Assembly (NCBI GenBank): GCA_963791945.1
Contig: CAWBUD010000002.1
Location: 882,743 to 946,742 of the forward strand
DNA length: 64,000 nucleotides
Origin: an uncultured beta proteobacterium
Lineage (GTDB): Bacteria > Pseudomonadota > Gammaproteobacteria > Burkholderiales > Casimicrobiaceae
Reading direction: 5' to 3'
A program made the position numbers and the translations under genes. This document shows positions 1 through 64,000 of the stretch, piece after piece; position 1 is the first letter of the stretch; each line of letters begins with the position of its first letter. A model generated the notes under the pieces. The model saw only the letters and a list, made by a program, of their open reading frames with translations, was not told where the DNA came from and did not search any database.

Positions 1-824
1 AGCCGCTGAAAGCCGATGAGCTCGCAGCGCTCCTCGATCGCGCGGTCGCGGCGGCGATGCCCGACACGAGCTTCGCCACGGCGGCGCGCGATGCCGTCAT
101 CGATTATGCGGATGGCGACGGCCGGCGACTGATCAATCTTATCGAGCAGCTCGCGACTGCGGCGGCGGAAGCGGGCACGCGCGACATCGACCTCGCTTTC
201 GTCGAGACGACCATCACGCGCAGCCTGAGGCGGTTCGACAAGGGCGGTGACGCGTTCTACGATCAGATCTCGGCGCTCCACAAGGCCGTGCGCGGCTCGG
301 ATCCCGATGCGTCGCTGTACTGGCTGTGCCGCATGCTGGATGGAGGCGCCGATCCGCTTTACGTGGGCCGGCGCATGATCCGGATGGCGACCGAAGACAT
401 CGGGCTTGCCGATCCGCGGGCGCTGCGAGTCGCGCTCGACGCCGTCGAGACCTACGAGAGGCTCGGCACGCCCGAGGGCGAGCTCGCGCTCGCCGAAGCC
501 GCCCTCTATCTCGCGTGCGCACCGAAGAGCAACGCCGCGTACGTCGCTTACGGCAGGGCGCGCGCGTTCATCGCCGAAGACGGATCGCGTCCCGTGCCGA
601 TGCACATCCGCAACGCGCCGACGCGGCTGATGAAGAAGCTCGGGCACGGCAAAGGCTATCGCTACGCGCACGACGAGGAAGACGCGTACGCCGCCGGAGA
701 GCATTATCTGCCCGAGGGCATGCCGCCGGTGTCGTTCTACGAGCCGACAACGCGCGGCCTCGAGGCCAGGATCTCGGAGAAGCTCGCCGAGCTGCGCGAG
801 CGCGACAAGAAGCGCGACACGTAG
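1..824 (+). CDS. rarA: Replication-associated recombination protein A (RarA/MgsA), C-terminal part; the 5' end lies outside the window
   Basis: Frame 3 is open from the window edge. Translation (...DKGGDAFYDQISALHKAVRGSDPDASLYWLCRMLDGGADPLYVGRRMIRMATEDIGLADP...) matches the conserved MgsA C-terminal domain. Located next to serS. Confidence 0.85.
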   Translation, partial: PLKADELAALLDRAVAAAMPDTSFATAARDAVIDYADGDGRRLINLIEQLATAAAEAGTRDIDLAFVETTITRSLRRFDKGGDAFYDQISALHKAVRGSDPDASLYWLCRMLDGGADPLYVGRRMIRMATEDIGLADPRALRVALDAVETYERLGTPEGELALAEAALYLACAPKSNAAYVAYGRARAFIAEDGSRPVPMHIRNAPTRLMKKLGHGKGYRYAHDEEDAYAAGEHYLPEGMPPVSFYEPTTRGLEARISEKLAELRERDKKRDT

Positions 825-1069
825 AGGGCCAGCGAATGCCGGCACGCGCCCTACGCCGCAAACGCCGAACTACGGGTGCCCGGCGCGGCTTCGCTTGGCA
901 ACACACGCCCACGCTCGCCGCGCCACCCGTAACGTTCGGCGCGGCTCATGGGCGCTTTGCCGGCATTCGCCAGCCCGTTGCCGCGCCGGGCACCCGCAGG
1001 CGCGCAAGCAAGCGGCGTTCGGGCGCGAAACCGGCATTCGCCGGTGGGCATGCACGGCCCAATTGGTAG

Positions 1070-2374
<1,305 letters not shown>

Positions 2375-2498
2375 GCGCCTCGCGCGCTCCCATCCGCACC
2401 AACGGCTTGTGAATGCCGCGACCCCGACGCGCTTGCTGGCGCGGCACCGTTCGCCGATAATGACGCCGCTCGAACGCTCGCTGGCTAGAACGATCCAT

Positions 2499-2594
2499 GG
2501 CGGGCCGCCCCGCATTGCATGGTGGTGAACCTGGTCAGGTCCGGAAGGAAGCAGCCATAGCCAATCTCCGCAAGTGCCGGGGGTCCGGCTCGCC
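2499..2594 (+). ncRNA. ffs: Signal recognition particle RNA (4.5S RNA)
   Basis: Contains the invariant domain IV sequence GGUGAACCUGGUCAGGUCCGGAAGGAAGCAGCCA. The 5' GGCGGGCCG pairs with the 3' CGGCUCGCC. Followed by a T-rich tract. Classical position upstream of dnaX. Confidence 0.8.
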
Positions 2595-2766
2595 TCCCCT
2601 TCTTTGCGCGTCAGATACGACCCGATACTTTGTTGCTCACCGGCTCAGGCGCTCACGTACTCTTTTGTACGCCGCGCGGCCGCTTTGTACACCGCGCGGC
2701 TCGCGCCGCGTCTCGGGTCGATCTGACGGCGAATAAGGCGCGCTTCGCGGAGCGCGTCATTTCACG

Positions 2767-4194
2767 ATGACTTACCAGGCTCTCGCCCGCAAGTGGCGCC
2801 CCAGGACTTTCGCCGAGCTCTCCGGCCAGGAGCACGTCGTCCAGGCGCTCACCAATGCGCTGGAGCGCGGGCGGCTGCATCACGCCTATCTTCTTACCGG
2901 CACGCGCGGCGTCGGCAAGACCACCATCGCGCGTATCTTTGCCAAAAGCCTCAACTGCGTGCGTGGTGTGACGGCTACGCCCTGCGGGATCTGTCCCGCG
3001 TGCGTTGATATCGATGCCGGCCGGTTCGTCGATCTGCTCGAGCTCGACGCCGCGTCGAACACGGGCATCGACAACATGCGCGAGATTCTCGACAACGCGC
3101 GCTACGCCCCGACCGTCGGGCGCTACAAGGTTTACCTCATCGACGAAGTTCACATGCTGTCGAAAGCGGCCTTCAACTCGATGCTGAAGACCCTCGAAGA
3201 GCCGCCCGAGCACGTGAAGTTCGTGCTGGCGACGACCGACCCGCAGAAGATCCCCGTCACCGTGCTCTCGCGCTGCCTGCAGTTCAACCTGAAGCTCCTG
3301 CCGGTATCGGTCATCTCGGAGCGGCTCTCCGAGATCCTGCGCGCGGAAAAGGTGCCGTTCGACGACGCCGCAGTGACGGTGATCGCGCGCTCGGCGCGCG
3401 GCTCGATGCGCGACGCGCTGTCGGTGCTCGACCAGGCGATCGCCTACGGTGCGGGCGAAGTGCGGGAGGATGCCGTGCGGACGATGCTCGGTGCGGTGGA
3501 TGCCGACTATGCCTATCGCATCGTCGACGCGCTGCTTGTCGGGGATGGACCGTCGCTTCTCGCGGAAGCGAAGGCGCTCACCGAGCACGGCGTGTCGCTG
3601 CCAATGGCTCTGGACGAGCTCGCGGGCTTGTTTCACCGAATCGCGATTGCTCAGGCGGTGCCCGAGGCCGCCGATGCGCTGGCCGATGCCGCGCGGGTCG
3701 ACGCACTGGCACGCTCCTTCTCGCCCGAGGCCGTCCAGCTCGCCTACCAGATCTGCGTCCAGGGACGCGCCGACCTCGCGCTCGCGCCGGACGAACCGAC
3801 CGGATTCGCGATGACTCTGCTGCGCTTGCTCGCTTTCGAGCCGGGGGAGCCGGCCGGCACCGAAAAGCCGCCGCGCGGACAGCGCGACACGAAAGGCGCG
3901 GCGACGTCCAAGGCGTCGGCATCCGTGTCGGCCCCGGCCGCAGCCGAGCAACGGCCGCACCAGCAACGGCCGCACCAGCAACGGCCGCACCAGCAACGGC
4001 CGCACCAGCAACGGCCGCACCAGCAACGGCCGCACCAGCAACGGCCGCACCAGCGACGGCCACCCCCGCGCCGGCTGATGCCAAGCGGCCTTCGACGGCC
4101 GCAGACTTTCCCGCGCCAGGGGACTGGCCCGCGTTCGTCGCCGGCATGCGCCTGTCGGGCATCGCCCGCGAGCTCGCCGCGCAGACGGAGCTAA
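2767..4194 (+). CDS. dnaX: DNA polymerase III subunit gamma/tau, 0-frame product (clamp-loader domains, then repeat and an aberrant tail)
   Basis: [53 protein letters not shown] (Walker A), the zinc module [17 protein letters not shown] and SRC. See the finding on the frame split. Confidence 0.85.
3949..4068. repeat. 15-bp tandem repeat CAACGGCCGCACCAG, 7 perfect copies plus 1 degenerate, inside dnaX
   Basis: Read directly from the sequence. Translates as QQRPH in the dnaX 0 frame and as ATAAP in the -1 frame. Confidence 0.95.
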
Positions 4195-4490
4195 GGTCGA
4201 ACGCCGGGAACGAGATCGTTCTCGGCGTCCCCGAAGCGGCGCGGCACCTTACCGACAAGGCGTACGCGGACAAGCTCAAGGCCGCGCTCGAGCGGACCCT
4301 GGGCCGCCGGTTGCGGCTGCGCTTCGAAGCGGGCGAGGTCGCCGACACGACGCTCGCGGCTCAGGAGAAGCGCGAGCGGGAGGCGGCGCGGGCGGGCACC
4401 GAAGCGGCCTTCCTCGACGACCCGTTCGTGCAGGACATCGTGTCGCGTTTCGACGCGCGCGTCCGCCCGGACTCGATCAAGCCGAGCTGA
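4146..4490 (+). CDS. dnaX: Tau C-terminal region of DnaX, in the -1 frame relative to 2767..4194 (ATG-delimited ORF; the frame is open far upstream)
   Basis: The -1 frame reads ...[70 protein letters not shown]..., which is the typical tau C-terminal domain sequence. Confidence 0.7.
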
Positions 4491-4511
4491 TCGCACGGGA
4501 GATTTTCAACG

Positions 4512-4838
4512 ATGATGAAGAACCAGTTGGCCGGGCTCATGAAGCAGGCCCAGGCGATGCAGGACAACATGAAGAAGGCGCAGGAGGAGATCGCCAAGCT
4601 CGAGATCGAGGGCCAGGCGGGCGCGGGCATGGTCAAGGTGGTCATGACCGGCCGCCACGACGTCAAGCGGGTGACGATCGACCCCACGCTGCTCGGCGAG
4701 GACAAGGACATGCTCGAGGATCTGGTGGCGGCGGCGGTCAACGACGCCGTGCGCAAGGTCGAGGCTGCATCGCAGGAGAAGATGGCGGGGCTCACCGCGG
4801 GATTGCCGATGCCGCCGGGCTTCAAGCTGCCCTTCTGA
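4512..4838 (+). CDS. ybaB: Nucleoid-associated protein YbaB/EbfC
   Basis: 108 aa. [58 protein letters not shown]. dnaX-ybaB-recR synteny. Confidence 0.9.
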
Positions 4839-4849
4839 CGGCGGACTCA

Positions 4850-5452
4850 ATGGAAGCGCTGGGCAGCCTCGAGGAATTGACACAGGCGTTGCGCTGTTTG
4901 CCGGGGGTTGGTCCCAAGTCGGCGCAACGCATGGCGCTCCACCTGCTGCAGTACGATCGCGAAGGCGCGCGGCGGCTCGCGCGCGCGCTCGGGCTCGCGA
5001 CCGAGAACATCCGCCACTGCCAGCGCTGCAACACCTTCACCGAGGGCGACCTGTGCGCGCTGTGCCGCTCGGCGAAGCGCGATCCGGGCCTGCTCTGCGT
5101 GGTCGAGACGCCGGCCGACCTGATGATGATGGAGCAGACCCAGGCGTACTCCGGGCTGTATTTCGTGCTGATGGGTCGGCTGTCGCCGCTCGACGGCATC
5201 GGTCCGAAGGAGATCCGGCTCGACAGGCTACTCAAGCGCGCGCAGGACGGCGTCGTACGCGAGGTCGTGCTGGCAACCAACTTCACCAACGAGGGCGAGG
5301 CGACTGCACACTACATCGGCGAGCTCTTGACCGCCAAGGGGCTGGCCGTGACCCGGCTTGCCCGGGGGGTGCCCGTGGGGGGCGAGCTGGAGTACGTGGA
5401 CAGCGGCACGCTGGCGCAGGCGCTCCGCGAGCGGCGCAGTATGGCGGGGTGA
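4850..5452 (+). CDS. recR: Recombination protein RecR
   Basis: 200 aa. [17 protein letters not shown] helix-hairpin-helix, zinc finger [16 protein letters not shown], Toprim region. Confidence 0.95.
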
Positions 5453-5613
5453 AATCCGACGCCTCTATTCGGTCTACAGGCTGGACGCAGGGTCCCGTGA
5501 CGGTATAATCATTCGCGCATCGCGGGTATTCCTGCGCCAAGCACCCGGGGGGCGACAGCCGCGAACAACAACAGCCCCAATTAACGTGCCCAACACCCTG
5601 TCTAGGAGGAGCC

Positions 5614-6771
5614 ATGACACGCAAGGCGAAGTCCTGCTCTACCCAGTCTGATTCGAACACCGCAAAAACGCGGCGCAAGTTCCTGAAGGCCGCAGGCGGC
5701 GCGGCTGCTGCCGCCGCGGGACTCGGCTTTCCCGCAATCGCGACCTCGCAGACGCAGATTACCTGGCGGTTCCAGAGCACCTGGCCCGCCAAGGACATCT
5801 TCCACGAATACGCGCAGGATTACGCGCGGCGCGTCAACGAAATGTCGGGCAACCGCTTCAAGCTCGATGTGCTTCCCGCGGGTGCGGTGGTCGGCGCTTT
5901 CGGCATGCAGGATGCGGTGAGCACGGGCGTGCTCGACGGCGGGCATGGCGTGTGCGCGTATTGGTACGGCAAGAACAAGGCGTTTTCGCTCTTCGGCACC
6001 GCGCCCTCATTCGGCTGGGTTGCCAACGATCTCCTCGGCTGGTTCTACTACGGCGACGGGGAGAAGCTTTACAACGAGCTCGTCAACGACATCCTCAAGG
6101 TCAATTGCGTCGGCTGGCTGACCGGGCCGATGCCCACGCAGCCGCTCGGCTGGTTCAAGAAGCCGATCACCGATGTCGCCCAGTTCCAGAAGCTCAAGTA
6201 CCGCACGGTCGGGCTAGCCGCCGACTTGATGAACGAGCTGGGCGCCGCGGTCACGATCATCGGCGGCCCGGACATCGTGCCGTCCATGGACAGAGGCGTG
6301 ATCGACGCTGCGGAGTTCAACAACCCGTCGTCCGATCTGGCGCTCGGTTTCCCCGACGTATCGAAGGTGTACATGGTCCAGAGCTTCCACCAGGACATGG
6401 AATGCTTCGAGATCATCTTCAACAAGAACAAGTACAACGCGTTGCCCAAGGAGCTGCAGGCGATTCTCAGGTACACCTGCGAGGCCGCGTCCTCCGATAT
6501 GTCGTGGAAGTGGCAGAAGCGCTATCCCGAGGATCTCGTCAAGATCGAGAAGATGGGCGTGAAGGTGTACGAGACGCCGAAGTCGGTCCTCGAGGCCCAA
6601 CTCGCGGCCTGGGATAAGATCCTCGCCAAGCTGTCCGCGGAGAACAAGTTCTTCGGCCGGGTGATCGAGTCGCAGAAGGCATGGGCCAAGACGGTCGTCG
6701 GGTACAAGGCTCAGTTCGAATCGCCGCGCGAGCTCGCATCAAAGCACTTCTTGGGCCTGAACCGGGCCTGA
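5614..6771 (+). CDS. TRAP transporter substrate-binding protein (DctP-like) with a Tat-type signal
   Basis: RRKFLKAAGGAAAAAAGLGFPAIATSQ twin-arginine leader. Followed by small and large TRAP permease genes. Confidence 0.8.
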   Translation: MTRKAKSCSTQSDSNTAKTRRKFLKAAGGAAAAAAGLGFPAIATSQTQITWRFQSTWPAKDIFHEYAQDYARRVNEMSGNRFKLDVLPAGAVVGAFGMQDAVSTGVLDGGHGVCAYWYGKNKAFSLFGTAPSFGWVANDLLGWFYYGDGEKLYNELVNDILKVNCVGWLTGPMPTQPLGWFKKPITDVAQFQKLKYRTVGLAADLMNELGAAVTIIGGPDIVPSMDRGVIDAAEFNNPSSDLALGFPDVSKVYMVQSFHQDMECFEIIFNKNKYNALPKELQAILRYTCEAASSDMSWKWQKRYPEDLVKIEKMGVKVYETPKSVLEAQLAAWDKILAKLSAENKFFGRVIESQKAWAKTVVGYKAQFESPRELASKHFLGLNRA

Positions 6772-6788
6772 CGTCTGATCAGCGCTAG

Positions 6789-6856
6789 ACCTTCGCCACC
6801 GTCCGGGTAATCGCCGCCAGCCGACGGTTTGCCCCGACGGGCGAAGGTTTTTTTGT
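6789..6856 (+). terminator. Long compound hairpin plus T-run between the TRAP binding-protein and permease genes
   Basis: ACCTTCGCC (6789..6797) pairs with GGCGAAGGT (6840..6848), followed by TTTTTTTG. An inner CCGTC/GACGG pairing is also present. Confidence 0.4.
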
Positions 6857-6935
6857 ATCGAAAAGCTCTCGGGCGGAGCGGGTCGCGCCGGACGCGGCGC
6901 TGTACAGCCGGGCGGATAGCCGAGGGGGGAAATGC

Positions 6936-7553
6936 ATGCAGCGCTACCTGTTGCTCATCGATGACCTGAGCACCTGGGTCGGCAAGACCTTCGCGTGGTG
7001 CATCCTCATCCTTACGCTCGTCACCTCCTACGACGTCGTGATGCGCTACGTCTTCAGCGCTCCGACCGGCTGGGCGTACGACACCGAGTACATCATGTAC
7101 GGCACGCTGTTCATGATGGCCGGGGCGTACGCGCTCTCGCAGGACGCGCACGTGCGCGGCGATTTTGTCGCCCGGCTGATGCCGGTCAAGGTCAGGGCGG
7201 GCGTCGAGCTCGCCTGTCTGATCCTGTTCTTCTTCCCGGCGATGCTGGCGCTCCTCTACTCCGGCGCCGAATTCTTCCACGTCTCCTGGCTGCAAAACGA
7301 GCACAGCGTGTCGAGCCCGACCGGCCCCGCGATCTATCCTTTCAAGGCGATCATTCCGCTGGCAGCGGTCTTCATGCTGCTGCAGGGAACGGTGGAAGTC
7401 ATCCGATGCGTGATTGCGCTTCGAACCGGGGAGGTGCCGAAGCGCCGCCGCGACGTCGAGGAGCTGGAGAAGGTCATTCTCGAGGAGGCGAAGGAGGGCA
7501 AGACCGCGGAGCAGATCCTCGCGGACGTCGAACGCCACGGAGAAGAGCAATGA
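6936..7553 (+). CDS. TRAP transporter small permease (DctQ-like)
   Basis: 205 aa hydrophobic protein. ATGA stop/start overlap with the large permease. Confidence 0.8.
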   Translation: MQRYLLLIDDLSTWVGKTFAWCILILTLVTSYDVVMRYVFSAPTGWAYDTEYIMYGTLFMMAGAYALSQDAHVRGDFVARLMPVKVRAGVELACLILFFFPAMLALLYSGAEFFHVSWLQNEHSVSSPTGPAIYPFKAIIPLAAVFMLLQGTVEVIRCVIALRTGEVPKRRRDVEELEKVILEEAKEGKTAEQILADVERHGEEQ

Positions 7554-8872
7554 CCGATCCGCAAGTCGGCGTCCTGATGATGTGCATGTTCATCTTCATC
7601 ATATTCTTAGGCTTTCCGATCGCCTTCACGCTGGTCGCGCTCGCCGTGTTCTTCGGCTACTACGCGATGGGCGACAACATCTTCCAGCTCCTGGTGCAGC
7701 GGGCATTCGGCGTGATGTCGAACGACGTGCTGATCGCGGTGCCGCTGTTCCTGTTCATGGGTTACATGGTCGAGCGATCGAACATACTCGATCGACTGTT
7801 TCACAGCCTGCAGGTGTCGGCCAAACACATACCGGGATCGCTCGCCGTCGCGACGCTCGCCACCTGCGCGCTGTTCGCGACCGCGACGGGCATCGTCGGC
7901 GCGGTCGTGACGCTGATGGGCTTGCTCGCCTTTCCGGCGATGCTCAAGGCGGGTTACGACATCAAGCTCTCCGCGGGCGTGGTCGCGGCCGGCGGGTGTC
8001 TCGGCATCCTGATCCCGCCGAGCATCATGCTGATCCTGTACGGCGCCATGGCGAGCGTGTCCGTCGTGCGGCTCTACGCCGGCGCCTTCCTGCCGGGCTT
8101 CCTGCTCGCCAGCCTCTACATGCTCTATGTCATCGGCCGCTCGATGCTCAACCCGAAGCTCGCGCCCAAGCTGCCGAAGGAGCAGACCGATATCCCGATG
8201 CGGCAGATGGTGATGCTGCTCGCCACGTCGTTCTTCCCGCTGGCGTTCCTGATCCTGGCGGTGCTGGGCGCGATCCTGTTCGGGCTCGCCACGCCCAACG
8301 AGGCCGCGGCGTTCGGGGCCTTCGGCTCGATTCTCCTCGCCATTGGCTATCGGCAATTTACCTGGCTGCGGCTGAAGGAAGCCGTATTCCTCACCGCGCG
8401 GACGGCGGCGATGGTGTGCTGGCTCTTCGTCGGCTCGTGGTCGTTTTCTTCCGTGTTCTCGTACCTCGGCGGACAGGGCGTGGTCGAGAACTTCATTCTC
8501 GGCCTCAACATGAACGCGGTCACGTTCATGATCCTCACCCAGTTCATCATTTTCCTGCTGGGCTGGCCGCTGGAGTGGACCGAGATCATCATCATCTTCG
8601 TGCCGATTTTCCTGCCGCTCTTGCACAATTTCAACATCGATCCGGTCTTCTTCGGCGTGCTCGTGGCACTCAACATCCAGACCTCGTTCCTGACGCCGCC
8701 GATGGCGATGTCGTGCTACTACCTCAAGGGCGTCGCGCCGAAGCACGTGACGCTGAACCAGATCTTCGCTGGCGCGCTGCCGTTCCTGTTCATGGTGTTC
8801 GTCTCCATGTTCCTGGTCTACGTCTTCCCGCAGATCGCGATGTGGCTGCCGGACCAGGTCTATGGGCATTGA
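7550..8872 (+). CDS. TRAP transporter large permease (DctM-like)
   Basis: Start chosen at MTDPQVGVLMMCMFIFIIFLGFPIAF (ATG at 7550). The polytopic membrane protein covers the whole ORF. The longer ORF from 6995 overlaps dctQ and is Arg-rich nonsense. Confidence 0.88.
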   Translation: MTDPQVGVLMMCMFIFIIFLGFPIAFTLVALAVFFGYYAMGDNIFQLLVQRAFGVMSNDVLIAVPLFLFMGYMVERSNILDRLFHSLQVSAKHIPGSLAVATLATCALFATATGIVGAVVTLMGLLAFPAMLKAGYDIKLSAGVVAAGGCLGILIPPSIMLILYGAMASVSVVRLYAGAFLPGFLLASLYMLYVIGRSMLNPKLAPKLPKEQTDIPMRQMVMLLATSFFPLAFLILAVLGAILFGLATPNEAAAFGAFGSILLAIGYRQFTWLRLKEAVFLTARTAAMVCWLFVGSWSFSSVFSYLGGQGVVENFILGLNMNAVTFMILTQFIIFLLGWPLEWTEIIIIFVPIFLPLLHNFNIDPVFFGVLVALNIQTSFLTPPMAMSCYYLKGVAPKHVTLNQIFAGALPFLFMVFVSMFLVYVFPQIAMWLPDQVYGH

Positions 8873-8964
8873 TGGCGTCGCAAGTCGTTGCGCGCCGACC
8901 GACGCGAGGAGTAAGCTGACCGCATAGGGCCGCGAACGAAGGGAAGGCTCACCAGGGAGGAACC

Positions 8965-9402
8965 ATGCTGGTCAGCGAAATCCTCCGCATCAAGGGGAAC
9001 GCTCTCTTTACGACGCCGCCGCATGGCACCGTGCTCGAAGCGGTCAAAGTCATGGCGCAGCACGACATCGGCTCGCTGGTCGTGATGGACCATGGGCAGA
9101 TGATCGGAATGCTTACGTTCGCCGAAGTGCTCGAGGCGCTGGCGAAACGCCAGGGCCAGCTCGGCGAGCTCAAGGTGAACGACATCTACGTGCGCGACCC
9201 GCTGGTCGCGACACCGCACCTCGATGTGATGGAGCTCCGCCGGGCGATGCTCGATCGCCATGCGCGCTACGTTCCGGTGCAGGAGGGCCCGACGCTGCTC
9301 GGCGTCGTGTCCTTTCACGACGTGGCCAAGGCCGTCTACGAAGAGCAGACCTTCGAGAACCGCATGCTCAAGAGCTACATCAAGAGCTGGCCGGACGAAT
9401 AG
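8965..9402 (+). CDS. CBS domain-containing protein
   Basis: 145 aa, two CBS-like repeats (HDIGSLVVMDHGQMIGMLT... / RYVPVQEGPTLLGVVSFHDVAK). Confidence 0.8.
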   Translation: MLVSEILRIKGNALFTTPPHGTVLEAVKVMAQHDIGSLVVMDHGQMIGMLTFAEVLEALAKRQGQLGELKVNDIYVRDPLVATPHLDVMELRRAMLDRHARYVPVQEGPTLLGVVSFHDVAKAVYEEQTFENRMLKSYIKSWPDE

Positions 9403-9482
9403 ACCAACCGGATGGCGTAGCCCGGGATGAGCGTTAGCGAATCCCGGGGTTCGCCCGGATCAAGTCCGGAGTCACCGCCGGG

Positions 9483-10211
9483 CTACAGCCCGAGAAGAAA
9501 GAGGGCGGGGCGTTTCCCCAACGACGTCGGCGGCGGCGAGCGCCATTCGGCGATCGTGCGGCAGAGGACCTGCTGGGTCGGGAGCGTCAGGTCGGCGGCG
9601 ACGCAGAAGCGCAGCTCCGGCCGGCATGCCGACAGCACGGCCGCGATCATGGCATCGTTGCGGTACGGAGTCTCGATGAAAAGCTGCGTCACACCCACGG
9701 CAGCGGCTCGATCCAGAGTGCGCAGCGCCGCTTCCCGCGGCGCAGCTTTCACCGGCAGATAGCCGTGGAAGGCGAAAGCCTGCCCATTCATGCCCGACGC
9801 CATCAGGGCCAGCAGCACCGCGGAAGGCCCGACCAACGGCACAACCTTTACGCCAGCGACGTGCGCGGCCTGTACGAGCGGTGCGCCTGGATCGGCTACA
9901 CCGGGGCAGCCGGCGTCGGTCAGCAATCCGAGATCGTGTCCCCGCAACACGGGCGTAAGCAGCTCTGCGATGCGCCTGCTCGGCGTATGCTCGTTGAGCT
10001 CCGTCATGGCGATCGACTGCAGCGGGCGATGCAGACCGAGCGTTTTCAGGAACTGCCGGGCGATCCTGGGCGTTTCGACGACGAAATGCGAGAGGCCGCG
10101 CGCGACGTCCATCGTGCGCTGTGGCAGGACCACATCCGGCGGCACCAGGCCCAGAAGGCTCGGAATCACATAGAGCGTTCCGAGTTCGCGGGAATGGACC
10201 GGCGCGTTCAC
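9483..10211 (-). CDS. SAM-dependent methyltransferase, tetrapyrrole-methylase (RsmI/YraL-like) fold
   Basis: LYVIPSLLG...LLTDAGCPGVADPGAPLV...VVPLVGPSAVLLALMASGMNGQAFAFHGYLP. The GTG start at 10211 overlaps the maf stop (GTGA). The longer ORF to 10457 runs inside maf. Confidence 0.7.
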   Translation of the reverse strand: MNAPVHSRELGTLYVIPSLLGLVPPDVVLPQRTMDVARGLSHFVVETPRIARQFLKTLGLHRPLQSIAMTELNEHTPSRRIAELLTPVLRGHDLGLLTDAGCPGVADPGAPLVQAAHVAGVKVVPLVGPSAVLLALMASGMNGQAFAFHGYLPVKAAPREAALRTLDRAAAVGVTQLFIETPYRNDAMIAAVLSACRPELRFCVAADLTLPTQQVLCRTIAEWRSPPPTSLGKRPALFLLGL

Positions 10212-10825
10212 GACCGCATTAGCGGCAGCGGCCGGACGCCCTCCGCCTCCAGCAGGTCGACGAGGCGGATCAGCGGCAGTCCGATCAGCGCGGACGGATC
10301 GTCGCTGGCGATGCGCGTGAACAGAGCGATGCCGAGACCTTCGGATTTGACCGACCCCGCGCAGTCGAGCGGCGACTCCCGGTCGAGATAGGCCTCCAGC
10401 TCGCTGTCGTCGAGATTGCGAAAAGTGCTCGCCACGTCGACCAGCGCCGACCGGCACGCACCCGTCGCGGCATTGACCAGCGCGACCGCCGTGTGGAAGA
10501 CGACCGTGCGGCCGCGCATCGCACGCAATTGCTCGAGCGCGTCGAGCCGGTCCCTCGGCTTGCCGATCGGCAAGCCCGCGAGCTCAGCCACCTGGTCGGA
10601 CCCGATCACGAGCGCATCGGGGCGGCTGCGCGCGATGGCGCGGGCCTTGGCCTCGGCGAGGCGCACCGCGGTGTCCGCGGGAGCCTCGCCCGGCAGAGCG
10701 GTCTCGTCGATGTCCGGCGCGAGGACCTCGAACGCGAGTCCCAGACGCTCCAGCAGCGCGCGTCGATGGCGCGATCCGGAGGCGAGAACCAGTCGCGGCA
10801 TTGCCGGGGAAGTTGCTGTTTTCAC
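10208..10825 (-). CDS. maf: Maf-like nucleoside triphosphate pyrophosphatase
   Basis: LVLASGSRHRRALLERLGL...GSDQV...DCAGSVKSEGLG. An alternative start MPRLVLASGS lies at 10801. Confidence 0.9.
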   Translation of the reverse strand: MKTATSPAMPRLVLASGSRHRRALLERLGLAFEVLAPDIDETALPGEAPADTAVRLAEAKARAIARSRPDALVIGSDQVAELAGLPIGKPRDRLDALEQLRAMRGRTVVFHTAVALVNAATGACRSALVDVASTFRNLDDSELEAYLDRESPLDCAGSVKSEGLGIALFTRIASDDPSALIGLPLIRLVDLLEAEGVRPLPLMRS

Positions 10826-10944
10826 GGCGTTCTTTGACAGGACGCGGCTCGCGGGCTAAAATACCCCATTTTGCTTCGTCCGGGCGGCTTTGTCAGCGGC
10901 TCGTTCTGTTGCAAAAAAGGTCGGACCGGCGCCTAGGCGAAGCG

Positions 10945-11487
10945 ATGACGAAGCGAACGGCCGGGCAAGGGATGGAAGCGGGGCGCTTCGACGCGTTTCG
11001 GCTGGCGGCCCGCGGGGAAGTCATCACGGGCAAGCTCGACGTGTTGCAGCGGGCGCGGGTCGCTGACCGGCTGGCGCCGACCGCGGGCACGGCGATGATC
11101 GCGTGGACGATTCGGGGGGGGCGCGACGAGCTCGAGCGGCCGATCCTGACCCTGACGGTCCAGGGGAGCGTGCCGGTCGTTTGCCAGCGCTGCCTTCAGG
11201 GTTTCGAGGCTCACCTGGATCAACGGTCGGAATTGTTGCTCGCCCACGACGACGCCGAGTTGGCGCGGCTCGATGCCGACGAGCGGGAAGTCGTTCTCGC
11301 GTCGACGCCGCTCGAAGCGGCGGCGCTGATCGAAGACGAGGTGCTGCTTTCGCTGCCTTTCGCGCCCAGGCACCCGGAGGCGCAATGCGCCGCGGCCTCG
11401 GCCGGCGGCGCGCAGAAGCAATCCGGCGCGGCGTCTCCGTTTGCGGGGCTCGCGGCGATCAGGAAGAAACCACGGCGGAATTTCTGA
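10945..11487 (+). CDS. yceD: YceD/DUF177 family protein (23S rRNA accumulation protein)
   Basis: Position immediately upstream of rpmF-plsX. CQRCLQGF motif. Start set at MTKRTAGQ (ATG 10945); the upstream extension overlaps the maf promoter region. Confidence 0.75.
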   Translation: MTKRTAGQGMEAGRFDAFRLAARGEVITGKLDVLQRARVADRLAPTAGTAMIAWTIRGGRDELERPILTLTVQGSVPVVCQRCLQGFEAHLDQRSELLLAHDDAELARLDADEREVVLASTPLEAAALIEDEVLLSLPFAPRHPEAQCAAASAGGAQKQSGAASPFAGLAAIRKKPRRNF

Positions 11488-11499
11488 GGAGTGAACCAG

Positions 11500-11682
11500 A
11501 TGGCTGTTCAGCAAAACAAGAAATCGGCATCCAAGCGCGGCATGCATCGCGCACACGACTTCCTCGCCAATCCGCCGCTCGGCGTCGAGCCGGTGACGGG
11601 CGAAGTGCACCGGCGGCACCACATCAGTCCGAGCGGCTACTACCGCGGCAAGAAGGTCGTCAAGACCAAGGCCGACGTCTAG
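11500..11682 (+). CDS. rpmF: 50S ribosomal protein L32
   Basis: [20 protein letters not shown]... Confidence 0.92.
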
Positions 11683-11766
11683 TCCGCAACGTTCGAGTTG
11701 CGTCGCGGTCCGCATCCTCCGCGCGCATTCCTATCGCCTCGGGCCCGACTCAAGTCCGCATCGACC

Positions 11767-12810
11767 ATGCCTGTCATCATTGCGGTCGATGCGATGGGCG
11801 GTGACCATGGGCCCGCCGTGACGGTCCCGGCGTCGCTTCGTTTTCTGGACGAGACGCCCGACGCGCGAGTGCTGCTGGTCGGCAACGAGGACGCCATCTC
11901 GAAGGCGCTGGCTGCCGCGAGGCCGCGTGCAGCCGGGCGCGCAAGCATCCACGCGGCGAGCGAGATCGTCGAGATGCACGAGGCGCCCGCCGAAGCCCTT
12001 CGCCGGAAAAAAGACTCGTCGATGCGCGTGGCGATCAACCTGGTGAAGGACGGCGTCGCGCAGGCATGCGTGTCGGCGGGCAACACCGGCGCGCTGATGG
12101 CGATCTCGCGCTTCGTCCTCAAGACGCTTCCCGGCATCGACCGGCCGGCGATCGCATCGCAGCTTCCCACGCGCAAGGGCGTGACCACCGCGCTCGATCT
12201 CGGCGCCAACGTCAACTGCACCGCCGAGCAGCTCCTGCAGTTCGCGGTCATGGGCAGCGCGCTGGTCGCGGCGGTCGAAGGCATCGAGCGTCCGTCGGTG
12301 GGACTGCTCAACATCGGAGAGGAAGACATCAAGGGCAACGACGTGGTGAAGGAGGCGGCGGATCTCCTCAGGGCATCGGATCTGAACTTCTACGGCAACG
12401 TCGAAGGCACCGACATCTACAAGGGGACCACCGACGTCATCGTCTGCGACGGCTTCGTCGGGAACGTCGCGCTCAAGACCTCGGAAGGGCTCGCGACGAT
12501 GCTCGCCGACTATCTGCGCGAGGAATTCACGCGCAACCCTATTCGCATGAGCCTGGCGCTGGTCGCGCTGCCGGCGATCAATGCGTTCAAGCGCCGTGTC
12601 GATCCCCGGCGCTACAACGGAGCGACGCTGATCGGCCTCAGGGGCGTGGTGATCAAGAGCCACGGCTCGGCCGATGCGTTGGCTTTCCGGTACGCGCTCA
12701 AGAAAGCCTACGCCGAGGTGACGCACGGCGTGCTCGAGCGCATCGCGCAGCGGCTCGCCGTGACGCCGATGGTCGCCACCGCGGCGACAGCAGGTTCCGG
12801 CGATGCATAG
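11767..12810 (+). CDS. plsX: Phosphate acyltransferase PlsX
   Basis: [16 protein letters not shown]...[10 protein letters not shown]... Confidence 0.95.
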
Positions 12811-13759
12811 TCGCGTCGCCGGCACGGGCAGCTACCTGCCGTCGCAGATCCTGACGAATGCGGAGCTCGCCAAGCGCGTCGACAGTGACGACGAATGGAT
12901 TCGAACGCGCACGGGAATCGCGCAGCGACACATCGCGGCGCCCGGAGAACAGACCAGCGATCTCGCTCTGGCGGCGGCGCGCGAAGCGCTGTCGGCGGCC
13001 GAGGTCTCGCCGACCGAGGTCGACCTGATCGTGCTGGCGACCACGACCCCCGACATGGTGTTTCCGTCGACGGCGTGTATCCTCCAGGACAAGCTCGGCA
13101 CGCGGAACGGGCCGGCGTTCGACGTGCAGGCGGTGTGCAGCGGATTTGTCTATGCGCTCGGGATCGCGGACCTGATGGTCAAGAGCGGCCAGGTCCGCAA
13201 CGCGCTGGTCGTCGGCGCCGAAATCTATTCGCGCATCCTCGACTGGAGCGACCGGCGGACCTGCGTGCTCTTCGGCGACGGCGCCGGAGCGGTCGTGCTC
13301 AAGCCGGCGACGAAGCCGGGGATATTGTCGACGCACCTGCATGCCGACGGCCACTATCGCAACCTTCTCGCCGTTCCGGGTACGGTCGCGCACGGCGCGG
13401 TCAGCGGCACGCCGCTCCTGACGATGGACGGCAATACGGTTTTCAAATTCGCCGTGAAAGTGCTCGCCGAAGTGGCGCACGAGGCGCTGGTTGCCAACGA
13501 TCTGCCGACCTCCGCGATCGACTGGCTGATCCCGCACCAGGCCAACATCCGCATCATGGAGGCGACCGCGAAGAAGCTGCACCTGCCGCTGGAGCGGATG
13601 GTCTCCACGGTCGAACGGCACGCGAACACCTCCGCCGCGTCCATTCCGCTCGCTCTCGACGAGGCGGTGCGCGATGGGCGCATTCAAGCCGACCAGAACG
13701 TCATGCTGCTCGGCGTGGGCGGCGGCTTTACCTGGGGCTCGGTTCTGCTGCGATGGTAG
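12803..13759 (+). CDS. fabH: 3-oxoacyl-ACP synthase III
   Basis: [33 protein letters not shown]; active-site context [10 protein letters not shown]; HQAN motif. Confidence 0.95.
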
Positions 13760-13778
13760 CAACGATGGTAACTGCGCG

Positions 13779-14708
13779 ATGAAGCTCGCGATGGTGTTTC
13801 CGGGCCAGGGGTCGCAAGCGGTCGGCATGATGAGCCGCTACGAAGCGTTTCCCATCGTGCGCGACACGTTCGGCGAGGCCTCGATGGCCCTCGGCGAAGA
13901 TCTCTGGACGCTGGTCGAAAACGGGCCGGATGAAGCGCTTAATCGCACGGTGAACACGCAGCCCGCGATGCTCGCCGCGGACATCGCGGTGTACCGGGCG
14001 TGGCGCGCGGCCGGTGGCGCAGCTCCGGCGATGCTCGCCGGTCACAGCCTCGGCGAATACGCCGCGCTGGTCGCCGCCGGCGCGATGAAATTTGCCGACG
14101 CGATTCCGCTCGTCCGTTTTCGCGCCGAGGCGATGCAGGAAGCGGTGCCGGCCGGCGTGGGCGCGATGGCGGCGGTCGTGGGGCTCGATTCCGACGGGAT
14201 CAACGAGGCATGCCGCGAGGCGGCTCACGGCCAGATCGTCGAGCCGGTGAACTTCAACGCGCCCGACCAGATCGTGATCGCAGGACATCGCGAGGCGGTC
14301 GAGCGCGCCGTCGATGCGGCGAGAGCGCGCGGCGCGAAGCGGGCGGTGATGCTGCCTGTGAGCGCGCCCTTTCACAGCATGCTGATGCGGCCCGCCGCGG
14401 AACGGCTCGCGCGCCATCTCGCCGAGATCGCGATCGACGCGCCCACGCTGCCCGTCATCCACAATGTCGACGTTTCGGTCGCTCACAGGCCGGACGCCAT
14501 CCGCGCGGCACTGGCGGCTCAGGCAGCCAGCCCCGTGCGCTGGGTCGAGACCATTCAGGCGTTCGCCGCTCGAGGCGTCACGCATCTGGTCGAGTGCGGC
14601 CCGGGGAAGGTCCTGACCGGGCTCGCCAAGCGCATCGCGCCGGAGTTGAGCGCGATGCCGCTGAACGACGCCGACGCGATCACGGCGGCGATCGCCGCGA
14701 CGGCGTAG
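13779..14708 (+). CDS. fabD: Malonyl CoA-ACP transacylase
   Basis: MKLAMVFPGQGSQAVGMM...GHSLGEYAALV. Confidence 0.95.
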   Translation: MKLAMVFPGQGSQAVGMMSRYEAFPIVRDTFGEASMALGEDLWTLVENGPDEALNRTVNTQPAMLAADIAVYRAWRAAGGAAPAMLAGHSLGEYAALVAAGAMKFADAIPLVRFRAEAMQEAVPAGVGAMAAVVGLDSDGINEACREAAHGQIVEPVNFNAPDQIVIAGHREAVERAVDAARARGAKRAVMLPVSAPFHSMLMRPAAERLARHLAEIAIDAPTLPVIHNVDVSVAHRPDAIRAALAAQAASPVRWVETIQAFAARGVTHLVECGPGKVLTGLAKRIAPELSAMPLNDADAITAAIAATA

Positions 14709-14714
14709 GGTCCA

Positions 14715-15458
14715 ATGACGCTCGACGGTCAGGTCGCGCTCGTCACCGGTGCCACGCGCGGCATCGGCAAGGCGATCGCGCTCGAGCTCGCACGAGCCGG
14801 GGCGCGGGTCGTCGGCACGGCGACCACCGACGCGGGCGCGGGTGCGATCGGTGCCTACCTGCGCGAAGCTGGACACAGCGGCGAGGGCCTTCGCCTGGAC
14901 GTGACCGACGGCGCGAGCATCGAGCCGGCCGTCGCGGGCATCGCGCAACGACTGGGCGAGATCGCCATTCTGGTCAACAACGCGGGGATCACCCGCGACA
15001 ACCTGCTGCTTCGCATGAAAGACGAAGACTGGGACGCCGTCATGGATACCGATCTCAAGTCGGTGTACCGGCTTTCGAAGGCGGTTCTGCGCGGCATGAT
15101 GAAGGCACGCCACGGTCGCATCGTCAATGTGGGCTCGGTCGTCGGCGTGAGCGGCAATCCGGGACAGACCAACTACGCCGCGGCAAAGGCCGCCTTGATC
15201 GGGTTCACGAAGTCGCTCGCGCAGGAGATCGGCAGCCGCAACATCACGGTGAACTGCGTTGCGCCCGGATTCATCGACACGGACATGACGCGCGCGCTCT
15301 CCGGCGCGCAGCGCGAGAAGCTCACCGAGCGCATACCGCTGGGGCGCCTCGGGACGCCCGGGGACGTCGCCCACGCGGTTCATTTCCTCGCCTCGCGCGA
15401 AGCAGGTTACATCACCGGCGCGACCGTGCACGTGAACGGCGGGTTGTACATGGCCTAG
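14715..15458 (+). CDS. fabG: 3-oxoacyl-ACP reductase
   Basis: VALVTGATRGIGKAIA...NNAGITRD...YAAAKAA SDR motifs. Confidence 0.95.
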   Translation: MTLDGQVALVTGATRGIGKAIALELARAGARVVGTATTDAGAGAIGAYLREAGHSGEGLRLDVTDGASIEPAVAGIAQRLGEIAILVNNAGITRDNLLLRMKDEDWDAVMDTDLKSVYRLSKAVLRGMMKARHGRIVNVGSVVGVSGNPGQTNYAAAKAALIGFTKSLAQEIGSRNITVNCVAPGFIDTDMTRALSGAQREKLTERIPLGRLGTPGDVAHAVHFLASREAGYITGATVHVNGGLYMA

Positions 15459-15527
15459 CCTGCGGGCTCGGCGTATCTGGTAAAATCCATCGCTTGCAAC
15501 AATTCGGATCCCTTCGGGAGGAGACGC

Positions 15528-15767
15528 ATGGAAAACGTGGAACAACGAGTCAAGAAAATCGTCGCCGAACAACTGGGCGTGAACGAAGCCGAGATCAAGA
15601 ACGAGTCGTCCTTTGTCGACGACCTTGGCGCTGACTCGCTGGATACGGTCGAGCTGGTGATGGCGCTGGAAGAGGAATTCGAGACGGAGATCCCCGACGA
15701 AGAGGCCGAGAAGATCACCACGGTCCAGCAGGCCGTCGACTACATCAATTCGCACCTGAAGAAGTAA
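15528..15767 (+). CDS. acpP: Acyl carrier protein
   Basis: 79 aa with the [20 protein letters not shown] phosphopantetheine site. Confidence 0.97.
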
Positions 15768-15856
15768 GCTCCCTGCCGGGCCCGCCGCCCGGTCCCTTTC
15801 GCCGAGTTCGCCGCGCAGCTCGACTGCGCAACCTGGTTCGCCTCCGCACAGACGCC

Positions 15857-17095
<1,239 letters not shown>

Positions 17096-17117
17096 GCATC
17101 GACGGGATCGCGAACGC

Positions 17118-18365
17118 ATGGCCCTGATCGTCCAGAAATACGGTGGGACGTCCGTCGGCAGCACCGAGCGCATTCGTAGCGTCGCCCGCAGGGTCGCCCG
17201 TTATCATCGCGAGGGCCATCAGCTGGTCGTTGTCGTTTCGGCCATGAGCGGCGAGACGAACCGCCTGCTCGCGCTTGCGAACGAGCTGTCGCGCGATCCC
17301 GATCCGCGCGAGCTCGACGTGATCGCCGCGACCGGCGAACAGGTGACCATCGGGCTGCTGGCGATCGCGCTTCACGAGCTGGGGGTTAAGGCGAGAAGCT
17401 ATACCGGCGGCCAGGTACGCCTGCTGACCGACAGCGCCTTCACCAAGGCGCGCATTCTCGACATCGACGTCGAGCCGATGCGCAAGGATCTCGCCGCCGA
17501 CACTGTCGTGATCGTCGCCGGATTCCAGGGCGTCGATGCCGAAGGCAACATCACCACGCTCGGTCGCGGCGGCTCCGACACCTCCGGAGTCGCTCTCGCG
17601 GCCGCGCTTCACGCCGACGAATGCCAGATTTACACTGATGTCGACGGCGTCTATACGACGGATCCCCGGATCGTGCCGGAAGCGCGGCGCCTCGATCGGA
17701 TCACATTCGAGGAAATGCTCGAAATGGCGAGCCTCGGATCGAAGGTGCTGCAGATCCGCTCGGTGGAGTTCGCCGGCAAGTACCGGGTGAAGCTGCGCGT
17801 GCTGTCCTCGTTCGACGATCCAGACAGCACCGCGGCGGGCACGCTCATTACCTTCGAGGAAGACGAAGCCATGGAACAGGCGATCATTTCCGGCATCGCA
17901 TTCACCCGCGACGAGGCCAAGATCTCGCTGATGGGTGTGGAGGATCGTCCGGGTGTAGCGTACGCGATCCTCGGTCCCATCGCCGACGCCGGCATCGACG
18001 TCGACATGATCGTGCAGAACATCGGCGCATCGGGCCATACCGACTTTTCGTTCACTGTGAATCGAAGCGAATACAGGAAGGCGCTCGAGCTCCTGGACCG
18101 CGAAAAGGGGCGCGGCTTCACCGCGCGCGAGATCATCGGCGACAATCGGATCTGCAAGGTTTCGCTCGTGGGCATCGGCATGCGCTCGCACGCGGGCATC
18201 GCGTCCAAGATGTTCAAGGCGCTGGCCGAGGAGGGGATCAATATCCAGATGATCTCGACCTCCGAGATCAAGACTTCGGTCGTGATCGACGAGAAATATC
18301 TGGAGCTCGCCGTGCGACAGCTCCATCACACTTTCGACCTGGACCAGGCACCGGCCTCGGCGTGA
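17118..18365 (+). CDS. lysC: Aspartate kinase with C-terminal ACT domains
   Basis: [15 protein letters not shown]...[14 protein letters not shown]...; start ATG at 17118. Confidence 0.93.
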
Positions 18366-18434
18366 GGCTCGCCTCCGGGTAAAATGGCGATCGGCCCGTC
18401 ATCGATGTAAGGGTTCGCCGGATCAATCGAGGAG

Positions 18435-19001
18435 ATGTCGAAGATGCCCGCCGGAAAACCGTTGCCGCAGTCGTTGAAGCTCCATGCCGTGAAAAAAGCA
18501 GGCGGTCACGGTGCCGCAACCACCTGCGGTAATCCGCTGGCTTTCACGATGCAGCCTCAGCAGCAGACGCAATGGTGCTGGGCGGCGGTTTCGGTCTCGG
18601 TAAATCTTTACTACCACCCGGCGAGCGGTCAGAGCCAGTGCGCGGTGACCAACCTCGCGATGGGACAGACGACTTGCTGCGCCGACGGCAGCACGCCGCA
18701 GTGCAATCAGCCGTGGTTCCTCGACCAGGCGCTGCAGATCGTCGGCAGCCTCAATGCGTGGAGCAGCGGCAAGGCCTCCCTCGCCGCGGTCAAGACCGAG
18801 ATCAACCAGTGCCGTCCGTTCTGCCTGCGCATAGAGTGGAACGGCGGCGGCGGGCACTTCGTCACGGTCTACGGCTATTCGAGCAAGAAGCTCGACATCG
18901 GCGATCCGTTTTACGGGAACTCCGTCGTAGGGTATTTGTCGTTTCCGGATACCTATCAGGGCGGCGGCACCTGGACCGATAACTACACGACCAAGGCGTA
19001 G
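18435..19001 (+). CDS. Papain-fold cysteine peptidase, Peptidase_C39_2 / C70 (AvrRpt2)-like; no signal peptide seen
   Basis: Candidate triad: Q-x4-W-C-W (QQQTQWCWAAVS), GGGHFVTVYGY about 93 aa downstream, then KKLDIGDP. The spacing resembles C70/C39-like peptidases. Judged by eye only. Confidence 0.55.
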   Translation: MSKMPAGKPLPQSLKLHAVKKAGGHGAATTCGNPLAFTMQPQQQTQWCWAAVSVSVNLYYHPASGQSQCAVTNLAMGQTTCCADGSTPQCNQPWFLDQALQIVGSLNAWSSGKASLAAVKTEINQCRPFCLRIEWNGGGGHFVTVYGYSSKKLDIGDPFYGNSVVGYLSFPDTYQGGGTWTDNYTTKA

Positions 19002-19015
19002 GAGGGCACTCGATC

Positions 19016-19651
19016 ATGCCGATCACTTTGCGCAGCGTTCCGCGCGGCGGCGCCGCCCGGCTCGTCGCCCACCTCACCGAGCTGGCGCGGGAGCGGAAAT
19101 TTCCGCACCGGATGCAGGAGATGCGCCTCGAATCGCTGTCGCACAGCGAGCCGCATCCCGTCTATTTCGTGCCGCTGGATGCGCTGGCCGACGGGAAGCT
19201 GCTCGCCGCCGCGAAACAGACGAGCTGGCGCTACCTGCTGGTCCAGGACAATGCCGCAATCGCGGAGGCCGAGCTGAGCGTCGGTCGCCGGGGTGCGAAG
19301 GGCGCAGCCGGGCGCCCGCTGGAGTTCGCCGGTCTCACGCACGGTCCCTTCGCGGCCGCGACCGTCGACGCGCTCGGCGCGGCCGAGCGGTTGCCGCAAG
19401 TCGCGAGCTCGGACTACGAGCTGCGGCTCCTCAGAATCCCGGCCGTGTACCTGGTCGCGCTTTGGCTGCACGGCGCTACGGACGATATCCTGATTCCGAT
19501 GGGCGATCCGCCTGGCGGCCTGAAGAAGAATCAGCCCTATACCGAATCGGCGGTCATCGAAGCGCTGCGCGGCGCGGCCGGGCAGGCGAAGCAATTCGAC
19601 GACGCGTACAAGGAGCACAAGCGCAAGCGTCGCAGCCCGAAGAAGTCGTAG
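19016..19651 (+). CDS. Hypothetical protein, translationally linked partner of the peptidase; basic C-terminal tail
   Basis: 211-aa ORF starting 15 nt after the peptidase stop, with codon usage like its neighbours. No motif recognised. Ends KEHKRKRRSPKKS. Confidence 0.5.
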   Translation: MPITLRSVPRGGAARLVAHLTELARERKFPHRMQEMRLESLSHSEPHPVYFVPLDALADGKLLAAAKQTSWRYLLVQDNAAIAEAELSVGRRGAKGAAGRPLEFAGLTHGPFAAATVDALGAAERLPQVASSDYELRLLRIPAVYLVALWLHGATDDILIPMGDPPGGLKKNQPYTESAVIEALRGAAGQAKQFDDAYKEHKRKRRSPKKS

Positions 19652-19689
19652 CCTCGCGTACGGTGCGCAGGTAAAATCGCGCACGATCC

Positions 19690-19783
19690 GGAGAGATGGC
19701 CGAGTGGTCGAAGGCACTCCCCTGCTAAGGGAGCATACGCCCAAAAAGGTGTATCGAGGGTTCGAATCCCTCTCTCTCCGCCA
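19690..19783 (+). tRNA. tRNA-Ser (anticodon GCU), CCA encoded
   Basis: Acceptor GGAGAGA/TCTCTCC, anticodon loop CTGCTAA, long variable arm, T-arm GAGGG-TTCGAAT-CCCTC. Confidence 0.95.
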
Positions 19784-19859
19784 GTAAGCATTGGTACGGT
19801 CCGAACACATGGGTGACGGATCGTACCTGAGACATAGATACTCTCTCGGAAGTCAAGCG

Positions 19860-20271
19860 GTCTTGGGGGGTATGCGGAAGAATCTGTTACCGTCGAATTT
19901 TCGTCGCGCTTCAGCATGCCCCAGATCGCATGCAGTAGTTTCCGCATCACGGCAACGACGGCTTGCATGGGCTTTTTGCCCGCCGCAACGAGCTTGGCGT
20001 AGAACGCCTTCACGTTAGGTTCGTGCTGTATAGCCACGGAGGGCGGCATGTAGAGAGCAGCCCGCAGGTACTTGTTGCCAACCTTCGTAATCCGACGCGG
20101 TCGATGGACTGAGCTGCCTGATTCATAAGCTCTGGGGTCGAGCCCGGCGTGGGCGACCCACTGCGGGGTATTGAGATCCTGCGGAAGGACCAAGAGCTCA
20201 GCCAATAGGCGCATGGCCGACACTTCGCTAATGCCCTTGGTGGGAGCCAAGTGCGCCAGCTTCCGGGGATG
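19860..20271 (-). pseudogene. IS110-family transposase, C-terminal fragment (N-terminal part missing, interrupted by the IS256-family element)
   Basis: ...TKGISEVSAMRLLAELLVLPQDLNTPQWVAHAGLDPRAYESGSSVHRPRRITKVGNKYLRAALYMPPSVAI...AVVAVMRKLLHAIWGMLKRDE is the typical Transposase_20 region. Confidence 0.6.
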
Positions 20272-21621
20272 ACGTAACATAAATTTCGCACATTTCGAGG
20301 CGGTGGCCTCGATCTGGTTCAATGGTAGCTGCGCGGCAATCAATGATCCAGACCACAGCGAGGCCACCATGGCAGAGGATACAGCGGAAGGACTGAAGGA
20401 CGCGATTCGAGTCGATACAGCGGAGCTGCGCGGGCACGTCGACGCGGTGGTGCGCTCGAGCGTCGAGGAGACGCTCAACGCGCTGCTGCAGGCGGAAGCC
20501 GATCAGATCTGCAAGGCGGGACGCTATGTTCGCTCGCCGGAGCGGGTTGATACGCGGGCCGGGCACTACGAGCGAAAGCTGGAGACCAAGGCCGGCGCCG
20601 TTGTGCTGAAGATGCCGAAGCTGCGCTCGCTGCCGTTCGAGACAGCGATCATCGAGCGCTACCGGCGCCGCGAATCGTCGGTCGAGGAAGCGTTGGTCGA
20701 GATGTATTTGGCAGGGGTGAGCGTGCGGCGGGTCGAAGACATCACCGAAGCGTTGTGGGGCACCCGGGTGAGCTCGGGCACTGTGTCGCGGCTCAACCAG
20801 AAGATCTACCGGCACATCGAGGCCTGGCGCAATCGCACCATCGAAGGGGAGTTCCCGTACCTCTTCCTCGACGGCGTGGTACTCAAGCGCAGCTGGGCGG
20901 GCGAAGTGCGCAATGTATCGGTGCTGGTGGCGATCGGCGTGGGTGCCGACGGTCACCGACAGATCCTCGGGGTTGCCGAAGGCCAGAAGGAGGATCTGGA
21001 AGGCTGGCGCGGCTTCCTGCGTCACTTGAAGGACCGCGGACTCGCCGGTGTGCAGTTGATCATTTCGGACGCGTGTCTGGGACTGGTCGAAGCGGCCGCC
21101 GAGCTCTTCCCCGACGCGCAGTGGCAGCGCTGCGTGGTCCACTTCTATCGCAACGTGTTCAGCAACGTGCCGAAGGGCAAAGTCGCCGACGTCGCTCGAA
21201 TGTTGAAAGCGATCCACGCCCAGGAGGATCGCCGCTCGGCTGAGGATAAGGTGCGCGAAGTGATTGCGAAGCTGCGCGCGATGCGCTTAACGAAGGCGGC
21301 CGAGCTCGTTGAAGCGAAGGCGCACGAGACGCTGACCTACTTCGCCTTTCCGAGCAATCACTGGCGGCAGGTGAAGACGAACAATCCGCTCGAGCGCATC
21401 ATCCGCGAGATTCGCCGGCGCACCCGAGTGGTCGGCGCATTCCCGGACGGACATTCAGCGTTGATGTTGGTCGCGGCGCGACTGCGACACATCGCGAGTA
21501 CGAAGTGGGGCAAGCGGCGTTATCTCGCAATGGAAACGCTGCTCAACCCACTTCCCGAGGAGGCAGCTGCTTGAGATCGGATCAGGCTACCGCCGAAGAA
21601 AGTGCGAAAGACTCTTGACAC
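20272..21621 (+). mobile_element. IS256-family insertion sequence (~1.35 kb)
   Basis: Imperfect terminal inverted repeats: AAATTTCGCACATTTCGAGGCGGTGGCC (20281..20308) versus the reverse complement of GGCTACCGCCGAAGAAAGTGCGAAAGA (21586..21612). The outer ends are approximate. Confidence 0.7.
20369..21574 (+). CDS. IS256-family (mutator-type) transposase
   Basis: ...ETLNALLQAEADQICKAGRYVRSPERVDTRAGHYERKLETKAGAVVLKMPKLR...EMYLAGVSVRRVEDITEALWG...ISDACLGLVEA...QRCVVHFYRNV. Confidence 0.9.
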   Translation: MAEDTAEGLKDAIRVDTAELRGHVDAVVRSSVEETLNALLQAEADQICKAGRYVRSPERVDTRAGHYERKLETKAGAVVLKMPKLRSLPFETAIIERYRRRESSVEEALVEMYLAGVSVRRVEDITEALWGTRVSSGTVSRLNQKIYRHIEAWRNRTIEGEFPYLFLDGVVLKRSWAGEVRNVSVLVAIGVGADGHRQILGVAEGQKEDLEGWRGFLRHLKDRGLAGVQLIISDACLGLVEAAAELFPDAQWQRCVVHFYRNVFSNVPKGKVADVARMLKAIHAQEDRRSAEDKVREVIAKLRAMRLTKAAELVEAKAHETLTYFAFPSNHWRQVKTNNPLERIIREIRRRTRVVGAFPDGHSALMLVAARLRHIASTKWGKRRYLAMETLLNPLPEEAAA

Positions 21622-21637
21622 AACCCTTCCGGGCTAA

Positions 21638-21812
21638 CGCCAGCACGCCCTGGATCAGGCGCAAGCCGCTCTCCTGCATGCGGTGAATGCGCCGCTCCAA
21701 ATGACGGATGTTGACGTTGGTTCGCGCTACAACACCGAGCGCCCGCACGAGTCGCTCGGACGAATCCCACCGGTCAAATATGCCATGGCAAAATCCCCGC
21801 AACCTCTACTTT
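21638..21812 (+). pseudogene. C-terminal remnant of an rve-type (IS3/IS481-like) transposase
   Basis: Frame 2 reads ...RYNTERPHESLGRIPPVKYAMAKSPQPLL*, the signature end of integrase-core transposases. No upstream catalytic domain is present. Confidence 0.5.
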
Positions 21813-21919
21813 AGATTGCCCAAAAAAGCGAGGAGGCTTCACCCGGGAAGGAACAGCAGGACGGTCGTGCCCAATCGCGCACGACCGTCGAGGCTTCACA
21901 CGCGGATGAGGTGAGGCGG

Positions 21920-24904
21920 CTACCCGTCGAGCGGACTGTCGGCTACCGGGTCTTCTTGGCCGACAAGACCCCGGACCCGAGCGAGCGCGAGACCGAGTTC
22001 CGAATCCGGCCCCGTTCCAACCTCGGCGGCAATCGCTTCAACTGTCGCGAGTGCCCTCGCCGCGGCCTGTGGACACCTCGCAAGATGCTCCGTCTCGGCT
22101 CGGCTGCAAAGTAGGATACCGAGGCTCATGCGGTCGGACACGGCGCGTAACAGTGCCTCGCCCGAATCCAGGCAATGGCGTGCCTCGTCGAATTTGCCCT
22201 GGCGGGCGTGCAGCACCCCGAGGTAGCTGAGAAACTGGCCCTCACGGTGCCGGTCCGCGGATTCACGGGCGATGACCAGCGCCGCCTCGAAGCGCTCCCT
22301 GGCCTCATCGAAACGGGCCAGGCTGTCGTAAACCATTCCCAGATTGCATAGCACGACGCATTCTAGGCGCGCGTGCCCCAGGTCTCGCGCCACAGCCAGC
22401 GCCGCCTCGAGTTGTTCGAGAGCCTCGGTGAATCTTGCCTGCACCTGATGCACCATGCCGAGGTTGCACAGTATGTTGCCTTCCAGTTGTCGGTTGCCGA
22501 CGTCGCGCGCCACGGCAAGCGCCGCTTCGTTTTGCGACCGGGCTTCGTCCATCCTCCCCGCGTTGAAGTGCAGAATGCCCGAGTTGGCAAGGATGCGGCC
22601 CTCTCGCTCTCTGTCCCCAGCCTCACGGGCCGAGGCCAGCGCCTTCTCAAATTGCGCCAGGGCCTCGCCGGTCCTGCCGAGGAAGGTCTCCATGGTACCG
22701 AGACCATTGTAAGCGTCGCTCTGCAGCGTCCGGTCCTTCATTTCGCGTGCGATGACCAGCGCCTCCTCGAATTGCGCGCGGGCCTCGTCCATGCGACCCG
22801 CATTTCGGTCGCAGGTGCCGAGGCCGATGAGCGCGCGGCACTCGCAGCGCCGGTCCCCGACTTTTCGGGCCTGCCCCAGCGATGCTGCGAAATGGGCGTG
22901 CGCCTCGGCGTCCTTTCCGGACCCCACCAGCGCGAGGCCCGCAACGCCATGCACCTTGGCCGCTGCCGCTGCCCCGAGTCCTGGCGTCGCCTCCACCACG
23001 GTCGCGAGATCGATGCCGACCCGGAATGGCCCGCGCAAGCTCAACCCTTCCCAGGCCCCCTCGAGCGTATTGGCGGCCATCTCGGCGTCGCCTCGCGCTG
23101 CGGCTCGGCGACAAGCGACGACGAAGTTGTCGAGCTCGGCGCAGGCATCGGCGATTGCAGCCTTATGGTCCAGACCTGCAAAGTACGCGCCGTGTCGCTC
23201 TTCCGCTGCGAGCAAGGCGGCCGGACCGCTCCCTGTATAGCGCGCCGCCGTGCGCAGGTGCTCCGACGCATACTCCTGCACGCTCCCGAGGAGATCGAAG
23301 CGATCGTCGGTCACCTGCCGGACAAGCGACTTGTGCACGAGTGATTGCAGCGCGTCGATCGGCCACGGCGCGTTGTCGTAGCCGGACAGATCGAGTATCG
23401 CTTCCACCGATTCGAGCTTGAATCCGCCCTCGAGCACCGACAGCTGAGCCAGCGCGGCTTTCTCAGGTAGCGACAGCAGATCCCAGGACCAATCAAATAC
23501 CGCGCGCAGCGTCGCCTGCCGATCCAGGCGGCCCCGCGTCGATGAGAGCAGCTTGAACCGCTCGCTCATGCGCAAAAGCAGCATCCGCGGAGGCATCACG
23601 CGCACGCGAGCCGCCGCCAGTTCGATCGCCAGCGGCAGGCCCTCCAGCAGCTTCACGAGGGGGCCGATAGCCGATTGATCCTCGGCGTTGGGTCGGAACC
23701 CGGGCTTCGCCGCCTCTGCCCTGCGCATGAACAGTGCCGCGGCGTCGGACGACGCCAATGCCGGCAGCGTGAGAATCTCTTCTCCGGGCAGCCCCAGCAC
23801 TTCGCGCGTCGTTACCAGGAAACGTGCGGCGCTCGCGCGGCTGAGCCACCGGCCCAGTGTTTCCTCCGCGTGGCGCGCGACCTGCTCGAAGTTGTCGAGG
23901 ATCATTAAACATTGTCCGCGCCCCGCGATAGCGTGCCCGAGCTGGGTCACCGGATCCTCTTTGCCCAAGGGCACGTCGAGCCCTTGGGCAACGGCATGAA
24001 CGATGCCGTCCAGACTTCGAGCCTGCGACAGATCGCAGAACCAGACGCCGCCTTGAAATCCCCCAAGCGCAGTCCACCCGAACCGGGTGACCAGACGCGT
24101 CTTGCCAGTGCCACCCAAGCCGAGAACCGAGACGACGCGCGCCCCGGCCTCCAGGCGTCGGGCCAGTTCGGCTAATTGCTCACTACGGCCGACGAAGGCA
24201 TCGCGCTCGGCCGGCAGGCTGTGACCCGTGAGTGACGCCAACGGCGGAAAATCAGCGCGCAAGTCCGATGCGACGATCTGCAGCAGGCGTTCGGGACTGG
24301 GCAAGCCTTTCAGGTGATGCTCGCCCATTTCGCGCAGCGTGACGCCTTCGGGTAACTGTGCGCGGGTCATCTCCGCCGTGGCGGCAGAGAGCAAGACCTG
24401 CTCGCCGTGAGCGGCGGACATGATCCGCGCCGCCCGATTCAACGACGCACCGAAATAATCGCCATCCCGAAGTTCCGCAACGCCGGTGTGCAAGCCCATC
24501 CGCACTTTGAGCGTAACTGGCAGTCGAGCGTCAAATGCCGTTGGCTTGGGAGCCGAGACGCTGGTTTCCGGCACCTGGAAGGCACGCTGGGCAGCGAGGC
24601 ATGCCGCGAGCGCATCCGCCGCCGCGCCGAAGACCGCAAGTACGCCATCGCCGGTGGTCTTGACGATGCGTCCGTGGGATGACTCGATCGCATGGCGCAA
24701 CAGGGCGTCGTGCCGCGCCAGCGCAACCTGCATCGCATCGGGATGTTGCTCCCACAAGCTTGTGCTGCCCTCGATATCCGTGAACAGGAAAGTCACCGTG
24801 CCGGTCGGCAACGTTGAGTCAGTGTGAGATTGCGCAGGCATGGCAGCGTCTTGAGACTGATACGTCAGCCGATGCATTCTGCGGATCGCTACCGATTTGC
24901 GCAA
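21920..24904 (-). CDS. Class III adenylate/guanylate cyclase domain fused to a STAND (NB-ARC-like) P-loop ATPase and C-terminal TPR array
   Basis: GTVTFLFTDIEGSTSLWE...KTTGDGVLAVFG...LKVRMGLHTGVAELRDGDYFGASLNRAARI (cyclase); FVGRSEQLAEL...VLGLGGTGKTRL (Walker A); ILDNFEQV; many ~40-aa TPR-like repeats. An alternative start lies at 24841. Confidence 0.85.
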   Translation of the reverse strand: MRKSVAIRRMHRLTYQSQDAAMPAQSHTDSTLPTGTVTFLFTDIEGSTSLWEQHPDAMQVALARHDALLRHAIESSHGRIVKTTGDGVLAVFGAAADALAACLAAQRAFQVPETSVSAPKPTAFDARLPVTLKVRMGLHTGVAELRDGDYFGASLNRAARIMSAAHGEQVLLSAATAEMTRAQLPEGVTLREMGEHHLKGLPSPERLLQIVASDLRADFPPLASLTGHSLPAERDAFVGRSEQLAELARRLEAGARVVSVLGLGGTGKTRLVTRFGWTALGGFQGGVWFCDLSQARSLDGIVHAVAQGLDVPLGKEDPVTQLGHAIAGRGQCLMILDNFEQVARHAEETLGRWLSRASAARFLVTTREVLGLPGEEILTLPALASSDAAALFMRRAEAAKPGFRPNAEDQSAIGPLVKLLEGLPLAIELAAARVRVMPPRMLLLRMSERFKLLSSTRGRLDRQATLRAVFDWSWDLLSLPEKAALAQLSVLEGGFKLESVEAILDLSGYDNAPWPIDALQSLVHKSLVRQVTDDRFDLLGSVQEYASEHLRTAARYTGSGPAALLAAEERHGAYFAGLDHKAAIADACAELDNFVVACRRAAARGDAEMAANTLEGAWEGLSLRGPFRVGIDLATVVEATPGLGAAAAAKVHGVAGLALVGSGKDAEAHAHFAASLGQARKVGDRRCECRALIGLGTCDRNAGRMDEARAQFEEALVIAREMKDRTLQSDAYNGLGTMETFLGRTGEALAQFEKALASAREAGDREREGRILANSGILHFNAGRMDEARSQNEAALAVARDVGNRQLEGNILCNLGMVHQVQARFTEALEQLEAALAVARDLGHARLECVVLCNLGMVYDSLARFDEARERFEAALVIARESADRHREGQFLSYLGVLHARQGKFDEARHCLDSGEALLRAVSDRMSLGILLCSRAETEHLARCPQAAARALATVEAIAAEVGTGPDSELGLALARVRGLVGQEDPVADSPLDG

Positions 24905-25031
24905 GAATCAGCGACGCGCCTGCAGGAAAGCGCGTCGGCCGCTGTCATGTCTTCGAACGCACGGCGCACGGGGACAGACTCCGAACGGCATCGGCGGACG
25001 GAACAAGCGTCCGCCGGTGCGTGGCCGGCCG

Positions 25032-28000
25032 TTACGGGGCGACGAAATTCTGACTGTGGGAGGAGATGTTGAACACGTCCGCGAATAGCTCGGGAGTCAG
25101 GAGATCCTGGGAGAAGGCGAAGACCGTTACCTGATAGGTTGCGCCGCTGGTCAGGGTCAATCCCGAAAACGCCGCGGAGCTCGAACCCCGGGAGACAATC
25201 TTTTCATCCGTAATCCCCGCGAAGGGCACAGGATTCACGCGAACCAGGAACGAATGCGCGCCCCCTGGCTGCGTCCAGGCGACGCTCAAGGTTCCCGTCC
25301 CAGCCTGCAAGCTCGTGATCTGGGGCGCTGCCAGTTGATTTGCCGCATTCAGGGAAACCGTGCCTGTGAACGCAGTACTTCCAGTGGTGCCCTGGCCCGT
25401 GTAGTTGCCCGTCACGGGCAGAGCGAATGTCCAGCAGATGGATCGGTCTGCGATATTCTCGAACTCGGTTTTCGGCCCGGAGCCAATGAAGTGCCCGAGC
25501 GCGCGAACCGCTCCCGTCGCGATCGGGGACACCGTGTTGGTCGTGGTGTCGAACGTCCGAGCGCCGTTCGCCGTCGCTGCGTAGACGCGCGCGCCGTCCG
25601 GAGTGACCGCCACGCCATTCACTTGGCCTCCCGTAGTTCCCAGTGCAACGGTGTTGGAAATCGAATTCGTGGCCGGGTTGATTTCCGCGACACTGGTACC
25701 GTCCGATTCGTAGACGGGAGCGCCGCTCGGATCGACGGCGATTCCGTTGTTGGCGAAGGCAGAAGGGATTGGAATCGTAGCGACGACCGAGCTCGTGGCG
25801 ATATCGATTACCGCAACGCTCGCGCTCCCGTCCGACCACGCGTACAGGCGCGTATCGTCCGTAGAGATGGCGATCGTTCCGAATGTGGAGAGAGCTCCTT
25901 TCGGTATCGAGCCGATGACAAGATTGCTCGCGGTATCGACGATCGCGATGCCCGGGCCGTAGGCGACATACAGGCGTGTCCCCGCATTGTTGACGACGAC
26001 ATCCACTGCTCCTGCGGCCGGGATCGCCGCAATCACCGAGTTAGTGCCGGCGTCGATGACCGAGACCGTACCGGCCGTGGAGGTTGAGACATAGACGCGC
26101 GTTCCGGACGGATTGACGCCCAGCCCTTGCGGCCCGGCTCCGACCGCGACGGTCGCGATCACCGCATTCGTGGACGCGTCGACAACCGAGACGGTGTTGT
26201 CGCCGAAATTTGACACGTAGACGCGCGTGCCCGCGGGGTTCACGATGGCCGAGTAGGGATTGGTTCCCACACTGACAGTCGCTGTAACGCTGTTCGTCTC
26301 CGTATCCACGACCACCAGCTTGCCCGTCGCCGTCGTGAAATACGCAAAGGGAGCCGCGTCGACTACGGGTTGCGCTCCCTCGGGCTGGTAGCGGGCGCAG
26401 CTGAACGAATTGCCGGCGTTCCATGAAGGCGGCCCGGTCACGGTGACTGAAGGAAGCGTTCCGGCGACCGTGGTCGGATCGAACAGAAAGCTGGTGCCGA
26501 CCAGTCCGAGGTCATGATCGACATAGGTGCCGGCGGCAAGGGGAAGGGACTGGCTCGCTTCATACGCGCCCATGTCCGCGGCTCCGCCCGACACTCGCGG
26601 GAAGCCGAACCCGCGCTGATCGGTGGTCAGGGCAAGCACGTTGCTTCCGGTGTTGCGCGCCGGGCTCCCCGGAAGCAGCGCGTGCGTGCGCGTCGTCCCG
26701 CCGTTGAACGCCAATGGCGCTACGAGGGGATCGGGGCCGACGAGCGCGCCCGGACCCGACACGACGATCGCGCAGGACAAGCAGGGTTTCTGGATCAGCG
26801 AATTGGAGGCGTTGATCCCGAACGTCGGGATCGTGGCTGTACTCGTTGAGACGTCGGCGCCGTCGCCATTGTTGTTGGCCAGGATGGACGAAACGATCCT
26901 CAGCGAAGGCGGCGTCGTGTTGTTCGCCGACGGGGGATAAGTCGCACCTGAGCTCATGATGATGCCGCCGGTGCGGGTCGGTGCGGCCGAGTTGCCATTG
27001 ACCGTGGTGTTGTCTAACTCCAGGGCCAGGTTGCCAAATGCGACCATCGCGCCGGCTGTCGCAGCCGAACTATTGCCCGAGATCGTCGAATTGACGATCC
27101 TGACCGCCATCGCGTCACCTGGCCCCTGACGGTTCACCGGACTGTTGGTCGGATGAAGCCCACCACTTCGCGTCGCGTCGCTCAGGGTGATGTCGTCGGC
27201 GGTGTTCTCGGCGATCTCCGAGTTCGCGATCAGCAACGACTTGGCTAACCCTTCAAACGCCCCGCCGTGATAGACCTTGCCAGGGACCGGCGGGTTGGGT
27301 GCCTCGACATGATTGTCGACGATGATCGTGTCGGAAATGACTATGTCCGCCAGCGACCAAGACCGGATAGCACCGCCGCGCCCGTTCAGTGCCAGCGCCT
27401 GCGAACTATTGCCGCGAAATTCGCTTCCCGTGATGTTGACCGACACCGGCGTCAGGGATGGGAGGTCCGTCAGAGTGTTCAGTGGACCCAGACATCGCTC
27501 GACCACGTACAGGCCGCCGCCCACGGCACCTTCGGCACCGGTCGGGAAGAGATCGGTCGCAACGTTGTTGAGGAACTGCGAGTTGGAAATGTTGAGCACT
27601 TGCCCGGGGTACTGGATTAGAGACAAGAGGCCGCCGCCACTGCGCGCAACGCTGTTGTCGATTATCACCGAATCGAGCAGGAGGCTGTGCTCGGTGAATA
27701 TCGCGCCCCCCGTATTGTCGACGTTGCGGCGTGCATTACTCAGTCTGACGCGACGGATCGACACCAGGTAATCTGGTCCGTCTTTCGCTGGACATGCCGG
27801 ATCGGTCACGAAGATCGAGAAAATACGGCTGTTGGCGCTGCCATCGATCGTGAGGTTGTCCACGCCCGGCCCGTCGATCTGAAGCGACCGGGAAATTTGG
27901 ATTTGTCCCGAAGTCAGCACGATCGTACCCATCAGGCCAGGAGCGAAATTGACGATATTCGGCCCTGGCGCCGCAGCGTTGGCGCTCGTAATCGCCGCGC

Positions 28001-31000
28001 GCAGGCTTCCGGGACCGCGGTCGTTGAGGTTGGTCACCGTGAACGTTTGCGGTGGCGGCCCAGCAGGTCCTACGGCGAACGTTAGCGTCGTCTGAGGCGA
28101 GCCATTGTAATTGGCGTCACCGGCCTGGTCTGCCGCGATCGTGCATTGACCAGTGGCGACGAGCGTCACCAGGGAAGCGTTGGCGGCAGCGCCGCCCATT
28201 GTGCATACCGATGGCGTCAGCGAAGTGAACGTAATGGGCATGGTCGATGGCGCTGCCGTTGGGCTCGTGCTTGTCGCGTTGACGAAGACAAATGCCTGCC
28301 CTACGGTTACGCCCGCCGGTGCCGGTCCGAAGGTGATCCCCTGGGCAGCGCTGTTGACGGTAAATGTCCGCGCCACCGGCGTGGCCGCGAAATACGTGGC
28401 GTTTCCCGATTGGCTGGCGGTGATCGTGCAGCTTCCGACGCCACCCACTTGCACCATGTCGCCAGCCACCACGCACGGACCGCTCGCCGTGAACGACAGC
28501 GGCAATCCGGAGCCCGTGGAGGCATTCAGCGCGAACGCAGGTTGGCCATAGCTCGTGTCGGCGGGAGGACCGAAGGTGATGCTCTGCGCGAGCCACGGGC
28601 CCGCGAGCGTGCTCGCGAGCTCGACGACATACGACTTGATCACGCCGTCCGCCGGATCCTGTATAGCGAGCGTCGTGAGCAGGTTGCCGCTCGGCGTTAC
28701 GGCGACCGGCGCCGGCACGCCGTAGTTGCTGATGCCAAGGGCGCCGTTGTTGCCGAACGTTGTGTCGAGTGATCCATTTAGCAGCAGGCGCACGAAGCCG
28801 CCGATGTTGACGTCCGCGTCGCTGGCGTCGCCGATGATCACCGTCTTGCCGTCCGGCTGCAGGCTGACGCCGAAGCATCCCTGGTCGAACCGGGGCTCGA
28901 GCACCTGCCCGCCGCTGCCGAAGCCGGCGTCGAGCGTGCCGTCGGCGTTGAAGCGCGCGATGCCGCACCCGGCGAAGGTCGTGCCGTCGAGGTTGAGGAG
29001 ATTGCCGATCAGCACGAGCTTGCCGTCCGGCTGCAGCACGAGCTTGCGGCCGAGATTGGCGCCGGGGGATCCCGCGATGCGGGTCGTCGCGACCCCGTTG
29101 GTCCCGAAGGTCGGGTCGAGCGCGCCGCCGGCGTCGATTCGCAGCACGAGGAAAAGATCGGAGCCGAGCACCCCGGGCGTGGGACGAGTGCGACCTCCGA
29201 CGACGATCTTGCCGTCGGGCTGGATCGCGACCGATCTGCCCTGATCGTTGACGGGCGAAATCGAGAATGTCGCGACCCCGCCGCTGCCGAAGCTGGCGTC
29301 GAGCGCGCCGGCGCTCGTCAGCCGCGCGACAAAAATGTGGACGCCTTCGGTCTGGGTGGGCAGCGTGCTGCCCGCGATCACGCCGCGCCCAGAGGCGTCG
29401 ACCGCGAATCCGCTGATTGCGACGAAAAGCGGCAGCGAATCCAGCACCGCGACACCTCCGGTTCCGAACGAGACGTCGGCCGCGCCTGTGCTGGTGAACT
29501 TGGCGACGAAGGGTACGTCGTTGGTACCATTGTTCCGGATGCCGCCGACCAGGAACGTGCCGTCGGCGTTGACTGAGATGCCGCTCATCTCGGGGTAGAC
29601 GTTGGTCACCGAGGTCACCACGCGCCCGTTGGCCCCGAACGACGCGTCGAGCGCACCGGTCGCCAGGTAATGCCCGAGCTGCAGCGTGCAAAGGTTCGTC
29701 TGCGGATCGCAGCCGATCGCGCTCGCGACCAAAATCCGACCGTCCGGCAGCACGGCGATCAAACCGAACGCGGCCGCGATCGGCACATCGCCGAACAGCG
29801 CATAGCCGCCGTTGCCGAAGCTCGCCACGGGCTGCCCGTCGGAGCCGCTGCCGCCGAACACCGTGCCGCCCTTGTCGACGTCGTAGGTCTCGCCGCTGAA
29901 CGGCGTGCCCGCGAGCGTGACGTTGCCAGCGTCGACGATGCCGGTGCCATTGGCGACGTCGAGGCGCAACGTGCCCGTTCCGCGGCCGGTGTTCACCGTC
30001 ACGGTCCACGTCGTGCCGGCACCGCTGACCGAAGTGACCGAGGCGCCGGTGATCCCGCTCACCGTCACCGCGAAATTGCCCATTGCGACGCCCGTCACCG
30101 CTTCGCTGAATGTCGCGGTGTAGGTGACGGAGTCGGCCATCGTCGGCGAGGGAACAGCGCGAGCGAGCGACACCACCATCGGCGCCGCGACGATCGAGAA
30201 CGTCCGCGCGACCTGCGGCGCCGGATTGGTGTTTGCGTCGCCCGCCTGGTCGGCGGTGATCGTGCAGCTCCCGGCTGCGGCCAGATGGACGGTGTTACCG
30301 GCAACCGTGCAGGCGCCGCTCGCGCCGAACGTCACGGCGAGGCCCGAGCTCGCCGTCGCGAACAGCGCGAAGTCCGGGTCGCCGAAGATCTTGTCGGCGA
30401 GCGGATCGAACGCGATGCTCTGCGCGAGCTTGGGCACCGTGAACTGCTGATTCAAGGCGAGGCTGGTCGCCGCATACGTCGCGTTGCCGCCGAACGATGC
30501 CAGCGTCGCCGTGTAGTTACCGGCAAGCAATCCCGGCGGCGGGAGTTTTGCCCGACCGACATTGTCGGTGGTCACCCAGAGGGTCTTCGCGCCTCCGGGT
30601 CCTGTCACAGAGAAACTGACGGCCTCCTGCTGAAGCGCCTCGATCTTGCCACCCAGCGTCCCGGTGAGCGTCGCGCCGGCCGGCGGCAGTGCAGCGAGCG
30701 TGGCGGTTGCCTTGGCGACCGTGAAGGTCGTCGTGGTCGATGAAGGCTGAAAGACGTCATCGCCAGCAAACGATACGGTCATCTGATACGTGCCGGGAGG
30801 GACATCCACGGGCAACTTCACGGTGACGCTCCCGTCAGCGGCGGTCGTGCCAACCTGAGTCGTGCCGCCGATGGTCACGATAACCGTCTTCCCGGCAACC
30901 GGCACGCCGGCAAAGGTGAGCTTGGTGGTGACATTCACGCTGTCGCCGACGGTTGCATTGCTCGGTGGCGAGATGAGCGCGGGCATCGTTGCCGCGGGGG

Positions 31001-34000
31001 TCGTTCCGCCGAGGCGATAGTACGCGCCGCGATTATCATCGAGCCCAACGAGTCCGACGCCGCTCACTGCCTGCGCGATGTATCGCAGATTGGTCGGCAC
31101 GCTGGCGAGGCGCCCGCTCCACAGGCGCGAGTCTTCGGTGCTACACGCCGCCGGTAATGGAGTGACACATTGGCTCAAGTCGAGCGACGTCCAGGCATTC
31201 GCGCCGTCGCTCGTGTACGTGACCCATACCTGATGGATCGCCGCTGCCGGGTCGCCGGTGACTTGAGCGGTAAAGAGCACGCCGCCGGCGTTCGGCTGCG
31301 CGTCCACGCTGACGATCGACGGCGCGTCGGAAAGCGCCGCCTGGCTCAGGTTGCCGCTGTAATACAGGCGAAAGCCGAGGCCTGTATACATGCGCCGCGT
31401 GCTGGTGCCGTCGGCGGCGCTGGCAACGATATGCTGCGTCGGCGTGACGAGCAACTCGGTCCCGCCGCTTCCGGCCAGGGCGCCGAAATAATTGGGAGCG
31501 AAGATCCTGCCGGGATAGAAGACCGGAGAGATGAAGGGCACGTGGACGCCGCGCAGCTCGGTCGTTGGCGCACCCGAGAAGGGAATCAGCGGGGCAGAAT
31601 CGACGTAGCTGCCGCCGCGGAAGCCGATTCCGCGCAACACGAGGCTCGGATCGTTCGGCGTCACGTTGAGCGCGGCGAGCGGCAGCACCGGCTCGCCAGG
31701 CTTGCTCACGACGCCGTCGGGTCCGCTCAACCACTTGGCAGTGATGTTAGGTCCGCCCGCTACGCTCGTGAGATTCTTTGCCTGTGGCGTCAGCGCTGGC
31801 GCTACGCTTAAGTCGTAGGTCTCGAGCCCGAGTGAATGGGCCGGACCCGAGGCTACCGGCACCGGCACAATCGCGCTGCCGCCACCCGGTCCGGCGCCGC
31901 GTCCAGAAGGCATGTTGATGGCGAGCATGGGCAAGCCGAACAACGTCACCTCGAGCAACGCCTTCTCCGGAATCCCGCGGATTTCCGGCGTCGTCGCCAG
32001 GTAGTCGAGCTTTGCCGCGACCAGCGCCGCGCCGACCGCGACCGCGCCGGTGCCGGCGCGCAACTCCCGCGCGAAATTGAGGTGGATCTGATCGCTATAT
32101 TCGATGAAGTCGGTATCGCCGTACTGGTAGCCCGTGCCCGCGATCAGGGTGGCCTTCTTCCGGGCGAACACCTGCGCCCAGTCCAGGGGGAGCGTCACCC
32201 CGGGGATTGCATCCTTGTCCACGAGGTTGTAGCCGGAGTGGCAGCCGGCGCTGAAAACGATCGAGTTGGTGAAGTCTGTCGTTGACGACGCGACATCGGT
32301 CGTGACGAGACTGGTCGAGAAATCGGCGGCGAGCGCGCTGTTGGCGCTGAAGTGCCCCGCGAGGAAGATGACATCGTGCCGGGCGCCGAACAGCTTGCCG
32401 GCGAGGTCAGTGGCTGTCCACGGTCCGGCCGGAAACGGTCTCGAATCCTGCGGCGACACGCCGTCGGGCGTGATCAGCTTGTCCATCGCTGCGCCTGTGG
32501 CGCCGATGCCGGATGCCAACTCGGTCTCGACCGCGTTGGCCGGCTGCGCGAGGAAGTCGTAGCCGGTCACGAGCGAGGAGCTCGGCACGACGACCCCATT
32601 GGCCGCAACGTAAGCATCGATGACCCCGCCGATCTCGGTCGCGGTCTCGACCAGACGGCCGACCGCGAGCCCCGGCACTGGAAAGTCGTTCGAGGGCAGC
32701 GAGAGCGCGGTCTTGGAGCCGTACGCGTCCTGGCTCAGCACGAAGTTGAGGCTCAAGCTCGCCTGGGATTCGGAGTTGCTCTGCACCGGCGGCACGAAAT
32801 CGACTTCCTGCGCGAGCGTGCTTTCGTCCGGTGAACGGAAGAACGGAATCGCGGCATCGTTGCCGACGATCACTACATACTGCAGCGGGTTGGCCCGGTA
32901 CGAGTCGACGATGCCCTTGATCTCCTGCGCTACCAGGTTGACTGCAAACGGGCAGGCTGGGTTTTTCGCCGCTTGCTGTTTGAGCGCACTTACCCGGGCG
33001 TCGCCAGCGACATCGACGACCACGCCGCTCACCTCGCTGCGCTGCGCGAACGCGGCGAGCTTGGTGCGCAGCGTCGCCCCGTCGGGTTCCGGCAGGGTCG
33101 CGTCGAGCGCGACCACGGACGAATCGGTGAGAATCACCGTCTTCAACCCTGTCGCCATCATCGGCGCACGCGGCGTGAGCGTGATGTCGGTGACGGCGGT
33201 GCAGGTCGTGGGCCCCTTGCTGATGCTCAAGGTGAAAGGCGTGCTGGTGTTGAAGGCCCCACCGCGGCCAGCCACCCGCACGTAGAAGTTTCCGGTGCTG
33301 TTCCAGGTGTTGACGACCAGCGATTTGTCGCCCGTGCCGGCGACGGCCGACACCGAAATGACGCTTCGCGTCTGCGCGGTCGAGAACGCCTGCGCGATCT
33401 CCGTGGAGCTGAAAATCGTCGGCGAGAAGATCGTCGGCGAGAAGATCGTCGGGCTGAAGATCGTCGGCGAGAAGATGGTCGGGCTGAAGATCGTCGGGGA
33501 GAAGATAGTCGGACTGAAGATCGTCGGCGAGAAGATGGTCGGGCTGAAGATCGTCGGCGAGAAGATGGTCGGGCTGAAGATCGTCGGGCTGTACGCATCC
33601 GGGCTGAAGATGGTCGGCGAGAAGACGGTCGGGCTGAAGATCGTCGGCGCGTATTCGGCCGTCAGCTTCAGCAGATCGACGGTGCTCCCCGACCCGGGCG
33701 TGAATTGGTTGGCGAACGTCTGCGCGATGTCCTTGAACACCGCGAGGCTGTAGTCGGCGGGAAGGTTGGCGAGCTTTACGGTGATGCTCTGCCCCGGCGT
33801 GATGCTGAATCGGTACCAGCGCGCCTTGCCCGGCGCATCGATGAAGTCCTGCACAGTCGCCGGCGAGCCAACGAGAGCAAACGCCTTGGGCCAGGAATCA
33901 TTGTCGCGTGAGCTGACGAGGCACGCGGACATCGGGCTTGCGGTCGGGGAGGTCACTTGCAGCGCCACGAAGGCACCCGGATTGACGCCCGAAACGGACA

Positions 34001-34628
34001 CTCCGAAATAGCCAGAGTCGTCCGTCATCGTTGCAACGGGTGCACCCGGCACGCCGCCCACGAGTGTCCCGAACACGCAGTTGGCGGCCGAGGATGCCTG
34101 CAGCGCGATCGACTGGTTCGCCAAACCGTCGACGCGCCCGGCCAGGTAGGCGTTCAGCCCTCCGGTCGCTACCACGCTGATCAGGCTCGGGGCAGTCGGC
34201 GGCGGGACCGGTACGGTGTAGAGAATCTGCAGCGCGTACGTGACCGTTACGAACTTCGGGTTGGCGAATTTGAGCAGGAAAGAAAGCGTGGCTCCGGGCT
34301 GCAGCATCGACCCGGCGGCCATCGGGCTCACGTACGGTTTGCCATCCGGCATCTGGCCGGCCTTGTTGGCCAGCGTAACCGCATCCGGGAGCCCACTAAG
34401 GACTACCGAGATCGGCGCGGGGACCGGCGCGTTGGAGGTGTTCTTGAGCGCGACGGTCTGATCGAACGTGCTGGTCGTCCGGTTGAGCAGCAGTGCCGAG
34501 CGCGTGACGGCGAACTGTCCCGTGATGTCCTGGACCGCGGCGCCCGCGGCGGTGCCGAGGCAAAGACAGAGTAGGAGCGTGCCCCACCCAAGGAGCGCGG
34601 TCGCGCAGTGACGGTCGGAGCGGCCCAT
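25032..34628 (-). CDS. Giant (3198 aa) secreted multidomain protein. Order: signal peptide; PPC-like domain carrying an SPTIF array; caspase-fold (C25/gingipain-like) peptidase; Ig-like domains; delta-60-type beta-propeller; CSLREA/parallel beta-helix; YVTN-type beta-propeller; C-terminal FN3-like domain
   Basis: A single uninterrupted ORF. Motifs read by eye: FLAGHFS / FSAGCHSG; repeated LDxSFGxxG; FTVTNLNDRGPGSLRAAI ... DQRGFGFPRVSGGAADMGAYE; repeated G.NP.g.avnPaGTRvYV. Confidence 0.85.
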   Translation of the reverse strand: MGRSDRHCATALLGWGTLLLCLCLGTAAGAAVQDITGQFAVTRSALLLNRTTSTFDQTVALKNTSNAPVPAPISVVLSGLPDAVTLANKAGQMPDGKPYVSPMAAGSMLQPGATLSFLLKFANPKFVTVTYALQILYTVPVPPPTAPSLISVVATGGLNAYLAGRVDGLANQSIALQASSAANCVFGTLVGGVPGAPVATMTDDSGYFGVSVSGVNPGAFVALQVTSPTASPMSACLVSSRDNDSWPKAFALVGSPATVQDFIDAPGKARWYRFSITPGQSITVKLANLPADYSLAVFKDIAQTFANQFTPGSGSTVDLLKLTAEYAPTIFSPTVFSPTIFSPDAYSPTIFSPTIFSPTIFSPTIFSPTIFSPTIFSPTIFSPTIFSPTIFSPTIFSPTIFSPTIFSSTEIAQAFSTAQTRSVISVSAVAGTGDKSLVVNTWNSTGNFYVRVAGRGGAFNTSTPFTLSISKGPTTCTAVTDITLTPRAPMMATGLKTVILTDSSVVALDATLPEPDGATLRTKLAAFAQRSEVSGVVVDVAGDARVSALKQQAAKNPACPFAVNLVAQEIKGIVDSYRANPLQYVVIVGNDAAIPFFRSPDESTLAQEVDFVPPVQSNSESQASLSLNFVLSQDAYGSKTALSLPSNDFPVPGLAVGRLVETATEIGGVIDAYVAANGVVVPSSSLVTGYDFLAQPANAVETELASGIGATGAAMDKLITPDGVSPQDSRPFPAGPWTATDLAGKLFGARHDVIFLAGHFSANSALAADFSTSLVTTDVASSTTDFTNSIVFSAGCHSGYNLVDKDAIPGVTLPLDWAQVFARKKATLIAGTGYQYGDTDFIEYSDQIHLNFARELRAGTGAVAVGAALVAAKLDYLATTPEIRGIPEKALLEVTLFGLPMLAINMPSGRGAGPGGGSAIVPVPVASGPAHSLGLETYDLSVAPALTPQAKNLTSVAGGPNITAKWLSGPDGVVSKPGEPVLPLAALNVTPNDPSLVLRGIGFRGGSYVDSAPLIPFSGAPTTELRGVHVPFISPVFYPGRIFAPNYFGALAGSGGTELLVTPTQHIVASAADGTSTRRMYTGLGFRLYYSGNLSQAALSDAPSIVSVDAQPNAGGVLFTAQVTGDPAAAIHQVWVTYTSDGANAWTSLDLSQCVTPLPAACSTEDSRLWSGRLASVPTNLRYIAQAVSGVGLVGLDDNRGAYYRLGGTTPAATMPALISPPSNATVGDSVNVTTKLTFAGVPVAGKTVIVTIGGTTQVGTTAADGSVTVKLPVDVPPGTYQMTVSFAGDDVFQPSSTTTTFTVAKATATLAALPPAGATLTGTLGGKIEALQQEAVSFSVTGPGGAKTLWVTTDNVGRAKLPPPGLLAGNYTATLASFGGNATYAATSLALNQQFTVPKLAQSIAFDPLADKIFGDPDFALFATASSGLAVTFGASGACTVAGNTVHLAAAGSCTITADQAGDANTNPAPQVARTFSIVAAPMVVSLARAVPSPTMADSVTYTATFSEAVTGVAMGNFAVTVSGITGASVTSVSGAGTTWTVTVNTGRGTGTLRLDVANGTGIVDAGNVTLAGTPFSGETYDVDKGGTVFGGSGSDGQPVASFGNGGYALFGDVPIAAAFGLIAVLPDGRILVASAIGCDPQTNLCTLQLGHYLATGALDASFGANGRVVTSVTNVYPEMSGISVNADGTFLVGGIRNNGTNDVPFVAKFTSTGAADVSFGTGGVAVLDSLPLFVAISGFAVDASGRGVIAGSTLPTQTEGVHIFVARLTSAGALDASFGSGGVATFSISPVNDQGRSVAIQPDGKIVVGGRTRPTPGVLGSDLFLVLRIDAGGALDPTFGTNGVATTRIAGSPGANLGRKLVLQPDGKLVLIGNLLNLDGTTFAGCGIARFNADGTLDAGFGSGGQVLEPRFDQGCFGVSLQPDGKTVIIGDASDADVNIGGFVRLLLNGSLDTTFGNNGALGISNYGVPAPVAVTPSGNLLTTLAIQDPADGVIKSYVVELASTLAGPWLAQSITFGPPADTSYGQPAFALNASTGSGLPLSFTASGPCVVAGDMVQVGGVGSCTITASQSGNATYFAATPVARTFTVNSAAQGITFGPAPAGVTVGQAFVFVNATSTSPTAAPSTMPITFTSLTPSVCTMGGAAANASLVTLVATGQCTIAADQAGDANYNGSPQTTLTFAVGPAGPPPQTFTVTNLNDRGPGSLRAAITSANAAAPGPNIVNFAPGLMGTIVLTSGQIQISRSLQIDGPGVDNLTIDGSANSRIFSIFVTDPACPAKDGPDYLVSIRRVRLSNARRNVDNTGGAIFTEHSLLLDSVIIDNSVARSGGGLLSLIQYPGQVLNISNSQFLNNVATDLFPTGAEGAVGGGLYVVERCLGPLNTLTDLPSLTPVSVNITGSEFRGNSSQALALNGRGGAIRSWSLADIVISDTIIVDNHVEAPNPPVPGKVYHGGAFEGLAKSLLIANSEIAENTADDITLSDATRSGGLHPTNSPVNRQGPGDAMAVRIVNSTISGNSSAATAGAMVAFGNLALELDNTTVNGNSAAPTRTGGIIMSSGATYPPSANNTTPPSLRIVSSILANNNGDGADVSTSTATIPTFGINASNSLIQKPCLSCAIVVSGPGALVGPDPLVAPLAFNGGTTRTHALLPGSPARNTGSNVLALTTDQRGFGFPRVSGGAADMGAYEASQSLPLAAGTYVDHDLGLVGTSFLFDPTTVAGTLPSVTVTGPPSWNAGNSFSCARYQPEGAQPVVDAAPFAYFTTATGKLVVVDTETNSVTATVSVGTNPYSAIVNPAGTRVYVSNFGDNTVSVVDASTNAVIATVAVGAGPQGLGVNPSGTRVYVSTSTAGTVSVIDAGTNSVIAAIPAAGAVDVVVNNAGTRLYVAYGPGIAIVDTASNLVIGSIPKGALSTFGTIAISTDDTRLYAWSDGSASVAVIDIATSSVVATIPIPSAFANNGIAVDPSGAPVYESDGTSVAEINPATNSISNTVALGTTGGQVNGVAVTPDGARVYAATANGARTFDTTTNTVSPIATGAVRALGHFIGSGPKTEFENIADRSICWTFALPVTGNYTGQGTTGSTAFTGTVSLNAANQLAAPQITSLQAGTGTLSVAWTQPGGAHSFLVRVNPVPFAGITDEKIVSRGSSSAAFSGLTLTSGATYQVTVFAFSQDLLTPELFADVFNISSHSQNFVAP
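33409..33650. repeat. 16 tandem 15-bp units encoding (S)PTIF pentapeptides, with a 30-bp super-period
   Basis: GAAGATCGTCGGCGA / GAAGATGGTCGGGCT alternate on the plus strand. The minus-strand translation is PTIFS x16, with variants PTVFS and PDAYS. Confidence 0.95.
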
Positions 34629-34653
34629 GCGACGGATGCGCGAGCGAACGTCG

Positions 34654-35298
34654 CTAAGCAGGCAAGCTTTTTCGAGTGGAGTTGTTGTTCGCGGCGGCCA
34701 GCACCAGGCCTAACGCGAGAAGGCCTGCCAAGCAGAGCGCCAGTGCCCCGGGCTCGGGAGCCGCAGAGGGTAATTGGACCAGTGGCGTAAAGACCAGCAG
34801 CGGATCGGCCGCGCCGATCGCGTACACGAAGAGCGCGCCCCCCGGATCTGTGGTCTCGACGAGCGAAATCACGGCGTCCGAATCCAGCAGAAACAGGGAG
34901 AATCCGTCCGGCTGTGATCCGGGCTCGGCCGCTTTTCCGGTGGTATCGAAAAGGAAACTAAACGAATTTCCGAAAGTGATGCTCTGACGATACTCGGTGA
35001 AGGGGAAGACGCTGTCGTCGAGCGTCACAGGCCCGTCGGTAACCTTGGGGGCCGGGTCGCAAGTGAAGAGATCATGGGTGACGCAGGCGCTGTCGAGCGT
35101 GCCGTCGCTCGCGAAGCCCGAAATCGTTACCGAGTTGGGCGGAGGACCGCCATCCACGAAGTCGAAGGCAACGGTGCCGAGACCGGAGAGGCCCGACGTG
35201 TCGACGGTAACCTGGATCGGCGAAGCACAGACTCGCCCCGCGATAAGGACGCCCATGACGAAGCACGTACGCAGGCGCAATCCCCTAGTCCCTGGCAT
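34654..35298 (-). CDS. PEP-CTERM sorting-domain protein (small secreted protein)
   Basis: Signal peptide MPGTRGLRLRTCFVMGVLIAGRVCASP. The C-terminus APEPGALALCLAGLLALGLVLAAANNN..RK combines a PEP motif, a TM helix and a basic tail. A GGGGGGA RBS precedes the ATG at 35298. Confidence 0.7.
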   Translation of the reverse strand: MPGTRGLRLRTCFVMGVLIAGRVCASPIQVTVDTSGLSGLGTVAFDFVDGGPPPNSVTISGFASDGTLDSACVTHDLFTCDPAPKVTDGPVTLDDSVFPFTEYRQSITFGNSFSFLFDTTGKAAEPGSQPDGFSLFLLDSDAVISLVETTDPGGALFVYAIGAADPLLVFTPLVQLPSAAPEPGALALCLAGLLALGLVLAAANNNSTRKSLPA

Positions 35299-35721
35299 AT
35301 TCCCCCCCGGTCGAGTCCGGACGTTGACGCCCAGCACGCCCGCTCCCCAGCACCCTACAGCAAGAACCGTTCCGCAACCATATTATTGTTGAATCAAAGA
35401 GCTACGCTACAACCGCCGACGGTCCGTAAAGTCTGCCGACAGACCCGTGCCCTTACGGCTGCGAATATATCATAGTGGGGTCCCGGCCTGCGTCGCTTCC
35501 TTTCACATTGTGATTCTTAGCACGTGTCTCGACGTCAAAGTGTGGACAGCTTTGAGCCACACAATTTATTAGGGTGAGATGGCGACCTCGTCCGCGACCA
35601 TCAGCATGGGGGCATTGCGGTGGCGCAACTGTGGCCCGAACTGTGGCCAGAAGAGGGGGTTTTAGGGGCCTGGCGAGGGCTATTCCCCTCTGGTAGAACG
35701 CTTCTTGCCCCTGGGCGGGGT

Positions 35722-35747
35722 GGGTTCGAATCCCTCTCTCTCCGCCA
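35722..35747 (+). repeat. Displaced copy of the tRNA-Ser 3' end (attR-like), not a functional tRNA
   Basis: 26/26 identity to 19758..19783. There is no matching 5' acceptor strand upstream, and the T-stem has a mismatch. Confidence 0.85.
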
Positions 35748-35829
35748 TAATTGACCTTGAAGCAGAAGCGCTTGCCACATTCGCCGCGAACGCCGTGGCC
35801 CAAAGCGGCCTTCAGGTTGTAGTTCGCTC

Positions 35830-35966
35830 GATTTATGGACACCGTGGATCCGCTTCGCATGCACGCGAAAGAGCATGCGCGGGTCGACGTGGCCGAGCTG
35901 GCGCGCAATCGTCTGGCACGGTAGTTTGACCCCGGTCAGGGGCTCGCTGGAGAGTCGTCGCGACAA
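35830..35966 (-). pseudogene. Possible C-terminal remnant of a tyrosine recombinase
   Basis: ...TGVKLPCQTIARQLGHVDPRMLFRVHAKRI resembles the LGH...Y end of phage integrases. It sits next to the tRNA-like repeat in the orientation expected for an island integrase. Weak evidence. Confidence 0.3.
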
Positions 35967-36141
35967 TGGCGATTATTTTTGTGCGGCGACGCATCTCGGG
36001 TCCTTCATGTCACGTACAAGAGCGCCCCATCGTTGAACGCACCAGACTCGCAACCGCCGGCTTCTTCGCCGGCATCGGCATCCGATTCTGGCGTTTCTTG
36101 AACGACGATCTCATCGAGCGGGAAGGAAAAGAGGACCAACG

Positions 36142-37959
36142 ATGTCAGATGCAAAAAAATCCGAAGTCGATGTCGGACGCAGAGATGCCCTGAAGACGAT
36201 CGGAGCGGGAGCTTTGGCCGCATCCTCGGGAGTCGGTCTGCTCGAGAGCAGCACGGCGCTCGCCGCTGCCGGCCCGTCGCGCACCGAGGGGGCCAAGGTC
36301 TCCGGAGACCCGTACAACATTCTGTTCATTCTGACCGATCAAGAGCGCTACTTCCGCCCGGGCGAGCTGCCGCGAGATTACCGGCTGCCGGCGCACGAGC
36401 GCCTCGCGAAGAAGGGAATCGTCTTCGAGAACCACCAGATCAATTCCTGCGTGTGCACGCCATCGCGCTCGGTCCTCTACACGGGCCGGCACATCCAGCA
36501 GACGAAGATGTTCGACAACACCAACTTCCCGTGGATCAGCAGCTTGTCGACCGATCTCCCGACGGTCGGCGACATGTTGCGCGAAGCCGGTTATTACACT
36601 GCCTACAAAGGCAAGTGGCATCTCACCAAGGAGTTCGAGACGGTCAACGAGCTGGGCTCGCCGACGAAGATCTTCACCAAGGAGATGGAGGCCTACGGGT
36701 TCTCCGACTACTTCGGCGTGGGCGACATCATCGCGCACGACCAGGGCGGATATCTGCACGACGGCGTCATCTCGGCAATGGGGGTGAGCTGGTTGCGGGG
36801 GCGAGGCATGGAGCTGGCCGCGGAGGGCAGGCCTTGGTTCCTGGCGGTGAACCTCGTCAATCCGCACGACATCATGTTTCTCAACACCGATCGTCCCGGC
36901 GAGCCGGTTCAGGCGCGCAACATTCTCGGCCATATCCGGCCTGAGCCGGCCAACCCACTGTACGCGAAGCAATGGGCGTTCGAGCTGCCGGCCACCTACG
37001 CGCAGCCGCTCGACGCGCCCGGCCGGCCTGCGGCGCACGCGGACTACATCCGATCGCACGACGCTCTGGTCGGAAACATTCCCAACGAGGACTGGCGCTG
37101 GCGACGGCGTCACAGCTACTACCTCAACTGCCTGCGCGATGCCGATCGCAGCATGGTTTCGCTCCTCGACGAGCTCGAGGCGCTGGGGTTCGCCTCCAAC
37201 ACGATCGTGATCCTGACCGCGGATCACGGCGACCTCGACGGCGCGCATCGACTGCACTCCAAGGGCGCGACGGCTTATCGCGAACAGAACAATGTTCCGC
37301 TGATCGTCGTGCATCCCAGGCTTGCGGGCGGCAAACGCTGCAAGGCGGTGACCTCCCACGTCGATATCGCGCCGACGCTTCTGGGCCTCGCCAATGCGAG
37401 CCCGGAAAAGAAAGCGACGATCGCGAAGGACCTGCCCGGCAAGGACTTCTCGCCGCTGCTCGCGACCCCGGACAAGGCGTCGTATAGCGCGATCCGCGAC
37501 GGGTCGCTCTACTGCTACAACATGTTCGCGTACGTCGATGGCGACTTCATGCAAAAGGTCGTGGGCGTGCTGCAGCAACCGGACGGCAAGGCCAAGCTCA
37601 AGGAAGCCGCCAAGGCGGGCACGATGCGCCCCGACCTGACGAAGCGGGGCGCCATTCGCAGCGTCTTCGACGGGCGCTACCGGTTCGCCCGCTATTTCTC
37701 GCCCAAGCAGCACAACATGCCCGCGTCGGTCGATGCGCTGTTCAAGCTGAACGACGTGGAGCTCTTCGATGTCGAGCGCGACCCGCTCGAGCGCAATAAC
37801 CTCGCGCTCGAGCGAGAGAAGCACGGAGAGCTGCTCCAGACCATGAACGCCAAGCTCAATGCGCTGATCGAGAAGGAGGTCGGCGAGGACGTCGGCCAGA
37901 TGTTGCCGGGCGGCGTGGATGCCGGCTGGGTCGTGACCAACGCGGTGAACGACGTTTGA
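36142..37959 (+). CDS. Sulfatase (Cys-type) with a Tat signal
   Basis: RRDALKTIGAGALAASS twin-arginine leader; CTPSRSVLYTGRH sulfatase signature. Confidence 0.9.
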   Translation: MSDAKKSEVDVGRRDALKTIGAGALAASSGVGLLESSTALAAAGPSRTEGAKVSGDPYNILFILTDQERYFRPGELPRDYRLPAHERLAKKGIVFENHQINSCVCTPSRSVLYTGRHIQQTKMFDNTNFPWISSLSTDLPTVGDMLREAGYYTAYKGKWHLTKEFETVNELGSPTKIFTKEMEAYGFSDYFGVGDIIAHDQGGYLHDGVISAMGVSWLRGRGMELAAEGRPWFLAVNLVNPHDIMFLNTDRPGEPVQARNILGHIRPEPANPLYAKQWAFELPATYAQPLDAPGRPAAHADYIRSHDALVGNIPNEDWRWRRRHSYYLNCLRDADRSMVSLLDELEALGFASNTIVILTADHGDLDGAHRLHSKGATAYREQNNVPLIVVHPRLAGGKRCKAVTSHVDIAPTLLGLANASPEKKATIAKDLPGKDFSPLLATPDKASYSAIRDGSLYCYNMFAYVDGDFMQKVVGVLQQPDGKAKLKEAAKAGTMRPDLTKRGAIRSVFDGRYRFARYFSPKQHNMPASVDALFKLNDVELFDVERDPLERNNLALEREKHGELLQTMNAKLNALIEKEVGEDVGQMLPGGVDAGWVVTNAVNDV

Positions 37960-38153
37960 GCGTGGCCCGCAATGGGCTTGCTGCCCGGGAGCCTTGACGA
38001 TGAGCGACGAGGAATTCGTCCGTCCGTTCGAGGCGTGCGCCATCGCCGGCAGGGACTCGCCGTCGATCCTCGATCGCTATTACACGCGGGAGACGCTCGC
38101 CTCGGACCTTGCGCGGAGGACCTTCGTGCTGCCCGACGGCGCCGTTGGGCGCG

Positions 38154-38837
38154 CTACTTGCTCGCCGCCCTGGTCACTAGGTTGAGGAGCTCGCTCGCCT
38201 GCTTGTTGCGCACGGCCTTGCGCGCCAGGATGTCCGGAGCGTGCACGGGGTGGCCGTAGTAGGCACGGTTCCAGGAGTCGGAGGTGGTGATCACGGTCCC
38301 GTCGAAGTTGACGCCACCGTAGACGCCGGTGGCCCGGCTGAAGGAAACGAAATCCGCGGTGATGTCGGAATGAGCACCGGCGCCGATCGGACCGGCGGCG
38401 ACCGCGGCGTCGCCGCCGAGCTTCACGGAATCCGACAACAGCGTGTTCAACCCCTTCTCGGTCATTACCAGGGTCACGACTTCGGAGAACGAGATGCCGG
38501 CCTGGAAACCGATGCTCGCGGTTGCCAGCGTGTAGAAAGCCGGACCGGCCCATTTCCCCGATTTGCTGTCGCGCGCCACGACGATCCCGCGCCCCCCGGA
38601 CCCCCCGAGGATGAAGCCCGCCTTCGCGACATGCGGGGCGATCAGGACGGCTTTCGCGCGCTTGAAATTGCGCTGCAGCCAGGTCATGTCGGGGTCGTTC
38701 AAGAAGTTCGCCAGCGTGACCGTAGCATTGGTCACCAGATTGCGCTGTGAAGCCTGAGCTGCGACAGACGGTGCAGCGAGCAGCATCGACACGGCGACGA
38801 GCGGTGCCGCGATTCGATGGATAGCGGGCGAAGACAT
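38154..38837 (-). CDS. SYLF (Ysc84-like) lipid-binding domain protein, secreted
   Basis: Start at MSSPAIHRIAAPLVAVSMLLAAPSVAAQA (38837); ...GFILGGSGGRGIVVARD...WAGPAFYTLATASIGFQAG...GVYGGVNFDG. Confidence 0.75.
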   Translation of the reverse strand: MSSPAIHRIAAPLVAVSMLLAAPSVAAQASQRNLVTNATVTLANFLNDPDMTWLQRNFKRAKAVLIAPHVAKAGFILGGSGGRGIVVARDSKSGKWAGPAFYTLATASIGFQAGISFSEVVTLVMTEKGLNTLLSDSVKLGGDAAVAAGPIGAGAHSDITADFVSFSRATGVYGGVNFDGTVITTSDSWNRAYYGHPVHAPDILARKAVRNKQASELLNLVTRAASK

Positions 38838-39069
38838 CGTTGGCTTGGACAAGCTGATCGCGGCCAGACCGTTATTGTAGCAATCCCGATGTAGGACCGG
38901 TTCCGATACGAATGCGACCAGGACTGACTTCCAAAACAGAGCCCTGCCGATAGCCGCCGAAGCGCTGCTCTGCGATCCTTCGCCCGTTCGCGGCTTTGGC
39001 CCCGGGGTCGGATGCGGGCAGGAGCAGGCGCCGAGCTCGCCGCCAAAGTCAAAGATTGCGAGGGCACCC

Positions 39070-40191
39070 TTGTCACTGACCTTATCGGTAGAGCCGGGAA
39101 CAACCGAGTATTGGCGGCTGCTCGAATTCCTGCCGGTCGGCGCGTATACCTGCGACGTCGAGGGGCTGATCACCTACTACAACGCCTCTGCCGCGGTGCT
39201 CTGGGGCCGGGCGCCCAAGTTGAACGATCCTGTCGATCGCTTCTGCGGATCATTCCGGCTGTATTCGATCGATGGCCGTCCGATTCCCCACGAACAGTGC
39301 TGGATGGCGCTGGCGCTCAAGGACCGCAAGGAATACAAGAGAGAGGAGATCGTCATCAAGCGACCGAACGGGGAGCGGGTCGTGGCGATGGCACACGCAA
39401 CGCCATTTCTCGATGAAACGGGAGGACTGCTCGGTGCCATCAATGTGCTGGTCGACATCACCAACCGGAAATTCGCCGAGAACGCCCTTCAGCGCTCGCA
39501 TGACGAGCTCGCCATGATCGTGAGCCGGCGCACCGAGCAACTGACTGCGCTGTCGCAATACCTGCTGCGCGTCGCCGAAGAGGAGAGGCAGCATCTCGCC
39601 GCCGAGCTTCATGACGAGCTCGGCTCCCTGCACGCGGTGCTCGGCATGGAGCTCGAATCGGTGCTCAAGGATCTGCGGTCGCGCGCGCCGGAGCTTGTCG
39701 AACGCCAGGCGAATGCGCTCAAGCTGCTGCAGCAGGCGAGAGACGTCAAGCGCCGCATCATCGCGGACCTCCATCCTGCCACGCTCGATCACCTCGGGCT
39801 CGTCGCTACGCTCAAGGAGCATGTCGAGCGCTGGTCGCGCACCTCCGAGATCGCGGCGAACCTGCAGGTGGCGGTCAAGGTCCCGTCACTGCGGAAAGAT
39901 GCCGCATTGGCTCTCTTTCGCATCGCCCAGGAATCGCTGACCAACATAAGCAAGTACGCGCGCGCGACCAGGGTCAATATCACGCTGGCCGTCGTCGGCC
40001 CGGAACTGGTTCTCGCGATCGTCGACGACGGCGTGGGCATCGATCCAGACAAGCTCGAGCATCCGCACTCGCACGGCATCCTGGGAATGCGCCAGCGCAT
40101 CGCCCAGTGCGGAGGCGAGCTCAGCATCGGTGCCGGCCCGAACGGCGTCGGCACGATGGTGTGCGCGCGTCTGCCGGCTTATCGTTCCTGA
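39070..40191 (+). CDS. PAS-domain sensor histidine kinase, HisKA_3 (NarL-partner) type; no response regulator adjacent
   Basis: PAS-like N-terminus; H-box LAAELHDELGSLH; HATPase region LFRIAQESLTNISKYARA...DDGVGI...HGILGMRQR. The start (TTG at 39070) is uncertain. Confidence 0.8.
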   Translation: MSLTLSVEPGTTEYWRLLEFLPVGAYTCDVEGLITYYNASAAVLWGRAPKLNDPVDRFCGSFRLYSIDGRPIPHEQCWMALALKDRKEYKREEIVIKRPNGERVVAMAHATPFLDETGGLLGAINVLVDITNRKFAENALQRSHDELAMIVSRRTEQLTALSQYLLRVAEEERQHLAAELHDELGSLHAVLGMELESVLKDLRSRAPELVERQANALKLLQQARDVKRRIIADLHPATLDHLGLVATLKEHVERWSRTSEIAANLQVAVKVPSLRKDAALALFRIAQESLTNISKYARATRVNITLAVVGPELVLAIVDDGVGIDPDKLEHPHSHGILGMRQRIAQCGGELSIGAGPNGVGTMVCARLPAYRS

Positions 40192-40306
40192 AACGGGGGC
40201 GTACAGGCCGGATGCGCCTGCCCTGGATGCCCCTGCGCACGGATCGACCGCTCGAAAAGAGCGAGTGCGGGGCCGATAGGCCGGCCTTTGCTATAATTCG
40301 CGTTGA

Positions 40307-40384
40307 GCGCCCGTAGCTCAGTTGGATTAGAGTACCTGGCTACGAACCAGGGGGTCGTGGGTTCAAATCCTGCCGGGCGCGCCA
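40307..40384 (+). tRNA. tRNA-Arg (anticodon ACG), CCA encoded
   Basis: Acceptor GCGCCCG/CGGGCGC, anticodon loop CTACGAA, T-loop TTCAAAT. Confidence 0.95.
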
Positions 40385-41620
40385 GATTTCAAAGACTTGG
40401 CAGCGAAAACCAGGTCCTCCTGTTTGTTGTGGGACCATTGTGGAACGACTTATCCACCGGTCCCCGCGGATGCGTCGCCATTCATGCACTTGGCGCGCAA
40501 AACCAGGTACTCCTCCTTGCTGTTGGACTCCCGCGATCTCGCTGCGGTGACCGTCAGTGACGCGTAACACGGTCTGGGTGCCGCTCCGGTTGAGAACAAG
40601 GTTCGCCTGTTTCAGCAGGCGCTCGACGTCGGCACTCGCATAGTGACCGGCCATCGAATGATTTGCATGGCCAAGAAGCACTTCACGATCTTCGGCGGAA
40701 ACACCCGCTGCTCGCAGACGGGAGGCGAACGAATGCCGAAGGTCGTGGACGCGAACCAGCGGCAGGCCCGCCTCGCGCCGCGCCTCCTGCCAACCATTGT
40801 TGTTCATGGTTCCAATGCGCCTGCCGCGATAGGGGAAGACCCAGAGCGGATGCTCGCCTCGTTGCGTTTCGATGATCGACCAGGCGACGTCATTCAACGC
40901 CACAACATGTGGACGCTTCGTCTTGAACGCCTCCGGTGGAATCACGAACACGCTGCGGCCGACCTCCGGCACGCCAACCTCCCAGTCCCACTGTAAGCCG
41001 CACACGTTGCTGTCGCACAGCCCCGTGTTAACCGCAAAAAGCGCCATGCGCGCCAAGTGAGCGGGTAGCCTGCGGAACAGCGCGTCCTGTTCCTGCCAGG
41101 TGATGGGGTAGGGCGAGCGCGGATTCTCGGGCAGCATGGTGATGAGCGGCGGCATGGCGTCAAGCCACGGGTGACCATCGGGATCGCGGTACGAACGAGC
41201 CGCCCGATTCAGGATCGTGCGCACCACTTCAAGAGTGCGGTTGATGGTAGTCGTGCTCTTGCCAGCGGCAAGGCGCGCCTTCACGAAGGGTTCCGGTGTT
41301 TGATCATGAACCTGGTGCGGTTCGAGATCGCCGATGTACGACTGCAGCAACGCAACGTGCCATTTGATGACGTCGATGCTGCGCTTGCCGCGCGACTGTT
41401 CGATATAGCGCGCGGCGCAGGCCGTGAAGGTCGGGCGGGCGTGCGCCTTTCGTGTGGCGTCGCCTTGCACGCGAGCCATCTCCGTCTGGAGTCGCTCCTC
41501 GGCTTGTTCCTGTGTGATGCCGCCGACGCGAAGGCCGATGCGTACGCCGAGATATCGCTTGTCAATGAATCGGCGGCCGTCCGCGAGGACAGTGATGCCG
41601 GGCGTTCGTGTCGTGGCCAT
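40340..41620 (-). CDS. int: Tyrosine-type site-specific integrase
   Basis: ...LARMALFAVNTGLCDSNVCGLQW...VRVHDLRHSFASRLRAAGVSAEDREVLLGHANHSMAGHYAS (R...HxxR...H...Y). The ORF only stops inside the tRNA gene, so the last ~75 aa are probably non-native. Confidence 0.88.
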   Translation of the reverse strand: MATTRTPGITVLADGRRFIDKRYLGVRIGLRVGGITQEQAEERLQTEMARVQGDATRKAHARPTFTACAARYIEQSRGKRSIDVIKWHVALLQSYIGDLEPHQVHDQTPEPFVKARLAAGKSTTTINRTLEVVRTILNRAARSYRDPDGHPWLDAMPPLITMLPENPRSPYPITWQEQDALFRRLPAHLARMALFAVNTGLCDSNVCGLQWDWEVGVPEVGRSVFVIPPEAFKTKRPHVVALNDVAWSIIETQRGEHPLWVFPYRGRRIGTMNNNGWQEARREAGLPLVRVHDLRHSFASRLRAAGVSAEDREVLLGHANHSMAGHYASADVERLLKQANLVLNRSGTQTVLRVTDGHRSEIAGVQQQGGVPGFARQVHEWRRIRGDRWISRSTMVPQQTGGPGFRCQVFEIWRARQDLNPRPPGS

Positions 41621-42005
41621 GGGCTCCTCCGATGGGGCGGAGGAGCATTTTCGAAAGGGACTGACGACGGGGCAACCGCGGAGCTAACGAAAGCCTAATT
41701 GTTCCAGCACGCGTCGGTTGCCGTCTTCATCGCGTCCGTGGCAGACCGCTTCGGAAGTCAGCTTTGGGGCATACTGCGATCGACGCTGACCGGCCAGAAG
41801 CGGACGTCCGCACATTGCATCTAATCAACGAAGGCTTGGCCGAGTGACGACACTGGCTCTTAGTCGCTGAGCCCCATCTTGCGCAGGAACGGCGCCCCAC
41901 CGAGGATCGGCGTGCAGCGGGCGATTCCATCGGTGGTACTTCACGTTGCTGAGACCAATATCGCGCTGGATATCAGAGGTAACAAGAGCACCGTGCTGCG
42001 TAACG

Positions 42006-43778
42006 TCATTGGGCAACACACGCAAACACCTGCGTATTTGCTTCGCCCTCGAACACCCACCCCTGCGCGAGCATTGCGTTCAATGTGGCTAGGCTAGTGG
42101 TATAGCGATGATTGGGAGCACCCCCCATTCCATTGTTGTACAGCCGATACAGCGCCGTCGTTCCAGGCGGACAAAATCCATTTCCTGTCCCGTATCCTGT
42201 AGGAAGTTGCAGATAGAACGCGATTGCTTCGTACTGCCAGGCCGGTTCCGTTTTGACGATCGCACATTCATTCGGGAGCGGCGTGTAGAAGTGCGAGCTC
42301 TTCGGTGCGAACACGGTGCTGAAGAACCGACAAGTCGGTGAATTAGATGCATCGGGCTGTGCCCAGACGTTGAATGTCTGGCCTGTTCGCTGCCAAAGTC
42401 CCCCAAACGCACCAGCGTCAAGGGCGGCAATCTCATCAGGAAAGGACGTGACGAAGTAATAGTTCCAAGCCGCGTAGTAATACTCGACTGCAGTTTGGGT
42501 TTGTGTCACGGCGGCTCTCGCGTAGACCCACGCCGCCCCGCTGGCTCCCGAGTTGTCGCCGGGGCCGCCCACGATGGCGGTGCTGCCGTCGCTCGAAAGC
42601 GCGACCGAGGAGCCTTGATTTACGGAGCTTCCTACTGCGCCGGCGCCGACCAGCTTCGCGCCCTGCTGGGTCCACATGCCACGGCTGCGCGTGAACACCC
42701 ACGCCGCGCCAACTGGGTTGTCGGCAGCCCCACCCACGACGGCCGTGTTGCCGTCGCCGGAAAGGGCGACGGAGACGCCTTGATGCGAAAATCCAACCGC
42801 CCTGGTGCCGACCAGCTTCGCGCCCTGCTGGGTCCAAGCACCCCCGCTGCGCGTGAACACCCACGCCGCGCCGATTGGGTAGTCGCCAGGCCCACCCACG
42901 ATAGCCGTGGCGCCATCGGCAGAAAGGGCGACTGAGACGCCTTGCTCGACTGGCCCAACGGCAATGGGAGCATATACGGCGCCGGTGCCCACCAGCTTGG
43001 CGCTCTGTTGCGTCCAGACACCAGCAATACGCGTGTAGACCCATGCCGCTCCGGCACTGAGGTTGTCGAGAGCCCCGCCCGCGATGGCGGTGCTGCCGTC
43101 GGCGGACAGGGCGACCGACTGGCCTTGATTAGCACTTCCGACAGCGTCGGTTCCGACCAGCTTCGCGCCCTGCTGGGTCCAGACGCCGCCACTGCGCGTA
43201 AACACCCAAACCGCCCCGACGCCCGAATTGTCCTGTGGCCCGCCCACGGTGGCCGAGTTGCCGTCGGCGGACAGGGCGACCGACTGGCCTTGATTAGCAC
43301 TTCCGACGGCGTCGGTGCCGACCAGCTTCGCGCCCTGCTGGGTCCACATGCCACCGCTGCGCGTGAACACCCAAACCGCCCCGACGCCCGAGTTGTCGTG
43401 TGGCGCGCCCACGATGGTCGTGTTTCCATCGGCAGAAAGGGCGACCGCGGTGCCTTGGTGTACATAACTTCCCGCTGTGCCGGTGCCAACCAATTTGGCG
43501 CCTTGCTGGGTCCAGACGCCGCCGCTACGGATGTAGACCCACGCGGCCCCGACGTCGAAGGTGTAGCCGGCGTCCCGGTCGTCGCCATTCCCGCCCACGA
43601 TGGCCGTGTTGCCGTCGGCGGACAGGGCGACTGAGTAGCCCTGTTCTACAAGACCTCCCACAGCGCCGGTGCCCACCAGTTTTGGCCCCTGTTGCGTGAA
43701 CTGCGCCCTCCCCGGCTGGGATGACAGCGAGGCCGCAGATAACAACAATAGGAGGAGGAAAAATCTCAGCGGTCTCAC
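42006..43778 (-). CDS. Secreted protein: signal peptide, 7 FG-GAP-like ~55-aa repeats (beta-propeller) and a 4-Cys C-terminal module
   Basis: MRPLRFFLLLLLLSAASLSSQPGRAQ. Repeats read GAAWVFTRSGGVWTQQGAKLVGTGAVG..QG.SVALSADGNTAIVGG. The C-terminal ~160 aa are shared with 3 other ORFs in the island. Confidence 0.75.
   Translation of the reverse strand: MRPLRFFLLLLLLSAASLSSQPGRAQFTQQGPKLVGTGAVGGLVEQGYSVALSADGNTAIVGGNGDDRDAGYTFDVGAAWVYIRSGGVWTQQGAKLVGTGTAGSYVHQGTAVALSADGNTTIVGAPHDNSGVGAVWVFTRSGGMWTQQGAKLVGTDAVGSANQGQSVALSADGNSATVGGPQDNSGVGAVWVFTRSGGVWTQQGAKLVGTDAVGSANQGQSVALSADGSTAIAGGALDNLSAGAAWVYTRIAGVWTQQSAKLVGTGAVYAPIAVGPVEQGVSVALSADGATAIVGGPGDYPIGAAWVFTRSGGAWTQQGAKLVGTRAVGFSHQGVSVALSGDGNTAVVGGAADNPVGAAWVFTRSRGMWTQQGAKLVGAGAVGSSVNQGSSVALSSDGSTAIVGGPGDNSGASGAAWVYARAAVTQTQTAVEYYYAAWNYYFVTSFPDEIAALDAGAFGGLWQRTGQTFNVWAQPDASNSPTCRFFSTVFAPKSSHFYTPLPNECAIVKTEPAWQYEAIAFYLQLPTGYGTGNGFCPPGTTALYRLYNNGMGGAPNHRYTTSLATLNAMLAQGWVFEGEANTQVFACVAQ
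42520..43690. repeat. Seven tandem ~165-bp coding repeats (FG-GAP-like blades); units 43095..43259 and 43260..43424 are ~90% identical
   Basis: Direct comparison of the nucleotide sequence. Confidence 0.85.
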
Positions 43779-43934
43779 CTAACCCTCCCTTGCCGGTTCA
43801 GGGGCTATCCGGCATGTTCAGCGACCGTCGCTGAGCGGCCAACAGCGGCCCTAACGCGGGGTCGCTGAGAGCGGTCGTTCGATCCCGCGATCGATGCAAA
43901 GCGGATGCCACTCGCGTGGGAACCCTCAAAGGGG

Positions 43935-45503
43935 TCACAGCGGCGAGCACATTTCCACCGCATTCGGCCCGAGGCCCTCCGCCACCCAGCCCTGGCCGAT
44001 CATCTGCGCGCGCACTGCGAGATCGGTCGTGTAGCGGTGGTTGGGCGCTCCGCCCTGGCCGTTGTTATACAAACGGTAAACTGGCGTCAAGCCTTCGGCG
44101 CATGACCCGTCAGCAGCAGGAACCGCGATGTCGAATGCGTCGGCGCTCTCGAGTGTCCACGCGAGATCCGTTTGCCTGATGGCGCACTCCGTGGCGAATG
44201 GCGTATAGAAATGGGAGCTCTTTGGCGCGAACGCCATGCTGAAGAAGCGACAGACCCGTGCGGAATTCCCGTTCGGAGCCGCATAGGCGTTGAACTGGAG
44301 CCCCGTGCGCACCCAGCCGGGGTATGTGCCATTGTCGAGCTTGCTGATCTCGTCGGGATTCGACGTGATGAAGTAGTGATCGAACGCCGCGTAGAAGTAT
44401 TCGATCACTGGCACGCTTGCCGAGGGCGGCATCCCGGAGAGCTGATACTCGAAAAGGCCGGCGTCGGTTGCCGCGCGCAGGAGCGAACCGGTTCCATCGA
44501 TCGAAAGACTCCGGACGTCGAGGATGGTCAGGCCGGCATTGATTGGCGTCCAGCTCGCTGCGGCATCGGTGCTCCTGAACACGCCTTGGTTCGTAGCGGC
44601 ATAGATCCGTGCAGGCGTGCTGGGATCGATCGCCAGCGCATTTACGAAAATCGTCTCGGGCAGTCCGTCTTGCGCGGCGATCCACGTCTCGCCGCCGTCG
44701 ATGCTCTTCAATACACCGCCTTTATCCGCACTGTCGGAGGTGTAGAAGTACCCAGCATAGACGATGGACGGTATCGCTGGATCGATCGCGAGAGACCATA
44801 TGGCCGCTCCAGCAGGGACAGGAATCGGGACCTGCCGCCATTGCTCGCCGCCGTCGGTGGACTTGAAGATCTTGCCCGTGTCAGGGCCGGAGAATCCGGC
44901 CACCTGCTGGGCGACATACACGACGTCCGCATTCGTCGGATCGATGGCCAACGCGGAAACGTAGAACCCGGTCAGTCCGTTGCTGCGCATATCCCACGAC
45001 AACCCGCTATCGATGCTTCTGAAGACCGCCTCGTTTGCTCCGGCGTACAGCGTTGAGTTCAGCGTTGGCGCGATGGCCACTATTGAAGTGGGCTCGCCGT
45101 TGAACTCGGCCGCCTCCGCCGCCCAATGCGCCCCCCCGTCCATGCTCTTGTAGATGGGAACGTCAGCCAAATCCCAGGGGTCTCCCATGGAGGCGTAAAT
45201 CGTGGCTGAGGAGCGGGGATCGATGACCAGGGAATTGACTTGACCGGGGGCGAGGACTGCCAAGTCGGCCCAATGGCCTCCGCCATCGGTGGTCTTGGTG
45301 ACGGTACCGTACGCGGTATTGCGGTACACCACCGCATAGATCGTAGATGGCGACGAGGGATCGACCGCAAACGGGTAGGCGACGGGACCGATCGCCGTCC
45401 AGCTATTCGTGCCGGCGGCTGCCGGCAAGGCGAATAGCGCCGTGGCGAGGCAACCGACGCAGGCGATGCCGAGCGAAATCACAAGACGAATGTCGCTATG
45501 CAT
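43935..45503 (-). CDS. Secreted protein: signal peptide, BNR/Asp-box beta-propeller (Ycf48/sortilin-like) and a 4-Cys C-terminal module
   Basis: Asp-boxes KTTDGGGHW, KSMDGGAHW, RSIDSGLSW, KSTDGGEQW, KSIDGGETW, RSTDAAASW. The C-terminus IEYFYAAFDHYFITSNPDEISKLDNG...VYRLYNNGQGGAPNHRYTT...MCSPL. Confidence 0.75.
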   Translation of the reverse strand: MHSDIRLVISLGIACVGCLATALFALPAAAGTNSWTAIGPVAYPFAVDPSSPSTIYAVVYRNTAYGTVTKTTDGGGHWADLAVLAPGQVNSLVIDPRSSATIYASMGDPWDLADVPIYKSMDGGAHWAAEAAEFNGEPTSIVAIAPTLNSTLYAGANEAVFRSIDSGLSWDMRSNGLTGFYVSALAIDPTNADVVYVAQQVAGFSGPDTGKIFKSTDGGEQWRQVPIPVPAGAAIWSLAIDPAIPSIVYAGYFYTSDSADKGGVLKSIDGGETWIAAQDGLPETIFVNALAIDPSTPARIYAATNQGVFRSTDAAASWTPINAGLTILDVRSLSIDGTGSLLRAATDAGLFEYQLSGMPPSASVPVIEYFYAAFDHYFITSNPDEISKLDNGTYPGWVRTGLQFNAYAAPNGNSARVCRFFSMAFAPKSSHFYTPFATECAIRQTDLAWTLESADAFDIAVPAADGSCAEGLTPVYRLYNNGQGGAPNHRYTTDLAVRAQMIGQGWVAEGLGPNAVEMCSPL

Positions 45504-46230
45504 GGGCGTCTCCCATTGGCGGCAAGTTTGCTTTGCCTATAGGAGCTTCTAGGGCATGGATCGGCGTGGTGGACGACGGCACGCACGCGAAGGCGAACGT
45601 TCTACCGTCACCTTCGAATACCCAGCCTCCGGCAAGGTATCGGTTGAACGTTGCTAGGCTCGTGGTCAAGCGGTGAGAGGGCCCTCCGCCGAAGCCATTG
45701 TTGTAGAGCCGATAGAGGATGGTCGTGCCGATCGGGCAATTGCCGTTTTCGTCCGGGACCTGCAAGTAGAAGGCAACCCCCTCATATTGCCAATTCGGAT
45801 TAGCCTTCACGCTCGCACACTCGGCGGCGTACGGTGTGTAGAAGTGGTCGAGGTAGAGCACGTCGATCTCACCGCCGCCGGGGTCACGCTGCAGCGCTTC
45901 CTTCGCGTAGAAGAAGCGGCAGGTCGGAAGCGCGCCACCTACCGGACCGGTCCAAACGTCGAATGTTTCGCCGGTGCGCAGCCAAAGCAAGCCGGAAGGC
46001 GTGTCAAGAGCGCCCGTGTTAAGAGCTGCTGCGTCCAGTGCGGCGATCTCGTCGGGAGACGATGTGACGAAGAATGAGATAACGTATTCCTGAAACGTCC
46101 ATAAGCCATATTCGACTGCGGTTTGTACTTGGGCCGCTGCGGGTGTTGCGACACCGAGCAGACCCCAAACCACGAATGCAGCCGTCGCCGCAAGCGCCGA
46201 TGCCCATTTCGCGAAGAAGTGAATGTGCAT
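45496..46230 (-). CDS. Secreted protein consisting essentially of a signal peptide plus the 4-Cys C-terminal module
   Basis: MHIHFFAKWASALAATAAFVVWGLLGVATPAAAQ, then a module homologous to the C-termini of 42006..43778, 43935..45503 and 50946..51953. Confidence 0.7.
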   Translation of the reverse strand: MHIHFFAKWASALAATAAFVVWGLLGVATPAAAQVQTAVEYGLWTFQEYVISFFVTSSPDEIAALDAAALNTGALDTPSGLLWLRTGETFDVWTGPVGGALPTCRFFYAKEALQRDPGGGEIDVLYLDHFYTPYAAECASVKANPNWQYEGVAFYLQVPDENGNCPIGTTILYRLYNNGFGGGPSHRLTTSLATFNRYLAGGWVFEGDGRTFAFACVPSSTTPIHALEAPIGKANLPPMGDAHA

Positions 46231-46386
46231 GAACCCTCCTTGGACGCTATCAAGCCTTGCTTCGAATACGGCCCTTCGCCATGGTCCACCGAAGCGCGAT
46301 TCGCGTCATTGGGGCGTGGATTAATTCTTATTAATCGTGCCGGCGGGCGCTTTCCACGCGACACCAACCGGCCTAATCTGACGCCC

Positions 46387-48942
46387 ATGGACGAAGCTAG
46401 GGCGACCCGATCCAACAGCAGGTACCGGAGCGGAGCCATCGAAATCGATGCGATGCAGCGCAGCGTGCTGATAGACGGAACGCCCGCCAAGATTGGCGCG
46501 CGGGCATTCGATGTGCTGCTTGCGCTCGTCGAGCGTCGCGAGCGGGTGGTTCCCAAGCGCGAGTTGATGGATTTGGTGTGGCCCAAGCTCGTGGTCGAGG
46601 AAGGCAACCTGCTGGTGCATATGGTGGCGTTGCGCAAGTTCCTCGGTTCACGAGCGATCGCCACCATCCCCGGGCGCGGCTATCGGTTCGTGATGCCGGT
46701 CGACGTGATCGAAAGCGGTGGAGCGGCCGAGGCTGCTCGGCCATCGGTCACGATCGGTGGCAACGTCCCGGCCTCGTCGCCGCTCTTTGGTCGCGCGGAA
46801 GATTTGGAGGCCGTGGAAGCTCTCCTCCGCGAACACCCGGTCGTGACGATCGTCGGCGCAGGCGGCATCGGCAAGACGCGCATAGCGCTGGCCGCGGCGG
46901 CTGCCCCTCGGGTCGAATCGCCCCATGGATGCTGGTGGGTGGAGTTGGCCTCGCTCATCGAGGGTGGGCAAGTCCCGAGCAGCATCGCGGGATCGCTTGG
47001 CTTGCAGCTACCCCCGGGTTCGCCGAAGGAGGCGCTTGCGACGACCCTGGCAGCCAAGAGTCTGCTCTTGGTGCTGGACAACTGCGAGCACCTTGCAGAT
47101 GACATCGCTCCATTGATCGATCTCTTGCGCGTGCGGGCTCCGAACGTACGACTGCTCGTGACTTCCCAGGAGTCGCTCAAGTGTCGCGAAGAGCAGGTAT
47201 ATCGTCTCGGTCCGCTGGCGGTACCGGCAAACGCGCAACTCGAAGAGGCCGCCGAGTTCGGCGCAGTAGCGCTGTTCGTCGAGCGCGCCCATGCGGTGGA
47301 TTCCCGGTTTCGACTCGCCGCCGAGAATGTCGAGGTCGTGGTCGACATATGCCGACGATTGGACGGCATTCCGCTAGCCATTGAATTAGCCGCGGCGCGC
47401 GTCCCGATGCTCGGTGTGCACGGTCTGCACGCGCGGCTCGACCAGATGTTCAACGTATTGACCGGCGGCACGCGCATGAAGCTGCGTCGGCACCAGACGC
47501 TGCGGGCCGCACTCGAATGGAGCTATGGCCTGCTGTCCGCGGACGAGCAGACCGCATTCCGCCGACTCGGCGTGTTCGCCGGCGGCTTCACCCTCGAGCT
47601 GGCACAGGAGATCGTCAAGGACGAACGCATCGATCAATGGCTTGTGCTGGACCTGCTGGGTCATCTGATCGACAAGTCGCTGGTGATCGCCGATGGCGAG
47701 GCCGAGCCTGAGCTCCGCTATCGGCTGCTGGACACCACGCGTGCATTCGCGCTCGAGCGGCTTGCCGTCGCAGGCGAGTCCGAAGCGATGCTGCGGTGTC
47801 ATGCCCAAGTGATATGCGAGCTCATGGCGGCAATCGATGCGAATTTCTGGAATCTGTCGGCCGCCGAACACTGTAAGCACAGCAGCGCAGTACATGAACT
47901 GGGCAACCTGCGCGCGGCGCTGGATTGGGTGTTAGCCTCCGAAGACGACCGCACCCTAGCCTATGAACTGCTGGGAAGGTGCTGGCCCGTGTGGATGCTG
48001 AACGGCCTGACCGGCGAAGGCGTGCAGCGAATGCTGCAGCTATGGCCGCCGCCGCCAAACTTGCCAGCGAAAATCGAGGCGGACTTTTGCCTGGCCTTTG
48101 CTCGGCTCAACAAAGACGCCGGCCGCGAGGAACACTGGGAAGCCGCGCGTCGCGCAACTGCTCTGTATCGGAAGCTCGACGATGCGGACCGGCTCGGCCA
48201 TGCCCTCTTGGTTGTCGCAACGATCGGTGCGCTGAGACACCAGATATCAGAGGCGGAGCACGCGCTGCGCGAGGCCGAGAAGCTCGTTACTGCTACCGCA
48301 GCTTTGCGTAAACAGGCGGCGCTCGCGGCAACGCAAGGGCAGTGTTACCTGCGGCGTGGCGCCGCTGAACTCGCGATCGCCGCATTCCGTCGCCAGGTCG
48401 AGCTGTATCGCTGCGCGGGCGACATGCTTGGCGAGAATGCCGCGATCGGCAACGTGGGTAGCGCTCAGCTCGACGCCGGCGACCTGGATTTAGCGATCGA
48501 ATCGTTGCGCAAGTCGGTCGATGGCCTGCGTAGAATCAACGCGCCCTACGGAGTGGAATTTCGTCTCGGCACGCTGGCGCTCGCTTTGGCCTGGCGCGGT
48601 GATGACGTCGACATTCTTCCGCTCGCGCGCGAGGCGTTCGACCACCACCGTCTGCTTGGTGTGACGTTCGCCCCTCTGATGGCTGCCGCGCTACAGCACG
48701 CCCGAGGCGACAATGCGCGACGTGCCGTCCTGCTCGCCGGCTACGCGTGCAACACGCCGTCATTGCGCGAGCCTCCGAGCCTGATTGCTCTGCCCATACG
48801 GCAACGGGTGCGCGATCGCGCGGCGGCCCAGCATCCTGCGGCAGCGGTCGAAACCTGGCTGCATGCCGGCGAACGTCTGACCGAAGAGCAGGCAGCTGCG
48901 ATCGCGTTCGATGACGCTCCGCTAGAGGGGCTGCATGAATGA
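46387..48942 (+). CDS. Transcriptional regulator: OmpR/PhoB-type winged-helix DNA-binding domain, STAND P-loop ATPase and TPR-like C-terminus
   Basis: Start at MDEARAT (46387). ...IGARAFDVLLALVERRERVVPKRELMDLVWPKLVVEEGNLLVHMVALRKFLG..IATIPGRGYRFV (wHTH); VTIVGAGGIGKTRIA (Walker A); LVLDNCEHL; GIPLAIELAAARV. Confidence 0.8.
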   Translation: MDEARATRSNSRYRSGAIEIDAMQRSVLIDGTPAKIGARAFDVLLALVERRERVVPKRELMDLVWPKLVVEEGNLLVHMVALRKFLGSRAIATIPGRGYRFVMPVDVIESGGAAEAARPSVTIGGNVPASSPLFGRAEDLEAVEALLREHPVVTIVGAGGIGKTRIALAAAAAPRVESPHGCWWVELASLIEGGQVPSSIAGSLGLQLPPGSPKEALATTLAAKSLLLVLDNCEHLADDIAPLIDLLRVRAPNVRLLVTSQESLKCREEQVYRLGPLAVPANAQLEEAAEFGAVALFVERAHAVDSRFRLAAENVEVVVDICRRLDGIPLAIELAAARVPMLGVHGLHARLDQMFNVLTGGTRMKLRRHQTLRAALEWSYGLLSADEQTAFRRLGVFAGGFTLELAQEIVKDERIDQWLVLDLLGHLIDKSLVIADGEAEPELRYRLLDTTRAFALERLAVAGESEAMLRCHAQVICELMAAIDANFWNLSAAEHCKHSSAVHELGNLRAALDWVLASEDDRTLAYELLGRCWPVWMLNGLTGEGVQRMLQLWPPPPNLPAKIEADFCLAFARLNKDAGREEHWEAARRATALYRKLDDADRLGHALLVVATIGALRHQISEAEHALREAEKLVTATAALRKQAALAATQGQCYLRRGAAELAIAAFRRQVELYRCAGDMLGENAAIGNVGSAQLDAGDLDLAIESLRKSVDGLRRINAPYGVEFRLGTLALALAWRGDDVDILPLAREAFDHHRLLGVTFAPLMAAALQHARGDNARRAVLLAGYACNTPSLREPPSLIALPIRQRVRDRAAAQHPAAAVETWLHAGERLTEEQAAAIAFDDAPLEGLHE

Positions 48943-49014
48943 CGCGCACGGATCACCTCCGATGCCATCATGGAGTAGCATGCGGGAGTGCTCGCGCCGT
49001 GACAGAAGAGCTTT

Positions 49015-50007
49015 ATGCATCCGATCTCGACGAGGCTGAGTCGATGCTTTCATGCGGGCATTGCCGCTGTGCTTGTAGCCACGTCGGGCGGCGCGTTGCC
49101 GCAACCTTATCCCGCCAAGCCGATCTGGCTGATCGTGCCTTTCGCGCCGGGCAGCACGGCCGATATTGTGTCGCGCTATACCGCGCAGGAACTTTCCAAG
49201 GCGCTCGGCCAGCCGGTCGTCGTTGAAAACAAGCCAGGGGCGGGCGGCACCATCGGGACGGCAGAGCTCGCACGTGCTGCGCCCGACGGCTACGCGATAG
49301 GCTTTGCGTCGCAAAGTACGCTCGTGTTCAACCAAGGCATCTACGCGACGCCGGGTTACGACTCTGTAAAGGACTTCGCGCCGATCGCGCTGCTCGGGCG
49401 CGTGTCGAACGTGATGGTCGTGCATCCGAGCAGCGCGGCGTCCACGCCGGCCGACATCATTGCGGTTGCAAAGTCCAAGCCAGGCACGGTGACATTCTCG
49501 TCGGGTGGTAGCGGTACCAGCCATCACTTGTCCGGTGTCTTATTTGCTCGCGCCACCGGTACCGATCTCGTACACGTGCCGTACAACAGCGCGCCACAGG
49601 GCGTCCTGGCGGTAATGAAGAATGAAGTGATGATGGGCTTTTTCAACATGCCGACGGTGATCGGTCCGATCAAGGACGGGAGGCTCAAGGCACTCGGCGT
49701 GACAAGCCTTACGCGGTCGTCGCTGTTGCCGGACGTGCCGACACTCGACGAGCAGGGTATCAAGGGGTACGAGGTCGACGCGTGGGCCGGCTTCGTAGCG
49801 CCGGCTGGAACTCCGCTTGAGATACTCGACCGACTCAACGCAGAGCTGATCAAGATATTCGCGAGTGCGGACGCACAGAAAAGGCTTGGATCCCAAGGAT
49901 TCGATCTGTCGCCGCCCCTAACGTCAGCTGCGTTCAGCCAGCTTATCGCCGATGATCTGATGCGTTGGGTGCCGATCGTAAAGGCGTCCGGCGCGAAAGC
50001 GTATTGA
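49015..50007 (+). CDS. Bug-family (TctC-like) tripartite tricarboxylate transporter substrate-binding protein; orphan, no tctAB adjacent
   Basis: YPAKPIWLIVPFAPGSTADIVSRYTAQELSKALGQPVVVENKPGAGGTIG... Confidence 0.88.
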   Translation: MHPISTRLSRCFHAGIAAVLVATSGGALPQPYPAKPIWLIVPFAPGSTADIVSRYTAQELSKALGQPVVVENKPGAGGTIGTAELARAAPDGYAIGFASQSTLVFNQGIYATPGYDSVKDFAPIALLGRVSNVMVVHPSSAASTPADIIAVAKSKPGTVTFSSGGSGTSHHLSGVLFARATGTDLVHVPYNSAPQGVLAVMKNEVMMGFFNMPTVIGPIKDGRLKALGVTSLTRSSLLPDVPTLDEQGIKGYEVDAWAGFVAPAGTPLEILDRLNAELIKIFASADAQKRLGSQGFDLSPPLTSAAFSQLIADDLMRWVPIVKASGAKAY

Positions 50008-50320
50008 ACGTAGATACGGCATGGGAGCAGTATAGCGCGGCGCCCCCATCAACCTGCCGGCACAAAGCATGTCCTTGGTGTTCAGTTAAGGCGGGCTTTC
50101 GTGAAGCCTTTTCGGCCGAAATGAATGTCCGCAGTCGCGGCATTGCCGCCGTTGGCAGCGCGAAGCTCAACGGCAGCAAGGGGTCGAAAGCACCGCTGAG
50201 CGACTGCTTTCGGGGTCGCGGGTCAATGTCCGCAGTTGGCCTATTCTGTTGAAAAACCCCCTTGAAAATGAGCGCCTTGTGGCTATGCTTGAAGCCAAGG
50301 TGATCGAGGGAGAGGCAAGG

Positions 50321-50937
50321 ATGATGGGACAACGGCCTGGCGGACAGAAGCAGCTGTTCTACTCCTTCAATCTCGACGATCACGTTCCGTCCGATCATTT
50401 GTTACGCGGAATTGATCAGTTTCTTGATCTAGGTGAATTGCACCAGCACCTCGCCCCGTTTTACAGCCATACCGGCCGTCCCTCGATTGATCCCCAGCTG
50501 CTGATTCGCATGCTGATCGTGGGTTACTGCTTCGGCATCCGGTCGGAGCGGCGGCTATGCGAGGAGGTGCACCTGAACCTGGCGTATCGCTGGTTCTGCC
50601 GGCTGGGATTGGAAGACCAAGTGCCGGACCACTCGACGTTCTCGAAGAACCGGCATGGTCGTTTCCGTGACAGCGACACACTGCGTTTCGTGTTCGAGCA
50701 GGTCCTGGAGCGCTGTGTGCGGGAGGGGCTGGTGGGTGGTGAAGGGTTTGCCATCGATGCCAGCCTAGTTAAGGCCGACGCCAACCGTCAACGCGGCGTG
50801 CCCGGTGCTGAGGCCGACTGGTCTGACGGGCAATCGATCAGCCGCCCGGTGCGTGAATATCTGGCGGCTCTGGATCAGGCAGAGGTGGAGACGAGCACGC
50901 CTAAGAATATCTCGCTGACCGATCCGGCGGCACGGTG
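50321..50937 (+). pseudogene. IS1182/IS5-like transposase, N-terminal fragment (DDE domain missing)
   Basis: MMGQRPGGQKQLFYSFNLDDHVPSDHLLRGIDQFLDL...SIDPQLLIRMLIVGYCFGIRSERRLCEEVHLNLAYRWFCRL...TDPAARW, after which the homology stops. Confidence 0.7.
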
Positions 50938-50945
50938 GTGGGAGG

Positions 50946-51953
50946 TTGCTCATGCTCCTCACATCGATTCGCCTCGGGTTCTTGCTTACGACCCTCGTCG
51001 CTTCGCTTCACGTCGTCGCGGCACCGCGATTCTGGACTCTCGCCGATGTGCGGTTCAGTGATGGAACGGTCGCCGCCGGGTATTTAAGCTACGACGATAC
51101 GATGCAGACGATCTCGAACTGGAATATACGCGTCGACTCGGGCTTTTTTTTCCCGGCCTTCTCCTACGTTCCCGGCAACTCCATGGTGAACGTCGTCCAA
51201 CCTTCTGGCGGAGCGCCAAAGCTAGACTTCTCCGCCACAATGGGCGTGCCCGGACCGTATTTCGGAGTGCGGCAACTGCAGATCACTCCGGTTGTAGCGC
51301 TCGACGGCAGTAACGCTACGGTATCGCTCGATACCTCGGCATCAAGAGAAGATTTCCCTTCCTTGCAACCGCCGCGTGGCCGCTCGATCACCGCCGGCTC
51401 GCTGACGCTGACGTCGGTGCCACCGCCGGTCGTCATCGTTCAAGTTGACGAGTTCTACAACCCGGTGTTGCGGCACTATTTCATCACAGCCGACGACGCG
51501 GAAAAACAGTTCCTCGACGCCGGCGCCCATCCCGGTTGGGAGCGCACCGGGGAGTCATTCAAAGCGTACGCCCGAGGGAGCAGTACCGGTGGTTCCATCA
51601 ACCCCGTGTGCCGCTACTACAGCCCCCCCATTATCGAAGTTGACGTTGGATATGTTAATGGCGCCGATTCCCACTTCTTCTCGGCCGACGCAGGTGAGTG
51701 CCTGAGCGTGTTTATGAAATGGGAGGTGTTCTGGCTTTTGGAAAGCGACAACGCGTTCCAGATCAACGTGCCCGACAAGGAGACGGGCGCCTGCCCCGTC
51801 GGAACGATTCCGGTGTACCGTCTGTGGAACCAGCGGACGGATTCCAATCATCGCTACACGACAAGTGCAGCGACCAAGGCGAAAATGATCGCTGCGGGCT
51901 ATGCCGCGGAAGGCTACGGTGCGGACGGTGTCGTAATGTGCGCGGTGCAGTAG
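50946..51953 (+). CDS. Secreted protein: signal peptide, a unique N-terminal domain and the 4-Cys C-terminal module
   Basis: MLMLLTSIRLGFLLTTLVASLHVVAA. The C-terminus VDEFYNPVLRHYFITADDAEKQFLDAGAHPGWERTGESF...VCRYY...SHFF...ECL...ACPVGTIPVYRLWNQRTDSNHRYTT...MCAVQ. Confidence 0.7.
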   Translation: MLMLLTSIRLGFLLTTLVASLHVVAAPRFWTLADVRFSDGTVAAGYLSYDDTMQTISNWNIRVDSGFFFPAFSYVPGNSMVNVVQPSGGAPKLDFSATMGVPGPYFGVRQLQITPVVALDGSNATVSLDTSASREDFPSLQPPRGRSITAGSLTLTSVPPPVVIVQVDEFYNPVLRHYFITADDAEKQFLDAGAHPGWERTGESFKAYARGSSTGGSINPVCRYYSPPIIEVDVGYVNGADSHFFSADAGECLSVFMKWEVFWLLESDNAFQINVPDKETGACPVGTIPVYRLWNQRTDSNHRYTTSAATKAKMIAAGYAAEGYGADGVVMCAVQ

Positions 51954-52255
51954 CCGGAGCTCGGCGGACGGCACGAAAACCGCGCGGTCCTTACTTTGTA
52001 CGGAGTTCAAGCTGGTTATCAACTCCGAGGCCGCGAGGGCGCTCGGCACTGGACAACGCAATGACTGCTGCTACGCGCGCGTGATGCGATTCAGCAACGG
52101 TGTCGAACGGCTACTCTTGGCCGAACTGAGACGGAGCCACTCAACGAGAGCGGACGTTCCGGCTTGTGTCCGCTTCGGAGCGCGGCATCAGGCTGGTGTC
52201 GACCCGAAGCGGACGTAGGCGCAGTTGCGACCCCTGGGCACTCTTACTCTAGGGC

Positions 52256-53035
52256 CTATTGGGAAGGTACATTTGCGTACCACACCTGTGTAATGGCATC
52301 GCTAAAACCTATCTCGATCAGCTTGGCGAAGGCACGATTGTCCTCAAGCCATCGCGTTAATGTGCTGGAATGTATCGGCTCGGAAAAAAACACGTCTTGC
52401 CGTATGTGGCCGGACATCAGCTGTCGATCGCCATCTACGCCAATGAATCGATATTGCAATGCAACGGCCGAACGCATTTCGCAATCCTTCCCGGCATAGT
52501 CGAAGTCGAAGTTGATGCTCAGCTGCTCCAGCTCCAAGAGTGTTCCGACGTTTAGGGCCTTGGCTTGATGTAAAGCTGCCTCATGGGACGGTTCGGCGCC
52601 ACTGTCAGCGTCGTGTACTGCTATGACTTTGAGATCTGCGTAAGAACTGAGATGGCCCAGAAAGTCCTCGAGGACTGTTTTCTTCGAAACATCCTGATTA
52701 ACGATTTTGACGATTTCACCGGACAGGTCGGGGTTAGCCTCGTAATATGACGTTACGCAGGCGGCTCTGTCGGCCTCCGCCCCTACAGCTCCGGGAACGT
52801 GGAACACTGCGTCAGGTCGCCCTGCGAATAGTCCCAGAAAGCTAACCACTGCGCCCAAAGCTGCCGTCGCCCCAACGCGCGCCGCGCCGCTGTCGGGCGT
52901 CGCAACCGTCACTGCTGGACCGGTGCCCACGAGAGCCGCTCCGAAGGGCCGACTGCGGTCGAAATTCACCGGTCCCTTGGTCGCGCAAGCGCAGAGAAGG
53001 ATGACCGCTGCGGCGCCGCAGCAGCTGGTCCGCAT
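52256..53035 (-). CDS. Hypothetical lipoprotein (visibly lower GC than its surroundings)
   Basis: MRTSCCGAAAVILLCACATKG has a lipobox-like LCAC. No recognisable domain. Confidence 0.45.
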   Translation of the reverse strand: MRTSCCGAAAVILLCACATKGPVNFDRSRPFGAALVGTGPAVTVATPDSGAARVGATAALGAVVSFLGLFAGRPDAVFHVPGAVGAEADRAACVTSYYEANPDLSGEIVKIVNQDVSKKTVLEDFLGHLSSYADLKVIAVHDADSGAEPSHEAALHQAKALNVGTLLELEQLSINFDFDYAGKDCEMRSAVALQYRFIGVDGDRQLMSGHIRQDVFFSEPIHSSTLTRWLEDNRAFAKLIEIGFSDAITQVWYANVPSQ

Positions 53036-53360
53036 GACCGAAGAAGCAGATCTGGCCGGACCGAGGGCAACGACGACAAGTGGCTCGCGCACGGCAACTC
53101 CCCTTTGGCGTTATTGGGGCGACGGTTCCCTCGCCGGGGAGCCGGCCGGGAATCGTATTCCCGCAAACGCCCGACGCCAAGTACGCCGCTATGCCGTCGG
53201 TCAGTGCGAGCCGGGGACGCTCAGAGATTCGCGCAACGACGGCTGCTAACGAGCCACAAGCGGACGTCAACCATCCGCTCGTGCAGGCAGCTCGGTCCGG
53301 TTGTCGTTCAGGCCGCTAGACGGAATCCGTGCTTCACGCCTCGTATCGTCGACGCCAATC

Positions 53361-53549
53361 CTAGGAAGTGTTGCCATGCTCGTGCCACCTGCGAAATTCT
53401 TGAAGCAGGAATTCTTCGTCTGCCGGGGAGACGTCAAAGCGCTCGCAGGCCTGTTCGATAAGTAGCGGTGTCCAACCGTCCTGTTCAGCCAGCCATGCGA
53501 GGGCGCGGCGAAGCGCCTCTCCTTTGGGTACGATGGGCGGAATGGGCAT
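53361..53549 (-). CDS. Small hypothetical protein (62 aa)
   Basis: The ORF lies 19 nt downstream of the VOC gene on the same strand. No motif recognised. Confidence 0.3.
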   Translation of the reverse strand: MPIPPIVPKGEALRRALAWLAEQDGWTPLLIEQACERFDVSPADEEFLLQEFRRWHEHGNTS

Positions 53550-53567
53550 GACACGGCGCCGGTGAAA

Positions 53568-53963
53568 TCAGTCTAGCCATTTCCGTAATTCGATGGGGTT
53601 ACCGTCGGGATCGCGGATCTCTGCACGCGAGTAAGTCGGACGTTTGACTGGCCCCCATGTAGCTTCAACGCCCTTTGACTTGAGAAAATCCAGTGCATGG
53701 TCCATATCCTCCACCTCCAGAGCTATCATTCGATAGCCGAGATGCTCGTTGGATTGCGCTGGTACGGGCTGGACCTCCGGGTAAGTCATCAACTCGACAG
53801 TGGTCCCGCCAAGGTCTAGGTAGACGAGATCGAGCGGACCCGAGGGCGTAGAAGGGATCCGGTCACGCCGCCGCAGTGCAAAGCCGAGAACATCGGTATA
53901 GAACCGCACCATACGGTTGGGGTTCGCGGTGACTAGTTCGACATGGTCGATGCGCTTAAACAT
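53568..53963 (-). CDS. VOC (glyoxalase/bleomycin-resistance/dioxygenase) family protein
   Basis: MFKRIDHVELVTANPNRMVRFYTDVLGF...HLGYRMIALEVEDMDHALDFLKSKGV...EIRDPDGNPIEL. Confidence 0.8.
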   Translation of the reverse strand: MFKRIDHVELVTANPNRMVRFYTDVLGFALRRRDRIPSTPSGPLDLVYLDLGGTTVELMTYPEVQPVPAQSNEHLGYRMIALEVEDMDHALDFLKSKGVEATWGPVKRPTYSRAEIRDPDGNPIELRKWLD

Positions 53964-54072
53964 TTCAAGAACCTCCCCAGCCTGTGAATCTATAGTTTCT
54001 TCCGTTCACGGCTTGTTTGTAAGGCTTTAGGCTCGAAAAACCGCTTCCGCCCGACACGACGATAACGATCCC

Positions 54073-54636
54073 ATGTCACTGCTCTCCACACGACTGACTC
54101 GTAAGCTGAATCTTCCGCATCCGATCGTCTCGGCGCCGATGGCCTTCGCTGGCTGCGGCAGTGAGCCGCGCGGGTGGTCTCGGCCTGATTGGCGGGGGGT
54201 ATGGCGACGCGGCCTGGCTCGAGGAACAGTTCAACGCTGCCGGTGACGCCCGGGTCGGCGTCGGTTTCATCACCTGGTCGCTACGCAAGTCGCCCTCGCT
54301 ACTTATGGATGTGCTGAAGCACCGGCCAACGGCGGTGATGCTGGCTTTATCGCTCGCCAGATTCCCTGGCCAAGCGGCTTCACCGCGCGAATCCGGCGCA
54401 ACGCCTTTACGAACTGTTGGCACGGGCGGGAAGATGAACTCGAGCGGAACGTTGCGACTGAGGGTCCGCGCTATCGTCAGGCGTTCGCGGAGGTGGATCC
54501 CGAAACCACGGGCGTGTGGTTTGGAGAGGCGGCAGGACTCATCGATGAAATCGAACCGGCGGGAGAGATTGTCGAGAAAATGACGAGCGGGGCTGCGCGC
54601 TGGCTCGAAGAACACGGAGGTGCAACACTCGTTTAG
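54073..54636 (+). pseudogene. Nitronate monooxygenase (NMO) pseudogene: frameshifts plus an internal deletion
   Basis: Three frames carry consecutive pieces: MSLLSTRLTRKLNLPHPIVSAPMAFAG / AGGLGLIGGGYGDAAWLEEQFNAAGDARVGVGFITWSL...RPTAVML / ...GVWFGEAAGLIDEIEPAGEIVEKMTSGAARWLEEHG*. The total is far shorter than a normal NMO. Confidence 0.65.
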
Positions 54637-55055
54637 CCGCGCCGAATCGTCCTTGGTAGTGGGCGGCTTGGTGACTTAGCGAGCGGTCGCCCAGTGGGTC
54701 CGCTTCCTACGCAGAAGAACTTCTGCTCCGGGTCGCTCTGCGACCGTCGCTGACCGGCCAGGAGCGGACCTTCGAGCACCGCGGCAAAACTTGCGGGAAG
54801 CCGACTTTGTAACTACTGAATCACCTCACTCGCGCGCAACAGAAGGTCGCGAGGAATCGTCAGCCCAAGCACCTTGGCGGTCTTGAGATTAATTACGAGG
54901 TAATACCTAGTGGGTTGTTCGACCGGCAGCTCGCCAGGCTTGGCCCCCTAGGAATCTTATCGACGTAGACCGCCGTCCGACGGAACATGTCGTCCTGACT
55001 TGGCCCGTACGACATCAGTCCGCCTCCGCGAACGGAATGCCGCCTGTCCGGAAAT

Positions 55056-55070
55056 GAAACAAACGAAACA
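55056..55070 (+). promoter_or_regulatory. GAAACAAACGAAACA element upstream of ECF sigma gene 1 (candidate ECF-dependent promoter or operator)
   Basis: One of three same-strand copies (also at 59138..59152 and 61142..61156), each 110-230 nt upstream of a plus-strand gene. Confidence 0.3.
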
Positions 55071-55207
55071 AGAACCGCATCCCGACGAAATTCTGCCGCA
55101 GCACATTCGCGATAGCTTGTTACCGCATCCGAAAGCGAGCGATATGGACTGACTGGGCGCGCTGGTCGTTGAGCGCGATTTGTTCACCGCAGTAACGTTT
55201 CTCGATA

Positions 55208-55747
55208 ATGCTTAGCGCCGCAACCAACGTGGCTGACGCGCTGCCGAGCGCTGAGCTTCATGCAGCGCTTCCGCGGTTGCGTCGCTATGCCCGCGTTCTT
55301 ACTCGTGATGTGCACCGCGCTGACGACCTGGTGCAAGACACACTCGCGCGAGCTTGGGAAAAGCGGCAGTTATGGCGTGCCGGTAGCGACTTGCGTGCTT
55401 GGTTGTTCACGATCATGCACAACATGCATCTGAATCAGTTCGCGACCCGGCAGCGCGATAATGCGTTAGTGTCGCTTGATGATGACGAGGCAGCGAGCGG
55501 TGGCGGAATCTCCATTCGCGCCACACAATTCGACCACGTCGCTACAGCCGAGGTGTTGGCGCAGATCACTGCTCTGCCCATCGGCCAGCGGGAGGTGCTC
55601 GTGCTGGCGGCAATCGAAGGACTAAGCTACGAAGAGATAGCGCGGGTGTTGGGTATACCCGTGGGGACCGTGATGTCGCGACTTTCTCGAGCACGGGAGA
55701 AGCTACGCCGCAGTGCCGTGACGGGAGATGCTGCGGGTGCTCGCTGA
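55208..55747 (+). CDS. ECF-type RNA polymerase sigma factor (no cognate anti-sigma directly downstream)
   Basis: Region 2 DDLVQDTLARAWEK...WLFTIMHN; region 4 QREVLVLAAIEGLSYEEIARVLGIPVGTVMSRLSRAREKLR. Confidence 0.9.
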   Translation: MLSAATNVADALPSAELHAALPRLRRYARVLTRDVHRADDLVQDTLARAWEKRQLWRAGSDLRAWLFTIMHNMHLNQFATRQRDNALVSLDDDEAASGGGISIRATQFDHVATAEVLAQITALPIGQREVLVLAAIEGLSYEEIARVLGIPVGTVMSRLSRAREKLRRSAVTGDAAGAR

Positions 55748-56146
55748 CATGGCGCTCCGCGATATATCTTTCAGGATCGCCATATGACCGGAGTGGGCAG
55801 GGACTTGCTGGCTGAAGGCGACGGTGCGCAGTCCAGCTGCGGTTGTGGCGGTTTAGCAATAAGTCCGCCACACGCGCTCTCACCGATACGCGCTAAGTCG
55901 GATCTCCCTCAACCGAGAGGAGATCGCGATGGAAGCCAAGCATGTTGCTCAACGGCTCAAACCGTGGAACGAGGGCATCTCGTTGGCAACGTCATTGAGC
56001 TGGCGGCGGCCGATCAACCAGTACCATCGACTCCAGCGCATGGGCGTGACGCCGGCGGGCAGCGTCCGGCCAAAGCGAGGCCGCCCCAGGCCACGAAAGA
56101 ATGGGCCGGTCCTACGGTTCGAGACCCGGGCCGGCTGTCCCGCACT

Positions 56147-56713
56147 ATGCTCGATACCGTCGTGCTGCAGCGGCTTCTGTCGCGCGTTGCGCTTGGCGAC
56201 CGCAAGGCGTTTCGCGCTTTGTACGACGCGACCTCACCGTCTTTATTCGGCGTCGCCATTCGTATGTTGAACCGGCGCGACCGTGCGGAAGAGGTGATCC
56301 AAGATGCCTTCGTGAACGTCTGGCAGCGCGCAGCTAGCTATTCGGTTGCGGCGAGCCAGCCTATGACCTGGCTCACCGCGATCGTACGCAACCGGGCGCT
56401 CGATGTGCTGCGCAGCGAAAGTGCTCGTCCGGCCGAGCCGCTGCATGACGTAGAGGACGGGGAGGTCCATGAGCCGGCCGATGAACGACCCGACCCGCTC
56501 GGTCTGCTGGAGCGAGCGGTGGACGAAGTCCGCATCCGTGACTGCCTTGGCGATATCCAAGGGCCGCAGCGGCAGTGCCTCGCGCTCGCGTACTACCATG
56601 GCCTCTCGCATTCCGAAGTGGCGGCGCGGCTCGCTGCCCCGATCGGAAGCGTGAAGGTCTGGATCCGACGCGGACTCGATCGCCTGAAGCGCTGCCTCGA
56701 TCGATCGCAATGA
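56147..56713 (+). CDS. ECF-type RNA polymerase sigma factor, coupled to an RskA-like anti-sigma
   Basis: Start at MLDTVVLQRLL (56147). AEEVIQDAFVNVWQRA...WLTAIVRNRALD; QRQCLALAYYHGLSHSEVAARLAAPIGSVKVWIRRGLDRLK. ATGA overlap with the next gene. Confidence 0.85.
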   Translation: MLDTVVLQRLLSRVALGDRKAFRALYDATSPSLFGVAIRMLNRRDRAEEVIQDAFVNVWQRAASYSVAASQPMTWLTAIVRNRALDVLRSESARPAEPLHDVEDGEVHEPADERPDPLGLLERAVDEVRIRDCLGDIQGPQRQCLALAYYHGLSHSEVAARLAAPIGSVKVWIRRGLDRLKRCLDRSQ

Positions 56714-57426
56714 ACTACGACGATCCGCAGCTGCTCGACCGCCTTGCCGCCGAATATGTCTTAGGCTCGCTGTCGTCGCGCGCGTGTCGGCGTCTCGAGC
56801 GTCTGCGCCAGCGCCTGCCCGCAGCCGGAAGGGCGGTGCTGGATTGGGAAAGGCGCCTCATGCCGCTGTCCGGTTCGGTGCCGCCCGAGCAACCCCCTGC
56901 GCGCGTGTGGCACGCGATCGACGAGCGGACCGGCGGCGGCGCGCGTCGAGCGTCCGCCGGCTCGTGGAGGTGGCTGCGCCCCGCGATAGGCTTTGCGCTT
57001 GGTGCTCTGGCGACGCTCGGCGTCGTCAGACTGTTCCCGGATGCGATGCCTGTCGAGGCGATCGTACAGGAGCGCGGCACGTTGCCACAGAGCTATGTCG
57101 GGGTTCTGACGGATGCACAGAACAACGCGGTGCTGCTCGCCAGTTCGACGCGCTACGGACGCATCCTCTCGCTCAAGCGGCTGCCACCCCTGGAGGTAGC
57201 GTCCGGGCGCTTGGCCGTGTTGTGGGCGCTGCCTCGCAACGGTGCGCCCTTCGTGGTGGGCGTCGTGCCTAATGCGGAAAAGGCGACGCTCACGCTCGCG
57301 GACACATCCGAGAAGCTGTTCTTCAACGTGCCGCGACTGGCGGTGTCGTTCGAGGCCAGTATGCCTGCACCTGGCGCGACGCCGTCGCCATTCGTTCTGA
57401 CGGGACACTGCGCCAAGCTCTGGTAG
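56710..57426 (+). CDS. Anti-sigma factor, RskA (anti-sigma-K) family
   Basis: LLDRLAAEYVLGSLSSRACRRLERLRQRLPAAGRAVLDWERRL...PPARVWHAI; a central TM segment WRWLRPAIGFALGALATLGVV; C-terminal ...LAVLWALPRNGAPFVVGVV. Confidence 0.75.
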   Translation: MNYDDPQLLDRLAAEYVLGSLSSRACRRLERLRQRLPAAGRAVLDWERRLMPLSGSVPPEQPPARVWHAIDERTGGGARRASAGSWRWLRPAIGFALGALATLGVVRLFPDAMPVEAIVQERGTLPQSYVGVLTDAQNNAVLLASSTRYGRILSLKRLPPLEVASGRLAVLWALPRNGAPFVVGVVPNAEKATLTLADTSEKLFFNVPRLAVSFEASMPAPGATPSPFVLTGHCAKLW

Positions 57427-57523
57427 CTCCGTTTCCCGGCGGCCCACCGTCTCCGTTTGCCGCCTGCGGCCGTATGAACAGCACGGCAACACCTCTCAGC
57501 GTCAAAACGGCGGAGTAATAATG

Positions 57524-57826
57524 TCAGACCGGACGCGACAACACCAACTCATAGTGCTCAATGGTGGGAAATGGATCATAGAAATGATGGAGCAAGCGTT
57601 TCCAATCCTGATACTCGGGAGAGCCACGAAACCCGATCGTATGTGCCTCGAGCGATTCCCAGTTCACCAAGAGAATGTAGCGATTGGACACCTCGGTGCA
57701 GCGCTGCAATTGATGCCTAATGTAGCCGGACATCGCAGAAATAATTGCCGACGCCTGCTCGAATGCTGTCTCAAACTGTCCTTCCGCGCCGATGCGCACG
57801 TTCAGGATTGCGACCTCCAGAATCAC
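57524..57826 (-). CDS. Antibiotic-biosynthesis-monooxygenase (ABM) domain protein
   Basis: 100 aa; MILEVAILNVRIGAEGQFETAFEQA...ILLVNWESLEAHTIGFRGSPEYQDW. Lower GC than its neighbours. Confidence 0.7.
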   Translation of the reverse strand: MILEVAILNVRIGAEGQFETAFEQASAIISAMSGYIRHQLQRCTEVSNRYILLVNWESLEAHTIGFRGSPEYQDWKRLLHHFYDPFPTIEHYELVLSRPV

Positions 57827-57851
57827 CGATGCCTCCTTTCGCTACCGATAG

Positions 57852-58961
57852 CTAGTGTGCCGTTCCGCTGATTCGTGCACAAAGTCTTTCGAGCTTGGCG
57901 ACGATCGAATCGGCGGTCGCGGTCCAGATGAAGGGTTTGCAATTGACGTTGTGATGGACCACGAAGTGATCGATGTGCTGAATCAGTTCGCGCACCGAGC
58001 GGAACGAGCCGCGGCGGATCGCGCGTTGGGTAATGAGCGCGAAGAAGCGTTCGACCAGGTTGAGCCACGAACTGTAGGTTGGCACGAAGTGCAGATGCCA
58101 GCGCGGACGTGCCGCCAGCCAAGCCTTGACCTTGGCATGCTTGTGCGTGCGGTAATTGTCCACGATCAGGTGAACGTCCAGATCGGGTGGCACCGCGGCT
58201 TCGATCGCGCGCAAGAAGCCGAGGAATTCCTGGTGCCGGTGTCGCGGCTTGCATTCGGCCAACACTTGTCCGGTCAGCACGTCGAGGGCGGCGAACAGGG
58301 TGGTGGTGCCGTGCCGCTTGTAGTCGTGGGTGACGCCCTCGACGTAACCAAAGCCCATCGGCAGCAACGGCTGCGTGCGCTCCAGGGCTTGCACCTGGCT
58401 CTTCTCATCGACACACAGCACCAGAGCCTTATCCGGCGGATTCAGATACAGGCCCACCACATCGCGCAGCTTCTCAAGGAAGAACGGATCGGTGGACAGC
58501 TTGAAGCTCTCGCTGCGGTGCGGCTGCAAGCCGAACAGCTTGATGTAGCGGTGCACGCTGGTGCCCGAGATTCCGGTCTCGGCGGCCAGCGAGCGAATGC
58601 TCCAGTGCGTCGCTCCGTCGGTTGGCTTGCTGTGCAGGGTGGTTTGGATCAACTCGGCCACCCGCTCGTCGTCGATCGAACGTGGCTTACCCGGCCGCAA
58701 TTCGTCGTACAGCCCATTGATCCGCCGCTCGACGAAACGGCGGCGCCACTTGCCAATCGTCGCGTGGGTATAGCCCAGGCGCGCAGCGATACTGCTGTTC
58801 GGCTCCCCACTCGCGCTCGCCAATACGATCTGCGCGCGCGCACGCAACGCCGCCGGAATCGAGCGGGAGCGCACCATCGATTGCAATTGCGCAAGTTCAA
58901 CGGAGTCCAATACCAGATCAGCTTTCGGACGTCCCATCGGCATGGCGGTATCTCCACTCAT
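57852..58961 (-). CDS. IS630-family transposase
   Basis: HTH N-terminus plus a DDE region (...LCVDEKSQVQALERT...HLIVDNYRTHKH...PTYSSWLNLVERFF). The stop codon TAG lies in the terminal repeat. Confidence 0.9.
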   Translation of the reverse strand: MSGDTAMPMGRPKADLVLDSVELAQLQSMVRSRSIPAALRARAQIVLASASGEPNSSIAARLGYTHATIGKWRRRFVERRINGLYDELRPGKPRSIDDERVAELIQTTLHSKPTDGATHWSIRSLAAETGISGTSVHRYIKLFGLQPHRSESFKLSTDPFFLEKLRDVVGLYLNPPDKALVLCVDEKSQVQALERTQPLLPMGFGYVEGVTHDYKRHGTTTLFAALDVLTGQVLAECKPRHRHQEFLGFLRAIEAAVPPDLDVHLIVDNYRTHKHAKVKAWLAARPRWHLHFVPTYSSWLNLVERFFALITQRAIRRGSFRSVRELIQHIDHFVVHHNVNCKPFIWTATADSIVAKLERLCARISGTAH

Positions 58962-59019
58962 GAAGATACCGAAATCCGATGCAAGACATATGCCAGTTAT
59001 TAACGGAACAGAACACTAG
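57852..59019 (-). mobile_element. IS630-family insertion sequence
   Basis: Terminal inverted repeats CTAGTGTGCCGTTCCG (from 57852) and CGGAACAGAACACTAG (to 59019), with TA at both junctions as expected for IS630/Tc1. Confidence 0.8.
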
Positions 59020-59137
59020 CTCCCCGTTCGACGGCGCACAACGTCAGTGAGTCTAAGAGCGAGATGTCACAGCGACATTTCGAGGGCGTGGCGTTGTCGT
59101 TTCAATCGTGTCGCGATTGCGTGGACGGGGGGTGGTT

Positions 59138-59152
59138 GAAACAAACGCAACA
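59138..59152 (+). promoter_or_regulatory. GAAACAAACGCAACA element upstream of the 59262 / DUF3455-like operon
   Basis: See 55056..55070. Confidence 0.3.
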
Positions 59153-59261
59153 AAATTGCCCGGCGGCCCACTGTCTCTCTTTGCCGCCCCCGGCCGTATA
59201 TCGGGTCAGAAAGCGAATCGCGCTTTCTCGACGATCGTATCGTTGAACCGCTCACTTTCAA

Positions 59262-59780
59262 TTGGAGAACATCATGCAAACGTGGTTACGCAAGTCGTTG
59301 GTCTTTACCGCGCTGGCCCTCGGCGCTGCTCAATTCGCTCATGCGGAGCCCGCCGACCTCGCTCGCTGGCAGTCGGTGATCGGCATCATTCAGGGTAGCA
59401 ACGTTGTCGGCAGTGGAACGGGTGCCGTCACCGGCGCCCCGGGACCGTGGTCGGCACAGGGTGGGCACGTCACCGTGGACCTGACGCACGGAAAGATCGA
59501 GTTCAGCGTCCGCGGCTTGGTATTCGCCGCCGGGAATAGCATCGGCAATACCGGCACGGTCACGCAGGTCAGGGGAACGCTGGTTTGCGACACCAACGGG
59601 AGCGCGTCCCCCAATTCGATTCTTGTCGAAACGCCGCTCGTCGACCTCGACGAGGAAGGCGATGCGCACTTCAGCGGCAACGTCTCGATGCCCGTCGTGT
59701 GCGCAACGGAGCCGGACATCGCCTTTCTGATCCGCCTCGCCAGCGGCAAGTGGGTCGCCAACGGCACCGTTCTCCGCTGA
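59262..59780 (+). CDS. Secreted hypothetical protein
   Basis: Signal peptide ...WLRKSLVFTALALGAAQFAHAEP, two Cys, no recognised domain. An alternative start lies at 59274. Confidence 0.55.
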   Translation: MENIMQTWLRKSLVFTALALGAAQFAHAEPADLARWQSVIGIIQGSNVVGSGTGAVTGAPGPWSAQGGHVTVDLTHGKIEFSVRGLVFAAGNSIGNTGTVTQVRGTLVCDTNGSASPNSILVETPLVDLDEEGDAHFSGNVSMPVVCATEPDIAFLIRLASGKWVANGTVLR

Positions 59781-59851
59781 AGCGAATAGTCCTCTTACAA
59801 GCGATCGACGCGGAGGTGGCGACATCTCCGGGTCGATCAAAGGAGAAACCC

Positions 59852-60445
59852 ATGCATCGCAAATTTCTCGCTATACCGCTCACCATCGCCGTCTCGGCGT
59901 GTGCCCAAGTGCCGAACTTGACTCCAGCGGTGCAAGTGCCCGACGAGATCAAGGGCACCGCGAACGAATCGCTGGCCATGATCGTTGCCGCGAAAGGCGT
60001 ACAGATCTACGAGTGCCGTGCGAGCAAGGATGCCGGAGCCGCGGACTGGGTATTCGTCGCTCCGGAGGCTGACCTGTTCGACAAGAGTGGCAAGAAGGTT
60101 GGCAGCCACTATGCCGGCCCGCGTTGGGAATCCTCCGATGGCAGCACGATCGCGGGCGCTCTGAAGGAACGGATCGACGTCCCCCAAGCCGATGCCATTC
60201 CCTGGTTGCTGCTCACAGCCAAGTCGGTCGGGCCTGACGGTTCGTTCAGCAAAGTCACGAGTGTCCAACGTGTGAACACAGTCGGCGGCGCCGCACCGAA
60301 GACCGGTTGCTCGCCCGCCTCTGTCGGGCAGGTCGCGCGCGTCCCCTATACCGCGGACTACTATTTCCTCGCTGCGAGCGCTCACTCGGCGTCGCCGAAT
60401 GCGGCGCGGGTGTACGTTCCCAAGGGGTCGGCGTATGCCTACTGA
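59852..60445 (+). CDS. DUF3455-like lipoprotein
   Basis: The ATG at 59852 is preceded by AAAGGAGA. MHRKFLAIPLTIAVSACAQ lipobox. GVQIYECRA...WVFVAPEADLFD...HYAGPRWESSDGS...IPWLLL...VQRVNTVGGAAP..C...VPYTADYYF. Confidence 0.72.
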   Translation: MHRKFLAIPLTIAVSACAQVPNLTPAVQVPDEIKGTANESLAMIVAAKGVQIYECRASKDAGAADWVFVAPEADLFDKSGKKVGSHYAGPRWESSDGSTIAGALKERIDVPQADAIPWLLLTAKSVGPDGSFSKVTSVQRVNTVGGAAPKTGCSPASVGQVARVPYTADYYFLAASAHSASPNAARVYVPKGSAYAY

Positions 60446-61141
60446 GGCGCGGTGTGGGGGAGTGAGGCAGGTTAGCGCGCGCCCAGTCCATCGAGCGACA
60501 AGAGTCTTCCTGAGCGAGTCCGAGAGATTGACGCCTCTGGGGCTATCCGCGGTAGAAGCTCTAATTCCAACGGCGAGAAGTGGCGATCTACATTTCCATC
60601 GTCGTCCAATCACCCGAGCGCCCGAGCGGCCAACTATAAAGAGTGGCGATGCCTGGGCCTTACGTTGGCAGCGACTGATCGTCGAGGTGCTTGTTGTCGC
60701 CGCGACGTTCGCGTTGGCATTCGCGGCCACAGACACATCGGGGCATGGTCCCTTGCTGTCGGTCGCCGGTGCGCTCGTTGGCGCCGGCTTGATCTTCGAG
60801 CCGAAGGTCACGGTGCCGCGCGGGCTGCTGACATCGGCCCGCAGTTGTTGCAACCACTACTCGCTCACGCCTAAGAAGACCGGACGTTCGCGAACTTCTC
60901 TGACCGGCCACTTCCTGCCATTCCAGAACCACCCGGAAATCTGCGGAACGTGGTCATTCGAACTCGCGGCGAACTAGCCCAACGCGGGCGCGTATCGTTC
61001 GACTTCCGTTCAGCTGCGGTCGTTTGAGCACCAGGAGCAACGAGCTGCGGAATCGCGATCCCAAACACGCTGCGCGGTGTCAAAATTGGTCACGAGTTCT
61101 TACATGCCTCCGTCCGCATTACTTGCACGCCGGTTGCGAAC

Positions 61142-61156
61142 GAAACAAACGAAACA
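61142..61156 (+). promoter_or_regulatory. GAAACAAACGAAACA element upstream of the second DUF3455-like gene
   Basis: See 55056..55070. About 35 nt of flanking sequence (61105..61141) is also similar to 55022..55055. Confidence 0.3.
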
Positions 61157-61366
61157 GAATTGGGCACCCGGTGAAGTTCTCATGACGCGCTTGCGCAATA
61201 GACTGCACTGCGATCCCGGCTTCACGGGAGATTCAAGTGTCGGTCTTACAACCAACCTGCGCATAAGGCGCAAAAGGAAAACTGCATCAAGAACTTCACC
61301 GCACCGGATAGACACCCTAGGCGTCGCATTCTGCCGATCGCGTGCGCGACCGCTCTCGCTGCCGCC

Positions 61367-61996
61367 TTGACCGTGTCGCTGCCGCATCCGGCGCACGCCG
61401 CCGCCAAGATCATCGTCCCCGACAACCTGCCACCGAGCCTCGTTGTGGATGCGCCGAACCACCCATTCCTCCTAGGCAAGGCCAAGGGCACCCAGAACTA
61501 CACCTGCACGATACGCGTCGATGCCGCAGGTAATCCTATCCTCGATGCCGCAGGTAACCCTACGTTTGCCTGGAGACTCTTCACCCCGGAGGCTACGCTA
61601 TTCAGTGACGATCCCACCGATCCCAAGCAGATCATTACCCATTTCTTCAGCCCCAATCCGGATCAGTTAAACACCGACCCGTTTACGGATTTTCACCCGA
61701 TTCGCGCCACATGGCAGTCGTCGCAGGACACGAGCTCCGTCTGGGCCACGACACTTGTCGCGGGTGATGCCGTTACCGTCACTCAAACAGCCGTTGCCTG
61801 GCTGAAGCTCACAGCAGTCGGAACGCGAGATGGCCCCACCGGTGGCGACGTGTTGGCGAAGACCTCATTCGTCCAGCGCGTGAATACCGTTGGAGGGGTC
61901 CCACCGCCGGCGGACACCTGTGACTCGCTGCAAGAGATCGGCAGACAGGCGTTCGTGGATTACACGGCCGACTACATCTTCTACACGGACCAGTAA
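61367..61996 (+). CDS. DUF3455-like secreted protein (start uncertain)
   Basis: GTQNYTC...WRLFTPEATLF...VAWLKL...VQRVNTVGGVPP..C...VDYTADYIFY. The frame is open from 61202 and encodes a signal-like RRRILPIACATALAAALTVSLPHPAHAAA, but the only in-frame upstream start candidates are CTG codons. Confidence 0.62.
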   Translation: MTVSLPHPAHAAAKIIVPDNLPPSLVVDAPNHPFLLGKAKGTQNYTCTIRVDAAGNPILDAAGNPTFAWRLFTPEATLFSDDPTDPKQIITHFFSPNPDQLNTDPFTDFHPIRATWQSSQDTSSVWATTLVAGDAVTVTQTAVAWLKLTAVGTRDGPTGGDVLAKTSFVQRVNTVGGVPPPADTCDSLQEIGRQAFVDYTADYIFYTDQ

Positions 61997-62499
61997 GCAG
62001 CGCGCGACGGCGGACTAATCTCTGTTCAAGGCTTGTGGAAGAACCGGACGGCGCGACCGTCCGGCTCTCCGTTCTCCGCGAGCAGATTACGCACGCAAGT
62101 TTCCTGAGCAGGTGATTAGGACGGGTCGCCGTACTCCGTATCACATTAACGTGAGAGGAGTCGCCCGCCGCAAAGGAAATCAACCGTGTGCAAACAGTCG
62201 TGGGCACGGTCAACCCAAGTGCTGCAGAGCTTCGCGTGGCGCCGCGTCCGATGTTCTTTCAGTTCCGACCTTATCGGTCTCCCAAAGACCGCTTTCCGCG
62301 CGGCCGTAAGTCCGCTACGGGTCGAGTGCTGCGATTCTAATGTCCGCTGTCGGCATCTCTCGGTGTGACAGCCGCTCCGAATCAGCGTTGGGGACTTTTT
62401 GGGGACTCGCTGTGAGAAGCAGTGAAAAACTGTAGAGTATCTGGTGGACGGGCAGTCCAAAGTCGTTAATGAAAAGAACTGGTTAGAGCTACTTCGCCA

Positions 62500-62545
62500 G
62501 CTACGAACCAGGGGGTCGTGGGTTCAAATCCTGCCGGGCGCGCCA
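62500..62545 (+). repeat. attR: displaced 46-bp copy of the tRNA-Arg 3' part
   Basis: Exact match to 40339..40384. A further ~20 nt upstream is a degenerate D-arm/anticodon-stem copy. No 5' acceptor strand is present. Confidence 0.9.
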
Positions 62546-62559
62546 CGAATTCCCGGTAG

Positions 62560-63845
62560 GGTCCGTTACCTATGTCTCCGGACCGTACCTAAGACATAGG
62601 TGACAACCTCGGGCCGAACGGGTTATCCAGGGGTTGCAGAGTCTTCTGTTCCAGGTCGATGTAGCCGAGATCGTACTGCATGAAGCTGACGATCCAGATG
62701 CCCTCGTCGACCTCCTTGATTCCCACACGCTGACCGGCGAGGACGCCGGAGAGGTTGATCCGTTTGCGATGCATGCAGATGCGGCCGCAGGCGGTGACCA
62801 CGACATCGCGATCGTGCAAGGGGTAGCTGAGGTCGGGCAAGCCGCGGTAGGGCCTGGGTGAGGGGGCGTAGCGCTGGGCCGGCGTCTGCATGGCGAGCGC
62901 CTCATGCGGCCGCTCGGTGTTGAATTCCTCGACGAAGGCATCGAACCGAGCCTGTTGCTGGAGGCTGTTCATGCCGGGTGGGCGGGTGGCCTCCTTCTTA
63001 AGCGTCAGGTGCATACGCTCGTGACGGCCGTTCTGCTGCGGATGACCCGGCTTGATGCGCTCGATCGCGATCCCGAGTCGCAGCCACCACACCGACAATT
63101 TGGAGAGGTTGAACAAGGCGTTGGGGCTGGCGAAGGGAACGCCGTTGTCGGATCGGATGGACGACGGCAAACCGCGCTCGAGGAACAGTTGTTCGAAGGC
63201 GGTGATCGCGGTGTCTTCGCGGGTGGACTCAAGCGCTTCGCACAGCAGCAGGAAACGCGAGGCGTGGTCGGTGACGGTCAGCGGGTAGCAGTACTGACCG
63301 TTGCCGAGCTTGAACTCGCCCTTGAAATCGGCGCACCACAGATCGTTGGGCGCCGTGCCGGCGGAGAGCTCGGTTCCAACGGCCCGTCGACGCGGGCGGC
63401 GCAGGCCTTGGACCAATCCATGGCGATGCAACACGGCGTGAATGGTGCTCTTGGCCGGGATGCGCACGTCCTGGTCGAGCCGGCGAACCAAGAGCTCGCG
63501 AATCTTGCGCGCACCCCAATGGGGCTTCTCCCGCTTCAGGCTAACGATCAAGCCCTCGATCTGCGGCGGTAGCTGATTGGCATACCGCACGGGTCGTCGA
63601 CATCGGTCGCTCAACGCCTCGAAGCCACTCTCCTTGTAGCGGTGAAAGATCTTGTAGCCGGTCTTACGAGAGATCCCGAATTCCCGGCAGGCATCCGTCA
63701 TTGACTCGCCATCGAGCAGTTTGGCCACGAATCGCAGGCGCTCGTCCATCACCGAACACTCCTTCCACGGCATAGACACCTCCCGCTTGAAGGCGGAAAG
63801 TGTTACCTATGTGTCCGGTACGTCGTGTCACCTATGTCTCGGGCC
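62560..63845 (-). mobile_element. IS481-family element (ends approximate)
   Basis: The transposase gene is flanked by copies of the CCTATGTCT/AGACATAGG-containing motifs (62565..62605 and 63803..63840). Confidence 0.5.
62589..63779 (-). CDS. IS481-family transposase (HTH plus rve integrase core)
   Basis: ...FGISRKTGYKIFHRYKESG...LWCADFKGEF...SDNGVPFAS...PGHPQQNGRHERMHLTLK...EFNTERPHEAL. Confidence 0.9.
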   Translation of the reverse strand: MSMPWKECSVMDERLRFVAKLLDGESMTDACREFGISRKTGYKIFHRYKESGFEALSDRCRRPVRYANQLPPQIEGLIVSLKREKPHWGARKIRELLVRRLDQDVRIPAKSTIHAVLHRHGLVQGLRRPRRRAVGTELSAGTAPNDLWCADFKGEFKLGNGQYCYPLTVTDHASRFLLLCEALESTREDTAITAFEQLFLERGLPSSIRSDNGVPFASPNALFNLSKLSVWWLRLGIAIERIKPGHPQQNGRHERMHLTLKKEATRPPGMNSLQQQARFDAFVEEFNTERPHEALAMQTPAQRYAPSPRPYRGLPDLSYPLHDRDVVVTACGRICMHRKRINLSGVLAGQRVGIKEVDEGIWIVSFMQYDLGYIDLEQKTLQPLDNPFGPRLSPMS

Positions 63846-64000
63846 GCTCACCCGTTAGTGCTCAGGAGGTTGCGACGCTTCCGCCGCACCCTCCTTACTT
63901 TTTTCACGCGCGATTGCGTGAGAATCGCGTGACTTTTCCCGATGGACCCTGGTCTTGCTTCGTCACCACTCGCAACAACGTCGATTCTTGGGCTTTCAGC

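Follow-up and report, generated by a model that had tools for sequence, protein, structure and literature searches.

A 64,000-nucleotide stretch of DNA from an uncultured betaproteobacterium (the window) contains adjacent genes whose products share one four-cysteine module on otherwise different secreted proteins, which raises the question of what this module is and why it is joined to such different partners. The best overall explanation, which we hold with moderate confidence, is that it is a complete DUF5648 domain with two disulfides, acting as a glycan-anchor tail on interchangeable heads in a regulator-controlled cassette.

The three co-directional minus-strand genes described in the first-pass annotation are present as stated there, encoding proteins of 590, 522 and 244 residues (Table 1). 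An HMM built from their module copies recovered exactly four copies in a six-frame translation of the window, the fourth (E = 2e-35) lying at the end of a 335-residue protein encoded on the plus strand. When aligned, the four modules are ~160 aa long, with a mean column identity of 58% and four invariant cysteines. As had been noted, they end close to the last of these (C4), 3 residues after it in three of the proteins and 27 residues after it in the 244-aa protein. The N-termini of all four proteins resemble signal peptides, with one or two K/R residues followed by an uncharged run of 12–21 residues and, judged by eye, an AxA-type site. The 590-aa protein matched Pfam FG-GAP_2 in five stretches (55.9 bits), and its propeller comprises seven units of ~55 aa each, six found with a regular expression and the first by eye; the 522-aa protein matched Sortilin-Vps10/BNR (49.2 bits versus a cut-off of 33). 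The 244-aa protein has nothing besides its signal peptide and module, the latter with two loop insertions. The Pfam matches and the repeat count bear out the FG-GAP-like seven-blade, BNR and stand-alone scaffolds proposed earlier, and with them the claim that the same C-terminal module is carried on different N-terminal scaffolds. The N-domain of the 335-aa protein has just six homologues among 5.8 billion proteins and was modeled by AF2 with a pLDDT of 45–70. The third gene of a related cassette (locus L081) is 69% identical to the 335-aa protein over its full length; the 335-aa gene belongs to the same cassette as the three-gene group, from which it has been displaced.

Within that group, the stop codon of the 244-aa gene overlaps the ATG of the next gene by 8 nt (ATGCATAG). 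We rejected recent tandem duplication as an explanation for the three neighbouring copies because these are 43–62% identical to each other, versus 82–95% to relatives elsewhere; relatives P0002 and P0003 of the 244-aa protein are 95% identical.

Table 1. Coordinates of the DUF5648 genes, their regulator and the surrounding island within the window
Feature	Position	Strand	Description
tRNA-Arg (ACG)	40307..40384	+	Found with ARAGORN; last 46 nt (40339-40384) = attL
Tyrosine integrase	40340..41620	-	Pfam Phage_integrase, 60.3 bits; adjoins tRNA
590-aa secreted protein	42006..43778	-	Signal peptide, 7-unit FG-GAP_2 propeller, C-terminal DUF5648 module (about 42009-42509)
522-aa secreted protein	43935..45503	-	Signal peptide, BNR/Sortilin-Vps10-type propeller, C-terminal DUF5648 module (43938-44429)
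244-aa stand-alone protein	45496..46230	-	Signal peptide, DUF5648 module (about 45574-46134), 27-aa tail
GATTAAT-TCTT-ATTAATC motif	46319..46336		Pair of ATTAAT hexamers, 10 bp apart, between the divergent genes
Regulator	46387..48942	+	OmpR/PhoB-type winged helix, STAND NTPase (GAGGIGKT), TPR repeats
TctC/Bug-family periplasmic solute-binding protein	49015..50007	+	Pfam TctC, 221.9 bits
IS5-type transposase fragment (DUF772)	50249..51061	+	Between cassette and fourth module copy
335-aa secreted protein	50946..51953	+	Signal peptide, orphan all-beta N-domain, C-terminal DUF5648 module (about 51426-51950)
attR, right 46-nt direct repeat	62500..62545	+	Exact copy of 40339-40384

The module had at first been taken for something distinct from DUF5648. 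That view has to be abandoned because all four copies pass the curated cut-off of Pfam DUF5648 (PF18885): the window proteins scored 48.1, 50.8, 38.1 and 50.0 bits against a gathering cut-off of 25 bits for the whole-protein score, and 90 of 90 diverse relatives matched as well. The best stretches of the window proteins on the profile fall in shifted registers (positions 42–133, 58–128 and 8–82), and close relatives gave single-stretch alignments over positions 7–130 and 6–130 of 134. The three H[YF][YF]T units noted earlier within the module align with each other, as repeats of ~45 aa with the consensus PVxRxY..HFYT..E..GW..EG. The shared module is a complete DUF5648 domain of three repeats, not a single repeat, and its four cysteines are the mark of a DUF5648 subfamily; homologues at JGI already carry the label 'DUF5648'. 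Among other collections, PHROGs gave a weak match alone, to a family of unknown function, and a tblastn search of 72,556 plasmids gave no match. The Pfam scores of 38–51 bits are modest beside the 280–313 bits of the window modules on the subfamily's own profile, NCBIfam has no model for the module, and only the subfamily has the four cysteines and the longer loops between blades, all of which would also fit an unrecognised domain merely resembling DUF5648, or a catalytic domain that works through the invariant R/H/E residues; we judge this highly improbable, given that the curated threshold is passed throughout, that near-full-length alignments to the PF18885 profile exist, and that repeat number, motif and predicted fold agree with the published description of DUF5648. 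Moreover, the invariant residues are found in every repeat, as expected of structural or binding motifs and not of a single active site. The first-pass annotation would have been overturned had the module matched, over its full length, a domain already characterised and known in function; DUF5648 is indeed catalogued, yet its function has never been directly tested, so that only half of that description applies.

AF2 modeled the module of the 522-aa protein with a pLDDT of 96 and a pTM of 0.90, and DSSP read the model as E-E-H-E(-E) three times, i.e., as three β-β-α-β(-β) blades. The published DUF5648 fold, described in GH70 enzymes, is (β3-α)3, a three-bladed β-α propeller (PMC11299179); compared by description of secondary-structure order, the predicted fold matches it. 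A Foldseek search of the model against 350,542 PDB chains found no match at E ≤ 0.001 (best TM 0.26) and searching PDB sequences with the module profile (hmmsearch) yielded none even at E ≤ 10, and so neither search revealed a likeness in the PDB to lectin or carbohydrate-binding module (CBM) folds with solved structures. Against viral models, Foldseek gave one unnamed match (E = 1.4e-4, TM 0.55) that is not informative. All four cysteines are present in 337 of 365 modules. The ten modules with two cysteines all lack both C1 and C2 (YY, WY, SY, HY or HF in their place) and keep C3 and C4; this joint loss implies that C1 would pair with C2 within blade 2, and C3 with C4 within blade 3.

The module profile alone matched 10,144 clusters at 50% identity, and the two-disulfide subfamily accounts for 1,836 clusters at E ≤ 1e-30, its hosts being uncultured soil Betaproteobacteria. 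The C-terminal preference suspected from the window holds elsewhere: the module lies within 12 residues of the C-terminus in 127 of 142 cluster representatives (about 89%), and is C-terminal in about 88 of 105 modules from related loci and the window, with most such proteins ending 0–3 residues past it. So strict a position is also what a C-terminal secretion or sorting signal would show, if an export machine were to recognise, and perhaps remove, the module in the manner of a T9SS CTD or a sortase/exosortase tag. This alternative, which the first-pass annotation had entertained, is very unlikely because the module also occurs N-terminally (12 of the 142 representatives) or internally (3), and alone (9 stand-alone proteins), and because its predicted structure is a compact, soluble α/β fold of 160 aa, modeled with high confidence and held by disulfides, unlike a short tag or a β-sandwich. 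Further, a Sec signal peptide is already present on every protein, no sorting-domain family (T9SS CTD, PEP-CTERM, autotransporter) was matched in Pfam or NCBIfam, and DUF5648 is an internal auxiliary domain in other phyla.

The partner domains of the module belong to 65 different families. Heads fused to the subfamily are mostly β-propellers and Ig-like arrays; those of the relatives include Kelch/NanM-like, DUF5122 and BNR/Sortilin types and one sub-threshold match to a glycosylhydrolase family. Unrelated heads bear modules that are 81% identical, and genomes hold several copies, at least seven in one MAG. One conserved tail on so many partner families, repeated within genomes and swapped nearly unchanged between unrelated heads, might instead be a dockerin-like or receptor-binding domain that joins secreted heads to a common protein partner, as the C-terminal domains of BSAPs are receptor-binding domains in general. 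Scaffolds, receptors in the outer membrane and surface proteins of competing cells are conceivable partners of this kind. Protein–protein docking or targeting nevertheless seems unlikely to us, since no candidate gene for a scaffold or partner is kept in the cassettes examined, and since the literature's only functional clues for DUF5648 point to glycans. Repeats with three-fold pseudo-symmetry and conserved aromatics are, in addition, typical of sugar binders.

The module most likely functions as a glycan- or cell-surface-binding anchor. BSAP-2 and BSAP-3, whose target is O-antigen, have been reported to carry DUF5648 in their C-terminal domains (PMC12853789; PMC4999547), and further reports place it in GH70 glucanotransferases, with surface aromatic grooves (PMC11299179), and in a GH25 endolysin. 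The carbohydrate-associated propellers among the partner domains are a further hint in the same direction. A lectin or surface-binding role is thus plausible and in line with literature proposals for DUF5648, the published glycan-binding idea being itself drawn from BSAP genetics and domain context; neither the PDB nor the few papers mentioning the domain contain a ligand measurement or a solved structure.

Like the DUF5648 of GH70-type enzymes (PMC11299179), the module has three ~45-aa repeats with an R-x-Y...H-F-Y-T...E...GW..EG motif and a β1-β2-α-β3 order repeated three times (predicted here), and is extracytoplasmic and found beside carbohydrate-related domains. Unlike it, the present subfamily has four invariant cysteines with two probable disulfides, has longer loops between its blades (about 160 aa versus 134 profile positions), and nearly always forms the very C-terminal end of secreted betaproteobacterial β-propeller or Ig-like proteins, as opposed to Firmicutes glucansucrases. 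The resemblance to the MACPF toxins BSAP-2 and BSAP-3, judged by description, lies in a C-terminal DUF5648 on a secreted protein with an N-terminal effector part, and in a proposed role in surface glycan (O-antigen) recognition (PMC12853789; PMC4999547). In contrast to these Bacteroidales proteins, those of the window come from another phylum, have FG-GAP, BNR or orphan β heads with no MACPF or toxin domain, and have no adjacent O-antigen replacement genes. In joining one binding tail to many interchangeable heads, with several copies per genome, the module is also like CBMs, LysM, SH3b, choline-binding repeats and dockerins, but shows no kinship to them in sequence or fold (Foldseek against the PDB, none at E ≤ 0.001).

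The STAND regulator that had been noticed divergent to the three-gene group proved real. Its Trans_reg_C domain scored above the Pfam cut-off (44.6 bits); NB-ARC, nSTAND and AAA_16 gave sub-cut-off matches (E about 1e-3) and TPR_8 a weak one, the Walker A and LLLVLDNCEH motifs are visible, and paralogues gave clearer NB-ARC and TPR matches. By domain criteria, the gene product is a predicted STAND-type transcriptional regulator (winged helix-turn-helix, or wHTH, with an NB-ARC-like NTPase and TPR repeats). Its reading frame is open from a TTG at 46123, and the conserved start MDEARATR is at 46387, so that the ATG there is probably the start and not the TTG. AfsR/HilA-like regulators share its order of domains (wHTH, P-loop NTPase, TPR), and weak NCBIfam matches to HilA/EilA and AfsR were obtained, but all NCBIfam scores are far below the equivalog cut-offs.

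Comparative genomic evidence supports the earlier proposal that these genes form a functional system and are not random paralogs. A wHTH-STAND-TPR regulator adjoins DUF5648 genes in 8 of 80 related loci, orthologues of the window's regulator are present in L021, L040, L059 and L081, and the cassette of regulator, stand-alone copy and BNR fusion recurs in L021 and L081 and, more distantly, in L023. Conservation of the cassette is strongest among close relatives (69–95% identity) and could partly reflect shared ancestry. The motif GATTAAT-N4-ATTAATC in the divergent intergenic region is invariant in the aligned intergenic regions of the window, L021, L059 and L040; it is the sole such site in the window (0 expected by chance) and among the 80 loci occurs in L021, L059 and L040 only, so that it is a candidate for an operator or a promoter element. 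Upstream of the operon, prediction gave no promoter of the sigma-70 type, and a scan for consensus promoters and terminators found sites no more numerous than in shuffled sequence. The few papers mentioning DUF5648 contain neither the operon linkage with a regulator nor the ATTAAT-N4-ATTAAT site.

The cassette lies inside a 22.2-kb genomic island at a tRNA-Arg gene, bounded by the integrase beside the tRNA and the direct repeat at the far end (Table 1). The GC content is 0.59–0.64 in the island versus 0.62–0.68 upstream, a modest shift that is strongest at 50–56 kb. The TctC gene occupies the same position in L021 and L081; its adjacency to the cassette is probably incidental because the synteny is kept in close relatives only and TctC genes are abundant in related loci.

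In the mechanism that we propose, the four proteins would leave the cytoplasm through Sec, with oxidation taking place in the periplasm or extracellularly. Their DUF5648 tail would act like a CBM or lectin-type anchor, tying interchangeable β-propeller heads (FG-GAP and BNR/Sortilin in the window, with Kelch or DUF5122 among relatives) to a glycan, for example the O-antigen of LPS, exopolysaccharide or a polysaccharide from the environment, and the stand-alone copy could serve as a free lectin or competitor. For the divergent wHTH-STAND-TPR protein, the probable roles are ligand sensing by the TPR/NTPase part and control of the operon via the candidate ATTAAT-N4-ATTAAT site; the cassette in this genome would be cargo of the tRNA-Arg integrative island.

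A bolder reading, for which we see only a small chance, is that the two-disulfide DUF5648 tail is dockerin-like and constitutes a lineage-specific surface-display or targeting system of uncultured soil Betaproteobacteria (Casimicrobiaceae and relatives). Here, a common anchor would be rapidly recombined onto dozens of β-propeller and Ig-like heads, dedicated wHTH-STAND-TPR sensors would act via the ATTAAT-N4-ATTAAT operator, and the whole would be transferable on integrative islands. If true, this would amount to a dedicated extracellular display system and not just a scattered carbohydrate-binding domain.

Whatever its partner, the four-protein set is a well-documented member of the known DUF5648 family rather than a novel type of module, and such genes should be annotated as encoding DUF5648-domain secreted proteins. 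DUF5648 is widespread, and mentions of it are confined to about five papers. The 244-aa stand-alone copy, with its predicted disulfide stabilisation, is a compact candidate with a confident model for a first DUF5648 structure and glycan-binding test, and the regulator-linked cassette offers a route to the conditions under which DUF5648 proteins are made.

As the first-pass annotation had described, three minus-strand ORFs encode proteins that share a C-terminal four-cysteine module on different heads; an HMM built from these three copies, run against the six-frame translation, found one more in a 335-aa protein, making exactly four in the window. All four proteins have signal-peptide-like N-termini, and the cysteines (C1-C4) are invariant across the aligned modules. 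Three of the proteins end three residues after C4, and in the 244-aa protein the tail is 27 residues long; the 8-nt overlap of that protein's stop codon with the next gene's ATG suggests that the two genes are translationally coupled in one operon. Pfam matched FG-GAP_2 in five stretches of the 590-aa protein, whose seven ~55-aa units were recognized by regex (six) and by eye (the first), and the Sortilin-Vps10/BNR match in the 522-aa protein exceeded the cut-off. The N-domain of the 335-aa protein (50946-51450) is an all-β orphan for which a search of 5.8 billion proteins gave only 6 homologs; AF2 modeled it with low confidence (pLDDT 45-70).

The module is a member of DUF5648 (Pfam PF18885), a catalogued family whose fold and probable role were proposed before. 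The four window proteins scored 48.1, 50.8, 38.1 and 50.0 bits against a gathering cut-off of 25, the best 120 relatives all carry a precomputed PF18885 label (some were already named 'DUF5648' by JGI), and 90 of 90 diverse cluster representatives matched. The resemblance to DUF5648 noted at first is thus full membership, and the proposal of a distinct module falls; a distinct or catalytic domain is extremely improbable. The module is one complete domain of three ~45-aa repeats (consensus PVxRxY..HFYT..E..GW..EG), and some relatives align in a single stretch to PF18885 positions 6-130 of 134. AlphaFold2, given a 115-sequence alignment, predicted three β-β-α-β(-β) blades (pLDDT 96, pTM 0.90), in agreement with the model-based '(β3-α)3' or 'three-bladed β-α propeller' described for DUF5648 in GH70 enzymes and BSAP toxins (PMC11299179; PMC12853789). 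The module profile matched no PDB sequence, and Foldseek with the AF2 model found no PDB chain at E ≤ 1e-3 (best TM 0.26).

When 1.84 billion cluster representatives were searched exhaustively with the profile, 10,144 matched at E ≤ 1e-3, of which 1,836 reached E ≤ 1e-30. Nearly all of the genomic matches were from uncultured Betaproteobacteria of soil and water (MAGs of Casimicrobiaceae and Burkholderiales), with several copies per genome and at least seven in one MAG. All four cysteines were present in 337 of the 365 full-length modules collected. Ten modules have two: C1 and C2 were lost together in every one, with five replacement pairs, and C3 and C4 were kept, which argues for C1-C2 and C3-C4 disulfides. 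The AF2 model places C1 at the start of blade 2's first strand, C2 in that blade's helix, C3 just ahead of blade 3 and C4 in the last strand. In 127 of 142 representatives no more than 12 residues separate the module from the C-terminus, a bias likewise seen in related genomic loci. It is very unlikely to be a sorting signal, because it also occurs N-terminally (12 representatives), internally (3) and in stand-alone proteins (nine), and is folded and apparently disulfide-bonded. Partner domains comprise 65 Pfam families, mostly β-propellers (Kelch, Sortilin/BNR, DUF5122, NHL, Vgb_lyase) or Ig-like arrays.

The three adjacent window modules are 43-62% identical to one another and each 82-95% identical to relatives elsewhere, which rules out recent duplication as their source. 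Modules have been shuffled between heads: P0124, a relative whose head is an unrelated DUF5122 propeller, shares 81% identity in the module with the 590-aa protein, and a Kelch fusion at related locus L059 shares 81% in the module with the 522-aa protein.

The product of the divergent gene combines a winged helix of the OmpR type with a P-loop STAND NTPase and TPR repeats; its conserved start is ATG 46387. Nine of the 80 related loci contain homologs of this regulator, and in eight of the nine they lie ≤1.5 kb from a module-bearing gene. Distant paralogs (L070, L023, L047, L048, L080) are among those near modules, so the regulator-module link is more than inherited synteny. The order TctC, regulator, stand-alone copy, BNR fusion is repeated in L021 and L081, and the trio of stand-alone copy, BNR fusion and regulator recurs in L023 at much lower identity. 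The earlier suggestion of a functional system is therefore sensible. In L081, a farmland metagenome contig, two further DUF5648 genes follow the BNR fusion. The third gene there matches the 335-aa protein at 69% identity along the full length. The gene for the 335-aa protein, separated from the other three by TctC and an IS5 fragment, is thus a member of this cassette that has been displaced; the fragment overlaps its start and is probably a trace of the rearrangement responsible.

An AT-rich element, GATTAAT-N4-ATTAATC (46319-46336; a pair of ATTAAT hexamers spaced by one helical turn), occurs once in the window, with zero expected by chance. The window, L021, L040 and L059 carry it unchanged in their divergent intergenic regions, and among the 80 related loci it is confined to these three. 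As a candidate operator, it could be bound by the winged-helix protein; alternatively, it may represent overlapping -10 elements. L021 itself is a 10-kb contig (DASYQV010000288.1) binned as Vicinamibacterales (Acidobacteriota) whose BNR-fusion module is 87% identical to the window's; either the contig was misbinned or the cassette was transferred horizontally. In L040 (8704-10471), the Kelch-DUF5648 gene beside the regulator ortholog is broken into two frames of 441 aa and 241 aa; the gene is either a pseudogene with a frameshift or was disrupted by an error in long-read assembly.

The integrase ORF reaches 45 nt into the tRNA-Arg gene on the opposite strand, and that gene's last 46 nt are repeated exactly downstream. 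This direct repeat of the tRNA 3' end, with the integrase, places the four DUF5648 genes and the regulator inside a 22.2-kb integrative island (40339-62545), which also carries IS fragments, sigma and anti-sigma genes and DUF3455 genes. The neighbors of the cassette in L081 and L059 are ordinary chromosomal genes (Ku/LigD, GroEL), so in the window it is cargo of the island and not an intrinsic island function. Outside the island, a 3198-aa ORF lacks a DUF5648 tail, though DUF5122 propellers are fused to DUF5648 elsewhere.

Features of the window, in order of position
Feature	Position	Strand	Remarks
Mutator-family transposase	20303-21574		
Second STAND protein	21923-24907	-	Adenylate/guanylate cyclase, NB-ARC, TPR; adjoins 3198-aa ORF
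3198-aa giant ORF	25032-34628	-	DUF5122 β-propeller and Big_3_5 matches
Sulfatase	36142-37959		Just left of island
Ysc84-domain protein	38154-38780		Just left of island
PAS/HisKA_3 histidine kinase	39070-40191		Just left of island
tRNA-Arg	40307-40384		
Tyrosine integrase	40340-41620		
590-aa protein	42006-43778	-	FG-GAP_2 head, C-terminal module
522-aa protein	43935-45503	-	Sortilin-Vps10/BNR head, C-terminal module
244-aa protein	45496-46230	-	Signal peptide and module, no further domain
Regulator	46387-48942	+	
TctC	49015-50007	+	Solute-binding protein
IS5-type fragment	50249-51061		DUF772
335-aa secreted protein	50946-51953	+	Fourth module copy, found by HMM
278-aa orphan ORF	52256-53092		No match in Pfam search
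ECF-type sigma gene	55208-55747		
ECF-type sigma gene	55784-56713		C-terminal half
RskA-type anti-sigma gene	56575-57426		
IS630-type gene/fragment	57852-58961		DDE_3
172-aa orphan protein	59262-59780		Signal-peptide-like N-terminus; near right island end
DUF3455 gene	59855-60445		Near right island end
DUF3455 gene	61367-61996		Near right island end
46-nt tRNA-Arg repeat	62500-62545		
IS481-type gene/fragment	62589-63779		rve; just outside attR

The window copies are a C-terminal, betaproteobacterial DUF5648 subfamily, with two inferred disulfides, in a regulator-linked, island-borne cassette. The C-terminal domains of BSAP-2 and BSAP-3 are DUF5648, and BSAP-2 requires the O-antigen of its target (PMC4999547; PMC12853789); the auxiliary DUF5648 domain of GH70 bears aromatic grooves (PMC11299179). 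A DUF5648 tail has been reported on a GH25 endolysin, and partner domains are carbohydrate-related. On this evidence, the tail is on balance probably a glycan-binding anchor or targeting domain: after Sec export, the proteins would be oxidized outside the cytoplasm, and the tail would bind glycan and so anchor or target exchangeable propeller heads. A protein-docking tail is an unlikely alternative to this glycan-binding role. The main value of the finding lies in the stand-alone protein, which is compact and would allow DUF5648 to be tested structurally and biochemically for the first time.
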